Virus record (IMG/VR): IMGVR_UViG_3300045988_034528
Origin: a virus
Reading direction: 5' to 3' (one strand)
DNA: 64,000 nucleotides
Shown: in pieces, positions 1 to 64,000 of the stretch
How positions within the stretch are numbered: the first letter of the stretch is position 1
Layout: every line of letters starts with the position of its first letter
Program-made: the position numbers and the translations under genes
The notes under the pieces: model-generated
Told to the model about the DNA's origin: nothing
Databases searched by the model: none
Seen by the model: only the letters and a program-made list of their open reading frames with translations

Positions 1-2
1 CA

Positions 3-746
3 TTCTATGTTGCCCAATCTACTAACCTTGATACAAGCCTTGAAAGTAGTCTTACTCTTGACAGTAATAATATATTCAGTAGAAGTCTTGTTGTAGATAT
101 TACAGGGGATGATATTGAAATACCTTCGATTGTTAGAGCACCTTGTGAAAACTTTATCAGAAATAATTTAGTTTATAATTTTATACAGAAGGCAGAGAGA
201 ATTATATTACCTCTTTATACAAATAGTAATGATCTAAATAAAAGAACTTTTGACAGTATCATTAAAGAGTTCTTTTGTCAAGTATCTTTTAATAAAAGAT
301 TACTAAAGATTACAACTGCTAAAGGTGAGACTTACTATGGTGGATGTGGACTCATATTAGATGAGAAGTTTAATCCTCTCTTAATGTGTGGACTAAAGGC
401 TAGAAAGGTAGTAACAAAGAATAATAAAGGTATAGAATTTGTATCTATGCAATACTATAGGACTATCTGTCGTGTTAGTCCTGTAGTATTTGCAGAGCCT
501 AATAGGTTAATTAACAAGGGTATTATAAATAAACTAATTCCTCTATATACTACTGAGGACATACAATTTCCAACTTCTAATTCTGGCATTTCAAATAATC
601 CTAATAGTATGAAAGTAGAAGTGGTTATAGATGATTTTAGTAAGTTTTTCATTACCCCTATTGCACCTACTCCTAGTAAGTGTAGTAATGGTACACTTAA
701 TAAGTGTCTAAATGACAATATAGAAGACATTCTGGATTTGCTATGA
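3..746 (+). CDS. 3' part of a larger ORF entering from the left window edge; unknown replication-module protein
   Basis: Frame 3 is open with no stop from nt 3 to the TGA at 744-746. The 120-aa track ORF (384..746) is therefore only the tail of a longer gene. Its stop overlaps the next ATG (ATGA). No motif recognised. Confidence 0.6.
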   Translation, partial: FYVAQSTNLDTSLESSLTLDSNNIFSRSLVVDITGDDIEIPSIVRAPCENFIRNNLVYNFIQKAERIILPLYTNSNDLNKRTFDSIIKEFFCQVSFNKRLLKITTAKGETYYGGCGLILDEKFNPLLMCGLKARKVVTKNNKGIEFVSMQYYRTICRVSPVVFAEPNRLINKGIINKLIPLYTTEDIQFPTSNSGISNNPNSMKVEVVIDDFSKFFITPIAPTPSKCSNGTLNKCLNDNIEDILDLL

Positions 747-1420
747 CAGTAGAAGAATATTTTGGGGATTGGATGAAAGTAATTGATAGAGTAGAACTTA
801 ATAATGTAATGACTAAGATTGGACAAGAATATAAAAGAAAACCTATATGCCCTACTCAATCTGATGTATTCAAAGCATTTGAGTTATGCTCTCTTAAAGA
901 CTTGAAGATAGTTATGCTTGGTCAGGATCCATACCCACAAAAGGAAGTTGCTACTGGTATACTATTTGGGAATAAAGTAAATTCTCAAGAAAAAAATTTA
1001 TCTCCATCTTTACAAGTTATTAAAGAGGCTGCTATAAATTTTGAAGTCCCAAAAAATAGTTGTATCTTTGACCCCACTTTAGAGAGTTGGGCAAAACAGG
1101 GGATACTAATGATAAATTCAGCCCTCACAGTAGAAATGAATAAGGTTGGTTCTCATGTGATGATATGGAGACCATTCATAATTGCCCTATTAAAACACTT
1201 ATCAGAGTGTGAGACTGGTATTATTTATGTTCTATTTGGGAGGCAGGCTCAGACATTTAAGCCCTATATTAACAAACAATTCAATAACATTCTTGAAATT
1301 GAACATCCAGCATACTATGCAAGACTTAATAAGAGAATGTCATCTGAATTGTTTGCTACTATAAGTAATTTGTGTAAAGATAAATATGGAGTACCAATTA
1401 AATGGTATCAAGAATATTAA
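743..1420 (+). CDS. ung: Uracil-DNA glycosylase, family-1 (UNG)-like
   Basis: LGQDPYPQ (cf. GQDPYH), ATGILFGN, WAKQGILMINSALTV, VLFGRQAQ and EHPAYY (cf. HPSP) occur in the UNG order. Start is ATGA-coupled to the upstream ORF. Confidence 0.8.
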   Translation: MTVEEYFGDWMKVIDRVELNNVMTKIGQEYKRKPICPTQSDVFKAFELCSLKDLKIVMLGQDPYPQKEVATGILFGNKVNSQEKNLSPSLQVIKEAAINFEVPKNSCIFDPTLESWAKQGILMINSALTVEMNKVGSHVMIWRPFIIALLKHLSECETGIIYVLFGRQAQTFKPYINKQFNNILEIEHPAYYARLNKRMSSELFATISNLCKDKYGVPIKWYQEY

Positions 1421-1440
1421 ATAAAAAAAAACAAAAGACA

Positions 1441-2004
1441 ATGGAAAAATTTTATTTGAAAAATGGAAAAGAAGTACAGATTGGAGACACTCTTACCAAG
1501 GTAACTAAGACTAAACATCCTCTATTTGGCGAAGGTACTAAGGTAGAAAGTATAGTAATTACCAAGACATCTTTGCCTAAACTGATTGAGAGGGGTATTA
1601 TTACTACCTCACTTGGTTCTGACTTTGATGTAGACAAAGTTATGCCTACTGAGTCACATATGAATCTTCACTACTATGTTGAAAAGCTAGCAAAGAAACT
1701 TAACTGGAAGGTAGATAAAGTGTATAACTATATTAATACCATTGACAGTGTATATCCTGCTGCTGCATTCTCTATGTTACTCAGAGAAATAGCTATTGAG
1801 CTTGACAAGAAGTATAAAGATCATATTGAAAATAGTCCTGAGATTTATGTAATCTCTGTGTTTGATGGTAGAATTACCAAGGCTAATAAGGCTCATATCA
1901 AGAATTATAGGAATTTTGCTGCATTTAGGTCTGTAAGTGATGCCAAGATTGCTTGTAATATTATGAAGGATATTCTTAAAGAACTGTTCAAAAGTGGTAA
2001 ATAA
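1441..2004 (+). CDS. hypothetical protein
   Basis: Long ORF. The ATG at 1441, after an A-rich spacer, is preferred to the in-frame 1402 start that overlaps the UDG gene. Confidence 0.6.
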   Translation: MEKFYLKNGKEVQIGDTLTKVTKTKHPLFGEGTKVESIVITKTSLPKLIERGIITTSLGSDFDVDKVMPTESHMNLHYYVEKLAKKLNWKVDKVYNYINTIDSVYPAAAFSMLLREIAIELDKKYKDHIENSPEIYVISVFDGRITKANKAHIKNYRNFAAFRSVSDAKIACNIMKDILKELFKSGK

Positions 2005-2518
2005 GAAGATTAAGAATGCTACTAAGAGTAATCTAGGAAACTTGGCCTTTAAATCACAGTTGGAGAAGAGTATATATAATACTCTTCTTCAACAGGGATT
2101 TACTCCTCAATATGAGCCAATTACCTTTACATTATGGGATGGGTTTACTCCTATTACACCTTACTATGATAAAGAAACTGATAAACAGAAGATAAAAAGA
2201 TTGTCAAATGGAATAAATACTTGTCCCTCAAAGATACTTATTCAGAAAGTAGGCAAAGTGGTGGGTATAAGATATACTCCAGACTTTTATTTCAATTATA
2301 AGGGCTTAGATGTTTACATTGAGGCTAAGGGAATTGAGAATGACGTCTTTTATATCAAAAAGAAGATGTTTATAAAGTATCTTGATGATATATTGATTAA
2401 TACTGGAAGAAGGTCTATATACTTTGAGGTTTATACTAAGAAGCAACTCTTACAGGCAATAGAAATAATTAAAGACTATGCAACAGAATGTAATTCACAA
2501 ACTGATACAACAAGCTAA
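1994..2518 (+). CDS. PD-(D/E)XK-fold endonuclease, DUF1064-like (possible junction resolvase)
   Basis: Pattern RYTPDFYF...VYIEAKG...KKKMF (D...ExK layout). The only available start is GTG at 1994, overlapping the upstream stop. Confidence 0.55.
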   Translation: MVNKKIKNATKSNLGNLAFKSQLEKSIYNTLLQQGFTPQYEPITFTLWDGFTPITPYYDKETDKQKIKRLSNGINTCPSKILIQKVGKVVGIRYTPDFYFNYKGLDVYIEAKGIENDVFYIKKKMFIKYLDDILINTGRRSIYFEVYTKKQLLQAIEIIKDYATECNSQTDTTS

Positions 2519-2684
2519 TAAATTACCTGTATTGGAATATGACCCTAATCCTATTATTTTCAAAGATAATGTGGAGGCTACTATAAGAGAGGTAAAGCAG
2601 AGACTTGGGGTTTTACAGACTCTTAAGGCAGAAATAGATTATCAATTAACTTTAACCCATACAGATAATGAAGAGTTTATATGA
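2478..2684 (+). CDS. small hypothetical protein
   Basis: 68-aa ORF with an ATG start that bridges its two neighbours with overlaps on both sides. Confidence 0.45.
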   Translation: MQQNVIHKLIQQANKLPVLEYDPNPIIFKDNVEATIREVKQRLGVLQTLKAEIDYQLTLTHTDNEEFI

Positions 2685-3711
2685 TATATCTCTTAAAATA
2701 ACAGAAGAAGAATATAGGGCAGACTCTGCACTTAGCTACTCTACTCTTGCAAGATATGAAAGAGAAGGATTTAATAACTTGGATAAATTGTTTGACAAGA
2801 TAGAAACTCCTTCTTTAACATTTGGAGCATCAGTAGATGCTTTAATTACAGGTGGGCAAGAAGAGTTTGATGAGAGGTTCATGGTAGCTGAATTTCCCCT
2901 AATACCTGACTCTATTGTGAAGATAATAAAATCTTTGTATAAACAATATGCTGGAACATATAGGAGTCTGCTTAATATACCTGATAATTCAATTATTAGA
3001 GAAACTGAAGACCAAAACTACCAAATGAATTGGAAGCCTGAAACAAGGGCTAAGGCCATCAGAGAAAAAGGTACTGACTATTATAATCTATTGTTTGTGG
3101 CAGGTGATAGAACTATACTTGATACTCAGACCTATCAAGATGTATGTAATGCAGTTAAGGCATTGAAGGAGGGTAGCTCTACCAAGTTATACTTTGCAGA
3201 TGATAATCCTTTTGAGCCTGATATTGAAAGATTATATCAGTTGAAGTTTAAGGGAGAGTTTGATGGTATAACCTATAGAAATATGGCTGACTTAATTATA
3301 GTCAATCATAAAAAGAAGTGGGTAAAGCCAGTAGATTTGAAAACAAGTTCTCATGCAGAATGGGATTTCTATAAATCCTTTGTGGATTGGAGATATGATA
3401 TTCAAGCCAGACTATATTGGGCTATTATAAGACAGAATATGGATAAGGATGAGTACTTTAAAGACTTCAAGTTACTTGACTATGATTTTATTGTAGTTAA
3501 TAAGAGAACTTTAACCCCTCTTGTATGGAATTGTCCCTTTACTCAAGCACAAGGTACATTGAGATTTGGTAATAATTCCCAAATTGAAATGAGAAGCCCC
3601 TTTGAAATAGGAAAAGAGCTTAATTCTTATCTCTCTTCAAGACCTAAAGTACCAAAGGGAATTTCAGATACAGGGGCAAATGATTTAAAAGAATGGCTAA
3701 ATACTTTATGA
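2668..3711 (+). CDS. PD-(D/E)XK (RecB/Cas4-like) exonuclease
   Basis: MADLIIV...PVDLKTSS (D...DxK) is followed by DIQARLYW (QxxxY), the usual RecB-family nuclease order. Confidence 0.7.
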   Translation: MKSLYDISLKITEEEYRADSALSYSTLARYEREGFNNLDKLFDKIETPSLTFGASVDALITGGQEEFDERFMVAEFPLIPDSIVKIIKSLYKQYAGTYRSLLNIPDNSIIRETEDQNYQMNWKPETRAKAIREKGTDYYNLLFVAGDRTILDTQTYQDVCNAVKALKEGSSTKLYFADDNPFEPDIERLYQLKFKGEFDGITYRNMADLIIVNHKKKWVKPVDLKTSSHAEWDFYKSFVDWRYDIQARLYWAIIRQNMDKDEYFKDFKLLDYDFIVVNKRTLTPLVWNCPFTQAQGTLRFGNNSQIEMRSPFEIGKELNSYLSSRPKVPKGISDTGANDLKEWLNTL

Positions 3712-3712
3712 T

Positions 3713-5914
3713 ATGCAAGTAATAAAAAAAGACAAAAGCAGAGAAGAATTTGACATCAGTAAGATTAACAAAGCTGTAGAGAAAGCCTTTAATTCTTGTA
3801 ATAAGAAGATGCCTCAGTATCTGTATGATATGATAGGTGCCTTGTTTGGTACTTTGGAAGGAGATACAATAGGCATTGAAGAAATTCAAAATAAGGTTGA
3901 GGATATACTTATGAATGACAAACACTTTGATGTAGCAAAGAGTTATATCATTTATAGAAATAAGCATGAAGAGTCTAGGTTCATTAGGGGAAGGATTGAT
4001 TATATGTCTAACTATGCAGATTCTGATGATAATGCTGCTAGTTCTTCAGAGACTGATCCTAATGCTAATACAACCATGAAGAATGTTGCCAACCTTGATG
4101 GAGAAGTCTATAAGACTACTAATAGAATAATTCAAAGACAAAGAATGAAGGATAAACTAAATGAGTTATATCCTGAAGTAGCTAAACAATATGAAGAGGA
4201 TTTAAATCATCATATTATTTATACTCATGATGAAGCTAGTTCTCCTACATTAAAGCCATATTGTATGGCAGTTACTCTTTATCCTCTCATGAATGAAGGA
4301 AGCGGTAATATAGATGGTGTAACTCCTTCTATACCTAATGATATACAGTCATTTAGTGGCCAAGTAACTAATCTAGTATTTTTACTTAGTTCTCAATGTA
4401 AAGGAGCAGTAGCTCTTGGAGACTACTTTATAGCTTTAAATTATTATGTAATTTCGGAATTTGGATCTAATTGGTATGATAAAATAGATTATAAGGCTTC
4501 TTCTGAACATTGTAATATCCAAAGATCAATAAAAGATACTATTAGAAAAGGGATGAAACAATTCATTTATGGTGTAAACCAACCTGCGGGAAATAGAAGC
4601 TACAATAGTCCTTTTACTAATATATCATACTATGATAAGTATTATTTTGAGTCATTATTTGGGGATTTTTACTATCCTGATGGAACCAAGCCAGAATGGA
4701 AAGCAGTAGATATTCTTCAAAGAATGTTTATGGAATTACATAGAGAACTTAGATTAATTAAGCCGTTAACTTTTCCTGTATCTACAATAGCTCTTGTACA
4801 TAATAATAATGAATATTTGGATAAAGACTATAAAGAATTGTGTGCTTCAGAATGGGCTAAAGGAGGTTCTTTCTTCTGTTATAATAGTGATAATCCTTCA
4901 TCATTAGCATCATGTTGTAGAGTGTTAAATGAAATGTCTAATAATACATTCAGTTCTACCACAGGAATGACTGGTGTCATGACTGGTTCTTGTAATGTAA
5001 TCACTCTTAATATCAATAGAATTGTACAGGATTGGTATAAGAAGTATTCTCCACAAAGACATAGGTCTAATAATGGTGCAGCAGAAAGAAAGATGATTGC
5101 AGTCCGTAGATTGTGGAATGAAGAAGGAAGAAATTTACTAAGCCAATATATAAGTAACATTCTTGAAAGAGTCTATAAGTATCATATTGCTTATAAGACT
5201 ATGCTTTATGAAATGGAAGATAGTAAAATGTATTCTTGTAGTAATGCAGGATATATTTATATAAAGAAACTTTATAGTACCATAGGAATAATAGGATATA
5301 CTGAAGCTGCTCAATTTTTAGGATTAGAAATAGGAAATAATCAAGAATATAAGGAATTTCTTCAATTAATTCTAGGAACTATTAAAGAACAAAATAAACT
5401 TCATAGTATAAATGATAAAAAGAGGCCTTTCTTATTTAATAGTGAAGCTGTTCCAGGAGAAGGATTAGGGGTAAAGTTCTATGAAGTTGATAAGCGAGAG
5501 GGATACTGTGTTCCTAAAGAACAAAATTTATATAACTGTTATTTCTATAATCCTTGGAACACTAACACATCTATTTTAGATAAGATGACACTTCATGGAA
5601 AAGAAATTAGTACTTTTTGTGATGGAGGACAAGCAGCTCATCTTAACTTAGATGCTCATTTAAGCAAAGAACAATATCTTAAACTACTAGATTTTGCATT
5701 AAATAATGGAACTAATTATTTCACATTTAATATTCCAATGAGTGAATGTGCTGAGTGTGGACATATAGTTAATGCTCCTATTAAAGAATGTCCTAAATGT
5801 CATAGTAATAAAATTAAATACTGGACAAGAATAATTGGCTACTTGACTTGTGTTAATAGTTGGAGTAATCCAAGACAAAAGGAATTTACTAAAAGAATAT
5901 ATAGTCATGCTTAA
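3713..5914 (+). CDS. nrdD: Anaerobic ribonucleoside-triphosphate reductase (class III)
   Basis: N-terminal ATP-cone (VIKKDKSREEFDISKINKAVEKAF). C-terminal Zn ribbon (CAECGH...CPKCHS) is followed by the glycyl-radical motif RIIGYLT. Size is typical. Confidence 0.9.
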   Translation: MQVIKKDKSREEFDISKINKAVEKAFNSCNKKMPQYLYDMIGALFGTLEGDTIGIEEIQNKVEDILMNDKHFDVAKSYIIYRNKHEESRFIRGRIDYMSNYADSDDNAASSSETDPNANTTMKNVANLDGEVYKTTNRIIQRQRMKDKLNELYPEVAKQYEEDLNHHIIYTHDEASSPTLKPYCMAVTLYPLMNEGSGNIDGVTPSIPNDIQSFSGQVTNLVFLLSSQCKGAVALGDYFIALNYYVISEFGSNWYDKIDYKASSEHCNIQRSIKDTIRKGMKQFIYGVNQPAGNRSYNSPFTNISYYDKYYFESLFGDFYYPDGTKPEWKAVDILQRMFMELHRELRLIKPLTFPVSTIALVHNNNEYLDKDYKELCASEWAKGGSFFCYNSDNPSSLASCCRVLNEMSNNTFSSTTGMTGVMTGSCNVITLNINRIVQDWYKKYSPQRHRSNNGAAERKMIAVRRLWNEEGRNLLSQYISNILERVYKYHIAYKTMLYEMEDSKMYSCSNAGYIYIKKLYSTIGIIGYTEAAQFLGLEIGNNQEYKEFLQLILGTIKEQNKLHSINDKKRPFLFNSEAVPGEGLGVKFYEVDKREGYCVPKEQNLYNCYFYNPWNTNTSILDKMTLHGKEISTFCDGGQAAHLNLDAHLSKEQYLKLLDFALNNGTNYFTFNIPMSECAECGHIVNAPIKECPKCHSNKIKYWTRIIGYLTCVNSWSNPRQKEFTKRIYSHA

Positions 5915-6359
5915 ATACGTTGATACCCTAGTTACTTTTAGTGAAGTGCCTGATGAAATTACTTTATGTATTAATATAAGTAATTGCCCTTGTCATTGTG
6001 AAGGTTGCCACTCTTCTTATTTAGCTAAAGATATTGGAGAAGAATTAAATGACTTGGCTTTAAATAGGTTATTAATAAAGAATCAAGGTATTACTTGCGT
6101 AGCATTTATGGGAGGAGATTCTGACCCTTCAGAAATAAATGAATTTGCAAGAAAACTTAAAGTTCATACTAATCTTAAAGTAGCTTGGTATAGTGGTAGA
6201 CAAGAGCTTAGTAAGGATATTGATTTAAAAAATTTCGATGCAGTCAAGTTAGGGCCTTATATTAAAGAATTCGGACCTCTTAACAGTAAAACTACTAATC
6301 AAAGATTTTATAAAGTTAATAATAATCAATTAATTGATATAACAAAAAAGTTTTGGTAA
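5907..6359 (+). CDS. nrdG: Class III RNR activating enzyme (radical SAM)
   Basis: CPCHCEGCH gives the CxxxCxxC cluster. The ATG at 5907 overlaps the nrdD stop and is preferred to the 5850 extension. Lies directly downstream of nrdD. Confidence 0.85.
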   Translation: MLKYVDTLVTFSEVPDEITLCINISNCPCHCEGCHSSYLAKDIGEELNDLALNRLLIKNQGITCVAFMGGDSDPSEINEFARKLKVHTNLKVAWYSGRQELSKDIDLKNFDAVKLGPYIKEFGPLNSKTTNQRFYKVNNNQLIDITKKFW

Positions 6360-6886
6360 TGAAATTAAAGATTAAAGTAAAAGAAATTACTAAAGGTTGC
6401 ATGCCTTATATCATTCAAAATGGTGATTGGATTGACCTTATTTGTGCTGAAGATATGAAAATAAATGTACCACAAGCATATACTTTAAAAGAAATTCATT
6501 TTAATGATGATAGTAGGGATATTACTGCTGATCTTAAATATATTCCTCTAGGAGTAGCTATGCAATTACCTAAGGGATTTGAAGCTATAGTAGCTCCTAG
6601 AAGTAGTACTCCTAATAAATTTGGAATTATGTGTGCTAACTCATTTGGTGTAATTGATAATTGCTATTGTGGAAATAATGATGAATGGAAATTTCCAGTA
6701 ATTGCTATTAGGCCTACTTTTATTGAAAAAGGGTGCAGAATTTGTCAATTTAAAATTCAATTAAGTCAAAAAGCTACTCTATGGCAAAAGATTAAATGGT
6801 TATTTAGTTCTGGAGTAGAATTAGTAAAAGTTAATAATCTACAAGAAAATAGTCGTGGAGGATTTGGAAGCACTGGAACAAAGTAA
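6359..6886 (+). CDS. dut: dUTP pyrophosphatase
   Basis: PRSS, GVIDNCYCG and C-terminal SRGGFGSTG motifs. The track start at 6353 is TTG; the ATG at 6359 overlaps the nrdG stop (TAATG). Confidence 0.85.
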   Translation: MKLKIKVKEITKGCMPYIIQNGDWIDLICAEDMKINVPQAYTLKEIHFNDDSRDITADLKYIPLGVAMQLPKGFEAIVAPRSSTPNKFGIMCANSFGVIDNCYCGNNDEWKFPVIAIRPTFIEKGCRICQFKIQLSQKATLWQKIKWLFSSGVELVKVNNLQENSRGGFGSTGTK

Positions 6887-6906
6887 TAACAAAAAAAGCA
6901 TTAAAT

Positions 6907-7401
6907 ATGGTATTGAAAATAGTTGTAATCTTACTTGTAGTTATCCTTTTAGCTGTCATCATCAATGGTGCAGAGAGTTATTGTAAGCAAAAGAAGAGAG
7001 AAAATATATCCTTTAGAGAGGCAATGGACTTGGTAGAATTACCCATTATAACTTTCTATAATAAGGACACAAAGTTGAATTTTCTCTTGGATACTGGCAG
7101 TGACCTCTCCTATATCAATAAATCTATCCTGCCTTCCTTAGAGTATATAGAAATAAATGAAAGTAGGAATATTATAAGTGTAGGGGGTAACTCACAAAGT
7201 CTTGGGTGCTGTAATATGATAGTTACCTATAAGAGTCAAAAGTTTATTGATAGATTTTATATTAGTGACCTTGATGAAGCCTTTGGAGCTATAAAGGCTG
7301 AAACAGGAGTACAAATTCATGGTATCTTAGGAAGTAAATTCTTTGTAAAATATAAGTATGTTCTTGATTTCAAAGATTTAATTGCATATATTAGAAAATG
7401 A
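6907..7401 (+). CDS. Membrane-anchored retropepsin-like aspartic protease
   Basis: N-terminal hydrophobic helix (LKIVVILLVVILLAVII). Then FLLDTGSDLSYI (DTG at nt 7090-7098) and the late HGILGSKFF motif, the clan AA single-lobe layout. Stop is ATGA-coupled to the polymerase gene. Confidence 0.7.
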   Translation: MVLKIVVILLVVILLAVIINGAESYCKQKKRENISFREAMDLVELPIITFYNKDTKLNFLLDTGSDLSYINKSILPSLEYIEINESRNIISVGGNSQSLGCCNMIVTYKSQKFIDRFYISDLDEAFGAIKAETGVQIHGILGSKFFVKYKYVLDFKDLIAYIRK

Positions 7402-9533
7402 TATATCTTGTTACAGGACAAAAAAGTTTATTTGAAAATAAAATCTATAAAACCATAGGAGTTAAGGAGTCATTATCTATTCTAAATGAATGGAAAATGA
7501 TACAATTTGATACTGAAACTTTAGGTAAAGACCCTCATGTAGGGTCTTTACTTTTAGTTCAGTTTGGTAGTATAGATAAAAAAATACAAATAGTAATTGA
7601 TTGTACCACTATAAATATTTTATTATATAAGGACATACTAGAAACTAAGTATTTAATAGGTCAGAATTTAAAATTTGATTTACAGTGGTTATATAATTAT
7701 AGTATTATACCTTTGAAAATTTATGATACTATGATTGTGGAACAGCTTCTTTATTTGGGCTATTCTCCAGAGTATAAGGACCCTGTAAATGGTATATCTT
7801 ATAGTTTAAATTCTATTGCTAAAAGAAGGTTAAATGTTTATATAGATAAAACTGTAAGAGGGGAAATACAATGGAGAGGCATTGATGATTCTGTAATAAA
7901 TTATGCTGCTACAGATGTTATATATCTTGCAGATATAATGTATTCTCAGCTATCAGATTGTAAAAGACAAAGTTGTATAATTGGAGCTAAATTAGAGTGT
8001 GATTTTGTTCCTGTAATAGCTTATCTTGAATGGTGTGGTATTCATTTAGATGTAGATGCTTGGAAACATAAAATGGAAATAGATAAATTAAATCTAGAAC
8101 AATCTTTAAAAGATTTAAATGATTATGTATGTAATAATCCTAAATTAAAAGAGTTTACATACATTGATTATCAAATGGATTTATTTACTGGGTTTGATTT
8201 AACTCCAAAATGCACTATAAATTGGGCATCTTCTACTCAAGTAATACCTTTACTAAAAAAACTAGGATTTGATACTAAAGTTCAAGATAAAAATACTGGA
8301 GAAGATAAAGAGAGTGCTATGGAAAAAGTACTTAAAAAACAGAAGGGAATCAATGATGAGTTTCTCAAGTTATATTTAGGTAAAGGAGACCCAGAGGATG
8401 AAGATTATTATGCTGGATATAATGGTTCTGCTAAAGTAGTAACTTCTTTTGGTCAAAATCATCTTAATGCTATCAATCCTAATACTCAAAGAATACATAC
8501 TGTTTATAGACAATTAGGATGTGATACAGGAAGAATGTCCTCTGGTACAAAGGATAATAATAATGATTTAGCTAAGTTAAAGCATTTACCAATTAATCCC
8601 TCAAACAAACAAAAGAAAGAAGGTAAAGCTTGTCCTTATCCTAATATGCAACAACTACCTGCTGATGGTATTACTAGAAGTTGTTTTACAGCTCCTAAAG
8701 GATACAAATGGTGCAGTTGTGATTATAGTGCTATAGAAAGTAGATTAGGAGCTGATATATATCAAGAAAAATCTATGATAGATGAATTCCTTTATGGTAG
8801 TGGAGATATGCACTCACTATGTGCTTACATGGTATATACAAAAGAAATTCCTAGGGATACTCCTATTAAAAACATTAAAAAATTATATCCACATTTAAGA
8901 AAAGAAGTTAAATCTGTTGAATTTTCTCAACAATTTGGTGGTTCAGCTTTTGCTATACAAAATGCTATGGGTTGTACTTTAGAAAAAGCAGAAGAATTTG
9001 CTGAAGCTTATGCTAAAGGTTTTCCTGACATTGCAAAGTTTAAAGAAAAGGGGTCTAAAGAAGTTAGAAATAAAGGATATATATTATTAAATCCTATAAC
9101 AGGGCATAAAACTTATTGGGCAACTTTTAATAAGTGGAAAGATAAACATAGACAATTTACCCCTGAATTTTGGGATGAGTATAGAAGAATACATAAACCA
9201 AATGAAGATAGTGTATATCAAGAAGTAAGAAATCATTTTAAAGAAGTCTCTAAATGGGATAGAAAGGCTCTTAATTCTGTTACACAGGGAACTGGAGCTA
9301 TAATATTAAAGGATTCACAAATACAATTATTTCATTGGGTAGTTAACAATGGGTATTTTGGTAAGTGTAGACTTGTTAATTTAACCCATGATGAATGTAA
9401 TTGGGAATTTCCAGAAGATTTAGATAAATTTCCTAAAATAATAGAAGATTGTATGGAAAGTTCTGCTAGTAAATATTGTAAATCAGTTCCCATTCCTGCT
9501 GTTGCAGAAGTGGGGGATTGTTGGATTCATTAA
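7398..9533 (+). CDS. Family A DNA polymerase with 3'-5' exonuclease domain
   Basis: Exo motifs FDTETLG, QNLKFDLQWL and YAATDV. Pol motif A is CDYSAIESRL, motif B RKEVKSVEFSQQFGG, motif C LTHDEC. Confidence 0.9.
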   Translation: MIYLVTGQKSLFENKIYKTIGVKESLSILNEWKMIQFDTETLGKDPHVGSLLLVQFGSIDKKIQIVIDCTTINILLYKDILETKYLIGQNLKFDLQWLYNYSIIPLKIYDTMIVEQLLYLGYSPEYKDPVNGISYSLNSIAKRRLNVYIDKTVRGEIQWRGIDDSVINYAATDVIYLADIMYSQLSDCKRQSCIIGAKLECDFVPVIAYLEWCGIHLDVDAWKHKMEIDKLNLEQSLKDLNDYVCNNPKLKEFTYIDYQMDLFTGFDLTPKCTINWASSTQVIPLLKKLGFDTKVQDKNTGEDKESAMEKVLKKQKGINDEFLKLYLGKGDPEDEDYYAGYNGSAKVVTSFGQNHLNAINPNTQRIHTVYRQLGCDTGRMSSGTKDNNNDLAKLKHLPINPSNKQKKEGKACPYPNMQQLPADGITRSCFTAPKGYKWCSCDYSAIESRLGADIYQEKSMIDEFLYGSGDMHSLCAYMVYTKEIPRDTPIKNIKKLYPHLRKEVKSVEFSQQFGGSAFAIQNAMGCTLEKAEEFAEAYAKGFPDIAKFKEKGSKEVRNKGYILLNPITGHKTYWATFNKWKDKHRQFTPEFWDEYRRIHKPNEDSVYQEVRNHFKEVSKWDRKALNSVTQGTGAIILKDSQIQLFHWVVNNGYFGKCRLVNLTHDECNWEFPEDLDKFPKIIEDCMESSASKYCKSVPIPAVAEVGDCWIH

Positions 9534-9544
9534 ACCTAAAGTAT

Positions 9545-9829
9545 ATGAAAAATAAGGAAGTAGTAGAAAGTTTTATTTCTAGAAATATAGCTAACTCTGC
9601 TAATTTAATTAGTACTGGAAACAGATTAATTTCTTACAATACTTGTATTGCAGAATGGTATACTTCAAGTATCATTTTAATAAATGAAACTTATTATTCA
9701 AATACTACTAGTAGACATTTAAATTTATTAAAAAGAGGTTTACCTTCTTACATAAGATGTCTTACTAGAAATAGTATAGACATAAATACTAGTAAAATAG
9801 AATCATATTTTAGTATTAAATTGTTATGA
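9545..9829 (+). CDS. hypothetical protein
   Basis: ORF. The ATG at 9545 is preferred to 9518, which lies inside the polymerase gene. Confidence 0.55.
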   Translation: MKNKEVVESFISRNIANSANLISTGNRLISYNTCIAEWYTSSIILINETYYSNTTSRHLNLLKRGLPSYIRCLTRNSIDINTSKIESYFSIKLL

Positions 9830-10257
9830 AAATAGAATTTAAAGCAGGAAACTATTATCTTTGTACTAAAGATTATATTATTAATAAACAATTAGCATTT
9901 AAAAGAAAACATTTGTATCTTTGTAAAGAAGATGGGGTTCTAGAAGGATGCAATAAGGAATTATATCATCTTGATAATGTAAACTTTAAAGAAGATATAT
10001 TCAGAATAAGATTTAAAATGGAAGATAATGTTAATCATCCTTCTCACTACACATGGCTTAAAGATAAGTGTGGAATTGAGGTAATTGATATAACAAGACA
10101 TATGGATTTTTGTTTAGGAAATTCAATAAAATATATTCTAAGAGCAGGCCGTAAACAGGATGCAAGTCTTACAGATAATCAGAAGGAAATTGAGGATTTG
10201 AAGAAGGCTATATGGTATATTAATGACAGGATAAAACAATTAGGTGGTGAAGTATGA
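9826..10257 (+). CDS. DUF3310-like protein (SaV-type C-terminal domain)
   Basis: NHPSHY...GNSIKYILRAGRK...DLKKAIWYI pattern in the C-terminal half. ATGA coupling at both ends. Confidence 0.55.
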   Translation: MKIEFKAGNYYLCTKDYIINKQLAFKRKHLYLCKEDGVLEGCNKELYHLDNVNFKEDIFRIRFKMEDNVNHPSHYTWLKDKCGIEVIDITRHMDFCLGNSIKYILRAGRKQDASLTDNQKEIEDLKKAIWYINDRIKQLGGEV

Positions 10258-10397
10258 CATTTATAATTCATTTCAAAGATGGACATAGGGAAACCTATAG
10301 TAATAGGTATGATGAGGATGTAGAGCATGAAAGGGATGCTGCATGGGATGATGTAAGAATGACCTTTCCTGATGCTGATTATATAGAAGAGTACTAA
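10254..10397 (+). CDS. small acidic hypothetical protein (47 aa; below track cutoff)
   Basis: Hand-translated: MTFIIHFKDGHRETYSNRYDEDVEHERDAAWDDVRMTFPDADYIEEY. The ATG overlaps the upstream TGA. The next ATG follows 1 nt after its stop. Confidence 0.45.
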   Translation: MTFIIHFKDGHRETYSNRYDEDVEHERDAAWDDVRMTFPDADYIEEY

Positions 10398-10398
10398 T

Positions 10399-10557
10399 AT
10401 GAAAAAAGCAATTTTAGTAGCTGTAGTATATATTATAATATTTGCTATGGAAATATTAGCATACTATATAACTCAAGCAGATGTTATTTTTATATATGGT
10501 ATCTTAACATTAGTTGCATTTATATTTACTTTTGTTGCAATATTACAGTCTGAGTAA
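10399..10557 (+). CDS. small two-helix membrane peptide (52 aa)
   Basis: Hand-translated: MKKAILVAVVYIIIFAMEILAYYITQADVIFIYGILTLVAFIFTFVAILQSE. Tightly packed behind the previous small ORF. Confidence 0.45.
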   Translation: MKKAILVAVVYIIIFAMEILAYYITQADVIFIYGILTLVAFIFTFVAILQSE

Positions 10558-10568
10558 GGAATAAGAAT

Positions 10569-10748
10569 ATGAATAAAGAGAAATTTAATATTATCTATAA
10601 GTACTTTGCAAAACCCATTGCTGCTATGAAAATGACTTATAATAATAGTGCATTGACTGTAGAAGCTGGAGTAGTAAATCCTAAAGTAAGCAAGTGTTTT
10701 CAAGCTCTAATGGACGCATTAAATGAACAATTAGATAGTTATAGATAA
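10569..10748 (+). CDS. small hypothetical protein (59 aa)
   Basis: Hand-translated: MNKEKFNIIYKYFAKPIAAMKMTYNNSALTVEAGVVNPKVSKCFQALMDALNEQLDSYR. Fills the gap before the kinase gene on the + strand. Confidence 0.4.
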   Translation: MNKEKFNIIYKYFAKPIAAMKMTYNNSALTVEAGVVNPKVSKCFQALMDALNEQLDSYR

Positions 10749-10770
10749 TAGTCAAAAGGAGTTTTATAAT

Positions 10771-11238
10771 ATGGCTAAAATAATTCTTTGTAGAGGTATT
10801 CAAGGTAGTGGTAAGACTACTTGGGCTAAACAATATTGTAAGGAGCATCCCAATACTATTAGGGTAAATAGGGATGATATTAGGCAGATGTTTAGCAAAA
10901 AATGGTCTAAGGAATTGGAACAAATAGTAATAGATACAGAATTGAGAACTATAGACAATGCTCTATATGAGGAGATGGATGTTGTAGTAGATGATGTATC
11001 TAATCTTAATAAGTCTACTGTAGATAAAATCTGGAATATTGTTAGAAAATATCAGCAGATGAGGAGTATTTCTGATTATGGTATAATCTACCAAGACTTC
11101 TCTACCCCTCTACAAGTTTGTATAGACAGAGACTCTAAAAGGGAACATCCTATAGGAGAGAAGGTAATAAGAGAAACTTACGAAAAATATAAAGATATAA
11201 TAGAAGATAGTATGTTTAATAGTATTCAAGAAAACTAA
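10771..11238 (+). CDS. Polynucleotide 5'-kinase domain protein (T4 Pnk N-terminal-domain-like, no phosphatase domain)
   Basis: MAKIILCRGIQGSGKTTWAKQY...VNRDDIRQM closely parallels the T4 Pnk N-terminus (P-loop plus RDD). Only 155 aa. AAAGGAG lies 9 nt upstream of the ATG. Confidence 0.75.
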   Translation: MAKIILCRGIQGSGKTTWAKQYCKEHPNTIRVNRDDIRQMFSKKWSKELEQIVIDTELRTIDNALYEEMDVVVDDVSNLNKSTVDKIWNIVRKYQQMRSISDYGIIYQDFSTPLQVCIDRDSKREHPIGEKVIRETYEKYKDIIEDSMFNSIQEN

Positions 11239-11239
11239 T

Positions 11240-11413
11240 ATGGAAAAGACTAATTTAATAGTGTTAGATTTTAATACTAGTAGTGTACATATTTATAATA
11301 ATGTTACCTATACAGAAGATATTGATTCTTTATTAAAAGAATTAAATCATAATATTGATGAAGTATCTTATATGTGGTCTGATAATCTAAATATTGAATT
11401 TAAACAACTATAA
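11240..11413 (+). CDS. small hypothetical protein (57 aa)
   Basis: Hand-translated: MEKTNLIVLDFNTSSVHIYNNVTYTEDIDSLLKELNHNIDEVSYMWSDNLNIEFKQL. Starts 1 nt after the kinase stop and ends 2 nt before the next ATG. Confidence 0.45.
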   Translation: MEKTNLIVLDFNTSSVHIYNNVTYTEDIDSLLKELNHNIDEVSYMWSDNLNIEFKQL

Positions 11414-11415
11414 TT

Positions 11416-11769
11416 ATGGATAACTATCCTAAGTTAACTACAAGTGAAGAAGCTAGTTCTCCATGGAATAAGAAAGAAAATAAACCTGTAGAAATAGAAG
11501 TTACAGTATGTTTATCTATCTCTAAAACTTTTAAAATTACAGTAGATGATTATAAGGTAATAGAGGATGATGATGGTACTACCTTTAATGATTATACTTA
11601 TTGTAATTTAGAAGAAGCAGTAGAAAAACAAATATATTTACCTCATGAAGTAGGTGATATACTTAATGATAGTTTTATAAGTAAAGATATTACTAACCCT
11701 AATTATTCTTTAATAATTAAAGATGTAAGAGGATGGAATATAGACGATTTTAAAGTAATTCAAGAATGA
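11416..11769 (+). CDS. hypothetical acidic protein
   Basis: 117-aa ORF tightly packed with its neighbours. Confidence 0.55.
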   Translation: MDNYPKLTTSEEASSPWNKKENKPVEIEVTVCLSISKTFKITVDDYKVIEDDDGTTFNDYTYCNLEEAVEKQIYLPHEVGDILNDSFISKDITNPNYSLIIKDVRGWNIDDFKVIQE

Positions 11770-11933
11770 AAAATAAAATAGATTATATAACAATAATAAG
11801 AGTAATACTTGCTCTTATTATTGTTTTAATAATAGTGTATGGTTTATTTCATTATTTACCTACACTATTAGCTTTATTTATTGTCTGTTTATTAGGTCTG
11901 ATTGCAATAGATATTTTTGAAGAAGAAATATAA
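11766..11933 (+). CDS. small membrane peptide (55 aa)
   Basis: Hand-translated: MKNKIDYITIIRVILALIIVLIIVYGLFHYLPTLLALFIVCLLGLIAIDIFEEEI. ATGA overlap with the upstream stop. Confidence 0.45.
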   Translation: MKNKIDYITIIRVILALIIVLIIVYGLFHYLPTLLALFIVCLLGLIAIDIFEEEI

Positions 11934-11958
11934 TTAAATATAACTAAATATAATTAAA

Positions 11959-12171
11959 ATGAAAATAGTTCAACAAAATACTTATAAAATAGAATATATA
12001 GATTATGGTTTAAAGGAGGTTACTTTAGTAGAAGCTGATAGCTTCGAAGAGGCATTAAATATATTTAATGAGTATAATAGTAATAATAATAATAAATTAA
12101 GGATGATTAGTATTTCTAAAGGTACTTCTGTTCTTAAACCTTTAATTAAAACAATTACTGTAGAAATATAA
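11959..12171 (+). CDS. hypothetical protein
   Basis: 70-aa ORF with an ATG start. Confidence 0.5.
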   Translation: MKIVQQNTYKIEYIDYGLKEVTLVEADSFEEALNIFNEYNSNNNNKLRMISISKGTSVLKPLIKTITVEI

Positions 12172-12175
12172 TTAT

Positions 12176-12790
12176 ATGAGTAAAGTTATTAGAATGGAAA
12201 AGGCTACTCTTTGGAAGAGAGCCTTAAATGCTGCAAGAAGAACTATAGGTAAAAATCCTTTAGATAAAGAACCCTCTAATAGTTGGAAAGCTAAAATGCT
12301 TTTAGCTGAACATAGTCCTATAAGACTAATTGAATATGAATGGACTTGGTCTGACATTATGCAATGGGTTACTACGCATCTAGTTAGACACCATGAAGGC
12401 TGTGAGAAGTTTGTTCATTCTCAAAGAGGAGATAGAAGAGCTATCTTAGATGAGTATAATGTATCTTCAAGGAATGAACTACCACAAGGTGCTACAAATG
12501 ATATGGATATGACAGCTAATGCTCAGGCTTTGATAAGTATATCAAGAAAGAGACTGTGTAATTGTGCATCTAAGGAAACAAGAGAGGCTTGGAAACAGGT
12601 ACAAGATGCTATTAGGGAAGTAGACCCAGTAATGGCAGATAAGATGGTTCCAGAGTGTATCTATAGAGGATTCTGTCCTGAATTTATGAATTCCTGTGGA
12701 TATGCAAATACAGAGAAGTATCAGCAGGACTTGAAGAGATATAGAAGCACTAATTATGGTGAAAGTGGATATTTGATAAATAATAACTAA
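12176..12790 (+). CDS. thyX: ThyX-like (flavin-dependent thymidylate synthase fold) protein with a divergent signature
   Basis: LLAEHSPIRLIEYEWTWSDI...HLVRHHEGCEKFVHSQRG parallels the ThyX core (gHxSpxEH..ftF.i...RHRxxSxxxxSxRY). The signature reads RHH..C.....SQRG instead. Confidence 0.55.
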   Translation: MSKVIRMEKATLWKRALNAARRTIGKNPLDKEPSNSWKAKMLLAEHSPIRLIEYEWTWSDIMQWVTTHLVRHHEGCEKFVHSQRGDRRAILDEYNVSSRNELPQGATNDMDMTANAQALISISRKRLCNCASKETREAWKQVQDAIREVDPVMADKMVPECIYRGFCPEFMNSCGYANTEKYQQDLKRYRSTNYGESGYLINNN

Positions 12791-12846
12791 TTTGATATGA
12801 TTGAGCAAATAAATCAGTTAAAGCTAAGAATAACAAATCTTCCAGC

Positions 12847-13200
12847 TTGTATGTGCATAGATTAGTGGCTCAATCTTTTGTAGCAAATCCTAATGGTTAT
12901 ATAGAAATTAACCATATAGATGAAAATAAGAGAAATAATCACCACTCTAACTTAGAATGGTGTAGCAGAGTCTATAATTGCAATCATGGTAGTAGAAACA
13001 ATAAGATTGGCATGGCTTCTTCAATGAATAAGCTTACCCCAGTTATGCAGCTATCCAAAGAAGGTACTATTATTAATACTTTTAATAGTATTAATGAAGC
13101 TGGAGAATATCTTGGTAAGAATCCTTCTCACATATCCAGTTGTTGTACAGGTAAAAGAAGAACAGCTTTTGGCTTTGTTTGGAAATACCTGAACAACTAA
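12847..13200 (+). CDS. HNH homing endonuclease, N-terminally truncated relative to its family (possible remnant)
   Basis: VHRLVAQSFVANP...INHIDENKRNNHHSNLEW...NCNH (HNH_3-type core) plus a C-terminal GFVWKY DNA-binding tail. The frame opens only at 12805 and has no ATG; the track start at 12847 is TTG. Confidence 0.55.
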   Translation: MYVHRLVAQSFVANPNGYIEINHIDENKRNNHHSNLEWCSRVYNCNHGSRNNKIGMASSMNKLTPVMQLSKEGTIINTFNSINEAGEYLGKNPSHISSCCTGKRRTAFGFVWKYLNN

Positions 13201-13282
13201 TTCCTATAATGGAGGGTAAGTTAAACACTTATTCTCCCTTTAGCTTTTTGAATAAAAGCTTGTGTATCACAATTAAATTCCT

Positions 13283-13290
13283 TACTTTTG
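13283..13290 (+). promoter_or_regulatory. Bacteroidota-type -7 promoter element (TAnnTTTG)
   Basis: TACTTTTG lies 21 nt upstream of the ATG of the giant RNAP-like ORF, in the only sizeable + strand intergenic gap. Confidence 0.45.
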
Positions 13291-13311
13291 CACAAATAAT
13301 ACTTTTAATAT

Positions 13312-16300
13312 ATGAGTACAAATCCAACTTGTTTAGTAGTAACTCCTAAAATAAGAGAGTTAGCAGCAAAATTTCCAAATGAAACAGTAGAATCTGTAAA
13401 GAATCTTGTATCATTATGGCAAGCTAAAAATAATAAGTCTAGTGAGGATATTCCATTAGGTAGTGAACTCAATGCTTTTATTAAGGAGATTAGAAAGGAA
13501 AGCCCAACTACTGCTCTGCCTATTAGTAAATATGTGAATACTGAGGGTAAGAATAAGGGCTTTCTTACAAAGAAAGGGAAAGAATTACTTAGTACTTCCT
13601 TTGATAAAGAAAAATTTAATGAAGGAACTACTAAAGTAAGTATGTATCCTGGATCTAGTGGGACAGAAATCAGAATTGATTTTACCAGCCCTACTACAGG
13701 TAATAGTGCTTTTGCCATTTATTATGGTAGTCCTACAAGAAAGATTTGGGATTTATTCAATAGTAGTGGAAGTAATGCTACTAATGTTAATGATGATAGG
13801 TATTGGAATAATATAAATAAGATTGTTCCTGAATCTATTAGAGATTTAGTAGAATCTGGTAAATATAGTGAGATGGATAGTACTGCCGTTGAAACTGACC
13901 CTGAAACCTTAATGGTTAAAAGAACTGCCTTAGAAGATTATTTTGAGAAAGAATATAATGTTCTAAAATGGGGAAGAAGTACGGAGTATAATACTATACA
14001 GATAAAAAAAGCTATTAGCCTTCTTTCAAGACCAGAAGAGAAAACTACAGATGCACTCAGTAGTTCTTTTGATACTCCAAGAGTTACTTCTGTTGAGGAG
14101 CAGCAAAAGGTGGACCTACTCTTTGATCCAAAAACAAGAAAAGATAGAGTGACACTTATTGCAAGACTCTTCAGCAATGAAGTTGATGATGCCTTGCAGG
14201 AAATTGCTGATTCTTTGAAGAGAAGAATTGATGATGCCAGTGGTGTAGAAAGAGAAGAATTACAGGCTGAACTTAATAGCTTGGATAGATTCTCTGCTAT
14301 AAAGAAGTGCACTCCTGCTGGTATATTCAAGAGAGTGGCTAACATCTTTAATTCTTATGTACAGGATACAGAGGAAGGTAGAATACAGCAAGAACTTAAT
14401 AAGATTAATGCTGAGGAAAATGCTCTTATTGAAGCTGGAGAAATAGATGAATCTGAAAGATTTTCTGATGAAGAAAAACTGGAAGCTGCCAAGAAGAAAG
14501 CTGCTTATAAGAATCAGGAGTATAAGAAGATAGTTGATGACCCCAGTGTTTATAAAGCTCTTGCTGAGAAAGCAAGTACTTTGCTTGTAATGACTGAGGG
14601 TATTAGAATGGACCCTAACTACATTGCGCCTGCTGATGCAAACCTCAATGATGATGACCCTGAGGGTAACAGTGAGGTAGATGATGAAGCAGAGGATTGG
14701 AGACAAGAAGAGGCTTATAAGGATGGGTGGATGACTAATTTCAGACAAGTAAGTTCACAGGAGTCTTTATCACAAGCTGTAAGAAAAGTAATCAGACAAG
14801 TACCTAAACTTGATTATGAAGGAATGTATGAAGAGGATGATTTAGGTTTTACAAGATACCTTGATGCTGACTATGTTCATGCTACTCTTATAGACAAGTT
14901 AAGGAACATGATTAACTCTGATGACATGATCCCTTTATTAGAAAATATGGCTAAGATTAAACCTTGGGTTAATCAAGTAATAGAATTACTTCAAGGTGAT
15001 GAGACTTTGTTCTCTCAATTCTACCAAGACTTCAGAAAGGACTTTATGCCTTACTGGATTCAAAAGAAGAAGATGCTACCTGATGGTACTTTCAAGATGG
15101 AAACTATTGCTGTTAATAAGCCTGAAGGTGTATATTATCTCCTTGATGCTTGGAGAGACAACTATGAGAATGGAGTACAGCTTGATGATGATAGTGTATA
15201 TGAGAAGAATGGAGAAATAAATAAGGATAATGCAGCTAAAGGTTTACAATGGACTGTGACATTGAACAATATGTTCCAGAACCTTGATACAGAATCCAGA
15301 CTTCAACTCTTGGAGAGAGAAGATGTATGGAATACCATAATGAAGTTACTTCATATGTTAGGTATTGATGCTAATCCTTCTGTATTGAGAACTGCATTAA
15401 CTGATATAAAGACAACTCCAGGTATCACATTTACTGACCCAATTATGCTTCTTTTACCACAATTAAATATTATATTTAGTGGTATTAAGAAAGGAGAAAT
15501 CAAGTCTGAGACAAGAGAGGATGGTACTGAGAAGAGAGGAGACCTTATCAATACTTTTGGCTCTGCTTACAATATGATTGCAAGTATGATGGCAGAAGTA
15601 ACTGAGGATGATATTGAAAGTAGTGTCAGGGAGAATGATAAGTCTTACTATTCTCATGTTACTCCTAACTATTTAGGTAAACTTATTAAGAATCTCAAGA
15701 ATGTTATGAATGACAAGGAGAGATTTGAACAGTTTATGCAGACTGAGTTTAAACAGTATGAGTGGTTCTTTAAGGATGGTCATTGGAGAAATGACTGGCT
15801 AAGACAACTTACAGAGTCTGATGAATTAAGAAAAGGTCTTAATCATAAAGTAGTACTAAATTCTGATAAGGTAGACTATACTAATTGGGATGATTTGGAC
15901 TATACTTTAGTTCTTCTTACAGAATATTGGGGAGACCCTGATTCTACAAAATCAAGTATAAAGTATGCTTGGTATCATGTTCCTATTCTTTCAGATAGTC
16001 CTTCTGCTGAGTTTATCAGATTTAGAAAGTACACAACAGGTGATGTGCTTGATGAGAATGGTAAGAAGAGAACCTATGATGATGTTATCCTTGACAAGTT
16101 AGTAGACTTAGTAAATCAGGAATATGACAGAATCATGCTGGTTAGAGAAAGGGATGAGGCTTATCAAAGTGGAGATAAGAGTGTGGAACCTATTGCAAAC
16201 TATGATATTGTCAGAAAGAAAGATGGCAGTATAAAGAGTATGGGAGGTGCAGAATTTAAGTTCCTTCCTTCACTTAACAACCTCAGATATGACAATGGAG

Positions 16301-19300
16301 AGACATTCATTGATAGGTTAAGCAGACTTAAATCCAAAGGTACTGGTGCTGAACTTAGGAACTTCCTAAGAACTACTCTTAATGACATAATGGAAGATGG
16401 TTTTGAACAAACCTACAAAGGTTGGGTAAGAGTAGGACTGCTTGATGAACTTCCTAATGGTAAGTACAAGTATCTTCCTTTTGAAGGTCAATCCAAGCAG
16501 AATGCAATAACTGCAAAGGCACTCATTAAGGCTAAAGATGCTTTAGGTTCATTATGGAATACCAATATGGCTCTAATGCTTAGAGCCTATAACAATAATA
16601 GTGCTTTTGATAGTAGGGAAGCTAATAGCCTAATGGAGCAAATCAAGGCATTACTTACAGATAAGACAACAAGAGGTGAGATGAAGTTGAAAGATGCCCA
16701 ATCAATCTCAAGAAGTCTGTTTGTTAAGAACAATGCTAAGGATGCACTTAGGGAATACTATTGGAACAGTAAGTTAGCTACTTCACAAATTATCCAGCTT
16801 ACTACTACAGACCTTGCCTTCTATAAGAATCTTGAGGACTTTCAGAAGAGATATAAGGAGGTTCATGCTCCTGCCCTCAGACTGAATACTAAGGCTACTT
16901 ATAAAGGTGAGAGAATTGGTAGGGATTGGGAAAGAACCATCTACTTGAAGGATGATGAGATAGTATCTTCTGTACTTGAAGACATCAAGACTGTACTTGA
17001 TGAAAGGGTTAGAAGAAATGAAATGACCAAGATAGACAGAGATAATATCATCAGCAAGTTTAGAAATGTGAATGTAGCAGATGCTCAGGCATATAGAAGT
17101 TTGAGTTCCTATAGGGCAATACTTGGCATGTCAGGTCAGTGGACAGATGATATGGAGCAAGCATATAACAACTTCAAGAATGGAGATTGGAATATTAAAG
17201 ACTTCAATATCATTTGGCAGACTAAGAAGCCTTATGTTTATACACAAGTCAATAATAACAGTGGCATTAAAGGTCATACTGGAATTAAGACTCCTGTACA
17301 ACATAAGAACTCAGAGTTTCTATTACTTGCTATACATGAACTAATTGCTGGTCCTTTAGGAAAGTCAGGCAAGCTGAAAGCCATAAATAAGTTTATGGAG
17401 GATAATCAGATTGATGTAGTTCAGTTTGAATCTACTACTAAGGTTGGAAAACAAGGTGTAATAGATTTGAATGATGTAAATACTGAAGCTGATGTAATCC
17501 AAAGACTTAAAGATACTACAGGTATTGGATTTGGTAATGAGAATCCTAATGTAGTACATAAGGTATCTTATGAAGATTATGGTATTCAGACTGCAACTCC
17601 TGAACATGCTATTGATACAGTTCAGTTGGTAGGTACTCAGATTAGAAAGCTAATTACTGCTGACATCTCTGATGATACAATCATTGAAGTTAATGGTAAG
17701 AAGATGACTAAGAAAGAGTGGATTGACCTGTACAATGCCATCAATACTGAGAATATTCTTCAAGCATTTGCTGATGTAGATAAGATATTCAAAGACCCAA
17801 AGAAGGTAGAAGAAATCTTACTTGAAGAGATAAGAGGTAATCAGAGATATGGTATGGATATGATGAGGGCTTGTACTCTTGATGAGAACAATAACTTCAA
17901 TATACCTCTCTTTGACCCTGTACAATCTCAAAGAGTACAAACTCTTCTTAATAGCGTAATTAAGGGTGGTAGTAAGAAAGTATCAGGAATTACTAAGCAA
18001 AAGATTAGAGGTGGAGCATTAATTCAGGTATCTGATTATGGCTTAACTGACCAACTAAACATTGTATTCAAAGACAAGAATGGCAATCCTTTGAATTATG
18101 AACTTTATAAAAAGGAGTATCCTAATACCACAAGGGAAAGCTATGAAGAATTTGTCAAGAATGCCCAAAAGGAAGGTGGGTTGTCTATCATGTATCTTGA
18201 ATGTTATATGCCTGCATATAGTAGAAAGTTTTATGAGCCTCTTATGGACCCAAATACTCATCAGCTTGATGTAACTAAACTTCCTGATGATTTGAGAAAG
18301 TTGATTGGATATAGAGTTCCAACAGAGGATAAGTACTCAATGGCTCCTCTGTATATTAAGGGATTCCTTCCTCAACAGAATGGTTCTGCAATCATGCTTC
18401 CTGCTGAGATTACTACTCTATCAGGTTCTGACTTTGATGTGGATAAGATGTATATCATGTTACCTGAGTTTAATATTAAGAAACTATATAATATCAAGGG
18501 AGCTTGGGATGATTTCTATCTTAATAACCCAGATATTGTAGATGAGATTGATAGAAACTTAGGTGAGGCACTTACACAATTTATTAAAGAGCAGACTGAA
18601 GATTGGGATGAGGCAGCAGACTTGGATGATATAGAAGATATAACAAAAGAGTTTAAGGAATGGTTAAAGAAAGAAGGTATTAAAAGATACCAATTCTCTG
18701 AAACTGCGCAGAAGAGATTCTCTGAATGGTTCAGAACTAATAAGAAGAATTACTTCATTAAGGAGAATATAGAAAAGATAAAGTATGACTTCAATAAGTC
18801 TCCACAGGAGAATAGTCTTAAGGCAAGAAATAACTTGTTGATAGATATGATGTATGGAGTTTTGACTAATGCAGATACAGCTTCAAAGATTCTTAACCCA
18901 GGTGGTTTTGATTATCAGAAGAAGGCTGCAAGAATTATGACCATTCTCAATGATTCTTATGAGAGTGACTTGGCTCAAGCATTAAAGGATGTAGGTGTAG
19001 AACTTAATAAGACTGTACAGAAAGGTGAAAAGTCTTATCCTAAGTCTATTGCTTCATATCTATTTGACTTAGACCTTGATACTCTTGATAAGTTGGCAGA
19101 GAAAACAAAGGTCAAGATGGACCCATTATCACCAAGAACTCAAGTAATGTTACATCAACAAAACATGACTGGTGCTAAGTTGATTGGTATTTATGCCAAC
19201 CATAATGCAAACCATGCTTTGATGCAACATACAGCATCTAATAAAGATGAAGATAAAGGTTTAGCTCTTAGTAAAGAGTATGGCTCATTTGTATTGAATG

Positions 19301-21387
19301 GAAAGAGGCTTACATCTTTACATGATATTATGAATGGTGACAAGGAATTTATCTCAAAGAATAATGCTGGATTCTTGGCTGCTTCTGTGGATAATGTTAA
19401 AGACCCTGTGCTTGCAGCACTTAATCAGAATACTTTCACTGCTGATGCTTCTATGCTTCTTTCAAGATTAGGTTATAATCCTATTGAGATAGGTCTGTTA
19501 ATGATGCAGCCTATAGTTCAAGAGATTACTCAGACCTATTTTAGAGAGAGTAGAGAAGGCAAAGACCAGGATACTATCATAAATGAAGTACTGGATAAGT
19601 ATGAGAAGAAGGCTGCTATTAATAATGACTTGACTTATGATAACTACAAGAGTAATAACTTCTACATTGAAGAGCTTGCAGATAACATAATGCTTGCTAA
19701 GGAAGCTGTTACTGACAGGTCTCAGACTTCTGATTTCAGAAAGATTGAGTTCTATCCAAGACAAGTTGCAGTTGGATATTTGTTTAAGAGAGTTATGAAC
19801 TCTGCCAAGGCTTTGAAACAAGTAGTACAAGCTACTAGGGCTGATACTCAAAATGGAGCTGCTGGTCCTACTATTGCAGATACAGAGTTAAAGATACAGA
19901 AAGTAAAAGGTCTGTTAGACCAGATAAAGAAAAATGACAAATTCCCATTGGAGAATGCAGATGTTATCAGTGATTCTATTAGTGTGGATATGTCTATAGA
20001 GAATGTAGAGGAGAGAATGAATACTATCAGAAAACAATTACTTGACAGTAAACTTCCTTTCTTACAGGCATTCTATACATTAGGTCTTAAAATGACAGAG
20101 AACATGCTAGGGTCTTATTTCCCTCAATATTCTGAATCATTCAGAGCTGTAATTAATAAGCTTAGAGACATGACTAAGACAGGTAAATTAGATGTAAAAA
20201 CTATGAATAGTGTTTATAATGATTTGCTTGCTTATATAATGTCAAAAACTAAGTTCTTTGGTTCTGAGTTGGTCATAAATCCTAATTCAGAAGTAGGAGA
20301 TAAAATTAGGAGTTCTGCTGAGAAAAGGAGGGATTTTATTAATTATTTTCCTGAATACTTTAAAGAGGTAGTTTCTGAAAATGAGGATATAGCTGAATTA
20401 GAGTTCATTAAAAGGCTTAAAGTAATTAGAGCAAATGACAATAATCCTGTAGCTACTTTGGTATTTAAAAATGTAGGTCAATTAAGTCCTACTTTAAGAG
20501 AGAGATATATGAGGGACTGGGCAACATTATTATATAAGGATAATCCAGAAGCTCAAAAGCTCGCCCTTAATCTATTTAGATACAGTTTCTATAGAAATGG
20601 CTTTGCTTTTGGTCCTAATACCTTTATTCACTTAGCACCTGTTGCATTAAGAAAGGCAGTACCAGAATACATAAGTACCCTAAGAGATTTAGTAAATTGG
20701 AATGAGGATGACTATAGTCAATTTGTGGACCAATATGTCTATAATCACTTGGATAATAGAAAATTGGTTCCTGAAATCCCTGATACAGCCTCTGTCCAGT
20801 TCATAGGAGAGGATAATGAAGTTAAGGATAAAGTTACATTTGTGATTGATGGTAATGCTACCTTTGGAGATGAGAAAGTCATCAAGAAAAGGGAAGATAC
20901 TCCTGATGGTCCTACTTATGACTTCTTTAGATATATAGGTAAGAGAATCGGAGGAAAATACATTTATTACAAACTGTCTTCATTAAATACTAAACAAGTC
21001 AATGTTGCAACTTATGAAAGGATTGAACCATTAGGTTTCAGAAACAGCTTCATTGAATATGAATATGGCAAGGATGTAGAGGAGATGGAAACTGTAATTG
21101 ATAAGAATGAGAAAGATTATGACCCTTATGCAGGTACATTGTCAAGATTTGACTTTGGGGATGTTATACCTGACTATGATGCTATGCCTGAATATCAAGA
21201 ATCAGAGGAATATGTAAAATCTCTTCTAACAGATATATCTGCAATGGCTTTTCAGCAAACATACAATGTTCCTCTTGATACTTCTGCTCCAAAGGCTGAT
21301 GATGTAACAGCTATTCAGCCTAATACAGAGTATAAGGATGAGAATGGTGATAGTATTTGTGATGCTCCAACATTATATAGTTTATAA
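13312..21387 (+). CDS. Giant crAss-type (two-DPBB, YonO/QDE-1-like) virion RNA polymerase homologue
   Basis: 2691-aa ORF. GYRVPTEDKYSM...SGSDFDVDKMY gives a DxDxD metal-binding motif (aa 1707-1711, nt 18430-18444), as in crAss-like phage RNAPs. Size and neighbourhood fit. Confidence 0.65.
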   Translation: MSTNPTCLVVTPKIRELAAKFPNETVESVKNLVSLWQAKNNKSSEDIPLGSELNAFIKEIRKESPTTALPISKYVNTEGKNKGFLTKKGKELLSTSFDKEKFNEGTTKVSMYPGSSGTEIRIDFTSPTTGNSAFAIYYGSPTRKIWDLFNSSGSNATNVNDDRYWNNINKIVPESIRDLVESGKYSEMDSTAVETDPETLMVKRTALEDYFEKEYNVLKWGRSTEYNTIQIKKAISLLSRPEEKTTDALSSSFDTPRVTSVEEQQKVDLLFDPKTRKDRVTLIARLFSNEVDDALQEIADSLKRRIDDASGVEREELQAELNSLDRFSAIKKCTPAGIFKRVANIFNSYVQDTEEGRIQQELNKINAEENALIEAGEIDESERFSDEEKLEAAKKKAAYKNQEYKKIVDDPSVYKALAEKASTLLVMTEGIRMDPNYIAPADANLNDDDPEGNSEVDDEAEDWRQEEAYKDGWMTNFRQVSSQESLSQAVRKVIRQVPKLDYEGMYEEDDLGFTRYLDADYVHATLIDKLRNMINSDDMIPLLENMAKIKPWVNQVIELLQGDETLFSQFYQDFRKDFMPYWIQKKKMLPDGTFKMETIAVNKPEGVYYLLDAWRDNYENGVQLDDDSVYEKNGEINKDNAAKGLQWTVTLNNMFQNLDTESRLQLLEREDVWNTIMKLLHMLGIDANPSVLRTALTDIKTTPGITFTDPIMLLLPQLNIIFSGIKKGEIKSETREDGTEKRGDLINTFGSAYNMIASMMAEVTEDDIESSVRENDKSYYSHVTPNYLGKLIKNLKNVMNDKERFEQFMQTEFKQYEWFFKDGHWRNDWLRQLTESDELRKGLNHKVVLNSDKVDYTNWDDLDYTLVLLTEYWGDPDSTKSSIKYAWYHVPILSDSPSAEFIRFRKYTTGDVLDENGKKRTYDDVILDKLVDLVNQEYDRIMLVRERDEAYQSGDKSVEPIANYDIVRKKDGSIKSMGGAEFKFLPSLNNLRYDNGETFIDRLSRLKSKGTGAELRNFLRTTLNDIMEDGFEQTYKGWVRVGLLDELPNGKYKYLPFEGQSKQNAITAKALIKAKDALGSLWNTNMALMLRAYNNNSAFDSREANSLMEQIKALLTDKTTRGEMKLKDAQSISRSLFVKNNAKDALREYYWNSKLATSQIIQLTTTDLAFYKNLEDFQKRYKEVHAPALRLNTKATYKGERIGRDWERTIYLKDDEIVSSVLEDIKTVLDERVRRNEMTKIDRDNIISKFRNVNVADAQAYRSLSSYRAILGMSGQWTDDMEQAYNNFKNGDWNIKDFNIIWQTKKPYVYTQVNNNSGIKGHTGIKTPVQHKNSEFLLLAIHELIAGPLGKSGKLKAINKFMEDNQIDVVQFESTTKVGKQGVIDLNDVNTEADVIQRLKDTTGIGFGNENPNVVHKVSYEDYGIQTATPEHAIDTVQLVGTQIRKLITADISDDTIIEVNGKKMTKKEWIDLYNAINTENILQAFADVDKIFKDPKKVEEILLEEIRGNQRYGMDMMRACTLDENNNFNIPLFDPVQSQRVQTLLNSVIKGGSKKVSGITKQKIRGGALIQVSDYGLTDQLNIVFKDKNGNPLNYELYKKEYPNTTRESYEEFVKNAQKEGGLSIMYLECYMPAYSRKFYEPLMDPNTHQLDVTKLPDDLRKLIGYRVPTEDKYSMAPLYIKGFLPQQNGSAIMLPAEITTLSGSDFDVDKMYIMLPEFNIKKLYNIKGAWDDFYLNNPDIVDEIDRNLGEALTQFIKEQTEDWDEAADLDDIEDITKEFKEWLKKEGIKRYQFSETAQKRFSEWFRTNKKNYFIKENIEKIKYDFNKSPQENSLKARNNLLIDMMYGVLTNADTASKILNPGGFDYQKKAARIMTILNDSYESDLAQALKDVGVELNKTVQKGEKSYPKSIASYLFDLDLDTLDKLAEKTKVKMDPLSPRTQVMLHQQNMTGAKLIGIYANHNANHALMQHTASNKDEDKGLALSKEYGSFVLNGKRLTSLHDIMNGDKEFISKNNAGFLAASVDNVKDPVLAALNQNTFTADASMLLSRLGYNPIEIGLLMMQPIVQEITQTYFRESREGKDQDTIINEVLDKYEKKAAINNDLTYDNYKSNNFYIEELADNIMLAKEAVTDRSQTSDFRKIEFYPRQVAVGYLFKRVMNSAKALKQVVQATRADTQNGAAGPTIADTELKIQKVKGLLDQIKKNDKFPLENADVISDSISVDMSIENVEERMNTIRKQLLDSKLPFLQAFYTLGLKMTENMLGSYFPQYSESFRAVINKLRDMTKTGKLDVKTMNSVYNDLLAYIMSKTKFFGSELVINPNSEVGDKIRSSAEKRRDFINYFPEYFKEVVSENEDIAELEFIKRLKVIRANDNNPVATLVFKNVGQLSPTLRERYMRDWATLLYKDNPEAQKLALNLFRYSFYRNGFAFGPNTFIHLAPVALRKAVPEYISTLRDLVNWNEDDYSQFVDQYVYNHLDNRKLVPEIPDTASVQFIGEDNEVKDKVTFVIDGNATFGDEKVIKKREDTPDGPTYDFFRYIGKRIGGKYIYYKLSSLNTKQVNVATYERIEPLGFRNSFIEYEYGKDVEEMETVIDKNEKDYDPYAGTLSRFDFGDVIPDYDAMPEYQESEEYVKSLLTDISAMAFQQTYNVPLDTSAPKADDVTAIQPNTEYKDENGDSICDAPTLYSL

Positions 21388-21404
21388 CAGTTTATAGAAT
21401 AAAC

Positions 21405-24400
21405 ATGGCAAGAAGTTGTGCAATTATTCCAAAGGTAAAGAATAGGAATGGTCAAGTAGTGGACAGCAAGTTATTTAAGGACTTGCTGTCCTTCACTTCA
21501 AACAATAGAAGTGAGGCTACAAGACTATATCTTATTACAAAAGCTGACTCTTTTATAAGAGACTGGAATCCAAGGCTAACATTAGATGAAAACAATGAAC
21601 CTACATTGAGAAGTTTGATAAAGCAGACTAATCTTAGTAAAGTCATTCCAGAAACTAAAGTACTTGAGAGACTTAATAGGGAGATTGGGTACTATAAGAA
21701 AGGAATGGACAGACCATCCCTATGGGTAAACAATGATGAGAATTATCAAAAGTTGAAACAAAGGGCTATAGCCTTTAATCAGAACTCAGAGTATAGGGAT
21801 GATTATGTGGCTAATATAATCAAGATTCAGGACAATGAGTCCCCAAGAGTATTCATTGGAGTAAAGATTGAGAAAAGAAATAGGCTTAACTCTGTCAATG
21901 CAGATAAGATGGAATACAACGAAAACCTTAATAACAGGTTGAGAGGTATTCTTGAATCTCATGGAATAGGGATAGGTGCTTTGACTGACCTTGAAAAGAG
22001 AATGGGTATTCATGGTATAACTGACTTTGATGTTGCAAGAAATGCAGCAAATGGTCTTGTTGAAATGATTAGGCTTGCTAATGGTATTCAAGGTGAAAGA
22101 GCACTTCCTGAGGAATTTGCACACTTTGCCATTGAAGCTATGGGAGATAATCCACTTATCAATAGACTTATCAATAATATATCTTCCAATGGACTGGCAA
22201 GAGAAATTATAGGTGAGGACTATGACACCTATGATACCTTATATCATAGTGATGAGACTAAGTTAGCAAAAGAAGCTGCGGGTAAATTACTTGCAAAACA
22301 TCTATTACAGAGTGAGGAAGTTCCTATAAAGCCATATAGAAACTTACTACAAAGAGTAATTCAGGCAGTTAAGAATCTCTTTAAGAATATTAATGCAAGT
22401 CCTATACAAAGAGCTATGAAGGAGGCTGACAAGAACTTTGGTTCTTTAGCACAGCAAATACTTAATGGCAGTATGGATGAGGTTATTGATATTAGTAATA
22501 TTACTTCAAGTGGGGTATTTTATAGTACCTCAGAGAGAGTGGCAAGAGATAAGAAGTTACTTCAAGGAATCATTGAGAATGAGTTGAAGAGATTGAAGAT
22601 TTATGAAAAGAGAAATCCTAATAGCCAGTTTAGTGCTAATCAAAGGTTACTCATTGATAGATTGGATATTGAATTAGCTGATAATAATGAAATTGAGGGT
22701 ATTTATACTTTTGTAGAGAATGCTCTTGAAGAATTGACTAAGGTAAGTGACAGACTTACTATGTTACAGAATACTCCTGCTACTAATGTTAATGAAAGGG
22801 CTGGTGTTCTAAGAGATGTCAGAAACTACTTGTATAGTTACAAGCACATTACTGATGATATTAGAAAGGCTCTTATTGATGAAGAAAGATATGCAGACAA
22901 TAGATATGGTCAGAGAGTAAGGGTTGTGTTAGATAATACAACTACACTACTTGGAGACTTGTTTGTCAGATACAACAATGTAGCAATGCCTCTTTTTGTT
23001 GATTTCATTAAGCCTTTTGTGGGAGAGAGTATAACTGTTCCATTTGGTAAGTTCAAGGGTAAGACTATGACTGCTGAAGACTTGGTGAAGGTAGCTGATA
23101 AGGACATATCTTTCTTTGATAGATGGCTTGACTCTATGGCAGACTCTTCAGATTATATGCTGAAAGTTATGGACCAAGCTGTCAAAAAGAGTAAAGAAAA
23201 TGCAAGGTTGGAGACTATCAATGTTATGAAGGAACTTCAAGCTGCTACCATTAAGTTAGAGCAAGCTGGGATTAAGAATACTGACTGGATGTTTGAAAGA
23301 GACAGTAAAGGTAATCTTACAGGTAATTATATCTCTGAGATTAACCAAGGTCTATTCAAGGAGAAAGTTAGGGAAATGTTCAAGTCTCTTAATGAAAAGT
23401 ATGGCAATAATCCTGTAGGAGATAATGTAGAGAAGTACAGAAAAGAGAGACAAGCTTGGTTTGATGATAATATGGAAGTGGTCAATGGAAAGAAGCAGCC
23501 TAAAGTGTCAATCTATGGCAATAAGGCTTATCAGAACTTGAATCCTGCCCAAAAAGAATACTACAATAGGATTATGGAAATAAAAGCTAAGTTGGATTCA
23601 CACCTTCCTGATAAGTACACTACCTTAACTAATGCAGTTAAAATCAGAAAGGACTTACTTGAAAGAGTAAAGGCATCTGATAGTGTAAGGTCAGGTAGTA
23701 CACAAGTATGGGAAGCTATTAAAGACCAATTCATTAGAAGGACAGATGACACTGAGTTTGGAGATAGGGCTACAGTAAAGGACTTTGAAGGTAAAGAGGT
23801 ACAAGTACTTCCTATCTATTATACTAAGATGAAAGAGGGTGAAAGTCCTAATGACCTATCTACTGATATAGTATCTACTCTTACAGCCTATGCAGCTATG
23901 GCTAATGACTTTAATGAAATGAACAAAGTAATTGATGTTCTTGAGCTTGGTAGGGATATGCTAAAGGAGAGGGAGATTATACAGACAAGAGGTGGTAAAC
24001 CATTGGTTGAAAAGTTCAAGTCTGTAGGTAGGAAAGTTGAATCTACTCTTACTAAATCTGGTGATGAAACAAGATTCATGCAAAGACTAAATGACTTCTT
24101 TGAGATGCAAGTCTATGGTAGATATATGGCTGATGAAGGTACATTTGGTAATACTAAGATTGATAAGGGAAAGGTGGCTAACTTTGTTAATAGGATGACT
24201 TCTCTTAATACATTAGCTGTCAATGTGCTATCAGGTATTTCCAATGTGGCTACTGGTGGAGTTATGATGAGAATTGAATCTTTCTCTGGAGAGTTCTTCA
24301 ATGAATCTAATACTCTAAGAGCTGATAGAAACTATGGTCAAGCATTACCTGAGTATCTTGCAGAGATTGGTAACAGAGTTAAGACAAGTAAACTTGCTCT

Positions 24401-25460
24401 GTGGGATGAATTGTTCAATGTATTGCAGGAGTATGAGACTGATGTTAGAGAAGTAAACTTTGACAGAAAGACTTGGTTCAGTAGAATGTTTGGTACTTCT
24501 GCTCTATTCCTTATGAATAATGCTGGTGAACATTGGATGCAGAATAGAACCTCATTAGCACTTGCAGATGCTTATAAAATGAAAGCTTCTGATGGTAAAA
24601 TAGTTTCCTTGTGGGATGCTATGGAGGTGGTTCCTATTGATAAGAATAACAAGAAATTAGGTGCTAAATTGCAGTTAAAGCAAGGTTATACTAAGGAAGA
24701 TGGTTCTGCATTTACAAAGGATGATATTATAGCATTTAGTAGAAAATCTGCTGCTATAAATCAGAGAATGCACGGTATTTACAATAAGGCTGACAGAAGT
24801 GCAGTACAAAGGTTAGCTGTAGGTAGAATGGGTGTCATGTTTAGAAAGTGGATAAAGCCAAGCCTAAATAGGAGATTCAAATCTGCTACATATAACTATG
24901 ACTTGCAAGCATGGACAGAGGGTTACTATAATACCACAAGTAGGTTCTTGATGCAGCTTGCTAAGGAATTAAAAGAAGGTCAGTTTACATTAGCTGCAAA
25001 TTGGAAAAATTTAACCAAGACTGAAAAGGCAAATATCAAGAGAGCTGCAACTGAAGTTGGTCATTTCTTAGCAGTAGCACTTGTACTTGGTCTTATGGAC
25101 TGGTCAGATGACAAGGATAGACCTTGGTTGGCTAAGATGGCAGAATATCAGGCAAGAAGATTATACACTGAATTAGGTTCTTTGATTCCCGGACCTCAGA
25201 TGGTTGGAGAAGGATTGAAGATTATAAAGTCTCCTGCTGCTGGTATTAATACTCTTGAAAATACTCTTGATTTAATTGGGCTTATGAACCCATTCAATTA
25301 TGAAGTATTTGCTGGAGAGGAAGCTCTGATACAATTAGGTAGATATAAAGGAGAATCAAGGGCTTATAGGTTATTCTTTGAATCTCCTATTATCCCAATG
25401 AACAAGACTATTTATAGAGGTTTGCATCCTGAGGAAGGTATTCCATTTTTTAAACAATAA
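21405..25460 (+). CDS. Giant protein of unknown function adjacent to the RNAP gene (virion/transcription-module partner)
   Basis: Uninterrupted 1351-aa ORF. Has a hydrophobic segment near the C-terminus (HFLAVALVLGLM). No catalytic motif recognised. Confidence 0.7.
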   Translation: MARSCAIIPKVKNRNGQVVDSKLFKDLLSFTSNNRSEATRLYLITKADSFIRDWNPRLTLDENNEPTLRSLIKQTNLSKVIPETKVLERLNREIGYYKKGMDRPSLWVNNDENYQKLKQRAIAFNQNSEYRDDYVANIIKIQDNESPRVFIGVKIEKRNRLNSVNADKMEYNENLNNRLRGILESHGIGIGALTDLEKRMGIHGITDFDVARNAANGLVEMIRLANGIQGERALPEEFAHFAIEAMGDNPLINRLINNISSNGLAREIIGEDYDTYDTLYHSDETKLAKEAAGKLLAKHLLQSEEVPIKPYRNLLQRVIQAVKNLFKNINASPIQRAMKEADKNFGSLAQQILNGSMDEVIDISNITSSGVFYSTSERVARDKKLLQGIIENELKRLKIYEKRNPNSQFSANQRLLIDRLDIELADNNEIEGIYTFVENALEELTKVSDRLTMLQNTPATNVNERAGVLRDVRNYLYSYKHITDDIRKALIDEERYADNRYGQRVRVVLDNTTTLLGDLFVRYNNVAMPLFVDFIKPFVGESITVPFGKFKGKTMTAEDLVKVADKDISFFDRWLDSMADSSDYMLKVMDQAVKKSKENARLETINVMKELQAATIKLEQAGIKNTDWMFERDSKGNLTGNYISEINQGLFKEKVREMFKSLNEKYGNNPVGDNVEKYRKERQAWFDDNMEVVNGKKQPKVSIYGNKAYQNLNPAQKEYYNRIMEIKAKLDSHLPDKYTTLTNAVKIRKDLLERVKASDSVRSGSTQVWEAIKDQFIRRTDDTEFGDRATVKDFEGKEVQVLPIYYTKMKEGESPNDLSTDIVSTLTAYAAMANDFNEMNKVIDVLELGRDMLKEREIIQTRGGKPLVEKFKSVGRKVESTLTKSGDETRFMQRLNDFFEMQVYGRYMADEGTFGNTKIDKGKVANFVNRMTSLNTLAVNVLSGISNVATGGVMMRIESFSGEFFNESNTLRADRNYGQALPEYLAEIGNRVKTSKLALWDELFNVLQEYETDVREVNFDRKTWFSRMFGTSALFLMNNAGEHWMQNRTSLALADAYKMKASDGKIVSLWDAMEVVPIDKNNKKLGAKLQLKQGYTKEDGSAFTKDDIIAFSRKSAAINQRMHGIYNKADRSAVQRLAVGRMGVMFRKWIKPSLNRRFKSATYNYDLQAWTEGYYNTTSRFLMQLAKELKEGQFTLAANWKNLTKTEKANIKRAATEVGHFLAVALVLGLMDWSDDKDRPWLAKMAEYQARRLYTELGSLIPGPQMVGEGLKIIKSPAAGINTLENTLDLIGLMNPFNYEVFAGEEALIQLGRYKGESRAYRLFFESPIIPMNKTIYRGLHPEEGIPFFKQ

Positions 25461-25464
25461 GATT

Positions 25465-25545
25465 ATGGGTTTATATTTAGTAGTATTAATTATTGGTATT
25501 CCTTTATGTATATTAGCATTAGGATTTCTAAATAAAGAAGATTAA
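25465..25545 (+). CDS. possible 26-aa membrane peptide
   Basis: MGLYLVVLIIGIPLCILALGFLNKED starts 4 nt after the upstream stop and lies before the terminator. Could be chance. Confidence 0.3.
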   Translation: MGLYLVVLIIGIPLCILALGFLNKED

Positions 25546-25558
25546 GTTGTTAATAAGA

Positions 25559-25607
25559 AAGGGGAGTGAGTAGATTAAGTTCTACTCCTCCCCTTATTTT
25601 TTTATTT
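25559..25607 (+). terminator. Rho-independent terminator closing the + strand block
   Basis: GGGGAGTGAGTAGA / TCTACTCCTCCCC stem (one bulge), 6-nt loop, then TTATTTTTTTATTTT. Confidence 0.75.
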
Positions 25608-25610
25608 TCT

Positions 25611-25647
25611 ATAAAATAAAAGGGAAGTAACATTTCTGTTACCTCCC
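25611..25647 (-). terminator. Rho-independent terminator closing the minus-strand late operon
   Basis: On the minus strand: GGGAGGTAACA-GAAA-TGTTACTTCCC followed by TTTTATTTTAT, 25 nt after the stop of the 2757-aa ORF. Confidence 0.7.
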
Positions 25648-25671
25648 TAATAAAAAATTTCATCCTACTGA

Positions 25672-28600
25672 CTAAAAAGCTATACATTTAATAGCTTGGT
25701 CTCTCTCTTCTTGAGAAATTGAATCAAACTTCTCTACTGTCCAACCTTTCTTCAATAGATTTTTCTGCATCTCTGTATCTAAAGACTCAAAAGAAGAATT
25801 AGGTACTTTTCTATATCTAATATCATCATTAGTTCTAGAGAATGTTCCTACATTATCAGTAGCTGATTTAATTTGATTAGGATTAAATACTACATATTCA
25901 CTATAATTAGCATCACTTATAATAATATGCTGACCATCGTTATCTCCTATATTAGAATCTTTTTTTGTATAACCTTTTTTACGAGTTCCTTCATAATTAG
26001 TTATTTTAGGATTTCTAATGTTTAAGAAGAAAGCTCTAGTACTTGGTTTTTCTATTTCCCAAGCTTCATCCATCTTTTTCTTATCTTCATCATTTAATAG
26101 TCCTTCTCTTACTAAATCAGCTAACTCAATCCACTTTTCTTCACTCTTAAAAGTATATATTTCTTCATAGAATTTTGCATTAGATTTAGAAGTAGTAAAA
26201 TATGTTCCTATATCTCCTTTTTTAATACCTGCCCCAAATTGTCCTCCTTTAGTATTGAAAATCTTAGCACTACTACCTCCATGATAAACAACTAAAGGTT
26301 CACCATTTTCATCAACTACTTTAGAAGCATTTTCTGGGTCATTTTCCCAATCACCAAACCAATCTTTGAAAGCTTTAGTTCTTACTTGAGCATATTGTCT
26401 TTCAGTAAGATTAGATACTGGACCTCCAGGTTTAACTAATAATTTACCTTCAGAGTTTCTAGGAGCTTTAGTAAGAATATCTTGCATTTCTTTAGAGTAT
26501 TCTTCTTGTCCTGCTCTAGCTTGACTAAGAGTTTTTACAGGCAATTCTCTATTACTATATTCTCCTCTATTTATCATTTGATAGTATGCAGTAAGATGAG
26601 GTCTAATACTATTCCAATTAGTTACTTTAATCCATAGGTCTCTAAAGAAGTTTTTAATTTTACCTAATAATCCAGCATTTTGTCTAGTAGTAACATACTC
26701 TCTGAATCCTTCTGCCATATCTTCTTCAAGAGAAAGATTATCTTTTTCACCATATAATTTCCTTGCTTCATCATATAGTGCTTGTCTTTCATCATTGTCA
26801 AGAAGGAGATTAAATACAGCATGGAATGCTTCATGGTATGCAGTACCTTCAGCAGCTATGTCAGACAATGTGATTACACCTTTATCAAATTGACCCCAAG
26901 CTAAAGTACCCCTCTTACCTACTTTAATAAGACCTTTTACTACCTTTACTCTATCTGATTCACTTAATTGTGGAAGTACTTTATTTAACCATTTAAGTTC
27001 TTTTTTCTCATCCCACTTTTCATAATCAGGTGATTTTACTTTTCTTAATTTATGTCTTGTTCTTGAGGCTTTCTTATTGTTTATTGCCTGTTCCTTTTGA
27101 GTAGTATAGGCAGCACCTGTCTGGGTATTACCTTGATTAATAGTTGCAGGAGTTTCCACAGTAGTGATAGGAGTAGCATTTACAGTAGGTACTGCATCAG
27201 GGTCAAACAATATAGTCTTTTCTGATGCTAATTCCTTAACTTTCTGAGGCTTAGCTTCAAGTCCTTTCTTAATTGCATCCTCAACTTGTGATTGGATCAT
27301 ACCCTCCTGCACCTGATTATTCTTCAAGAATAAGAATGTCTTACCATTAGGGAATACTGCATAGAAGCTGTTTGAAGCTACATGGACTACTTCAGTTTCT
27401 CTTCCAAATCCCTTTGTAATATTAGGAACTTTAGTTATATAAACTTCAACCCCATCAATTACAGTAAGTGGTGTAACATATCCTTTATGTAATTTGCCAT
27501 CCAACTCAAAGTAACCTACTCCCTCATCAGCATTATTCATACTGTGTTCAGGTGTTAAATCTTCAATAGGGTTCTGTGTCTCTAATGAAGTCTCAAAGAT
27601 AGGTAATACTGTCTGAGCTTGTGCTGGAGTAGCAGGAGTTTCTGTAGATTTATCTACTTTAACTGCACTTGCTAAAGGCACATTAACAGCAGGATTATAT
27701 GCAATAGGAATACCCTTTTCACTTTGTACTGCTGATACATTCTCCTTATCATAACTCAATACAAATGGCATTACAGCTAACTTAGTAACTGGTACACCAT
27801 ACTGAGATTCAAATAGGTTCTTGTAAGCAGAAAGTTGTAAAGTATAGTAATCTTTTGTACTCATTCTCTGAGTAGCAGATGGAGTAGTAAAGTAATTAAC
27901 CTTGTGACCATATCTGTCTGTAAAGTCATAGAAGCTGTATCTGCTTGTCTTCACATCATAGATTCTAAAGTTACCATTCTTATCAACAGAGAGAATATCA
28001 ACCTCACCTGCAATTCTTGTACCATCAGGATATTTTTGGAATAATACTATGTTATCAGCAAGGAATCTCTCTCCCATTTGCTCCATATTTGACTTAACTC
28101 TATTAAGAGTAGTAATCAAATCTATGAAAGCATTCTCTGACATATTGGAGGGCTTTACTATCTTAGATACATCTTTTATAGTAAAGTACTGTCTAATGAT
28201 ACTATCTACTGCTAAACCAGCATCAAGTGCCCTTTGTGAATTAGTACTAGACATCTTGTCTCTTACTATATTCATAATAGTATCTCTACTCTTGGCATCA
28301 GTCTTATCTCTGTAGGCAGTCAAGTCTATCTTAAACTTGTTCTCCAAGTGTTTCAGATAGTTCTCATACTGAGTAGGATTATCTACAAACTTGCTAAGAT
28401 TAAGTCTTGCTAATTCAAGAGTCTTTGTCTGCTTGTCAGATACTATCCAATTAGAGCCTAATCTGCTATGTACTCTACTATATTGGTGATATTCACCATC
28501 ATCTTCAAGTACATAATAAAACTCTCCATCAGTTCTTGTCTTGTCTACTCTCTTTTGGTTCTCATATATTTCACTGATAACCTCCTTAGACTTGGTAACT

Positions 28601-31600
28601 CTATCTTCTCTTTCTTTCTTCCTACCTGCAATAGTATCCTTAACATCTTGTGCATCCTGACCACTGAGATATGTCTGCTTGCTTCTATCAAGTACTTTAC
28701 CATCAGGAGTAAGAACCTTATTATCTACCATCATTGAAGAATTAGTAGAATCCCCAAAGTTATCTTGTGCCCAAGCTAAATCAAATAATATTCTATTATC
28801 ATTAGTAATTGTTACACTTTTACCTTGGTCATCCCTAATAGTATTTGTCTTTAAGTCCACATAGTATGGCTTGTTTGAGAATACAGATGTTATTCTTGTA
28901 CCACTTATAGCACCTTCAGTACCACCTACAGGAGTCTCTACTTTCCTCTTAGGTTGAGGAGCTACAGAAGCTGGACTTATAGCTTGATGTAAGTTACTTT
29001 CATTATCAAAGTAATCAGTTGTGAACCAAGTACCTCTTACTGAAGCCTCAGTAATATTTGAAGTGAGAATATTAGAGTTTATCAATCTGTTGTTGTATGT
29101 ACCCTCATTTATTCTTCTTGTGCTAACCTGCAAAGGAAGATTGAACTTGATAAGGTGTCCAAGTATCTCATTGTATATATCCTCAGGATTCTTAGGGGTA
29201 CCTAATGCACTTGTATCTCCCAAATCTTCAAGAGCAGCCACATCAAAGTTTATACCTCCAATCTCTGCACTCTTGCTACTTGTAGAGAAATATACATCAT
29301 ACTTATCTTCCTTGATTTGCTCCTTCCCATTAATGGTTACTTTCTCATAAGTACCATCTGGCTTTCTTACCTTCTTACTGATAACAATTCCATCACCTGT
29401 TCCACTATTGAACCAAGTAATCATAATATCCTGCATATACAAGTCTTGTGCTAAGTCTTGCATAGCAGCAGATACATCATCTTGTGATGTAGCAGTTGAT
29501 AACTTAGTAATAGCATTCTTTATATCTTCTCCTATAGCAGTAGAACTTACTGAGCTATCATTCAAATTAAACTCTTCATTATTGAAGTGTTTAACTCTTA
29601 CAGCAGCAGGAGAGTACTTACCAGCTCCATTAGGTATAAGCATATATAATCTACCCTCCTTTTGACTCATATCCACTGGCTTGATAATAAGACTGTCATT
29701 AATCTTATTATTAGTAGTAAGAACACCATTCTTTATGATACCAAAGATAGGCTTTCTATCAGTTGAAGATACATTAGGAATATCTTTAAGACTTCTTTCA
29801 GTATTACCATAAGGAACTCTACCTACCATTACCTTAGATACTCTTGTAGTAGGTGTAGCAATGAACTTACCTTTAGTTGAAATACTTTTTGCTACATATT
29901 TATCTACAGCTTCTTTTTTTAAGGGTACTCTTAAATCTCTACCAATACTAAAATCAACAAAGGCTCTTCCATCTTTTGTTATTATTATTTTCCTTATACC
30001 AACCTCTAATTTATTAGTAAACTGGTTAGTAAGTAAAGTAGTAATAGTTTTTTTTCCTTCTTCTACTTCTTCTTTAGTTGCATTATTCTTAGTAACTACT
30101 GTACCATCCTGCCTCCTAGCTCCAGCAGCATACTCTGCAAAGTCTATATCATCAAAGTCTAATTCTATAAATGCTTTTCCATCTTCTAGAGTTCTTATTT
30201 CTCCCTCTTGATGTCCTTTTGGGGCACCTTTAACATAAGTTAGTTTAGCAGAATAAGTTATAACAGTATTACCATTACTATCTATTTTCTTATGTGGAGT
30301 AACATTATAATTAACCTCTCTAGTCTCGCTTTTTATATTAAAATTAAATCTATCTTCTGCTTGACTCTCATTATCAGACGGTTTTGAAGACTGAGAACCT
30401 CTCTCAGCATACTCACTTCTTATCTTCTCTTCAAGACTTTTCAGACCCTCATACCTTGAAACACTATAGTCAGATTCATCTAAACTACCAACTACTTGAC
30501 CATTCTTTTTATCTATAATAAATATAGTAGGTTGAGTATGCCAAGATTGTCCTTCTACTCTTTTTTCATATTCTGGGTCTATCATAAACCCAAGCTCACT
30601 GCCTACCTTTAAATTACCTTGATTAACATATTCAAAGGCATTATTATCTAATAGGTAGTTATATATCTCTGAAAAATCTACACCTTTTTCTCTCTCACTT
30701 ACTACAACATTAAAAGGCCTAAAGTCTCCTTCCTTGCTTGCCTCTATATGTAGTTCAGGTATAGCAGGTCTATAGAATTGATTGGTAGTATCCCTACTTG
30801 GTCTTTGTGGAGTTTCTACCTTTTCATTAGCTTTCTTATTCTCCTCACTAACCATCTCAGCAGTTATATTACCTACAGGTAATTCTACTGTAGGCAAAGC
30901 CTCACTACTTGTTACAGTAGGAGTAGTAGTTGTACCACTATCTCCTGTATCAGTCCTATCATCACCTCTTACAGTTCCCTCTCTTTTCTCTACTGGCTTC
31001 TTATATTCAGGTGAGAATCTATCCTTAAATTTATTGTCATTGTTTACTTTAGACATTGCTCTTTGAAGTTCATATTGAGCTTCTTGGAATCTTGTTGCAG
31101 ACAACTCAACATCTCCCTCAGAATCTTCATCAAAGGCATTCTCATTATTAATGTAGATTGAATTAGGATTAGCTAAGTACTCCAAACTATCAGAGTTATT
31201 GAATTGGTCTTGAAGAAGTTTCATAGCATCTTGTTTAACCTGTGGTTCTGCATCTGACTCATTAAGAACTCTCCTTACTTCATTATTATATTGTGAAGTT
31301 TCTCTGTAGTTCTTAGCTATTTCACTACCTTCATCCTCAAGTTCTTTTAGGACTTTATCTCTATTCTCTGTATCATCTTGGGCATCTATTGTACTTCTGA
31401 ACTCTTGCAAGTTCTGTGCAGCATTTAAAGATGCTTTCAAGTCATCAGATTTCTTTTTAGTCTCTTGTAATGTAGCCTGTTCATCAGCTCTTGCATGGTC
31501 TTCTGCTTGCTTTTGAGGATTCTTAAGGTACTCTTTTAACTTTGCATTATATGTCTTTGAGGCATTACCTAACTTGACAATATCATTCAGCTTAGTTGTA

Positions 31601-33945
31601 ATATCTGCTTTCTCATCTGCACTAAGTACAGTTTCATCTACCTCATTAATTTCCTTGATAAGACCATCTACAAACTTAGGATTAGTTGCCAATGTATGAG
31701 CCAGTACCTTATCATCTTGACCTCTAACCATATTAAGAGTGTTGATAGCACCTTCAATGGCTTTTACATTCTTATCTGCTTGTTTATATCTATCAGTTAA
31801 ATCAGCATGAGATTGACCTTCAAAGTCTCTTACTTGCTGATTGAATCTAAGGAATGAATCTAAGTTACCTATTACATCACTAATAGCTGACTTTACCTCT
31901 CCAGACATAGCTGTTGCCCTTTCAGCCCAGTTACCTATCTGAGACTTCATCCATGTCAATTCTTCAAGCTGACCATCTGATAATTGCTGACCTGTTCTAA
32001 GAATAAGTTCATCCTTTATATCTTGATACTCCTTTATTGTATTAAGAATGTCTTCCTTATTCTTGTTTATTTTGGAAGCCATCTCATTCATAGCTTCTTT
32101 AGTCCCAAAATTGGCTATTATATTGCCATTATCATCTTTAGAAGCATATTGGGAAAATGGTCCAATTAAATTACCCTCTTCATCCTTTGAAGTAGTATTA
32201 ACCACTATAGACTCTAAATCCTCTTGTGAAGTTCCTGATGCCTCATTTATAGCAGATTTTAAGTCTTCTAGCTTTCCTGCTTGGTCAAACATTACAATAT
32301 CAGATACTAATTGAGCATGTTCTGCATTTTTGAAGTTGAACTCATCACCCTGTTCAGCAGCCTGATTCATATCATTCTGATACTTATTATGTCTAATAAG
32401 TCCTTGATAGTAGTTTTTAAATTCAGGAGAGTTAACTCTATTATTCATGTAGTTAGCAATTTCATTCTCTCTTGCTATCTTATTCCTATAATCTCTCCAT
32501 TTATTTATGGCACCACCTTCAATAATAATAGGAGATTGTAGTGAGCCTGACTCACTTCTAATTCCTCTAAATCTTGGCATACCTAAAGCACCTGTAAGAG
32601 AGCCTATGAAAAACTCTTCCCATGCAGAGCCATCATTTACTGTCTCATTAATTCCCTCAGCAAATGATTTAGTCCAACTCAGAGTTTCTTGTGTAGCCTC
32701 TGGGTCAGTCTTTGACTTATAGAAGTTATTTACATCAGTAGAGTAATAATTACCTGATATTCTACTAGCCATACCTTGAGTAATTTCCTCAGTACCTTCA
32801 GACAGTGCCCCTTTAGTTATATTATAAGCAGCACCTAATCTTGTAGTTCCAGCTTTATATTCACCTGGCCTACCTAATATATTATAAGCTTTCCTAGATG
32901 TTTTGAATCCATTGGCATACAATTTACCAAACTGAATTATATTAGATGCAGTAAGGATGGGTATATTCATAAGTAAGTCTGCATTACCCATCTTTAACCT
33001 ATCCTCATTTAACTTACCTAATGCTTGGTTATATGCACTTTGTTCTGCTCTTACAAGTTGGTCATATATTTCAGTACCCCCATAGGTATTCTTTATACTC
33101 TGCAACCTTTGATTATACTCATCATCAAGCTGTGCTTTATGAAGTTCAAACCAGTCTTTACTATTATTAAGTGCTTCAATTCTACCTTCATTAACAGCAG
33201 AGGTAACTGAACCTAAGCCAGTTGCAACTATAGAAGATGCTTTACTTATACCCTTTAGAGTTTTAATCCCAGCACCTAATCTCTTAGCACCAACCATAGC
33301 TAATTTACCAAGACCTTTAACACCAGCAGCTCCTAAACCACCACTATAGAAAGCACCTACTGTAAAACCTAAGTTCTTGATAAACTTATCACCTAAGAAG
33401 TTAGCAGTGAAGATATTTTCATACCAAGGTTGTTCTTGCTCTGCTTTTGTATAATAGTTAGGTAATGCCTGCTCAGACCATTCATTAACAGACTGCATAG
33501 CCTTAGAAAAGTCATTATCCCAAAGACCAGACCATCTGTCTTCATTTCTTGCAGTTCCTGCTCCAAATAATAATCCTAAAGTACCATCAAGAAAAGTAGT
33601 ACCTGCAAGTATAGCACCTTTAGCAAGACCTGCTCCTATCTGTGCATACCAAGGTTGATTATTAGCTCTTATATCACTAAGATTATTAAACTCCTCTTCA
33701 TTTACTGAAGATTCATCAAATATACTACTGCCATATGTATCTTTTCCTTGACTTTGTTTATATATTGGAGAGTATTCTCCTCCTTCATATATAGTATCAC
33801 TAGGTTGTATATAACCATGAGGGGCTTTCATATTAGAAAACATGCTTTCAGAGGCAGCACTTTGATATGTTGCCTCATTAGCTTTCTGTAAATCTCTATA
33901 AGATTGTGGACCAGTCTTAGTTACATCTATTTCTTTTTTTGCCAT
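25672..33945 (-). CDS. Giant polyvalent virion protein (PD-(D/E)XK nuclease + HExxH metallopeptidase + PARP-like ADP-ribosyltransferase signatures)
   Basis: 2757-aa ORF with a Gly-rich hydrophobic N-terminal region. IAGEVDILSVDKNGNFRIYDVKTS lies at nt 27949-28005. GTAYHEAFHAVF has HEAFH at nt 26821-26835. The C-terminus reads KAFKDWFGDWEN...VVDENGEPLVVYHGGS...GTYFTTSKSNAKFY...SEYVVFNPNQIK (H at 26281-26283, E at 25897-25899). Confidence 0.75.
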   Translation of the reverse strand: MAKKEIDVTKTGPQSYRDLQKANEATYQSAASESMFSNMKAPHGYIQPSDTIYEGGEYSPIYKQSQGKDTYGSSIFDESSVNEEEFNNLSDIRANNQPWYAQIGAGLAKGAILAGTTFLDGTLGLLFGAGTARNEDRWSGLWDNDFSKAMQSVNEWSEQALPNYYTKAEQEQPWYENIFTANFLGDKFIKNLGFTVGAFYSGGLGAAGVKGLGKLAMVGAKRLGAGIKTLKGISKASSIVATGLGSVTSAVNEGRIEALNNSKDWFELHKAQLDDEYNQRLQSIKNTYGGTEIYDQLVRAEQSAYNQALGKLNEDRLKMGNADLLMNIPILTASNIIQFGKLYANGFKTSRKAYNILGRPGEYKAGTTRLGAAYNITKGALSEGTEEITQGMASRISGNYYSTDVNNFYKSKTDPEATQETLSWTKSFAEGINETVNDGSAWEEFFIGSLTGALGMPRFRGIRSESGSLQSPIIIEGGAINKWRDYRNKIARENEIANYMNNRVNSPEFKNYYQGLIRHNKYQNDMNQAAEQGDEFNFKNAEHAQLVSDIVMFDQAGKLEDLKSAINEASGTSQEDLESIVVNTTSKDEEGNLIGPFSQYASKDDNGNIIANFGTKEAMNEMASKINKNKEDILNTIKEYQDIKDELILRTGQQLSDGQLEELTWMKSQIGNWAERATAMSGEVKSAISDVIGNLDSFLRFNQQVRDFEGQSHADLTDRYKQADKNVKAIEGAINTLNMVRGQDDKVLAHTLATNPKFVDGLIKEINEVDETVLSADEKADITTKLNDIVKLGNASKTYNAKLKEYLKNPQKQAEDHARADEQATLQETKKKSDDLKASLNAAQNLQEFRSTIDAQDDTENRDKVLKELEDEGSEIAKNYRETSQYNNEVRRVLNESDAEPQVKQDAMKLLQDQFNNSDSLEYLANPNSIYINNENAFDEDSEGDVELSATRFQEAQYELQRAMSKVNNDNKFKDRFSPEYKKPVEKREGTVRGDDRTDTGDSGTTTTPTVTSSEALPTVELPVGNITAEMVSEENKKANEKVETPQRPSRDTTNQFYRPAIPELHIEASKEGDFRPFNVVVSEREKGVDFSEIYNYLLDNNAFEYVNQGNLKVGSELGFMIDPEYEKRVEGQSWHTQPTIFIIDKKNGQVVGSLDESDYSVSRYEGLKSLEEKIRSEYAERGSQSSKPSDNESQAEDRFNFNIKSETREVNYNVTPHKKIDSNGNTVITYSAKLTYVKGAPKGHQEGEIRTLEDGKAFIELDFDDIDFAEYAAGARRQDGTVVTKNNATKEEVEEGKKTITTLLTNQFTNKLEVGIRKIIITKDGRAFVDFSIGRDLRVPLKKEAVDKYVAKSISTKGKFIATPTTRVSKVMVGRVPYGNTERSLKDIPNVSSTDRKPIFGIIKNGVLTTNNKINDSLIIKPVDMSQKEGRLYMLIPNGAGKYSPAAVRVKHFNNEEFNLNDSSVSSTAIGEDIKNAITKLSTATSQDDVSAAMQDLAQDLYMQDIMITWFNSGTGDGIVISKKVRKPDGTYEKVTINGKEQIKEDKYDVYFSTSSKSAEIGGINFDVAALEDLGDTSALGTPKNPEDIYNEILGHLIKFNLPLQVSTRRINEGTYNNRLINSNILTSNITEASVRGTWFTTDYFDNESNLHQAISPASVAPQPKRKVETPVGGTEGAISGTRITSVFSNKPYYVDLKTNTIRDDQGKSVTITNDNRILFDLAWAQDNFGDSTNSSMMVDNKVLTPDGKVLDRSKQTYLSGQDAQDVKDTIAGRKKEREDRVTKSKEVISEIYENQKRVDKTRTDGEFYYVLEDDGEYHQYSRVHSRLGSNWIVSDKQTKTLELARLNLSKFVDNPTQYENYLKHLENKFKIDLTAYRDKTDAKSRDTIMNIVRDKMSSTNSQRALDAGLAVDSIIRQYFTIKDVSKIVKPSNMSENAFIDLITTLNRVKSNMEQMGERFLADNIVLFQKYPDGTRIAGEVDILSVDKNGNFRIYDVKTSRYSFYDFTDRYGHKVNYFTTPSATQRMSTKDYYTLQLSAYKNLFESQYGVPVTKLAVMPFVLSYDKENVSAVQSEKGIPIAYNPAVNVPLASAVKVDKSTETPATPAQAQTVLPIFETSLETQNPIEDLTPEHSMNNADEGVGYFELDGKLHKGYVTPLTVIDGVEVYITKVPNITKGFGRETEVVHVASNSFYAVFPNGKTFLFLKNNQVQEGMIQSQVEDAIKKGLEAKPQKVKELASEKTILFDPDAVPTVNATPITTVETPATINQGNTQTGAAYTTQKEQAINNKKASRTRHKLRKVKSPDYEKWDEKKELKWLNKVLPQLSESDRVKVVKGLIKVGKRGTLAWGQFDKGVITLSDIAAEGTAYHEAFHAVFNLLLDNDERQALYDEARKLYGEKDNLSLEEDMAEGFREYVTTRQNAGLLGKIKNFFRDLWIKVTNWNSIRPHLTAYYQMINRGEYSNRELPVKTLSQARAGQEEYSKEMQDILTKAPRNSEGKLLVKPGGPVSNLTERQYAQVRTKAFKDWFGDWENDPENASKVVDENGEPLVVYHGGSSAKIFNTKGGQFGAGIKKGDIGTYFTTSKSNAKFYEEIYTFKSEEKWIELADLVREGLLNDEDKKKMDEAWEIEKPSTRAFFLNIRNPKITNYEGTRKKGYTKKDSNIGDNDGQHIIISDANYSEYVVFNPNQIKSATDNVGTFSRTNDDIRYRKVPNSSFESLDTEMQKNLLKKGWTVEKFDSISQEERDQAIKCIAF

Positions 33946-33946
33946 A

Positions 33947-35776
33947 TTAATACCAAGGATTTATTGTTTCATCAGATGTTTTGGAGGGGACTACAGCTTG
34001 TGAACCATAGCCATATAAATCTTGAAGAGCCTCTTCTTGTTTATGTTTCAAATCTATTTTATCTGCTTGTGTTAAAGGAGTTGAGGTATATAAAATATTA
34101 CCCTGTGAATCTGTCATTATATTACCTTTCCTATCTATTTTAGGTCTTTTATTTTCATGTAATATACTTCCCCAATAATCTGCATTATAAATAGCCTCTT
34201 TTACATTAGATTCACTGCCTTTATTAATACCAGCAGGCATTTGTACTCTAATAACTTCATTTTTTCCCTCTTTGGTAGATTGAAGAATTGCAGTATTTCC
34301 ATATTTAGAATACCTTATATTAGTTATAGTATAACCTTCAAGGTCCTTTTTGCTGTATGCTTTAGTTTGCTTCCAGCCATTTTTTCCATTAAATTCTGCA
34401 CCATACACAACTTTTTCTCCATCTTCAGTCCTAGCAGCAGCCCACATTTGGGTTGTATAAGCATCTCCATATTCTGAAGAAAGCTGTCTGTCATACTCAG
34501 TAGAGTGATAGGTATCATAAGAACCTTCCTTTATACTATTCTCATATCTATTAAGTCTTGTAGTAGGAGTATTTACTTTACCTGTTTTTATGTCATATCC
34601 TCCAATATTTCTATCATACCAAGTAGAAAACTGATTAGGTCTACTGCTCATACTTTTAACTTGTGCTACCATATCATCATATGCTGCTCTTGAGACTCCA
34701 GGATTAGCCCTTTTATAAATTTCCCAACTCTGTATAGTAGGTGTAAAATGGCTTGCTCTGAGTTTTTTAAGACCTCCTCTAGTTAGTACAAGACCCTCGG
34801 AGGTTCTCTTTAAATAACCTTGTTTTATGAAAGTCTCTATTTGTTTATTATTTTCAGATACTTCTTGAGGACTTCTCAATGGAAGGGGATTAACTTTATA
34901 TTTATTTTCATTAGATTGTGCAGCAGCTGCTCTCTTTTCTGCTCTCTTCTGCATTGCCTCCTGCTCAGCCATCTTAGCCCTCCAATTATCAAGAGTCTGG
35001 TATTGAGTCTCACCAACTGCACTCCATAGACCTTGTTTAGCATAGTCAATAGCTCTTGCAATAGTAGCTTGGTCTCCCCAATTTCTAACACCACTTGAAT
35101 TAATGGCATCTTCAACAATCCTTGTAAGTTGAGGAGCAGCATTAGGATTATCCTGTATAGCCTGTAATACTGCTTGAGAACTAAAGCCTTTCTGCATCAT
35201 AGATTCATAATATGAATTACCCAAGATGCTTCTCCACTTCCTTGGCTTCTCTTGCATTTCCTTAGCCAATGCAGATGCAGCACTTGCAGCCTGTGCAGTA
35301 ATTAACTTACCTGAATATGCTTCATAAGCTAATTGAGGATTCCTTATATAGTCATCAAGACTTGTAGTACTTGCTCTTCTACTCAACATCAATGTTGGGT
35401 CTTGAAGAAGTGCTTGTTGCTGTTGTTCTGCTTGTTTCTGTCTTGTTGCATAGGCTTGTTCAATAGGAGTTATCTCCTTACTATACCTTGCTTTCATGTT
35501 AAGCATATCTCTTCTACTTGCAGCATTAAGTCCTTCTCTTGCTAACTGATCTGCTTGTGCTTCAAGGTCATTTGCATAAGTCTTATACATCTTGTAAGCA
35601 TAAGGGTCAGTCTGTTCATTAGCCATCTCTTCCCATACATTAGCCTTGGCAGATAGTTCTCCATACTGGTTCTCTAACTCTTGATGAGCTTGAGTAGCCA
35701 TTAAAACAGGCTGAAGCATTTCCGAGTAAGAGAATGGCTTGAATTGTGAATTTATTACTAAACTATAATTAGCCAT
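33947..35776 (-). CDS. virion (ejection/cargo-type) protein, unknown function
   Basis: Long ORF. The track start at 35782 is GTG. The ATG at 35776 is preceded by AAGGAGGTGAAA and overlaps the upstream stop. Q/A-rich helical N-terminal half. Confidence 0.65.
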   Translation of the reverse strand: MANYSLVINSQFKPFSYSEMLQPVLMATQAHQELENQYGELSAKANVWEEMANEQTDPYAYKMYKTYANDLEAQADQLAREGLNAASRRDMLNMKARYSKEITPIEQAYATRQKQAEQQQQALLQDPTLMLSRRASTTSLDDYIRNPQLAYEAYSGKLITAQAASAASALAKEMQEKPRKWRSILGNSYYESMMQKGFSSQAVLQAIQDNPNAAPQLTRIVEDAINSSGVRNWGDQATIARAIDYAKQGLWSAVGETQYQTLDNWRAKMAEQEAMQKRAEKRAAAAQSNENKYKVNPLPLRSPQEVSENNKQIETFIKQGYLKRTSEGLVLTRGGLKKLRASHFTPTIQSWEIYKRANPGVSRAAYDDMVAQVKSMSSRPNQFSTWYDRNIGGYDIKTGKVNTPTTRLNRYENSIKEGSYDTYHSTEYDRQLSSEYGDAYTTQMWAAARTEDGEKVVYGAEFNGKNGWKQTKAYSKKDLEGYTITNIRYSKYGNTAILQSTKEGKNEVIRVQMPAGINKGSESNVKEAIYNADYWGSILHENKRPKIDRKGNIMTDSQGNILYTSTPLTQADKIDLKHKQEEALQDLYGYGSQAVVPSKTSDETINPWY

Positions 35777-37364
35777 TTTCACCTCCTTTCTTAATAGTTA
35801 AATAGCCACTCTTAGCTTTCTTATCTTCTTTCTTATCTTCTTTCTTCTTTCCTTTATATGGAGTTCCAGCTCCTCCTGTTGAGATTGCATAATATAAAGC
35901 TGGGTTCTCATTAATCCAAGCTTTCATTACTTCTTCTCTACCAATATCACCAAGAGAATTAAAGAAGTTAGTAAGATTAGCACTCATACTTGCACCTCTT
36001 CTTGCATCAACAGCATCTCTTACTGCCATAGCCTGTGCAACACCACTTAGTCTTGAACTTCTTGCCTTTAATGCAGCTTCTTGGTTAGCCATTGCAGCCT
36101 TGAGTCCCATCTCAGAGTTAAACTGGTTTGTACCTCTATTAAATGTAGCCACTCTTTCTCTCTGACCTAGATTATATTCTTCTGCTTGCCTTGCAAGGTC
36201 TCCTAGTTTACCTTGTGCATTATAATCAGCAGCTAATAGACCAGCCAATGCTGTTGCTCTATTTCCTGCACTTTGATTTACAATAGCTCTTCTAGTAGCA
36301 CCAGATTGTGCATCAAGTTTATTGATATAGTAGTTCCTATCAAAGGGTCTGTATGTTAAATAATCACCCAATGGATTAAACCCAACTGGGGTATATCTTC
36401 CCACTTCATTAGCTGCATTAAGTATAGCATCTGAACTTGAATAGTCAGGCTTACTGAATATATTTTGTCCAAGACCTATTGCAGCTCCTACTACAGGAGC
36501 ATATCTTAGTGCAGTAAGGTCAAATTTTTTATCATTAGATTCATCATTAGTTCCTTTATTAATAGATTCTGCTGCTTGTATATCCTCTATAGGTACTCCT
36601 AAATGTGAAGCTCTGGAGTATGTCAAACCTTCAGGGGTAAGGATTCCATTATTATCATATATTGAAGGGGCAGTAGTTGATGTTTGGTCAGGAACACTAT
36701 CTCCAAAAAGATGTGCTCTTCTAGAAAGATTTAAGAAATTAGCATCTGGCCCATAGCCATTAAATAATGTACCCATTTTACCACCATGAGCATATTGTAT
36801 ACCACTATTTTCTTCTTGGTCTTGCTGTCTTAAAGATTCTTGTACCTGTTGTAACTTGGACATTGAATCAAGTAGGCCCCTTCTACTTATTGGGTCATTA
36901 GGTCTTTCTTCAGCTTCCTTACTTAATTTCTTTGCAGCTTTTGCAAAAGTAAGGTTCTTGCCTTTACTCAAACCTAAAGAACTTCTCATACTATTGGGAA
37001 CATTCATTCTATCACTAAATACATAATCATTAAAGATTACTTCTCCCTCTTCAACTAAATTAGGAACACCTTGCTTATCTACTCCCATAGGTACTCCTTC
37101 CATAGGATTCTCTTCATGAGTACCACCATTACCTATTATAATAAGACCATTACTAAAATCTCCCCCATTAGTATTAAGGTCCCCACCAAAGCTGTGCCAC
37201 TTAGCTGCATTCCTTGCAAAATTAGCCTTCTTTACCATAGCAGGAGAATAATTCTCTTTATTAGCTAATACTTGGGAAGCAAATGATTGTACAGACTTTC
37301 CATGCTTCTTTGCAGCAGCAGTAAATGTACCTCTCTTAGATTTCTTTATTCGTATTTTCTTCAT
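35769..37364 (-). CDS. virion protein, unknown function
   Basis: 531-aa ORF with a basic N-terminus (KKSKRGTFTAAAKKHGKSVQSFASQVL) and a Lys/Glu/Asp-rich C-terminus. Sits between tail genes and the giant protein. Confidence 0.65.
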   Translation of the reverse strand: MKKIRIKKSKRGTFTAAAKKHGKSVQSFASQVLANKENYSPAMVKKANFARNAAKWHSFGGDLNTNGGDFSNGLIIIGNGGTHEENPMEGVPMGVDKQGVPNLVEEGEVIFNDYVFSDRMNVPNSMRSSLGLSKGKNLTFAKAAKKLSKEAEERPNDPISRRGLLDSMSKLQQVQESLRQQDQEENSGIQYAHGGKMGTLFNGYGPDANFLNLSRRAHLFGDSVPDQTSTTAPSIYDNNGILTPEGLTYSRASHLGVPIEDIQAAESINKGTNDESNDKKFDLTALRYAPVVGAAIGLGQNIFSKPDYSSSDAILNAANEVGRYTPVGFNPLGDYLTYRPFDRNYYINKLDAQSGATRRAIVNQSAGNRATALAGLLAADYNAQGKLGDLARQAEEYNLGQRERVATFNRGTNQFNSEMGLKAAMANQEAALKARSSRLSGVAQAMAVRDAVDARRGASMSANLTNFFNSLGDIGREEVMKAWINENPALYYAISTGGAGTPYKGKKKEDKKEDKKAKSGYLTIKKGGENG

Positions 37365-38103
37365 ATACTACACTATTCCAAGTTTTACCCCTTTTAATAT
37401 CTTTATAGATATTAACAGTTATATTAAATTTAGCTATTATATCACTTCTTTTAACATGGTGATATATTGCCTTCTTTATATTATATACAATTTCATTTGT
37501 GAGCTTAGTAAATGAAGATTCTTCTCCACATTTATGGTTATTTCTATTTCCAGAAGAGGGTTTTCTATTTGCATATCTGTCTGGATTATTTTTTATATAG
37601 GTTCTTCTAGCTTGTCTTCTCTCCTCTGTCCATTTCTTCCTTGTTTGCTTTGGGTTATTCTTATAGAAATCTTTAAGACCTTTACTAATATTCTCACAAA
37701 AATCTTTACTTCTTTTTATCCCCTTTAATTTACTGGCTCCCATTTTTCTCATATTATTATTATTCACATGAGCCATAGTTCTGGAGTCCTTAATAATATT
37801 AAAACCATTATTTATACTATCAAATCTATCTATATAGTAAATTTCTCTATCAATTCTCTCATCTCCAGTACTATTTGGCATACTCTCCAATATATCAAAA
37901 GTCAATGTACCTATTCCATATTTGTTTACAAAACTTTGTAATTTGATATTACAATGCTTTCCTAATAGTAAACTAGATTTATGCCTTCCATATCTTTTGT
38001 AGAAATTTTTGCATTCACCTATATACACTCTACTATCTATAGTATTTCTGATAATATAAATACCACCTAATTTTCTTTTATTATATTCTGGTAAAAATTT
38101 CAT
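37336..38103 (-). CDS. Free-standing GIY-YIG homing endonuclease
   Basis: GGIYIIRNTIDSRVYIGECKNFYKRYGRH (GIY...YIG...R) at the N-terminus and a basic DNA-binding-like C-terminal half. ATGA overlap with the upstream gene. 29-nt overlap with the 5' end of the downstream gene. Confidence 0.8.
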   Translation of the reverse strand: MKFLPEYNKRKLGGIYIIRNTIDSRVYIGECKNFYKRYGRHKSSLLLGKHCNIKLQSFVNKYGIGTLTFDILESMPNSTGDERIDREIYYIDRFDSINNGFNIIKDSRTMAHVNNNNMRKMGASKLKGIKRSKDFCENISKGLKDFYKNNPKQTRKKWTEERRQARRTYIKNNPDRYANRKPSSGNRNNHKCGEESSFTKLTNEIVYNIKKAIYHHVKRSDIIAKFNITVNIYKDIKRGKTWNSVVYEENTNKEI

Positions 38104-38912
38104 AATATCTCCACATCATATCCTAGTCTATTTAATTCTTTTATTTCATCATCAGTAATATCATCTACATCAAAATCTCCCTCTAGAACTCCCCCCTCTT
38201 TATAATATTTTTTACCATTTAGTATATAACCAGGTATTCCCCCACCATTAGCAAATGTATTACCAAAAGGAGACATTGTCCCTGTATATCTCATAGTTAA
38301 AGGGCCTCCATAAGCTGCGTAATTAGCATTTAACATTTCATTTGTTCTAATATTATCAACAGAATTTCTAACAGAAGATAAGTACCTTTCATTAGCAAAG
38401 TCTCTATCTCTATTTAAAGAGGCTGTTAAATTCTTTGCTTTATTTGAGAATAATCCATCCTTTCCTACTTGAGATTTACTTATATCTCCTAATAAGGAAA
38501 CATCACTATATTGGCTCAATAGACTATCATAATTATCTGCATTAAGAACAGTATTTGCCATTTGAGTATTTTGATTTCTAAAATTAGAGACTGCCTGTTC
38601 ATTTATTTGGCTTCCAAATAATCTATTTACTAATCCTCCTATTACATTAAGTCCTACTCCAGCTACAGCTCCCCAAGGACCAGGAATAGCACTAGCTATA
38701 GTACTTAATCCTTGTGTAACATTGCCTACTCCAGTGGAGAATCCTCCTGAAATACCTTGACCTGCCATAGAACTAGCAGCACCAATAGCACTATTAAGTA
38801 CCCCACTATTAAAGACATTGTCCATGTTCTTTCCAAAGCCAGCACCTTTTTGCCACGAGAATCCACCAACATCAAAATAGTTAGCTCTTCTCTTTCTTAT
38901 TTTCTTAGCCAT
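38100..38912 (-). CDS. Gly/Ser/Asn-rich virion protein, unknown function
   Basis: 270-aa ORF. First gene after a TAnnTTTG motif. Confidence 0.6.
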   Translation of the reverse strand: MAKKIRKRRANYFDVGGFSWQKGAGFGKNMDNVFNSGVLNSAIGAASSMAGQGISGGFSTGVGNVTQGLSTIASAIPGPWGAVAGVGLNVIGGLVNRLFGSQINEQAVSNFRNQNTQMANTVLNADNYDSLLSQYSDVSLLGDISKSQVGKDGLFSNKAKNLTASLNRDRDFANERYLSSVRNSVDNIRTNEMLNANYAAYGGPLTMRYTGTMSPFGNTFANGGGIPGYILNGKKYYKEGGVLEGDFDVDDITDDEIKELNRLGYDVEIL

Positions 38913-38932
38913 AATATAATTAATAATTTTTG

Positions 38933-38940
38933 CAAAGGTA
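38933..38940 (-). promoter_or_regulatory. Bacteroidota-type -7 promoter element (TAnnTTTG)
   Basis: Minus strand reads TACCTTTG, 20 nt upstream of the ATG at 38912, in a 115-nt intergenic gap. Confidence 0.45.
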
Positions 38941-39027
38941 ACAAATCATTTTTGAATATGAAATACTTATATAAAAAAAGTAGTAATAGACAAATTAAAT
39001 AACTTATCTATCACTACTCTTCTTTGT

Positions 39028-42000
39028 TTATGTATAGTAAGTAACTACTATATCATATAACCTTACTTCATTCTCACTATTACCAGACATTGTAATTTTA
39101 GCCCAAGGATTCCTTATTCTATCTCTTTTAAATTTATTAAAAAAAGTATTACTTCTACCAATTTGCCATCTCCAAGTTCTAAACTTTTTCTTTAGAGAAC
39201 TTGTAGTAGATATTGCTGTCTGATATTCATTTGTAGTAACTAATGAGTTAAATGGGTAACTGTCTGCTTTCCAATTAGTAAAATATTCTATACCATTAGT
39301 TCTAAACTCTATAGTATCAAACAACTTATCAGATTGAAATTCTGGATTAGCAATAATAGAAATAGAATAATTTTCTTTCTTATTAAAGAAGTTACTATAC
39401 TGATTTCCACTATGTAATTTCCATATATTACCTTTACATACTTGGTAACTATTTTCACCTAAAGTAAATAACCATTCTACATTAGGATATGAGTAAAATG
39501 AAGAGAATACTCCTAGCTGCTCATTAAATGCAAGTGCCTCTTTATTATTTGTAAAATATATATCACTGGTATTTTTATCATATAATACTCTGACAGAATC
39601 ATTAGCTAGATTCCATGAGAAGTGACTTATATTTTTATTTATCCAAGAATAAACTTGCTTTGTAGCAGATAAGTCTATAAAAGATTGTCCATTAAAATGT
39701 AAAATAGATTTGTTAATATCATCTATAAAGTAAATACCACTAGCTGTATTTACCATAGACCATTTATTAGAACATCCATAGAAATTAGAGATATAAGTTT
39801 TTCCTTGTACTTTGCCACTATTAGATATTTCAATAGGTACTCCATCTGAGGTATTTATTTGAACTCTATCATTAAAGTTCACTAATCCTACTGCACTTTT
39901 TTGAAAGAAGTATATATTATTATTGAATACTTTTAATGCACTTAAATCTCCATAATTTCCATCTAAAGATATACTATTAACAAGTTTAATATTAGTCCAA
40001 CTATCTATCTCTTCATTGTAAGATTTAGATAAAGAAAATGTAATACCTGTATTATATTTAGTAATATTATCTTTTAATACTACATTAGTTTTAGCAAAGA
40101 AATTATCTGTCTGACTATAAATATTATTGATAGAATTAAATTTAGAATAGTTCATAGTAGCACTATAATCTCCTCTAATATCAGTTCTACCATCTAAGTT
40201 TATTCTACTTTCTATAAAAGTTGAAGTAATATCTATTACTTGATTTTTATCTTCAGAAGAATAAGGAAAAGTACTCATACAATCCCATTTTTGAAAATAA
40301 GTATCTCCTCTATGTGCAATTATTGAGTTGTTATTTATATTTACAAATTCACTTATAGGAGTCCATTTAATATTACTCATAAGGGAATCATTATCTTTAT
40401 TTGTTAACTTTCCTCCATATTGTGTATTTCCTAAATCTCTTATAATATCACATTTATAGATACTTTTATCAGGTATTACAACATCTATAGGTATTTCTTC
40501 TATTGTATCTTTTACAGAGGTATACTCAAGTACAGGGGCTTTCTCTCCGAATTCATCCTCTATATTTTCTATAGTTTTAACAGTATAATATATATTATCT
40601 TTCTTACATAATAACATAAATGTAAATCCTATCTGTAATATATTAGGATCAGTCCCTGTAGTAGATATATCTACTACTCTAGATAAATAAGTTATTGTAT
40701 ATATATTTTTATCATCTTTATATGCGGTAGCTACTTCTTGTATTCCAAATTTACCATTAAAATAATTATAATCTCTAATGAAAAATCTATAACCTACATA
40801 TAATTTTTGCTTGTTAAATTCTTCCTCAGAAATTCTTCTTGGCAACTCTAATATAGAATTAATCAGTTTATCTACTATTAAATAGTAGTCAGAAGAAATT
40901 ATAGGAGTTAAATCTATTTTACCCTCAGGTATAATTTCCTTACTATTAGGTAATAATTTACCTAAATCAATTACTATATGGTCAGCTGTTTTATATTTAA
41001 TAGAAACAGGATCATTAGAATATATAGTTTCTCCATTATTAGTTACTTCTATCTCTTTCAGATTTTCTATAGAACCTATTAACCCATAGTCCTTATTTAT
41101 TTTAGTGCCAAATATAGGATATTTATCAGCATTTATATTAACAGTATTAATTACTCCTCTATAAGAGTATTTATCTGCAATCTTATAAAAGCCTTCATAA
41201 TTATTTATATGAGTCTTAAATGGTCTATCTTTAATATTAGAATTAAAATAGGTAGTATTAAAAGTATCTCTTACATTAACAAATACTTTTTTATCAAGAA
41301 TTGAATATTGACCTCCATATTTAGAGTCATCTATAGATTTATTATCTCCATTATTATCTGCATTTAAAGACCCATTTCTATGCCATATATAAACTCTAAA
41401 TGCCCAAGAATGATAAGGGTCTTGATCTACAGGGTCAGAATCTGGAGTAACATCATTCCATAATAAAGCACTTTTAAGTATACCTTTAATATCTCTATTT
41501 ATAAGACCTGTTTCTTTTGGATCTCTAAGGGAATTAGATGAAGTTATTATATAATCATTATATATATCAGATATAGCAGATGCTCCTATAAATTCTACAT
41601 TTATTAGTTGATTAGAATTTACAGTATTATATATATCTTCTATATCTGGAGAATACATAGTTACTATAGAACTATCTATATAATATCCATTATTATCTTT
41701 TAATTTATAAATAATATTTTCTAAAGGGTTTACACTTGCATTAACTTTTAATTCTCCCTTACTTTCAAGTTGCCCTTTTCTTTGCCATTCTTCCTTAGAA
41801 GGTAATTGTGTTATACCAAAACTTTTTAAATAATTACATGCTGCCTGGTAGCCTCCCTCGTCATTATTAAGTGATGTAAAAGTTTTAACTTTTTCATTTC
41901 CCTTTTGTACTTTATAATTATAAAATACTGTAAGATTATTTCTTACTGAGTCATACCAGTAATAAAAAGTAATATTTTGAGTTTCAGGCTTTACCTCTTC

Positions 42001-43497
42001 TAAGTTAACATAAATATCCTTCTCATCATAAGATGATTGTATTTCTTTATCAATAAAAGCTTTATTTTTATAAGAAGAATCTCTAAATAGCCAAGAAGGT
42101 TGAACATATAAATTCTTATTTATTCTTGATTTTTCTTCATAAACAGTTGGAGATACTATTCCTTGGCATAATCTAGTTCTATTTTCTACATCAGGATATA
42201 CATACATAAGCCTTGCTCTAGCAATACTATTATTTAAAACACTTACATTATTTAATTGTAAGTATGGTAAATATAATTTACTATCTAAATACATAGGATG
42301 CTTATTATTTATTATATCCTTTAAATATACAACATCACTTAATTTACCATCATTAAATTGAAATTGTATACCTATCCTATAATTTTCTCCATATTTAAAT
42401 GTAAGTAGATTATCTTGAGGCAAATCAAGGTTTCCTTTATAAGATGTATATGAAGACTCTTTAAGGGATTTTCCTTCTGTAGGAGATACAAACTCTAATT
42501 CTTCTTTTAATGTATTCTGTATACTTTCTCTCTCTGATTCAGATAGGGCATAATTATGATCTTCAATATTACCTAAGAATAAAGTACCATCTTTATTAAC
42601 TAAAGTACCTGCTATTATCTTATCTCCCCCAAGATATAATAGTAACATAGGGTCTATAGTATGTCCTATCTTACCATTATCTATAAAGGATATACTATCA
42701 TTCTGATTTTTAATATAAGTATCTGTTAATATTTTAACTACAGGGACTGCATCTAAAGAGGTCCTCATTATAGAATATATTCTTATATAATCATAAGAAT
42801 TATCAAAATTATTAATAGTTATATTAAAACTACAAGATACTCTAGCATCATTATCTATACCTTGCTTATAAGATATATAATTTAAACAAGAACAATTTAT
42901 TAAAGGGGTTTCATGTCCATGAAGGTTATAATAAGAGTATGCGTACTGTATTACACCAGCAGTAAATAATCCTCCTTCATAACCCTTAGTCACTTTTATA
43001 GTATCATTAAAAGTAATATTATTAGCAGTTATTTCAAACTTATATTTAGAATTCTGACCATTTTCAAAATCAACTAAGTTCATGCTTCTTACTTCATTCA
43101 GTCCATCTACCCAGTATATTTTTTTAACCTTATCAGATTCAATATTAACTATTCCTTCTATAGGATGTTCTAAGCTAAAGTTTAAATCTCCTTCATATAA
43201 CTTTTTAGATTTTAAGTTATTATTATCTATATATATTTTATATATATAATCTTTATTTCCTTTAGAGAATGCAACTATATAATCTTCAACATATATATAA
43301 CCTAATATAGTAGAATTGTCTAAATTTAAATTTACAAGAGAATTACCCTTTTCATTTGTAAGACATAATGAAGTATTATCTCCTGTAGTAACTATCCTCA
43401 TATTTCTAATCTCATATGCAGCATCATTAGGAAATTGACTAACTGCTAAATCTTGCTGCATACTTCTAGGTATTATAGATGCTTGTTTCTTTTGCAT
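39028..43497 (-). CDS. Large tail structural protein (muzzle / baseplate-like)
   Basis: 1489-aa beta-rich, Asn/Tyr/Ile-rich ORF downstream of connector-type genes. This is the position of the large tail protein in crAss-like phages. No enzymatic motif seen. Confidence 0.55.
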   Translation of the reverse strand: MQKKQASIIPRSMQQDLAVSQFPNDAAYEIRNMRIVTTGDNTSLCLTNEKGNSLVNLNLDNSTILGYIYVEDYIVAFSKGNKDYIYKIYIDNNNLKSKKLYEGDLNFSLEHPIEGIVNIESDKVKKIYWVDGLNEVRSMNLVDFENGQNSKYKFEITANNITFNDTIKVTKGYEGGLFTAGVIQYAYSYYNLHGHETPLINCSCLNYISYKQGIDNDARVSCSFNITINNFDNSYDYIRIYSIMRTSLDAVPVVKILTDTYIKNQNDSISFIDNGKIGHTIDPMLLLYLGGDKIIAGTLVNKDGTLFLGNIEDHNYALSESERESIQNTLKEELEFVSPTEGKSLKESSYTSYKGNLDLPQDNLLTFKYGENYRIGIQFQFNDGKLSDVVYLKDIINNKHPMYLDSKLYLPYLQLNNVSVLNNSIARARLMYVYPDVENRTRLCQGIVSPTVYEEKSRINKNLYVQPSWLFRDSSYKNKAFIDKEIQSSYDEKDIYVNLEEVKPETQNITFYYWYDSVRNNLTVFYNYKVQKGNEKVKTFTSLNNDEGGYQAACNYLKSFGITQLPSKEEWQRKGQLESKGELKVNASVNPLENIIYKLKDNNGYYIDSSIVTMYSPDIEDIYNTVNSNQLINVEFIGASAISDIYNDYIITSSNSLRDPKETGLINRDIKGILKSALLWNDVTPDSDPVDQDPYHSWAFRVYIWHRNGSLNADNNGDNKSIDDSKYGGQYSILDKKVFVNVRDTFNTTYFNSNIKDRPFKTHINNYEGFYKIADKYSYRGVINTVNINADKYPIFGTKINKDYGLIGSIENLKEIEVTNNGETIYSNDPVSIKYKTADHIVIDLGKLLPNSKEIIPEGKIDLTPIISSDYYLIVDKLINSILELPRRISEEEFNKQKLYVGYRFFIRDYNYFNGKFGIQEVATAYKDDKNIYTITYLSRVVDISTTGTDPNILQIGFTFMLLCKKDNIYYTVKTIENIEDEFGEKAPVLEYTSVKDTIEEIPIDVVIPDKSIYKCDIIRDLGNTQYGGKLTNKDNDSLMSNIKWTPISEFVNINNNSIIAHRGDTYFQKWDCMSTFPYSSEDKNQVIDITSTFIESRINLDGRTDIRGDYSATMNYSKFNSINNIYSQTDNFFAKTNVVLKDNITKYNTGITFSLSKSYNEEIDSWTNIKLVNSISLDGNYGDLSALKVFNNNIYFFQKSAVGLVNFNDRVQINTSDGVPIEISNSGKVQGKTYISNFYGCSNKWSMVNTASGIYFIDDINKSILHFNGQSFIDLSATKQVYSWINKNISHFSWNLANDSVRVLYDKNTSDIYFTNNKEALAFNEQLGVFSSFYSYPNVEWLFTLGENSYQVCKGNIWKLHSGNQYSNFFNKKENYSISIIANPEFQSDKLFDTIEFRTNGIEYFTNWKADSYPFNSLVTTNEYQTAISTTSSLKKKFRTWRWQIGRSNTFFNKFKRDRIRNPWAKITMSGNSENEVRLYDIVVTYYT

Positions 43498-43498
43498 A

Positions 43499-44197
43499 TT
43501 ACTGTACTTTTATATATTCTCTTCTTCCCAATGGTTTCATGCCTTTACTATGCTCATTATTTCTTTGCAATAACTGAGTCCACATATTACTGATGGATTC
43601 CATTTGGTCTATAGTAGGCATAGTTAAATCTCTTTGGGCTTGACCAACTGCCCACGCATATTCTTGCTGGGTGTTCTGCAAGACAGCAGGACTTATTTTA
43701 CCTTGGTCAAAAAGAATAGTAAATACTTTTTTCTTGATATAAAGTTCTAATGCTTGTATAAAGCTACTATTTTCAGGTATCATAGGATAACCTTCTTTAT
43801 CAACTTTAATTGCATGATAAGCTATCTCTATAGTACCCTCTTTAATAGAAATATAAATAATGCTATTTTGTAACTTATAGGTTAAATCCCAAGTATCTGA
43901 ATCTTCTTTCTTATGACTATGGTGGAAACTATCTGTAGTATATCTAAATACTCTAGGACAATACTCTCCCTCCTTATAAGTTCTTACCTGTATCATATCA
44001 TAGTAATCACAAGGTAAGCACCCTCTGTAATCCTTTATATCAATCAAGGCTGTCTTTTCTTCAAACTCATTAGGCACTCCTACAATCTGTAAAAAGTGTA
44101 CAGTATGATTTACTACCCTTTCAAAAGATAGGTCTTGCAGTAGAGGATGCTCTAACAAGTTATCTAGGATTTGTCTGATACTTATATACTTTACCAT
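43499..44197 (-). CDS. putative tail-barrel / adaptor protein
   Basis: 232-aa ORF 1 nt upstream of the large tail gene. Call is positional only. Confidence 0.4.
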   Translation of the reverse strand: MVKYISIRQILDNLLEHPLLQDLSFERVVNHTVHFLQIVGVPNEFEEKTALIDIKDYRGCLPCDYYDMIQVRTYKEGEYCPRVFRYTTDSFHHSHKKEDSDTWDLTYKLQNSIIYISIKEGTIEIAYHAIKVDKEGYPMIPENSSFIQALELYIKKKVFTILFDQGKISPAVLQNTQQEYAWAVGQAQRDLTMPTIDQMESISNMWTQLLQRNNEHSKGMKPLGRREYIKVQ

Positions 44198-44198
44198 A

Positions 44199-44726
44199 TT
44201 ATTCTTTATTTAATAGAAAGGCATCTATTCTGCCATCCTTAATATTCTTTTTAAGAGCTTTCTTTAGTTCTCTATTGGCATTAAATTGGTAGAAAGACTT
44301 ATTTGTATAGTCTGCCTTAGCCTTGTTATAATAAATTTTGAATATCTCTTTTTCCTCCATTTTAATGAGTGTTCTACTCTTATAGGCTTCCTCATCTTCA
44401 CACCATAATTTAAGAGTTTTATCCCAGTCTATAGGTAAATTAGTTTTAATTTTTCCATCATCAAAACTAAATTTAGCATTATACTTTCTCAATTCTATCT
44501 TACCCATTCTATGAGGTAATTTAATATCATTACCAATAGAAAGATTATAGGCAAGTTCATTATTTATCTTTCTAATTATACTATAAAACTCATGCTCAGT
44601 AAGTCTTTGACCTATATCAGCCCATTGTCTCTTTCTTAGGAATTTATAGACATCATAAACACCTAATGACTTAGTTACTTTATGAACTCTAGGCTCATTT
44701 AATTTAAGAAGTTCTTCTCTAGTCAT
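44199..44726 (-). CDS. possible IHF/HU-fold DNA-binding protein
   Basis: 175 aa. The segment INNELAYNLSIGNDIKLPHRMGKIELRKY resembles the HU/IHF arm region, and an IHF-like gene is conserved in crAss capsid modules. Weak. Confidence 0.35.
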   Translation of the reverse strand: MTREELLKLNEPRVHKVTKSLGVYDVYKFLRKRQWADIGQRLTEHEFYSIIRKINNELAYNLSIGNDIKLPHRMGKIELRKYNAKFSFDDGKIKTNLPIDWDKTLKLWCEDEEAYKSRTLIKMEEKEIFKIYYNKAKADYTNKSFYQFNANRELKKALKKNIKDGRIDAFLLNKE

Positions 44727-45448
44727 TAAGATTCAATTTGCTTCTGTAAGTTTGATTTAGCATTTCTTGCTATGTAGTTAGCTAGATTAGCTAAGTCATC
44801 CTTAGCATTATTCTCGTCATCTGCTTTGCTATATATAGCTCCTGAAAGTTCCTTAACTACTAGATTTATCAGAGATGGAATTATTGCATCTTCAAGAGGA
44901 AACTCTTTGTCAAGAATATCACAGCTCTCTGATTGTTCACACTCCAATTCTAAGGCTTTTTCTGCATCACTAAATACTCCAGTAAACTTTATTTCCTCCA
45001 AGTAGTAAAGTTGTGGATTTGAAGATTTCAAGTATAAATACCCATCAGGCCCTTTAGTAGCATAAATTATATTCTGTAGCCATTTATTGTGACCTACATA
45101 TCTCAGCCTATCTCTAGATACATAGGTTATCTCCCCATTGAAGTAGTCATCTGAATGTACCCTAGATTGTCCTATATTCATAGTCTCAGGTATCTTCTTA
45201 GTACTTCTCATATAGGTACCTTCACAAGGCAGTCCCTCTATTCCTTCATGCTCTTCTAGGTCTAAGCACAAAGTCTGATAGTTAGATAAAGGAATTTCCT
45301 TCCTTATATCAGAGTATCTTTGCTTTAAGAGAAATGCTCTATACTTACTCAGCAAGAATATAATATGGTCTTCAGTAAAAGATGAATCATCACTCATAAG
45401 TTTTAATTCATCTAATACTAAGTACACTAGTTGTCTATATGTTCTCAT
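44726..45448 (-). CDS. putative head-to-tail adaptor / tail tubular protein
   Basis: 240-aa ORF. First gene after the promoter-like motif at 45478-45485. TAATG-coupled to the next gene. Confidence 0.4.
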   Translation of the reverse strand: MRTYRQLVYLVLDELKLMSDDSSFTEDHIIFLLSKYRAFLLKQRYSDIRKEIPLSNYQTLCLDLEEHEGIEGLPCEGTYMRSTKKIPETMNIGQSRVHSDDYFNGEITYVSRDRLRYVGHNKWLQNIIYATKGPDGYLYLKSSNPQLYYLEEIKFTGVFSDAEKALELECEQSESCDILDKEFPLEDAIIPSLINLVVKELSGAIYSKADDENNAKDDLANLANYIARNAKSNLQKQIES

Positions 45449-45459
45449 ATTGATACATA

Positions 45460-45514
45460 TTAAAAAAGTTCTTGAGACAAAGATACTAAGAATTTATCAA
45501 TGTCACAAGAACTT
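45460..45514 (-). terminator. Hairpin (terminator-like) after the glycosyltransferase gene, overlapping a TAnnTTTG motif (45478-45485)
   Basis: Minus strand: AAGTTCTTGTGACA - 21-nt loop - TGTCTCAAGAACTT (one mismatch) then TTTTTTA. The loop/stem contains TATCTTTG, 29 nt upstream of the ATG at 45448. Confidence 0.4.
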
Positions 45515-45547
45515 TATTGTTTTAGTTATTGTTCTTACAAAGTTTTA

Positions 45548-47851
45548 TTAACAGAATACCTTAGCATTCAATTCAAGGAAATAGCTCATATCATGCTTTG
45601 CAACTTTAGTGAAGAAATACTTCTTAAAGCTAACTAACTTATTATAGTTTTGCATCAACATAGCTTTAGCATCATTAAATGCCACATCCCCAATTCTCTT
45701 TCTAAGATGTTCCTCATATACAGGAATCTTATCATCAGAAGAAAATAGATGAATTAAATACAACTGATTATGGTCTACCTGTGTACTAGTTACTACATAA
45801 TTACCTCCATTTCTATAAAGATGGCCTACTCCCCAATTCTTGATAAGAAGAACTTCACCTCCTGCAAGCCATGTTTTTATAGACATCAAAGGTTCATCTA
45901 GTCCATATTTTATAAGACCTGTAAGCCCTCCAATTTTAAACCACCATTCTACACTTGAAGCATAAACTGCACCAAGGACACAAGAAACAGGAATTACTTC
46001 TGCATTGGGATTTTGGTCTAGTAGCTCACCTGTCCATTTAGCTGTGTATTCCCATCCTGATTCTGTCATATTAACAGATGCTGCATAAGTACCAAAAGAG
46101 TGCCTTCCTTGAATACCATCTTCATTCAGATAGATATTATTTTCATCTTTACCAAAATAAATAGTATTAGAGGTTATCAATCTTTCTGGATTTTCCTTTA
46201 GAAGTTTAACTAACCTCTCATCCCAATTAGTTTCATAAAACCTCATATGAGCATCTAATAACACAAAGTATGGAGTAGTACAATGAAATACACCAAAGTT
46301 TCTAGAACCTGCTACACCAAGATTAGTCTTATTTCTATAATAATCACATCCAAATATTTCAGCTACTTTCTTGTAATTATATCCATCATTGCTATTATCA
46401 TCAATGAGCATAATCTTTACATCTTTGGCAGTTCCTCTTACAGAAGTAACAGTTTTTTCCACTTCATATCCCTCATTCTGAAAAGGAATAATTACAGTAA
46501 GTTGTGCAGTATCACTATTTTTCTTATTATAAGCATTGACTATACAATTACCTACTTCATTATAAGACATACCATGGTCATAATACTTTTCCATGTTTGT
46601 AGAACTCTGATTAGAATGCTGTCTATAATAAGTGACAATATTAGGAATATTATGTATTCTCTTATCATGAGTTAACATAGTATGCCATAGTTTAAAATCT
46701 TCATACCCATCATATATTTTTTCATACATAAAAGGTAAAGATTTTAAAGAACTTGTCTTCATCATTACTGTAGGATGGGCTATTGGATTATTACCTCCTC
46801 TAAACCATTCTAAAGGAATATCAATTTCATCATAAGTAAAATATTCCTTTTCCAATTTACCATTTCCCCATTCAAATCCAGCAGTAATCATGTCATACTC
46901 TGGATGTTCACACATGAACTTATATTGGACTTCAAGTCTATTTGGATACATCATATCATCAGCATCCATTCTAGCTATATAAAGACCAATAGCCCTTCTA
47001 ATACCTAAATTAAGAGCTTCTGATATACCATTATGCTCCTTTTTTATGTATACAACTCTATCGTCTGTATAAGATTTAATTATACTTTCTGTACTATCAG
47101 TGGAACCATCATCAACAATGATAAATTCAAAATCAGTAAAAGTCTGGGCAAGTACACTATCTATACATTCTCTAAGATATTTTTCTCCATTATATACAGG
47201 CATAACTACTGAAATCATCTTATAGTGACTAGTCATACCTAAGTGTATAGCATGAGTATCTTCAGTAGGATGAAATTCATCTACAGGATAGAAATACATT
47301 TTAGGATAAATAGTAATCCCATCAAACTTTTGTAATAGATTAACATCTGAACTAAAGTTATATAATTTCCTTACACTTGCTGTTGTATCATAGATATTAT
47401 TACATATATTAAGGGAACCATCTTTTTTAATATAATGCTTATTATTATACTCATCTAGCAATGACTTTATTACAGGATTATATTGTTCTGCTCCTATAAC
47501 ACCCCAGCCTATTTCACCAGGGTTTATCATTCCTACAAACATCTTGTTATCCAGGAATGAGTCTAGTGATTTAGTAACCATTTGGTCAGCATCTAAATAA
47601 ATACCTCCATAGTTATATAATGCCCATAATCTAACATAGTCTGCCATATAAGCATAGGACCCACATCCACACTCATAGCATTCTTTTACCCAAGGTACAG
47701 AATTAATATTAAAAGTATCTTCATTCCATACTTTAATTTCATAGTCTGGTAAAATATTTTTCCATGATTCAATACTCCTTTGAACTACTATTGGAAGAGG
47801 TTTATTTTTATCTTTACTAAACCAACAATAATGTATTATCTTAGGAATCAT
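45548..47851 (-). CDS. Three-domain glycosyltransferase (GT32-like + GT2 + GT27/ppGalNAc-T-like GT-A domain)
   Basis: aa 1-210: IPKIIHYCWF...GGIYLDAD. aa 212-330: VVMPVYNGEKYL...FIIVDDGSTD...RMDADD. aa 450-690: LTVIIPFQNE, LIDDNS, LLDAH (DxH, nt 46247-46255) and YGLDEPLMSIKTWLAGGEVLLIKNWGVGHLYR (Gal/GalNAc-T-motif-like). Confidence 0.8.
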   Translation of the reverse strand: MIPKIIHYCWFSKDKNKPLPIVVQRSIESWKNILPDYEIKVWNEDTFNINSVPWVKECYECGCGSYAYMADYVRLWALYNYGGIYLDADQMVTKSLDSFLDNKMFVGMINPGEIGWGVIGAEQYNPVIKSLLDEYNNKHYIKKDGSLNICNNIYDTTASVRKLYNFSSDVNLLQKFDGITIYPKMYFYPVDEFHPTEDTHAIHLGMTSHYKMISVVMPVYNGEKYLRECIDSVLAQTFTDFEFIIVDDGSTDSTESIIKSYTDDRVVYIKKEHNGISEALNLGIRRAIGLYIARMDADDMMYPNRLEVQYKFMCEHPEYDMITAGFEWGNGKLEKEYFTYDEIDIPLEWFRGGNNPIAHPTVMMKTSSLKSLPFMYEKIYDGYEDFKLWHTMLTHDKRIHNIPNIVTYYRQHSNQSSTNMEKYYDHGMSYNEVGNCIVNAYNKKNSDTAQLTVIIPFQNEGYEVEKTVTSVRGTAKDVKIMLIDDNSNDGYNYKKVAEIFGCDYYRNKTNLGVAGSRNFGVFHCTTPYFVLLDAHMRFYETNWDERLVKLLKENPERLITSNTIYFGKDENNIYLNEDGIQGRHSFGTYAASVNMTESGWEYTAKWTGELLDQNPNAEVIPVSCVLGAVYASSVEWWFKIGGLTGLIKYGLDEPLMSIKTWLAGGEVLLIKNWGVGHLYRNGGNYVVTSTQVDHNQLYLIHLFSSDDKIPVYEEHLRKRIGDVAFNDAKAMLMQNYNKLVSFKKYFFTKVAKHDMSYFLELNAKVFC

Positions 47852-47883
47852 ACAGGTAACTTTTTATTTTATGTAATAGTTAA

Positions 47884-48543
47884 TTATTCTGAGGGCATAG
47901 GTATACCTACTGGAAGATTTATATTAGGTGTTAGGCTTCTACTAAAGTTTATCATTTCTCCTGAAATATTAACTGAAATACCTGCATTTGATTCCAAATT
48001 AAGTATAACAGGTGCTGAGGTACTAGTAGTAGTTGTAGTTGTAGTTGTAGTAGTTGTAGTAGTTGTAGTAGTTGCACTAGCAGCAATAACTTCTACTGTA
48101 ATTGTAGACCCTGCTCTTGCTCCAGATTTAGTATATGGAAGAGAAACAACACTTCCATCAATTTTAACCTGTGATATTTTCCAGTCACTATCTGTCATAG
48201 TAGCAGTATTAAATCTAATGTCTAATTGACTTAATAGATTATCTACACTACCTACAGTAAGAGTCTTAGAGGTTCCTTCTTTAGGCACTGAAACAGTTCC
48301 AATAGAAGACCCAGTTACAATATAAGTACCTAATGAATTACCTTTAAAAATAATTGTAATAGGCTTTGGGAGATATTTAAAATATATTGATTCTTTTTCT
48401 CCCGCATTTACTTTAGTAACCAATGTTTTATCGGAACTATATAGACCTCCTGTTTTTCCTGCAAACATTCCTTTGTATTCTAGGTAGTCTGCTACACCAT
48501 TTTCATTACTAACCTTAATAGTAAGGATTCTACTTGTTGCCAT
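47884..48543 (-). CDS. beta-rich small protein with a 16-residue poly-Thr linker (candidate glycosylated virion decoration/fibre protein)
   Basis: 219-aa ORF containing AASA-T16-STSAP. Lies 32 nt upstream of the GT gene on the same strand. Confidence 0.65.
   Translation of the reverse strand: MATSRILTIKVSNENGVADYLEYKGMFAGKTGGLYSSDKTLVTKVNAGEKESIYFKYLPKPITIIFKGNSLGTYIVTGSSIGTVSVPKEGTSKTLTVGSVDNLLSQLDIRFNTATMTDSDWKISQVKIDGSVVSLPYTKSGARAGSTITVEVIAASATTTTTTTTTTTTTTTTSTSAPVILNLESNAGISVNISGEMINFSRSLTPNINLPVGIPMPSE
48025..48072 (-). repeat. Coding trinucleotide microsatellite: 16 consecutive Thr codons (ACT/ACA only)
   Basis: The + strand reads (AGT/TGT)x16. Nested AGTTGT and AGTAGTTGT periodicities are visible. 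Confidence 0.9.
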
Positions 48544-49309
48544 TGTTTTTAAATATTAAAGTTAAAGATATAAGATTTAAATCTGTTTTATAAATATAGT
48601 TATCTTCGTTAGATAGAAGTTCCCCAGTGTCACTATTATAAAAACCTATTACATTATTATAAGTATCTGAAGGTAAAGTAAATGTAATTTCTCTTTCAGT
48701 AGATGAGAAAACAAAATTTAAAATATTATCATCTAATATAAAAGGTTCTGCACCTTTAGATGTAATAATATTTATTTGCCTACACTTCTGTGGTAAATTA
48801 GTATCTAAGTTTTTTGTATCTATTCTAATAGAGCATGTCTCACTTTTAAGTGCGTATTCCTCCATATTACTACTAGTTTTAATAGTATTATTTACAATAC
48901 TGTTTCCAACTATAGTAGGAGAATTAGATGCTACTGTAACTTCTACCTTAACATTATTTATATTAGAATCAAGTACAATATAAGAAGAGGTATCTACTAT
49001 TTCAGAAAGAGTTTTAAAAAACTCTTCTTTTGTTTTAATACCATTATTTATCTTATAGTTTTCATAGGTACTATCGGATTTTTCTACTAAATTAGAATCT
49101 TGTATTCCTCCTTTAAACCAGTATTCAACAATAGTATTGTCTTTTTTAATTCCAACAGTTAGACCTACACATCTTTTAGAAGATGTAAGTGCAGTTAATG
49201 CTGCACTTACATTATCATATGGTCCATATCTAAGGTCTAATGAGGGGTAAGGATTAAAGGAGTTATCACTAGCATTAAGTGATATAAGTTCATTTATACT
49301 TACTGCCAT
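48530..49309 (-). CDS. hypothetical protein of the accessory cassette (fibre/decoration-like)
   Basis: 259-aa ORF with an ATG start. The N-terminus LDLRYGPYDNVSAALTAL...GLTVGI...VEYWFKGGI looks like a conserved anchoring domain, followed by an Asn/Ser/Thr-rich beta region. Confidence 0.6.
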   Translation of the reverse strand: MAVSINELISLNASDNSFNPYPSLDLRYGPYDNVSAALTALTSSKRCVGLTVGIKKDNTIVEYWFKGGIQDSNLVEKSDSTYENYKINNGIKTKEEFFKTLSEIVDTSSYIVLDSNINNVKVEVTVASNSPTIVGNSIVNNTIKTSSNMEEYALKSETCSIRIDTKNLDTNLPQKCRQINIITSKGAEPFILDDNILNFVFSSTEREITFTLPSDTYNNVIGFYNSDTGELLSNEDNYIYKTDLNLISLTLIFKNNGNK

Positions 49310-49314
49310 ATCAA

Positions 49315-50094
49315 TTATTTATTTTTAGCCCTTATACTTATCATTTCTGGGATACTTCCTGAATTAATATATGCAAAATAAACATCATAATCTATACCTT
49401 TATAACTACCTCCCTTATTATAAGGAGCAGTTCCTCCTCTTGTATATTTAGAATAATATGCTCCATTAGGAGTTGGGTCTAATGCTGTAAGAGTATTAGG
49501 TTTACTTGAATCATAATAAGTAGAAGTTAGTCCTCCAGAAGTAAATGCTGCATATTGTAATTCTACTTTATCTACAGGAATAATTAAATATGAAAAATAA
49601 CCATCTTGAGGAATAGTAAATTCATTTACAGAATCTCCTATAATAGGTTTAAATTTTGTTTCTGATCTATCTATTAGTTCATTTATAGGAATTGAACAGA
49701 AACTATTAGGGTCCATATATTCCTTAATTACTCCATAATATACTGTATTACTAGGTTTTGTAGTTGTAGTAGGAGTAATTACAGGTGGGGGAGTTGAATT
49801 TCCACCATTGCAACATATACATACACAACAAGGTCTATTATTAGTTGGAAAAGATATTTCACAAGTAGAGCCAAGGAATTGGTATAATAAATCTTGCATC
49901 AGTTTAATATCTTTGTTTGTTATATAATATCTTAGCTCAGTGTGAGTGATTTCATAAATAAAGTCTATAACTAGCATTTTGAATACTACATCATAGCTCT
50001 TATATCCTGTATGAGCCAAGGTTTTGAAATATCTTACTAAAGTATCATACATTAACTCATTCATGACATCCACATCCATTGCTAGGTTTAACAC
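49315..50094 (-). CDS. hypothetical protein with CCVCICC cysteine cluster and Pro/Thr linker
   Basis: 259-aa ORF. The track start at 50094 is GTG; ATGs at 50079, 50064 and 50052 are alternatives. CCVCICC lies at nt 49810-49830, followed by NGGNSTPPPVITPTTTTKPS. Confidence 0.6.
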   Translation of the reverse strand: MLNLAMDVDVMNELMYDTLVRYFKTLAHTGYKSYDVVFKMLVIDFIYEITHTELRYYITNKDIKLMQDLLYQFLGSTCEISFPTNNRPCCVCICCNGGNSTPPPVITPTTTTKPSNTVYYGVIKEYMDPNSFCSIPINELIDRSETKFKPIIGDSVNEFTIPQDGYFSYLIIPVDKVELQYAAFTSGGLTSTYYDSSKPNTLTALDPTPNGAYYSKYTRGGTAPYNKGGSYKGIDYDVYFAYINSGSIPEMISIRAKNK

Positions 50095-50611
50095 TAATGG
50101 AGTTAGTAAATTTCTTCCAATATGTTATAGCTAGTGGGTAGTCTCTAGTTTTAAGACAAATTTGAAATGCTTTATATTTTAGAATAAAATCAATAAAAGC
50201 TCTAGGGATATTACATCTATCATAGGTTTCATTAAGATATTTCAAAGCCTTTCTGTAGATAGGATAAGCATCTACTCCAACTCCTAAAGTAACAGGAGAA
50301 TCTAAACCACAAGGTACATCACAAGAAGGAATTCCTTTTGTAATCACATACACAAAGAACATATTACCTTCCATAGTAGGAACTAATAAATCTGTATTTT
50401 TGATAGTCATTTGTACTCTTTTCTGATTACCAGAAATAGTATGGAAATACACTGGATGTTTACTTATACCATCTTTATTAAAAGTATTTTGTGTATCTAT
50501 TACTATCTTATCTATATATACATCCTTAAAATAAGGCATATCTAGAACAGAACAATCTATATAAAGGCCCTTATTATAAGGGATAACAAATAATTTATTA
50601 AATTCTACCAT
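50057..50611 (-). CDS. hypothetical protein, first gene of the accessory cassette
   Basis: 184-aa ORF with an ATG start. Ends in ...NGCGCHE. Confidence 0.6.
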   Translation of the reverse strand: MVEFNKLFVIPYNKGLYIDCSVLDMPYFKDVYIDKIVIDTQNTFNKDGISKHPVYFHTISGNQKRVQMTIKNTDLLVPTMEGNMFFVYVITKGIPSCDVPCGLDSPVTLGVGVDAYPIYRKALKYLNETYDRCNIPRAFIDFILKYKAFQICLKTRDYPLAITYWKKFTNSISVKPSNGCGCHE

Positions 50612-50623
50612 ATCAAGTTCTTT

Positions 50624-50666
50624 GATTAAAAAAAGTAAGGATGAGGGCTATAAAACCCTCATCCTT
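50624..50666 (-). terminator. Rho-independent terminator after the 349-aa structural gene
   Basis: Perfect 11-bp stem AAGGATGAGGG / CCCTCATCCTT with an 8-nt loop. Followed on the minus strand by ACTTTTTTTAA. Confidence 0.75.
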
Positions 50667-50680
50667 TTATATCTCTAAAG

Positions 50681-51730
50681 TCAGAGAGTTGCAACACTAA
50701 GGCCTGTAGCAGTGTTGAAGGCTGTAATTACCTTATTAAGCTCTTCCTTGTCAGTACATACAATCGTAATAGTCTTTTCAGACTTTTGTACTGATTCATT
50801 ACTACCAACATAAGCATAGTGAATATCAAATACACAGTATGTCTTAGTTGGGTCTACAAGATAAGTAGTAGGTATATTATTAGGCCATCCTACTTGTCTA
50901 TATATATCTCCCCTTTCACCCATACAGAAGTATTCAAGGTCTGCAATAGTTTTACCATTACCAATAGAACCACTTGTGCCTTCTGTCAGAGTAGCCCAAT
51001 GTCTATCATCTCCATTTACAGTTACAGGTACTGATTGTACTGTGAAATAAACAGGAGTTTGAGCCATAACTCCAAGTCTCCAAGGTTGCTCTACTTCTGT
51101 AATTCTAACACTATCAATATCTGTTACTACAGCATCTGTTGCATAATATGGGTTAGTATTATCACTTTTACCATTATCTTTAGTAAGAGGAGTTACTTCC
51201 ATAAAACCATTTGCATCAAACTTGCCTTTAGATTTAGTAGCTTTACTATGTACTTCCACTTTAATTAAAGGTGTAACTTCTCTACTAAAATTCTTAGCAA
51301 GAGATAGGGCTAATATTTTATAGAAAGTATCTGCATCCATTCCAGCATAAGCATGGACCATACCATACTTGAAGTACTGGTCTTCATCAGACATACCTAC
51401 ATATTGCTTGAATGCGATTCTTAAGATATAATCCTGTCCTGCAACAGGAGCACCACCATTGATATTTGAATCAAGAGCTACAGTTACTGACTTAAGACTA
51501 TGTGCCATAGCAGTTGCATTAGTAGCCTTTGCATAAAGAATATTCTTTATATCAATTAGGTCACTTCTCATTAAGTTATCAGCACCCTTGTACTCAAAAT
51601 ACAGATGACTCTTGGCATTATCATTCTTTACTGCAATAGAACCAGCAGTATCTGAAGCAAGTACATGAGAAGTCTTTAATGCTGTTGCTACATAAAGTTG
51701 TCTTACTTGATTTACACTAAATGTCGCCAT
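50681..51730 (-). CDS. abundant-type virion structural protein (auxiliary capsid or connector protein)
   Basis: 349-aa ORF with its own strong terminator, in the conserved block downstream of the MCP. No motif recognised. Confidence 0.55.
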   Translation of the reverse strand: MATFSVNQVRQLYVATALKTSHVLASDTAGSIAVKNDNAKSHLYFEYKGADNLMRSDLIDIKNILYAKATNATAMAHSLKSVTVALDSNINGGAPVAGQDYILRIAFKQYVGMSDEDQYFKYGMVHAYAGMDADTFYKILALSLAKNFSREVTPLIKVEVHSKATKSKGKFDANGFMEVTPLTKDNGKSDNTNPYYATDAVVTDIDSVRITEVEQPWRLGVMAQTPVYFTVQSVPVTVNGDDRHWATLTEGTSGSIGNGKTIADLEYFCMGERGDIYRQVGWPNNIPTTYLVDPTKTYCVFDIHYAYVGSNESVQKSEKTITIVCTDKEELNKVITAFNTATGLSVATL

Positions 51731-51761
51731 TTTAATTTAAAATTAAATTATACAATAGATT

Positions 51762-52457
51762 TTATTTTCCTGTATTTGGAACCCTACTTATGATGGCAAG
51801 CCTAACTGCTCTCTCAAGTATTGCTCTATGTATTACAGGGTTCAGTCCACATTCTGTTTTTTTATTGATACCATTGATTGATAAATCATTTGGTAAGTCA
51901 TTCAGTATAATTGGGTTTGGTCTTGAAAGGTATCTAACAAGATAATTAGCCACATTATACTTTGAAACTATTTCAACTGCCTCTTCATTAGGGTCAAGTC
52001 TTAAGGCTCTCCTATCATTAGGACCCCTAAATGGATTTTTCCTTATTCTATGATACTCATCCTGTGTAACAGGAGTTACACAAACATCTTCTCCACTCTT
52101 ACATCCTAATCCATCATCTTTCAAATCAACTGCCTCATAGGTTATAAACCACAAATCATCAGGCAGCTTAAAAAATACTGAGTGTTTAGATAGTCCCTTA
52201 TATGTAGTTTCCTTAACAGAGGTAGTGTAAGTTTTAATTAGGCTGCTCAAGTATCTTCTGACTTCTTCATTCTTCTCAAATGAGTCTCCAAATGTATTCT
52301 TACCATTGTACATATCTATTACCACATCTTCTTGTGCTTTAGTGAGAAAGACTGACTTCTCATATTCATCTAGCTCAATGGTATTAGGGGTTTCCTCTGT
52401 TGTAGAGTAGCTATTCAGTAAGGCATCAAACTCATTAGAAAATTCTTCAGTAGTCAT
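51762..52457 (-). CDS. virion structural protein, paralogue B of a tandem pair
   Basis: MTTEEFSNEFDALLN...LDEYEKSVFLTKAQEDVV...RPNPIILNDL...HRAILERAVRLA aligns along its full length with the upstream gene. Confidence 0.6.
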   Translation of the reverse strand: MTTEEFSNEFDALLNSYSTTEETPNTIELDEYEKSVFLTKAQEDVVIDMYNGKNTFGDSFEKNEEVRRYLSSLIKTYTTSVKETTYKGLSKHSVFFKLPDDLWFITYEAVDLKDDGLGCKSGEDVCVTPVTQDEYHRIRKNPFRGPNDRRALRLDPNEEAVEIVSKYNVANYLVRYLSRPNPIILNDLPNDLSINGINKKTECGLNPVIHRAILERAVRLAIISRVPNTGK

Positions 52458-53188
52458 TATTCAGTTCTTTGTCCTAATTCAACATAGCTTTTTAGGTCTC
52501 CTGCATAAGCAACTTTAGCAAGCTCTACTGCTCTTTGTAATATCTCAGGATGTATCTCAGGGCCTAGTTCACAACCCATTTCATTTGTTTCATTATTAAT
52601 TGACAAGCCACTTCCATCAAGACTTTCAAGTATGATAGGATTAGGATGCTTAACATATCTTATGTGATAGCCATTAGGACTAACACTATTAAGATGTCCT
52701 ACAATCAAATTAATGTCATTTTCCCCATTGATTATTCTCCATGCCTGATTCTTCAAAGGTTGTTTGTAAGGCTTAGATGATACTCTAAGATATTCATCAT
52801 ACTTTATAGGTATGATCTGTAATCTGTATTTCCCACTTTCACCTTTCTTTGTAACATCTACAACCTCATTTACTACTACAAAAACATCATTAGGCCAAGT
52901 AATCTTGTATGCACCAGTTACATTTCCAAAGAATGATGTAGGAGTAGGGGCAGTACCAGAGGAAACATAAGTCTTCATAAGTTTAGAGAAGTCCACTTGC
53001 CTCTTCTGAGAACTATCAAAACCCTCCTGATACTTATTGCCTTTAGGATTAAAGTAGTTCTTAATAATCTCACTCTGAGCCTTAGTTAGGAAGACTGACT
53101 TCTCATATTCATTTAAGCCTGGAGCTTGGTTAGACATTATATTGTTGTATAGAACATCAAACTCATTTGAAAATTCCTGTATAGTCAT
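52457..53188 (-). CDS. virion structural protein, paralogue A of a tandem pair
   Basis: MTIQEFSNEFDVLYN...LNEYEKSVFLTKAQSEII...HPNPIILESL...HPEILQRAVELA. TAATG-coupled to paralogue B. Confidence 0.6.
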   Translation of the reverse strand: MTIQEFSNEFDVLYNNIMSNQAPGLNEYEKSVFLTKAQSEIIKNYFNPKGNKYQEGFDSSQKRQVDFSKLMKTYVSSGTAPTPTSFFGNVTGAYKITWPNDVFVVVNEVVDVTKKGESGKYRLQIIPIKYDEYLRVSSKPYKQPLKNQAWRIINGENDINLIVGHLNSVSPNGYHIRYVKHPNPIILESLDGSGLSINNETNEMGCELGPEIHPEILQRAVELAKVAYAGDLKSYVELGQRTE

Positions 53189-53189
53189 A

Positions 53190-54215
53190 TTACTTTAGTT
53201 TAGCCTCCAATGCAAACTTTACTTCTTGATGCCTAGGAGAGTTCAAGTACTTAGCTGTTATATTAAGAGTAGGCTCTTCATTTGCCTCACACAGAGGAGA
53301 ATTATCAGACCTCAAATATAGGTAATTGCCTCTATTGGAAATTAAGCCAGCTTCTATAGCCTTCTTAATAAGGACCTTTGTAGGAAGCATTGGGTCAGTA
53401 ATTACTCTTAAGAATATCTTACTATCATGCTGTATAAGCTCATTAGCCTTAGTCTGTAAGAACTCTAACTTAGCAGTCTTAGATGTAGGTCTGCCATCTA
53501 TTGTTTCTACAATAACCCTCAGAGTATCAAAATCATCTTCAATTTTTCCAAACTCCTTGTAGCATCTCATTGTAGCACTCATATTACTCTTGGCAGTCTT
53601 AGTCTCCTCTCCTTCTGAGATAATAACAAACTGATAAGTAGCTTTTGGAGTATCTTGTAGTGCCTGCAATGAAGGGGCAATATAATCCTTATTAGCTAAT
53701 AATATCTTATATCTAATGTAGTCTTCTGGGTCAGATAGATTGAAGTAGTTATCCTGCTTAGTTAGTCTAACTTTGTTGATTCCATTCTCATTGCTATCAT
53801 CCCAAAAGTTATCTACCTTCTTGTAGATGCTTAGGGCATTATACTCTAACCCCATAATCTCTTCAAGGAATGTCTTTTCCTTATCTGTAAGAACATTGAT
53901 AAACATACCTGAAGCTAGTCTAGGAACTACAAAGGTTCTGCTAGCTCCTTCTGCCATACCTCCTGCAAGGATGTGCTTAGGGTTATTACCCCACATACCA
54001 GTCAGTTTAGGCACATGTCTTACAATAATTCTCTCATTCCTTAAACAGCTAACTAATTGGTCTGAGGGTTCTTCAATTTTTCTAGACCTTTTAGGTCTTT
54101 CAGGGTCAACTTTATTGACCTTTACTTCTTGTAAAGGTGTTTCCATATCAGCACTATCCAAGTCAAAATCAGGTGCTGTATAATTTACCTTCTCCTCCAT
54201 TTTTTCTTTTGACAT
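53190..54215 (-). CDS. hypothetical head-module protein
   Basis: 341-aa ORF directly after the MCP terminator. AAGGAG lies 5 nt upstream of the ATG. Confidence 0.6.
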   Translation of the reverse strand: MSKEKMEEKVNYTAPDFDLDSADMETPLQEVKVNKVDPERPKRSRKIEEPSDQLVSCLRNERIIVRHVPKLTGMWGNNPKHILAGGMAEGASRTFVVPRLASGMFINVLTDKEKTFLEEIMGLEYNALSIYKKVDNFWDDSNENGINKVRLTKQDNYFNLSDPEDYIRYKILLANKDYIAPSLQALQDTPKATYQFVIISEGEETKTAKSNMSATMRCYKEFGKIEDDFDTLRVIVETIDGRPTSKTAKLEFLQTKANELIQHDSKIFLRVITDPMLPTKVLIKKAIEAGLISNRGNYLYLRSDNSPLCEANEEPTLNITAKYLNSPRHQEVKFALEAKLK

Positions 54216-54230
54216 AACTTCTCCTTAGTT

Positions 54231-54271
54231 TATAGAAAGAAAGGGGAGAAGGAGAGTAGTCTCCTCTCCCC
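54231..54271 (-). terminator. Rho-independent terminator after the major capsid gene
   Basis: GGGGAGAGGAGA-CTAC-TCTCCTTCTCCCC (one bulge) followed by TTTCTTTCT on the minus strand, 11 nt after the MCP stop. Confidence 0.75.
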
Positions 54272-54281
54272 TTTAGAATTA

Positions 54282-55793
54282 TTAACCCTGTAGAATTGCA
54301 GGGATTAGTGACATAGTTCTTGTTGGGTCAAGAACACAGATACCAAGAGTAGCCATTCTGTGGATTACAGCAGAATCCTCATCAAATGACATATAAGGAT
54401 TACCCTTTTGACCTGTGAATGGGTTTCTTAGACCCCATTGATAACCTCTATATTCATTATCACCCTTAATCTTACACTTAAAGATATTAGGTTGGTCCAT
54501 AGTACCAATGTACATAATATCATATCTGTAAGAGAAAGCTACACCTCCATTTGGATGGAGAATCTTGTTTCTTACTGGGTCATCATAGAATGGGTCTACA
54601 TCAATCTTAACCCTTACTCCATTAGGAGCTTTGTATTCTACAAATTGGAAACCAGCACTTAGTGAGTTCTGATGAAGTTGTGACTGAGTCTTCTGTACAA
54701 CTCCAATAGAGTTGTTATCAAGAACAAACTGAGTCCAACCTGATACAGTCTTAAGTACTTCCTTATGGAATTGGATAGCACCTCTTTCACCAGTCTTAAT
54801 AAGGAAGTATCTGTCACCAAAGTCTAGCTTAGAAGCAGAAAGCTCATATAGAGCATCTTCAAGAAGCTTCAAGCTAAATGTGTTGTAATACATAGTATTA
54901 GCAACTTCCATTTGCTCAAATAAGCCAGCACCTGTCTTAATAACATTACCCGACTTACCAAAGTTCATGTACTCACCATTCTGATTTCTGTTGCTTCTAC
55001 CAAATGCAAGTGCATTGTTCTTATATTCAGAGAACTGACACTCTACTTCCCATTCTACATTGTGCATCCACATTGTAGCAACTGACTTAGTGTATCTACC
55101 CTCTGTTTCCTTAGTGATAGGAATACCAACAGCCAGCTTCTTATTTAGCATAGAACCTGGAACCTTATGTTGGATTCTAACTACAGACCACTCATTTCTC
55201 ATAGAGACAGGAGAACTAAATCTGACATCCCCCACCTTTCTAGATAATTCTTTTTCTACAAATGCAGCCTCAACTGAGAATCTCTCACCTGCAAGTAGTC
55301 TCTCAGCAGGAACTCCTACTGTGTTACCTCCAGCAAGTTCTACCTTATAAACTGCATTAGTACCCTCCATTCTTGGGTCTCCTAGGATTCTGAATTGATA
55401 GATTTCATTCAGATTACCTACAATGTACTCACCATCAGCAAACCAATCCTCAGGGAATACTAGATAGAAAGGTGCAGTACCTACACCAACCATTCCTGAA
55501 TTATCAGTTATAGGTGTACCATTCTCATCTCTTGCCTCTACAAGAGGAATGTTTCTTCTTGAAGAACCAATAACATCCCAGTAATACTCATTGTCATCCT
55601 CAAATTCTCTTGTTGGGAATTGGTTTAGGAATGTATCAAGGGTCTTTCCTCTGTAGTAAGCTAACAGTTGCACCATTAGGTTTGTGGCCTTTTGTGGAGC
55701 TAACTGAAAGACAGAACCAAGGTGATTTTCCTTAGTAAGTCCCTTCCAGTGCTGGAAGCCTACCATTTGAAACTTACCTAATTTTCCAGCCAT
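54282..55793 (-). CDS. Major capsid protein (crAss-type HK97-fold MCP)
   Basis: 503-aa ORF in the expected position between a scaffold-like gene and the connector genes. It is followed by a strong terminator, which may indicate an abundant message. The N-terminus MAGKLGKFQMVGFQHWKGL... and the size fit crAss MCPs. The fold was not verifiable by eye. Confidence 0.7.
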   Translation of the reverse strand: MAGKLGKFQMVGFQHWKGLTKENHLGSVFQLAPQKATNLMVQLLAYYRGKTLDTFLNQFPTREFEDDNEYYWDVIGSSRRNIPLVEARDENGTPITDNSGMVGVGTAPFYLVFPEDWFADGEYIVGNLNEIYQFRILGDPRMEGTNAVYKVELAGGNTVGVPAERLLAGERFSVEAAFVEKELSRKVGDVRFSSPVSMRNEWSVVRIQHKVPGSMLNKKLAVGIPITKETEGRYTKSVATMWMHNVEWEVECQFSEYKNNALAFGRSNRNQNGEYMNFGKSGNVIKTGAGLFEQMEVANTMYYNTFSLKLLEDALYELSASKLDFGDRYFLIKTGERGAIQFHKEVLKTVSGWTQFVLDNNSIGVVQKTQSQLHQNSLSAGFQFVEYKAPNGVRVKIDVDPFYDDPVRNKILHPNGGVAFSYRYDIMYIGTMDQPNIFKCKIKGDNEYRGYQWGLRNPFTGQKGNPYMSFDEDSAVIHRMATLGICVLDPTRTMSLIPAILQG

Positions 55794-55803
55794 TTTAATT
55801 TAA

Positions 55804-56532
55804 TTAAAAGTTATTTATATCATCTAGTGTGAAAGACTTAATATTCTTATTATCGAATAATAATTTATTTGAGGAACTAACAAAGTCCATAACTAATATA
55901 GGAACCAGAGCTACTATATATTTATCTGGGTCTTCAAAGAAAGCCTTAAATTTTGACTTACTATTATAAGTAGAGCACTTTTGAAAATTACCTTTTATAT
56001 CAATGTAATCAGCGTTCTCCTCTAGAAAGAGAGGGAGATAACCACAAGATGTAAACTGCATAACTACATAATTATCGTTATACAATCTAAATCTTATTTC
56101 TTTCACATATTTTTCTATATCAGTTTTGGTAAATTTTACGTATTTTTGTGGAATAAGAGGTCCATCTTGTTCTACATTTTCAGCCTTATTTAAGGTAATC
56201 CCATTAGGAGCATAAGCAATGTACAAACCTTGCTGAAGATTTATAACTTCATCTTTTCCACTCCAAAATCCTAAAAAGTCACTTGATAAATCAGCCTTAG
56301 TAAAAGACCCAATATTTCCCCCTTTTATCTCTACGGAGACTTGTTTAGCATAATTACGAATTAATCTTATTCCTTTAGGAATTTCACATAGTATTCCTTC
56401 TGTAGAAGGAATAGCATAAATTCCAATATCTGTTGTTAATTTAGAATCTGGTCTAACAAACAGATTTTTCTGCTTCTCAGGATAGGCGACTCTTTTTTTT
56501 TCTTCCTCAGATATTAATTTTATTCTTTCCAT
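55804..56532 (-). CDS. hypothetical protein between scaffold-like gene and MCP
   Basis: 242-aa ORF with an ATG start. Confidence 0.55.
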   Translation of the reverse strand: MERIKLISEEEKKRVAYPEKQKNLFVRPDSKLTTDIGIYAIPSTEGILCEIPKGIRLIRNYAKQVSVEIKGGNIGSFTKADLSSDFLGFWSGKDEVINLQQGLYIAYAPNGITLNKAENVEQDGPLIPQKYVKFTKTDIEKYVKEIRFRLYNDNYVVMQFTSCGYLPLFLEENADYIDIKGNFQKCSTYNSKSKFKAFFEDPDKYIVALVPILVMDFVSSSNKLLFDNKNIKSFTLDDINNF

Positions 56533-56534
56533 AT

Positions 56535-57701
56535 TTATATATCAAGTTTCCAACCCTTTCCAATAAAGGATTCAGGGTCCTCATCAACTCCACTCACAAA
56601 CTTCAGATTACCATCTGAGGTTCTTGCAGTGTTGTTAAGAGTATTTTCCAGCTCTCTAAGACCTTTGTTTACTTCTTTCTTTACTTTACCTTTTACTAAA
56701 CCATCAAGATTCTTAAAGCCATCAGTTAGTGTGAAAAGTAGCCCAATGTTCTTTAGAAAGTCTGTTCTGTTCTCCATCTCATACTTTTGGATAGCAGTAA
56801 AGTACTCTCCTGTCTCTGGATCTTTATAAACAGGCTTTGATATATTATCATATATCCTTTGCCTAGTGGATTTATCCACAGATAAATCCCCAAAAACTTC
56901 CTTATCATTAAGGATAGATGTCTTCAGCTTTTCAGCCTGTTCTTTCCTTTCTCTCTCTTCTTGTTCTGCTTCTGACTTAGCATCATTAACAAGCTCATCA
57001 TACTTATTTCTGAAGAAGTCAATATTACTTTGCAAAGCCTCTTTTGCATCATCAATATCAGTACCAGCATTGAAAGACTTCTGTACCTCTCTTGTAGCTC
57101 TTTCCTTGCTATAACCTCTATTGATAAAATCTTGATAGATTAAATCTTTTCTAAGTTTCTCACCCTTATCACTCTCATCAGAGATAGACTCTTCCTTAAT
57201 ATTATCAAGGAAGTAAATTGTATTTTCATATTTCTTAATCTCTGTAGGCTCTACTCCAGCATTCAAGGCTTCATCAACTCTTTTCTGTCTTTCATCAAGA
57301 CCAGCTTTTATTTGCTGCTCAATTAAGTCTCTGAAGTCTTCAGGATCTTTAATCTTAGAATAAGACTCATCATCAAGGTCAGGGAAGATACCCTCCTCCT
57401 TCAAGGCTTTGGCAATGGAAGAGTAGAAGTTTTTGGGAGAAGTACCAACACTTTTAGGAGAGGTATCTTCCTTTTCCTCTTTATTATCTTTTCCACTACC
57501 TACGCTCTCTGGTTCAGTAAATAAAGTATCTACATCAACCTCAGTAGTTTCATCTTTTTCTTTGCTATTAGGTTTCTTTTCAGAACCATCTTCTCCATCA
57601 TCTTTACTAGGAGGTGGAGTCTCCTGTGTATCATCTTCTACAAACAGATTATCTATTTCCTCTGCTCCTAAGATGTTATCTAAGCTAAGTTCCTCTTCCA
57701 T
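56535..57701 (-). CDS. acidic coiled-coil protein, scaffold-like
   Basis: 388 aa with a strongly acidic Glu/Asp/Lys-rich N-terminal third and long helical-looking stretches. First gene after promoter motif 57737-57744 and upstream of the MCP. Confidence 0.45.
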   Translation of the reverse strand: MEEELSLDNILGAEEIDNLFVEDDTQETPPPSKDDGEDGSEKKPNSKEKDETTEVDVDTLFTEPESVGSGKDNKEEKEDTSPKSVGTSPKNFYSSIAKALKEEGIFPDLDDESYSKIKDPEDFRDLIEQQIKAGLDERQKRVDEALNAGVEPTEIKKYENTIYFLDNIKEESISDESDKGEKLRKDLIYQDFINRGYSKERATREVQKSFNAGTDIDDAKEALQSNIDFFRNKYDELVNDAKSEAEQEERERKEQAEKLKTSILNDKEVFGDLSVDKSTRQRIYDNISKPVYKDPETGEYFTAIQKYEMENRTDFLKNIGLLFTLTDGFKNLDGLVKGKVKKEVNKGLRELENTLNNTARTSDGNLKFVSGVDEDPESFIGKGWKLDI

Positions 57702-57736
57702 ATACTTCTCGTCTTAGTGTTAATCTTAAACAGGTG

Positions 57737-57744
57737 CAAAGATA
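57737..57744 (-). promoter_or_regulatory. Bacteroidota-type -7 promoter element (TAnnTTTG)
   Basis: Minus strand reads TATCTTTG, 35 nt upstream of the ATG at 57701, in the largest intergenic gap of the late operon (156 nt) just downstream of a terminator. Confidence 0.5.
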
Positions 57745-57817
57745 AATAGAATTTTAATTACCAACAACCTATTAAATAAATTACTTGCAAAGTCTAAATG
57801 AAATACTTATAAATTAG

Positions 57818-57850
57818 GCAAAAAGAAAGGGTAAGGTATTATCCTTACCC
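57818..57850 (-). terminator. Rho-independent terminator
   Basis: GGGTAAGG-ATAATA-CCTTACCC followed by TTTCTTTTTGCC on the minus strand, 7 nt after the stop of the 211-aa ORF. Confidence 0.65.
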
Positions 57851-57857
57851 AATCAAA

Positions 57858-58493
57858 TCAGTGTTCCCTAAAATATCCTACCACCTTATTCTCAGACTTA
57901 CTGTCAGCATCCTTAAACCAGAATACAATAGCAGATTCAACTATTTTCTGTTCTATACCATCACCAAACCAGTTCTTAAACAATTCTGCATAGTCATGGT
58001 ACTGAGAGTTAATTGCAACATATACATCAGCAACTGTAGCAGATGTAGGGAGTATTCCCCTATATCTCTTACAAATCTCCTTAGTCTTGTGCATATCAAA
58101 CTTCTCTCCACTATATTTTCTACCATTCTCAGTGTGATACATTCTAGCTACAAGATACTCTGCTTCAGATTCACTGAAATGGTCTCCTTTAGACATAGAG
58201 TCTCTCATATATCTTATGGCTCTATCCATATCATCACTTTTCATGTGGTCTCTAAACTTGTCTGAGAGTCTTTCATTTCTTGAGTCAAACATATCCATGA
58301 ACTCATCAGGTCTATTATGCCTTCTCATATAGAAGTCATCATCAAATGGTATGAAGTCTTCTTCTCTACTATGTCTCATAGAGCTTCTTCTATACTTGTT
58401 TATAAATTCCCTAAACTTATCCATGAACCCATGTTCACTCATATCACCCATACCTTTTCTATTAAGATATTCATACATCATAAGTTCATCCAT
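57858..58493 (-). CDS. hypothetical protein with Met/Asp/Arg/Phe-rich N-terminal half
   Basis: 211-aa ORF with an ATG start and unusual composition in aa 1-100. Confidence 0.55.
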   Translation of the reverse strand: MDELMMYEYLNRKGMGDMSEHGFMDKFREFINKYRRSSMRHSREEDFIPFDDDFYMRRHNRPDEFMDMFDSRNERLSDKFRDHMKSDDMDRAIRYMRDSMSKGDHFSESEAEYLVARMYHTENGRKYSGEKFDMHKTKEICKRYRGILPTSATVADVYVAINSQYHDYAELFKNWFGDGIEQKIVESAIVFWFKDADSKSENKVVGYFREH

Positions 58494-58498
58494 ATTCC

Positions 58499-58879
58499 TT
58501 AGCTTTTAGTGATTAACATTTCCTTGAAAGTCTCTAGGTCTGTTATATTCAACACTAATCTTTTACTAGTAAATGGTAAGTTAAATTTAATTTCACCTCC
58601 ACCTATTTCTATATCTCCAATGAATGAAGTTTTGAAGGTAAATGGATTAGTATTCATTAAGTTCTCCATCATTTCAGTGATAATATTCTCAATGTCTATG
58701 TTACCCTCTTTATCAGATATTAAGTTCAAAGTCTTTGTTACTTTATCAAAGTTCTTATCTAATGCCCTAGTAATGAAAGGTTTCATAAATCCAACCACAG
58801 GATTGGACTTAGTTATAGAATCTAATTGAAGTGAGACATAAGACTTAAGATTATCAGTCAGTTGTGTTATAGTCATCAT
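58499..58879 (-). CDS. hypothetical protein
   Basis: 126-aa ORF with an ATG start. Confidence 0.55.
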   Translation of the reverse strand: MMTITQLTDNLKSYVSLQLDSITKSNPVVGFMKPFITRALDKNFDKVTKTLNLISDKEGNIDIENIITEMMENLMNTNPFTFKTSFIGDIEIGGGEIKFNLPFTSKRLVLNITDLETFKEMLITKS

Positions 58880-58881
58880 AA

Positions 58882-59175
58882 TTACATATTAGCTTTAATA
58901 AATTCATCAAGAGTTTTCTTGTCCCATGATAATTCTTTGAATCCTGTTTCATGTTTGCCTCTAGGTAATTTACCCTCTCTAACATAATTATCAAAAGTTG
59001 CCCTACTTACATTTAAGTATTGACAAGCAGAATATTTACTTAATCTTTGCTTTTTATCAGTAAATCTTTTTAAAGCATCTATTATTTCTATAGAGTCTTT
59101 TTCAGTTATATTTGAATTACCTGCATCAATATTATCTACTATCTTTAACAGTAGGTTTCTTAGCACTTTTAACAT
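58882..59175 (-). CDS. small helix-turn-helix DNA-binding protein (MerR/excisionase-type HTH)
   Basis: SACQYLNVSRATFDNYVREGKLPRG fits the HTH_17/Xis-like pattern. 97 aa. Confidence 0.6.
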   Translation of the reverse strand: MLKVLRNLLLKIVDNIDAGNSNITEKDSIEIIDALKRFTDKKQRLSKYSACQYLNVSRATFDNYVREGKLPRGKHETGFKELSWDKKTLDEFIKANM

Positions 59176-59533
59176 ACAAACATAATATTATAAATAATGA
59201 AATACCTGCTATTATCATTTGCAGGCATAAGTAACTCAGATTACTTAGAGGTAGTATATAGTAATAATCATAAATATTAATCACCCAAGTTACTACTATA
59301 TAATGTAAGAACATTCTATGATATTCACAGAATCTAAACATATATGAAGCTAAATATATAAATATTAATGGAATTACAGAAATCCCTCCTATATAGCTTA
59401 ACACACAAACATCCAAATTAAAATAAGACAGGATTGAATTACATAGGCAGCATAATACCAACAACATTGGTATTATCTTAAGTAATATCAACCCTGTCTT
59501 ATATAATGCTTTACTTTTTAAGCTTGCCTCCAC
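59132..59533 (-). CDS. four-helix membrane protein, holin-like
   Basis: Four hydrophobic segments and a highly charged C-terminus (KSAKKPTVKDSR). The track start is GTG at 59533; the first ATG gives MLLVL... at aa 23. Confidence 0.5.
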   Translation of the reverse strand: MEASLKSKALYKTGLILLKIIPMLLVLCCLCNSILSYFNLDVCVLSYIGGISVIPLIFIYLASYMFRFCEYHRMFLHYIVVTWVINIYDYYYILPLSNLSYLCLQMIIAGISLFIILCLYVKSAKKPTVKDSR

Positions 59534-59609
59534 AACTATATCTCCTATGAGTTTTAGTGACTCCTGCTTTAGGAGTCATAGGCTTTGCCCTACCTGTCCT
59601 CTTCACCAT
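59511..59609 (-). CDS. possible 32-aa highly basic peptide
   Basis: MVKRTGRAKPMTPKAGVTKTHRRYSCGGKLKK. The ATG lies 2 nt after the stop of the upstream peptidase-like gene. Overlaps the GTG start of the next ORF. Confidence 0.3.
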   Translation of the reverse strand: MVKRTGRAKPMTPKAGVTKTHRRYSCGGKLKK

Positions 59610-59611
59610 AT

Positions 59612-60070
59612 TTATTTAATTGTTATAGTTATTTCTTTACTATTAGACTTTATAAGAGTATTATAAAACTTTTCAAAAGTAGCTCTACTATTAATAACTT
59701 TACCTTTAACTTTATTTTCTCCTAAAATTATACACCCAGCAGAATCTTCTTCTGTATTTCCTGCATGTATAAGTATTCCTTCAAATCCTTTCACATTAAG
59801 TAATCTAGGTACTTTACCTTTACATACTTTAATATAAAAATCTCTTTTACTATATTTAGGAGAAACTACATCTAAAGTTACTTTATAAGTACCTCTAGGT
59901 ATAGCTGTTTCTGAAGATATTTTTTTAGATTGTATTTCAGCTAAAGACATAGAATCTAATAATCCTCTGTCTACATCTTCTATAGTATCACAGAAATATT
60001 TACCATCAATATATAAATGACCTACTGTATATTTAGGACCTTTAAAGAATCTATCTAATAATAACTTCAT
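59612..60070 (-). CDS. putative cell-wall peptidase (YkuD / L,D-transpeptidase-fold-like catalytic signature); endolysin candidate
   Basis: GILIHAGNTEEDSAGCIILGEN matches the H-x-G...S-x-G-C-I layout of L,D-transpeptidase-type catalytic sites. 152 aa with no signal peptide. Flanked by membrane proteins. Confidence 0.5.
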   Translation of the reverse strand: MKLLLDRFFKGPKYTVGHLYIDGKYFCDTIEDVDRGLLDSMSLAEIQSKKISSETAIPRGTYKVTLDVVSPKYSKRDFYIKVCKGKVPRLLNVKGFEGILIHAGNTEEDSAGCIILGENKVKGKVINSRATFEKFYNTLIKSNSKEITITIK

Positions 60071-60134
60071 TTCTTTTTAATTTTTTAGATATAGAATTTA
60101 ATTTATCTTTAAACATATAATTTAATTTTTGTAG

Positions 60135-60689
60135 TTAACTTGGGTTACCTAATTTAGATATCCATATAGGAATATTTTTAGGAAGTAAATGGTCTTCTGG
60201 TATTACAGAGAAGGTGTTGTTAGAACCAGAATATATTATAGGTACTATTGAGGAGTCATAGCTACATATATCTATAAAACGAAAATCACTGTGTACACTA
60301 AAACCTAAAAAGGGGTATGAGAGACTAAGTTTTTTAGTAGTTTGTGTAAAAGAAATTTCTTCCTTAAGACCAATAATAAGCATTCCTACATTGGCAGAAA
60401 TTACATCATCCTCCATATAAAAGTTAAAGAGATCTGATTCCTCCAAATTATCTATACTTATATATGGTTGCATCGCACCTAAAACTTCATCATTGGATAT
60501 GACATTTACAGGGAATATAGCACTTCCAACATAAGCTTCTATATCCTCATTCCATTCTAATTTAACTTTAAAGATCTCTTTCGGTGCTTCTTCACAAAGT
60601 TTTTTGTAATGAATTTCAGGGTATCTAACCAAATTAATATCCCAGTCTACTATAGGATGGCCTTTTAATGTACCAATCCTCTTTTTCAT
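60135..60689 (-). CDS. hypothetical protein
   Basis: 184-aa ORF with an ATG start, overlapping the upstream stop by 1 nt. Confidence 0.55.
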   Translation of the reverse strand: MKKRIGTLKGHPIVDWDINLVRYPEIHYKKLCEEAPKEIFKVKLEWNEDIEAYVGSAIFPVNVISNDEVLGAMQPYISIDNLEESDLFNFYMEDDVISANVGMLIIGLKEEISFTQTTKKLSLSYPFLGFSVHSDFRFIDICSYDSSIVPIIYSGSNNTFSVIPEDHLLPKNIPIWISKLGNPS

Positions 60690-61009
60690 TAATCCTTTAA
60701 TCTATTAGACATTCTATGTCTACAAGTATTATCAGAACAAATCATTGAAATCATAGCTGTTACTTGCTTTCTTAATTCTCTTACTTCTTCTTCCAATTCT
60801 GCATTTCTCTTCAGTACTTCTTCTAGTCTGCTTTTATTATCTGATGAAAGTTGTTCATAAAAACCTAATGTTTCTTTCATATTATTTATGAGGTTACTGT
60901 CAACCTCACTATCATATTTTCTTCTTGCAAAGAACCATGATGTCCAACTACTAACTATAGTAGTTACAAGTCCTATTCCTCCAGTGATTAGTATTCCTAA
61001 GTCAATCAT
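60689..61009 (-). CDS. single-pass membrane protein with coiled-coil tail (holin/spanin-like)
   Basis: N-terminal helix LGILITGGIGLVTTIVSSWTSWFF, then a charged coiled-coil-like region (LEEVLKRNAELEEEVRELRKQV). Confidence 0.5.
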   Translation of the reverse strand: MIDLGILITGGIGLVTTIVSSWTSWFFARRKYDSEVDSNLINNMKETLGFYEQLSSDNKSRLEEVLKRNAELEEEVRELRKQVTAMISMICSDNTCRHRMSNRLKD

Positions 61010-61012
61010 ATT

Positions 61013-61624
61013 TTATTTTATAATTTCTATAAATCTATGTTTCTTATTTTCAATATAAGGATTCTTCTCCACAACTTCTACTCTAATCACTTTATGCTTT
61101 TTTTGAAACAATCTAAGCAGCCAACACTTTTTAGGTGGATTTATAGTCTCTTTTTTATAATTAATTATTACAAATTTTTCACTAGTAAATTTAGGAGTAG
61201 TAATAATTTTATTAGGGTATCTAAGTTCAAGATTGATTTGGTACCATTTATCTCCAAGAAGGGTGTCTACATTTAAAGTAGGGATACTAAATATAGTATC
61301 TCTAAACTCAACTGTATCAGTTTTTGATGCCTCAGAGAGTATATATTGCATTGCTCCTAAATCTTTATCTTTTACATTTAACTCTTTCCTTACTTCATTC
61401 ATTTTTTTTAAAATAGAGTCATTATAATATTCAAGTTGTTCTATAGTGAATTTAAATGCTCTATTTTCATTTTTTAATGAAGAATTTTCAGAAATAAATG
61501 CTTTTTGATTTAATGTTACTAATTCTATTTCCTTTATAAGATTTTGATTTCTTTTATATAAAGTAATAGAACTAGTAACTAATATCAACAAAACTACTAT
61601 TGCCGTATATCCTTTTATACTCAA
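61013..61624 (-). CDS. single-pass (type II-like) membrane protein with coiled-coil region, spanin-like
   Basis: TAIVVLLILVTSSITLY helix, then a helical region. The only possible start that retains the helix is TTG at 61624, 4 nt after the upstream stop. The first ATG is at aa 75. Confidence 0.45.
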   Translation of the reverse strand: MSIKGYTAIVVLLILVTSSITLYKRNQNLIKEIELVTLNQKAFISENSSLKNENRAFKFTIEQLEYYNDSILKKMNEVRKELNVKDKDLGAMQYILSEASKTDTVEFRDTIFSIPTLNVDTLLGDKWYQINLELRYPNKIITTPKFTSEKFVIINYKKETINPPKKCWLLRLFQKKHKVIRVEVVEKNPYIENKKHRFIEIIK

Positions 61625-61628
61625 AACA

Positions 61629-62702
61629 TTATGAAATTAGAATTCCTGCATTTTTTAATTGAGTCAGCAAACTATTTACAGTACCTCTAACTGTTGGTAA
61701 ATCTGCATCTTCTGCTAAAAGTGCAATATTAGTTCCAGCTTTAACTAGACCAGCAGTAGTTTTAGTTGCAAGAGGTATAGTATGCTTAACTATAGATGAT
61801 GTAATAGTTTTATTGGATACAGTATAAGTTAATACTTGTAAAGTGTCATCTTTCTTACTACTTATAAAATATATAACTGTAGAAGTAGAATCTACACTCC
61901 TAGTATAAGTAATAGGACCTGTAGAGCTTTCTATTACAATTTCTCCACACTTAATTATTTTAGTTGCAGTTATTTCATCTACAGGTTTTCCAATTTTATC
62001 ACTACTTATTTTAATAGTATATGGTTTATTAGGTTTAATATAATTATCTTCTTTAGTAACTGAACCATCTATACCTATATTATAGAATACTTCATTACCA
62101 TAAGCAGTAGTTACATGTGTAAATCCACCATTAGCTGATTGCCAAGTTCCTACTCCATACCCATAATCTAATGAAGTAAAGAAGTGATTTTGACTTAAAT
62201 TATTTAATATAATTAAGTTAGCTTTCTTTATTTCTTCACTATTACCTATTTCAAGTTCTACTATTTCAGGAGCAAGTCCTACGTGTAAAGAATACATAGT
62301 TACAACTCCTTTTGATACTACAGCTTCAATAGTATTTAAAACTGCCTTACTATTCATAGTAGATATAGTATCTTGAATATATTTTGCTGTTCCATTAGTT
62401 TGTATAACTCTTGGTAGAAAATATTTATGTTTTTCAACCTTCAATAATAAAATATCATAAGAAGAATCTGCCTCCTTAATATCAATTATTAATTGTTCTC
62501 CTATTAAGAGTTTATTAAACTGGACTTCAGTAATTTCTATTGTTAATATTTTAGCAATAGATGGAATATTGTCTTCACCAATATTTAATTGTAATGGTTT
62601 CCATCCTTTACTACTATAATATTTTATAACTCCATTATCTATCCATAAATCACTTGTATTTGGGGCAATAGTATCTTCTATGATTTCTCTAAATCTTCTC
62701 AT
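61629..62702 (-). CDS. putative fibre protein (head or tail fibre) downstream of portal
   Basis: 357 aa, ATGA-coupled to the portal gene. The C-terminal ATKTTAGLVKAGTNIALL...TVNSLLTQLKNAGI resembles fibre-type A-x-x-x-x-G-x-V-K motifs. Confidence 0.4.
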   Translation of the reverse strand: MRRFREIIEDTIAPNTSDLWIDNGVIKYYSSKGWKPLQLNIGEDNIPSIAKILTIEITEVQFNKLLIGEQLIIDIKEADSSYDILLLKVEKHKYFLPRVIQTNGTAKYIQDTISTMNSKAVLNTIEAVVSKGVVTMYSLHVGLAPEIVELEIGNSEEIKKANLIILNNLSQNHFFTSLDYGYGVGTWQSANGGFTHVTTAYGNEVFYNIGIDGSVTKEDNYIKPNKPYTIKISSDKIGKPVDEITATKIIKCGEIVIESSTGPITYTRSVDSTSTVIYFISSKKDDTLQVLTYTVSNKTITSSIVKHTIPLATKTTAGLVKAGTNIALLAEDADLPTVRGTVNSLLTQLKNAGILIS

Positions 62703-64000
62703 TTATCTGATTTTTGAGTTGTTTTATTTATCTGCTTTTCTTTAAGTCTTGCGTCAGAACTTGCTTTGTCTTTATCAAATTCCAATCTTTCTCTATCTAA
62801 TTTTAGTCTCTGGTCAAATTCTCTTATCTGTTCCATTAACTTGTCCTTAGCCTCTTGTGAGTATTCAGGTTCTATTATACCATCATCTTCACTATTCTTG
62901 CTATAAGCTTGCATCTGTGCAATAAGAATCTTAGTTTCATTATCTCTTTGGTTAAGCATATCTTCTTGTTGCATTTTAGCTTGTTCCATCTGAGCCTTTT
63001 GTTCTATTTCTTGTTGCTGTATCTGCATTTGCTGCTGTTGTGCTTGTGTTTGTCTTTCTTGGATACTTCTTTCATCCCTTTCAACAAGTCTCTGCTTTTC
63101 AGCAAGTGAAGATGAACTGAATAACTTCATAATAGTAGAGAATGATAATGTTTGATTCTGTAGAGCCGCTTGAGCTAAAGTATCTAATTTTTGGTTAAGT
63201 TCTTGGACACCATTACTATTATCTACAACTAAACCATAATCTGCTTCTGCAAATTCATCTCCATCTATATTCATTATTCTCTGAGAGTTATCAGATAATA
63301 TGTAGGAAAATTTCTTACCTCTGCCTCTTAGTGCAATCTTTGCTGTCTCCAAGAAACACTCTAATACCCTCTTCTTGACATCATCATGTACTATAAATAG
63401 CCACTCTGTAATGTGGGAAGACTGCATCATACTTCTCTCTACTCCACCTACTGTTTCTCTATTACTTATTTGACCTTCTCTCTGTTTAGTAATACCAGCA
63501 ACTTCTGACATCTCCATCTTTATAAACTCAAGAAGATTGATATACTGTTGTATCTGATTACCATCAGAAGCTGCTATTACTCCAGTAGAAGCATTATTTA
63601 ATGCTCCAGCAAGCTTGCCTGTAGCTGCACCTATATTACCTTCATTAAAGCTATCTTCAACTGCAAGGCCCATGGTCTTTGCATAGTATAGCCACTTTTC
63701 TACACCCCACCCTTTAGGTTTCTTGGCAAAGTCAAGCCTAACCAATGAACCCCAGCTCCTAGCTACCAACTTATTCAATCTATCATGTATAGCATCATAC
63801 AGATAATTGTATGGCTTCATCATATCTACTAAGCTGAAAGGTCTATTGTCATTAAGGTTATAGATAGAACCAACAATACCAAAGTGACATCTTGAAGGGT
63901 TACTTAGTCTGTTATATTGAACTACTCTTGGTCTCATATTAACATAAATGTCTGTACCAATCTTAGTTCCTTCCCATGCTTCATTGATGTAGAATATCTG
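62699..64000 (-). CDS. Portal protein (5' end lies beyond the right window edge)
   Basis: The frame stays open upstream of the track ATG (63937) to nt 64000 (...QIFYINEAWEGTKIGTDIYVNMRPR...). The core segment ...EVAGITKQREGQISNRETVGGVERS... is portal-like. Gln-rich helical C-terminal tail. Its position heads the late operon. Confidence 0.75.
   Translation of the reverse strand, partial: QIFYINEAWEGTKIGTDIYVNMRPRVVQYNRLSNPSRCHFGIVGSIYNLNDNRPFSLVDMMKPYNYLYDAIHDRLNKLVARSWGSLVRLDFAKKPKGWGVEKWLYYAKTMGLAVEDSFNEGNIGAATGKLAGALNNASTGVIAASDGNQIQQYINLLEFIKMEMSEVAGITKQREGQISNRETVGGVERSMMQSSHITEWLFIVHDDVKKRVLECFLETAKIALRGRGKKFSYILSDNSQRIMNIDGDEFAEADYGLVVDNSNGVQELNQKLDTLAQAALQNQTLSFSTIMKLFSSSSLAEKQRLVERDERSIQERQTQAQQQQMQIQQQEIEQKAQMEQAKMQQEDMLNQRDNETKILIAQMQAYSKNSEDDGIIEPEYSQEAKDKLMEQIREFDQRLKLDRERLEFDKDKASSDARLKEKQINKTTQKSDK

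Follow-up and report, generated by a model that had tools for sequence, protein, structure and literature searches.

A late tail region of a crAss-like gut phage was analysed in a 64-kb window, which is the whole stretch of DNA examined here. By a little better than even chances, in our judgement, this region encodes the phage's own protein O-glycosylation module, which decorates accessory tail-collar appendages, a case of self-glycosylation. A glycosyltransferase (GT) with a GT27-fold domain is encoded among the tail genes, directly downstream of tail-collar proteins in which near-pure Thr runs link the modules, one of them tail hub protein B (THB), suggesting that the phage itself probably adds a mucin-like sugar coat to part of its tail. 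Virion glycosylation by phages is already known, and a literature search found no report of the mucin-type form in crAss-like phages, in agreement with the earlier note on this DNA. The features are listed in Table 1.

Table 1 Features of the region (positions in the 64-kb window)
Feature	Position	Strand	Basis
Ring protein 2	44726..45448	-	PF25702, E 4.8e-63; directly follows THB in GT-less relatives (synteny)
Imperfect inverted repeat between GT and Ring-2 genes	45462..45518	.	24-nt arms, 83% complementary
Three-domain soluble glycosyltransferase (GT), 767 aa	45548..47851	-	ORF list, Pfam
GT domain 3 (aa 441-767), GT27-like polypeptide-HexNAc-transferase-type catalytic domain, no lectin domain	45548..46531	-	Profile, AF2, Foldseek
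Gal/GalNAc-T-like motif YGLDEPLMSIKTWLAGGEVLLIKNWGVGHLYR, aa 649-680, including H677 and R680	45812..45907	-	GT27 alignment
DxH metal-binding motif, D533-A-H535	46247..46255	-	Aligned to DAH of GalNAc-T3, T9, T10
GT domain 2 (aa 211-440), classical GT2	46532..47221	-	PF00535, PDB matches
GT domain 1 (aa 1-210), GT32-like retaining-type GT-A, DXD motif (GGIYLDAD)	47222..47851	-	Pfam
p219, 219 aa, all-beta, candidate acceptor substrate	47884..48543	-	ORF list
Poly-Thr tract T16-S-T-S, p219 aa 158-176, then A-P	48016..48072	-	Tract scan
p259, accessory protein	48530..49309	-	ORF list, homologue comparison
THB, 259 aa, C-terminally extended	49315..50094	-	PF25711 crAss_THB, aa 9-85, 65.8 bits
THB C-terminal module (aa 119-259), displayed on linker	49315..49740	-	Comparison with relatives
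Thr/Pro linker STPPPVITPTTTTKPSNTV, THB aa 100-118	49741..49797	-	Tract scan
Tail hub protein A (THA), 184 aa, conserved core gene	50057..50611	-	PF25724, E 2.8e-53
Terminator-like hairpin between AuxCP and THA genes	50637..50666	-	11-13 bp perfect stem and T-run

Domains of the glycosyltransferase

The ORF list and Pfam agreed with the earlier note that the 767-aa ORF encodes three GT-A-type domains: one GT32-like, one GT2 and a third of GT-A type, fused in a single protein. The protein lacks a TM segment and signal peptide (maximum 19-residue hydropathy 1.29), a lectin domain and a membrane anchor. Among 1725 homologues, the three-domain architecture was complete down to about 35% identity. 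The gene is co-directional with the late tail operon and starts 32 nt after the p219 stop, with no terminator-like hairpin in this gap. The PHROG matches of the GT are labelled 'GtrB-like O-antigen conversion' (E 7.6e-19), and its best NCBIfam matches are polysaccharide GT2s such as EpsE, TuaG and WcaA, all far under the cut-offs.

Domain 1 was matched by Gly_transf_sug at aa 23-103 (E 1.7e-15; PF04488, 57.9 bits against a cut-off of 23) and by PF05704 (42 bits), and its PDB matches showed weak resemblance to the TcdA glucosyltransferase domain (E 2.5e-4) and to Och1-type alpha-1,6-mannosyltransferase (E 2.7e-3). Domain 2 was matched by Glycos_transf_2 at aa 214-331 (whole-protein E 2.1e-59), with K4CP chondroitin polymerase (E 8.9e-29), GalT1 and SpsA, all generic GT2s, as PDB matches. 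In sequence, these two domains look like ordinary polysaccharide-type GTs, which counts against the self-glycosylation reading.

Domain 3, scanned alone, gave a second Glycos_transf_2 match at about aa 452-578 (Pfam, E 6.7e-21). The earlier note had assigned it to GT27 by eye, and both sequence and fold comparisons upheld the call. In a phmmer search against PDB, the best 5 sequences were GT27 (E 2.6e-10 to 9e-7), in an alignment spanning the DxH and Gal/GalNAc-T motifs. When a domain 3 profile was used (hmmsearch), ppGalNAc-Ts came top (E 1.4e-20, profile positions 12-275), while ordinary GT2s matched over about the first 100 residues only. The AF2 model (pLDDT 90.9, pTM 0.90) was compared with PDB by Foldseek, as the earlier note had proposed, and the best 50 matches were all GT27 ppGalNAc-Ts, not polysaccharide GT2s (TMq 0.66-0.78 over about 330-350 columns). 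The DxH motif (in LLDAH, aa 531-535) and YGLDEPLMSIKTWLAGGEVLLIKNWGVGHLYR lie where the earlier note had placed them, and the latter matches GT27 WGGENiEmSfRvWqCGGqLeimPCSvVGHvFR column for column in the phmmer and hmmsearch alignments. Across 25 homologues D485, D533, H535, E653, H677 and R680 were invariant, which includes the D-x-H...H metal triad. Domain 3 has the fold and metal triad of GT27 polypeptide GalNAc-transferases, which initiate mucin glycosylation in animals. Its donor sugar and chemistry may differ from GT27, since YGLDE stands in place of the sugar-contacting WGGEN.

A related module of domains 2 and 3 (E 3e-89, 35% identity across aa 213-762) was found in Bacteroidales RiPP-like clusters, where it is joined to a LanC-like domain and adjoins a radical-SAM/SPASM maturase and a GG-leader precursor; a C39-peptidase ABC exporter is encoded there too. 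The precursors beside this GT are Thr/Pro- or Cys-rich, with CGPTTPTTPTTPTIGPSASPTPTVTT as the core in one cluster (L139) and a Cys/Asn/Ser/Thr-rich core in another (L145), a genomic setting which argues for peptide substrates. Each GT homologue context examined was phage-like or RiPP-like, with no capsule/LPS locus among them.

Tail hub genes and limits of the insert

The earlier note had described four small ORFs plus the GT as an accessory cassette between hairpins. Inverted repeats are present on both sides, although the one behind the GT was not called as a terminator. Two of the four ORFs were identified by Pfam as THA and THB; therefore the hairpins bracket THA through GT, not an accessory insert. 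THA and the THB N-terminal domain are core structural genes outside the insert. The true insert begins near THB codon 97 (about nt 49806), ends with the GT stop at 45548 and consists of the Thr/Pro-linked C-terminal extension of THB, then p259, p219 and the GT. Downstream of THA, the coding strand of the cassette showed no terminator-like site.

THB includes STPPPVITPTTTTKPS, and linkers homologous to its Thr/Pro linker reach 29 residues in relatives. There its C-terminal module is the last part of a longer THB (as much as 774 aa, with several modules) or of a separate 491-aa protein, and the reverse test in IMG/VR found this module on GT-positive contigs only. In crAss001, THB is a virion protein about 107 aa long, and each of the 12 hubs contains one copy (PMC10172136); by structural homology the THB here would surround the tail barrel in 12 copies. 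THB, p219 and p259 all lack a TM segment and a signal peptide.

For p219, the ORF list and tract scan agreed with the gap and T16 tract given in the earlier note; the tract reads AASA-T16-STS-AP in full, is encoded by an ACT/ACA 9-nt-type repeat and differs in length among near-identical phages. No Pfam or PHROG match was obtained for p219. Its 42 homologue clusters were all on crAss-sized contigs, and every one had a near-pure Thr tract of 6-14 residues. The structure prediction suggested by the earlier note gave a poor AF2 model (pLDDT 57.6), which supported an all-beta structure with a disordered tract and no fold beyond that. In p259, the N-terminal 78 aa or so are common to the N-terminus of crAss002 gp19; it has no Thr tract in this phage, and orthologues in relatives have them. 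Both are candidate virion appendage proteins.

Threonine tracts beside the glycosyltransferase

The only strong Thr tracts in the window are the two adjoining the GT. Among 97 control loci (about 1.5 Mb in all), a single ORF had a strict poly-Thr tract, a background of 1 ORF per 97 loci; it came from the unrelated GT2-containing viral loci (about 1.0 Mb), and the GT-negative crAss-like loci (0.49 Mb) had none. In four genomic contexts that differ from one another, GT homologues had poly-Thr proteins no more than 10 kb away. The Thr tracts are not chance, and the link between the GT and S/T-rich neighbours proposed in the earlier note is statistically real and recurs in independent contexts.

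The matched control consisted of 24 relatives that lack the GT and whose ORFs were readable; they showed the order AuxCP-THA-THB (82-128 aa)-Ring2 without Thr tracts, and the one extra ORF (200-210 aa) seen in 2 of them had no tract either. All loci with the three-domain GT in the THB slot (the window, L001, L086-L091, L094 and L121) carried an extended THB and p259-like and p219-like ORFs with Thr tracts, confined to these ORFs in about 20 kb around the structural genes; these cases are one clade, so their raw counts are inflated by co-inheritance. At L122 (GT 58% identical) the GT occupies a different slot, right behind a protein of 1539 aa that has poly-Thr linkers and does not resemble the window modules in sequence. 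At L155 (56%) a 903-aa protein with T7 and T13 tracts is 5 kb away, and at L156 (50%) an LRR protein with a T11 tract lies upstream.

Thr runs ended in x-P-P or x-A-P in 44 of 48 cases, and Pro was found within +4 after 44 of the 48 distinct runs, compared with a background of 13.7%. GT27 enzymes favour Pro at +1/+3. Many secreted and fibre proteins also contain Thr/Pro linkers as plain flexible connectors, which counts against the self-glycosylation reading. GT orthologues without S/T-rich neighbours, which the earlier note would have held against its proposal, were found in part: no mucin-like tract lay within 10 kb of homologues at 41-52% identity (L004, L012/L092, L123, L125, L127 and L138), about six more distant lineages, and L124 had weak S/T-rich segments only. 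Association with poly-Thr is therefore not a general property of the enzyme family.

Proposed mechanism and alternatives

If the tail is self-glycosylated, the reaction would take place late in infection and inside the cytoplasm. As a retaining, GT27-like enzyme, domain 3 would transfer the first sugar, probably a HexNAc, from a UDP-sugar to Thr hydroxyls in the linkers of THB, p219 and related modular proteins, with candidate acceptor peptides such as ASATTTTTTTTSTSAPV, and domain 2, an inverting GT2, and domain 1, which is retaining and GT32-like, would then add the second and third sugars. The product would be short mucin-type glycans, dense on extended, protease-exposed linkers projecting from the tail collar. 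Stiffer linkers and protease resistance in the gut would be likely benefits, and shielding or adhesion possible ones, all of them speculative. The earlier note had argued from the Bacteroidota sequon that a dedicated enzyme is needed; this is beside the point, because the O-glycosylation system of the host acts outside the cytoplasm.

We think it rather unlikely that the GT is a protein or peptide glycosyltransferase for which poly-Thr linkers are not the chief or sole target. It would then modify Ser/Thr on folded domains of large fibre-like neighbours, or other virion or host proteins, and the tracts would be ordinary flexible linkers common in the same hypervariable region. Consistent with this, the GT adjoins co-directional large ORFs (254-2833 aa) without mucin-like tracts at L004, L012, L123, L125 and L127, the L145 precursor is Cys/Asn-rich, not Thr/Pro-rich, and TcdA, which domain 1 weakly resembles, is a protein-glucosylating toxin. 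However, the strong poly-Thr enrichment by the GT over control loci, the regular x-P-P ending and the Thr purity kept in all p219 homologues argue for the linkers. Improbable in our view is a moron whose substrates are glycans of the host envelope (capsule, LPS or lipid-linked intermediates) and which would, for instance, change receptors or block superinfection, with the Thr-rich neighbours marking an accessory-gene recombination hot spot. The likeness of domain 2 to chondroitin and heparosan synthase domains, the lineages lacking Thr-rich neighbours and the interaction of crAss-like phage infection with capsule phase variation (PMC11601342) would fit it, as would the PHROG and NCBIfam matches, but these are confined to the generic N-terminal half of GT2 (aa 212-324), whereas domain 3 matches GT27 over its whole length. 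Moreover, the GT has no TM segment, no GtrA-/GtrC-like, flippase or polymerase gene was found nearby (ORF list, Pfam), the homologue contexts point away from capsule and LPS loci, and the gene sits in the late virion operon of a generally virulent phage type. Glycosylation of phage DNA (hypermodified bases) that evades restriction seems very improbable. DNA-modifying phage GTs are well known (cited in PMC12619734), but this GT belongs to the tail operon, on the strand opposite to the replication module and over 20 kb away from it, and that module (UDG, NrdD, PolA, ThyX) has no base hydroxymethylase among scanned ORFs of at least 200 aa; the GT27 fold of domain 3 and the presence of GT relatives in peptide clusters also speak against it.

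Domain 3 as a GT27-like enzyme

The earlier note had read the third domain of the 767-aa glycosyltransferase (GT) as GT27-like, and this reading was borne out by phmmer-type single-sequence and profile searches against the PDB, by the AlphaFold2 fold and by Foldseek. When aa 429-767 were searched as a single sequence against all PDB sequences, the best five matches were polypeptide GalNAc-transferases (E 2.6e-10 to 9e-7), in alignments that begin at the first beta-strand, take in the DxH and finish with the GH-x-(F/Y)-R that closes the Gal/GalNAc-T motif. By hmmsearch, a profile built from 12 diverse homologues reached E 1.4e-20, and its 12 best PDB sequences were the GT27 enzymes GalNAc-T2, T3, T7, T9, T10 and T12. 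Ordinary GT2 enzymes aligned to about the first 100 residues only, whereas GT27 covered the whole domain. The AlphaFold2 model of domain 3 had pLDDT 90.9 and pTM 0.90, and its best 50 Foldseek matches in the PDB were all GT27 structures (TM 0.66-0.78, whole domain), from Drosophila, human, mouse and Toxoplasma gondii, including TgGalNAc-T3.

Residues D485, D533, H535, E653, H677 and R680 were invariant in 25/25 full-length homologues, which were 36-82% identical to the window GT. In the alignment, LLD533-A-H535 and H677 matched the D-x-H and distal His of GT27, which form its Mn2+ site. About 114 residues after LLDAH, a 32-residue segment aligned gap-free with the Gal/GalNAc-T motif WGGENxExSxRxWxCGGxLxxxPCSxVGHxFR, keeping G, S, W, GG, GH and R, with YGLDE in place of the sugar-contacting WGGEN and without the Cys residues. 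As judged from these alignments and the predicted model, domain 3 is GT27-like in fold and catalytic centre, resembling human GalNAc-T2 and Drosophila PGANT9; the GT27 activity, GalNAc transfer from UDP-GalNAc to Ser/Thr, is putative for domain 3. Unlike these enzymes, to which its identity is about 20%, it is cytoplasmic, comes from a bacterial virus and shares its chain with two further GT domains. It lacks two architectural features of the eukaryotic family, the lectin domain and the type II membrane anchor: Pfam gave no Ricin_B_lectin match in the GT, a helical stretch of the catalytic domain is the last part of the modelled chain, and the GT showed neither a signal peptide nor any hydrophobic segment that could anchor it in a membrane (maximum KD19 1.29).

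GT60 enzymes (Skp1 Gnt1; PF11397 'GlcNAc') are likewise soluble and cytoplasmic; they are DxH-type relatives of GT27 without a lectin domain and attach sugar to a side chain of a protein, their acceptors being the hydroxyproline of Skp1 and the Thr of trypanosome mucins. However, the PF11397 match over the DxH region was faint and not significant (E 0.15), and the PDB matches were to GT27, not GT60. Among predicted viral structures (BFVD), several of the nearest domain 3 matches were GT-A proteins of phages, uncharacterised and bearing the label of the family of cytoplasmic Skp1 GlcNAc-transferases. The domain 3 family comprised about 420 representative clusters at E <= 1e-30, in which domain 3 stood alone, followed domain 2 or domains 1 and 2, carried a C-terminal extension, or was combined with domain 2 and a LanC-like domain.

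Pfam placed two separate Glycos_transf_2 stretches in the GT. Domain 2 matched PF00535 (200.6 bits vs gathering cut-off 23.3) with the motifs FIIVDDGSTD and RMDADD, and is a generic inverting GT2. Domain 1 matched PF04488 Gly_transf_sug at aa 23-103 (57.9 bits vs cut-off 23) with a DXD motif in GGIYLDAD, and is retaining-type GT32-like.

The tail-hub slot and its Thr-linked modules

The window, which is part of a crAss-like phage genome, has a GC content of about 0.26-0.37, with genes for replication (UDG, NrdD, family A DNA polymerase, ThyX) on the plus strand in the first 25 kb and a virion module on the other strand. All virion genes listed in the table matched curated crassvirus Pfam families (E 1e-18 to 1e-228). 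Megablast of the cassette against GenBank phages gave no match, with no close DNA relative of the window, and tblastn with the GT returned generic GT2 partial matches only, without a full-length homologue. Contigs of ~93-102 kb, near-identical or 79-82% related to the window, were present in IMG/VR and Logan/ENA assemblies. Promoter-like sigma-70 sites were in line with shuffled controls (35 found, 35.1 expected). In the virion module, the cargo protein 1 gene, intact with 857 aa in a near-identical relative, is split in the window after about codon 226 by a ~900-nt insertion that encodes a GIY-YIG endonuclease ORF (PF01541, E 2.8e-8). On either side of it, ORFs of 270 and 531 aa correspond to cargo protein 1 residues 1-226 and 226-848, and Rfam models gave no group I intron around the insertion.

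Coordinates of the features discussed (positions without a locus name are those of the window)
Feature	Location	Strand
Virion module: cargo proteins 1 and 2, muzzle protein, Ring 1, Ring 2, THA, THB, auxiliary capsid protein, major capsid protein	from about 25.6 kb	-
2757-aa ORF	25672-33945	-
ORFs at the split cargo protein 1 gene	38100-38912, 37336-38103, 35769-37364	-
Insertion with GIY-YIG ORF	37340-38242	-
Cargo protein 1 gene, near-identical relative	L094:11184-13757	
Ring 2	44726-45448	-
GT, three domains	45548-47851	-
p219	47884-48543	-
p259	48530-49309	-
THB (tail hub protein B)	49315-50094	-
THA (tail hub protein A)	50057-50611	-
Loci compared for module shuffling	L001:3517-7941, L086:3819-6143, L087:4981-6390 vs window 47884-50094	
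crAss002 gp19	L157:5992-9453	
Second GT genes	L125:14353-15213, L127:13546-14400	
GT-LanC RiPP-like clusters	L139:9248-18475 (also L140-L144); L145:8001-17028 (also L146, L147)	

The THB domain (PF25711) was found at aa 9-85 of its ORF (65.8 bits vs cut-off 27), with THA directly before it. The first ~90 residues of this ORF are tail hub protein B, and the rest is a Thr/Pro linker and a 140-aa module. The N-terminal ~90 residues are a genuine THB domain and the THA-THB order of the genes is conserved; THB of crAss001 (gp39; PF25711) has about 107 aa, and the window THB carries the linker and module in addition. In the cryo-EM structure of crAss001, each hub contains two THA and one ~107-aa THB, and 12 such fibre-docking hubs encircle the tail barrel (PMC10172136). 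By homology with this structure, one of the poly-Thr-linker proteins beside the GT is a tail-collar component in 12 copies.

For the locus comparison, 35 loci were anchored on Ring 2 and then annotated. GT-negative relatives with readable ORFs had the order AuxCP-THA-THB-Ring 2, with a THB of 82-128 aa, in 24/24 cases; two of the 24 had an extra ORF of 200-210 aa, and no Thr tract was present anywhere in about 20 kb of these 24 relatives. In the GT-negative relatives L107 and L114, the conserved structural genes were broken into many short ORFs under table 11, which suggests stop-codon reassignment, as occurs in some crAss-like lineages. In all THB-slot loci with the three-domain GT, the stretch that separates the THB domain from Ring 2 held an extended THB C-terminus, one ORF resembling p259, one resembling p219, and the GT. 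The window's insert can therefore be placed at about 45548-49806. The earlier note had treated four small ORFs as an accessory cassette; this holds for the THB extension, p259 and p219, but THA and the THB N-terminus are core. Its sequence statements were all correct, namely those on coordinates, on the 32 nt between p219 and the GT, on the T16 tract and the STPPPVITPTTTTKPS linker, on where LLDAH and the 32-residue motif lie, and on the two inverted repeats.

THB length varied from 259 aa in the window to 376-469 aa in the 79% clade and 774 aa in L086 (GT 98-99% identical), with up to about 680 extra residues on THB in near-identical phages. In the THB-slot relative L001, the module that ends THB in the window ends a separate protein of 491 aa instead. 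Every module junction was marked by Thr runs, and modules were reshuffled among THB, p259-like and p219-like proteins exactly at these junctions; the repetitive ACN codons may be the recombination or slippage sites that drive this plasticity. In IMG/VR, the reverse test found the THB C-terminal module in GT-positive contigs only.

p219 had 42 homologue clusters, all in crAss-sized contigs and all with a nearly pure Thr tract of 6 to 14 residues, vs 19 in the window, where it is encoded by an ACT/ACA repeat; its AlphaFold2 model was of low confidence (pLDDT 57.6, pTM 0.41). Over its first ~78 residues, p259 shares 47% identity with the N-terminal part of crAss002 gp19, a 1153-aa protein with LTD and metallophosphatase domains annotated as 'phosphatase'. 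By this similarity, the common segment may be an attachment domain for tail appendages. Since crAss002 gp16 and gp17 gave no match to the THA/THB models, the p259 N-terminus as a hub-docking domain stays a lead.

Thr tracts beside the GT, proposed mechanism and alternatives

The only strong Thr tracts in the 64-kb window are the two beside the GT. Elsewhere, the 2757-aa ORF, which has a C-terminal ART-PolyVal ADP-ribosyltransferase domain (PF18760, E 2.2e-12), contains a single weak Thr-rich segment, DSGTTTTPTVTSSEA (aa 1002-1016). A strict poly-Thr tract was found in 1 ORF among 71 unrelated GT2-containing viral loci (about 1.0 Mb), a set reused from the 79 loci of the full-length GT alignment search, which were mostly irrelevant (generic GT2 patterns), and in 0 ORFs among 26 GT-negative crAss-like loci (0.49 Mb).

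Thr tracts accompanied the GT in the THB-slot clade (window, L001, L087 type and L121, 61% identical) and in three other contexts. In L122, a distant 138-kb crAss-like phage, the GT (58% identical) lies elsewhere in the genome than the THB slot, immediately after a 1539-aa protein with poly-Thr linkers and no detectable similarity to the window modules. In L155 (GT 56% identical) a 903-aa protein with T7 and T13 tracts lies 5 kb away, and in L156 (GT 50% identical) there are an upstream LRR protein with a T11 tract and S/T-rich ORFs. Homologues at 41-52% identity came from phage-like contigs of 36-380 kb, where large ORFs of the same direction stood next to them. Here the absence of S/T-rich neighbours, which the earlier note had named as evidence against its proposal, was found in part: no mucin-like tract was present within 10 kb of the GTs in L004, L123, L125, L127, L138 (single-domain) and L012/L092 (two-domain), and L124 had weak S/T-rich segments only. 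The proposed co-occurrence was seen in about 4/10 contexts, far above the very low background but not universally, and therefore the GT family is not obligatorily tied to poly-Thr. A correlation of domain 1 with Thr tracts was rejected, several three-domain GTs also being without Thr-rich neighbours. In the large phage-like contigs L125 and L127, whose three-domain GTs are distant ones, another small GT gene follows 1-2 kb downstream (weak Glyco_transf_92 match and GT2 match, respectively), which hints at longer glycan pathways there.

Pro followed the Thr run within four residues in 44/48 distinct runs, mostly as x-P-P or x-A-P (background 13.7%). Classical GT27 acceptors prefer Pro at +1/+3, and this look is common to PT linkers in general too. 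Like GT27 mucin substrates, the linkers are Thr-rich, Pro-flanked and mucin-like, and ASATTTTTTTTSTSAPV and STPPPVITPTTTTKPS are candidate acceptor peptides for domain 3.

The GT that adjoins the Pro-terminated poly-Thr linker proteins is soluble, belongs to the late operon and has three domains, one of them a catalytic domain of GT27 type. We consider it somewhat more likely than not that in the cytoplasm domain 3 initiates O-glycans on the Thr runs, that domain 2 (inverting) and domain 1 (retaining) then extend them, and that the glycosylated linkers hold the beta-rich modules away from the tail collar; stiff, protease-resistant linkers, shielding and adhesion are speculative pay-offs. Self-glycosylation of the virion is a well-supported, wholly computational hypothesis.

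That the GT glycosylates proteins at targets other than the Thr tracts is unlikely, with the tract-less contexts speaking for it and the enrichment of poly-Thr beside the GT in four contexts speaking against it. Modification of host envelope glycans, to which the PHROG 'GtrB-like' match could point, is quite unlikely: this match is confined to aa 212-324, and a Gtr-type seroconversion module (GtrA/GtrB/GtrC) was rejected, the GT having no TM segment and tail proteins as neighbours; no capsule or LPS locus was found among the GT homologue contexts examined. DNA glycosylation is highly improbable, given the GT location and no hydroxymethylase among the replication ORFs scanned. The general Bacteroidota O-glycosylation system of the host acts outside the cytoplasm; because the tract proteins are all without signal peptides, it was rejected as the source of glycans on the tracts.

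Known systems, significance and Bacteroidales relatives

In mycobacteriophages, according to two papers (PMC11256854, PMC12619734) that cite Freeman et al. 2023 (Cell Host Microbe), phage-encoded GTs modify extensions of virion structural proteins, namely the C-termini of capsid and tail-tube subunits. The likeness here is a GT in the tail operon with a Thr/Pro-linked THB extension, the candidate acceptor, absent from 24 GT-less relatives; the host phylum and phage order differ, and the candidate target is a tail-hub collar protein with inter-module linkers. Chlorovirus PBCV-1 encodes the multidomain GTs A064R and A111/114R, which build capsid glycans. Its cytoplasmic three-domain GTs, each domain adding one sugar to a virion protein glycan, resemble the window GT, but they belong to a eukaryotic giant virus, consist of unrelated domain families and build N-linked glycans of an atypical kind on its major capsid protein.

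In full-text literature searches, neither glycosylation nor this GT turned up for crAss-like phages, and no GT27-like enzyme for any phage. Compared with known phage virion glycosylation, the new points are the enzyme type (lectin-less, cytoplasmic, GT27-like), the target (tail-hub extension and mucin-like inter-module linkers) and the highly abundant phage group. crAss-like phages are among the most abundant human gut viruses, and their virion survival and persistence there are poorly understood. If true, a mucin-like coat of glycans that the phage makes for its own tail appendages would give gut phages a new surface chemistry, with possible effects on resistance to proteases, contact with mucus, recognition by the immune system and binding of receptors. 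To our knowledge, GT27-type initiation of protein O-glycosylation is regarded as essentially eukaryotic; if the proposal is true, it extends to bacterial viruses and Bacteroidales peptide natural products. Glyco-engineering could also profit from a compact, soluble enzyme whose three domains might assemble a defined O-glycan on simple Thr tracts inside bacterial cells, in the cytoplasm.

One branch of the GT family, of ~800 aa, shares 35% identity with aa 213-762 of the window GT (E 3e-89), conserves LLDAHMRFY and GH-x-YR, and is fused to a LanC-like domain (GT2 + GT27-like + LanC-like). It occurs in RiPP-like clusters on IMG/VR contigs and in a Bacteroides MAG, together with a maturase of the radical-SAM/SPASM type, a precursor that has a GG-type leader and an outer-membrane barrel protein. 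The L139 cluster, from IMG/VR, has a C39-peptidase ABC exporter, and its precursor has a Cys-rich core with CGPTTPTTPTTPTIGPSASPTPTVTT and a Thr/Pro-rich tail; the core in L145, from the MAG, is Cys/Asn/Ser/Thr-rich. By the logic of such clusters, the peptide would be the substrate of the cluster GT. Glycocin/SunS-type systems similarly place a GT2-type enzyme beside a leader-containing precursor and a C39-peptidase ABC exporter, and SunS matched domain 2 weakly (E 1.2e-4), while the Bacteroidales clusters add the GT27-like domain, the LanC-like domain and the maturase. The wider reading is tentative and falls a little short of an even chance: that crAss-like and some other large gut phages perform their own cytoplasmic mucin-type O-glycosylation, with a collar of 12 or more mucin-like whiskers, and that the same GT27-like module tailors radical-SAM RiPPs in Bacteroidales. 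The Bacteroidales GT-LanC clusters may represent a glycosylated peptide class without prior description.
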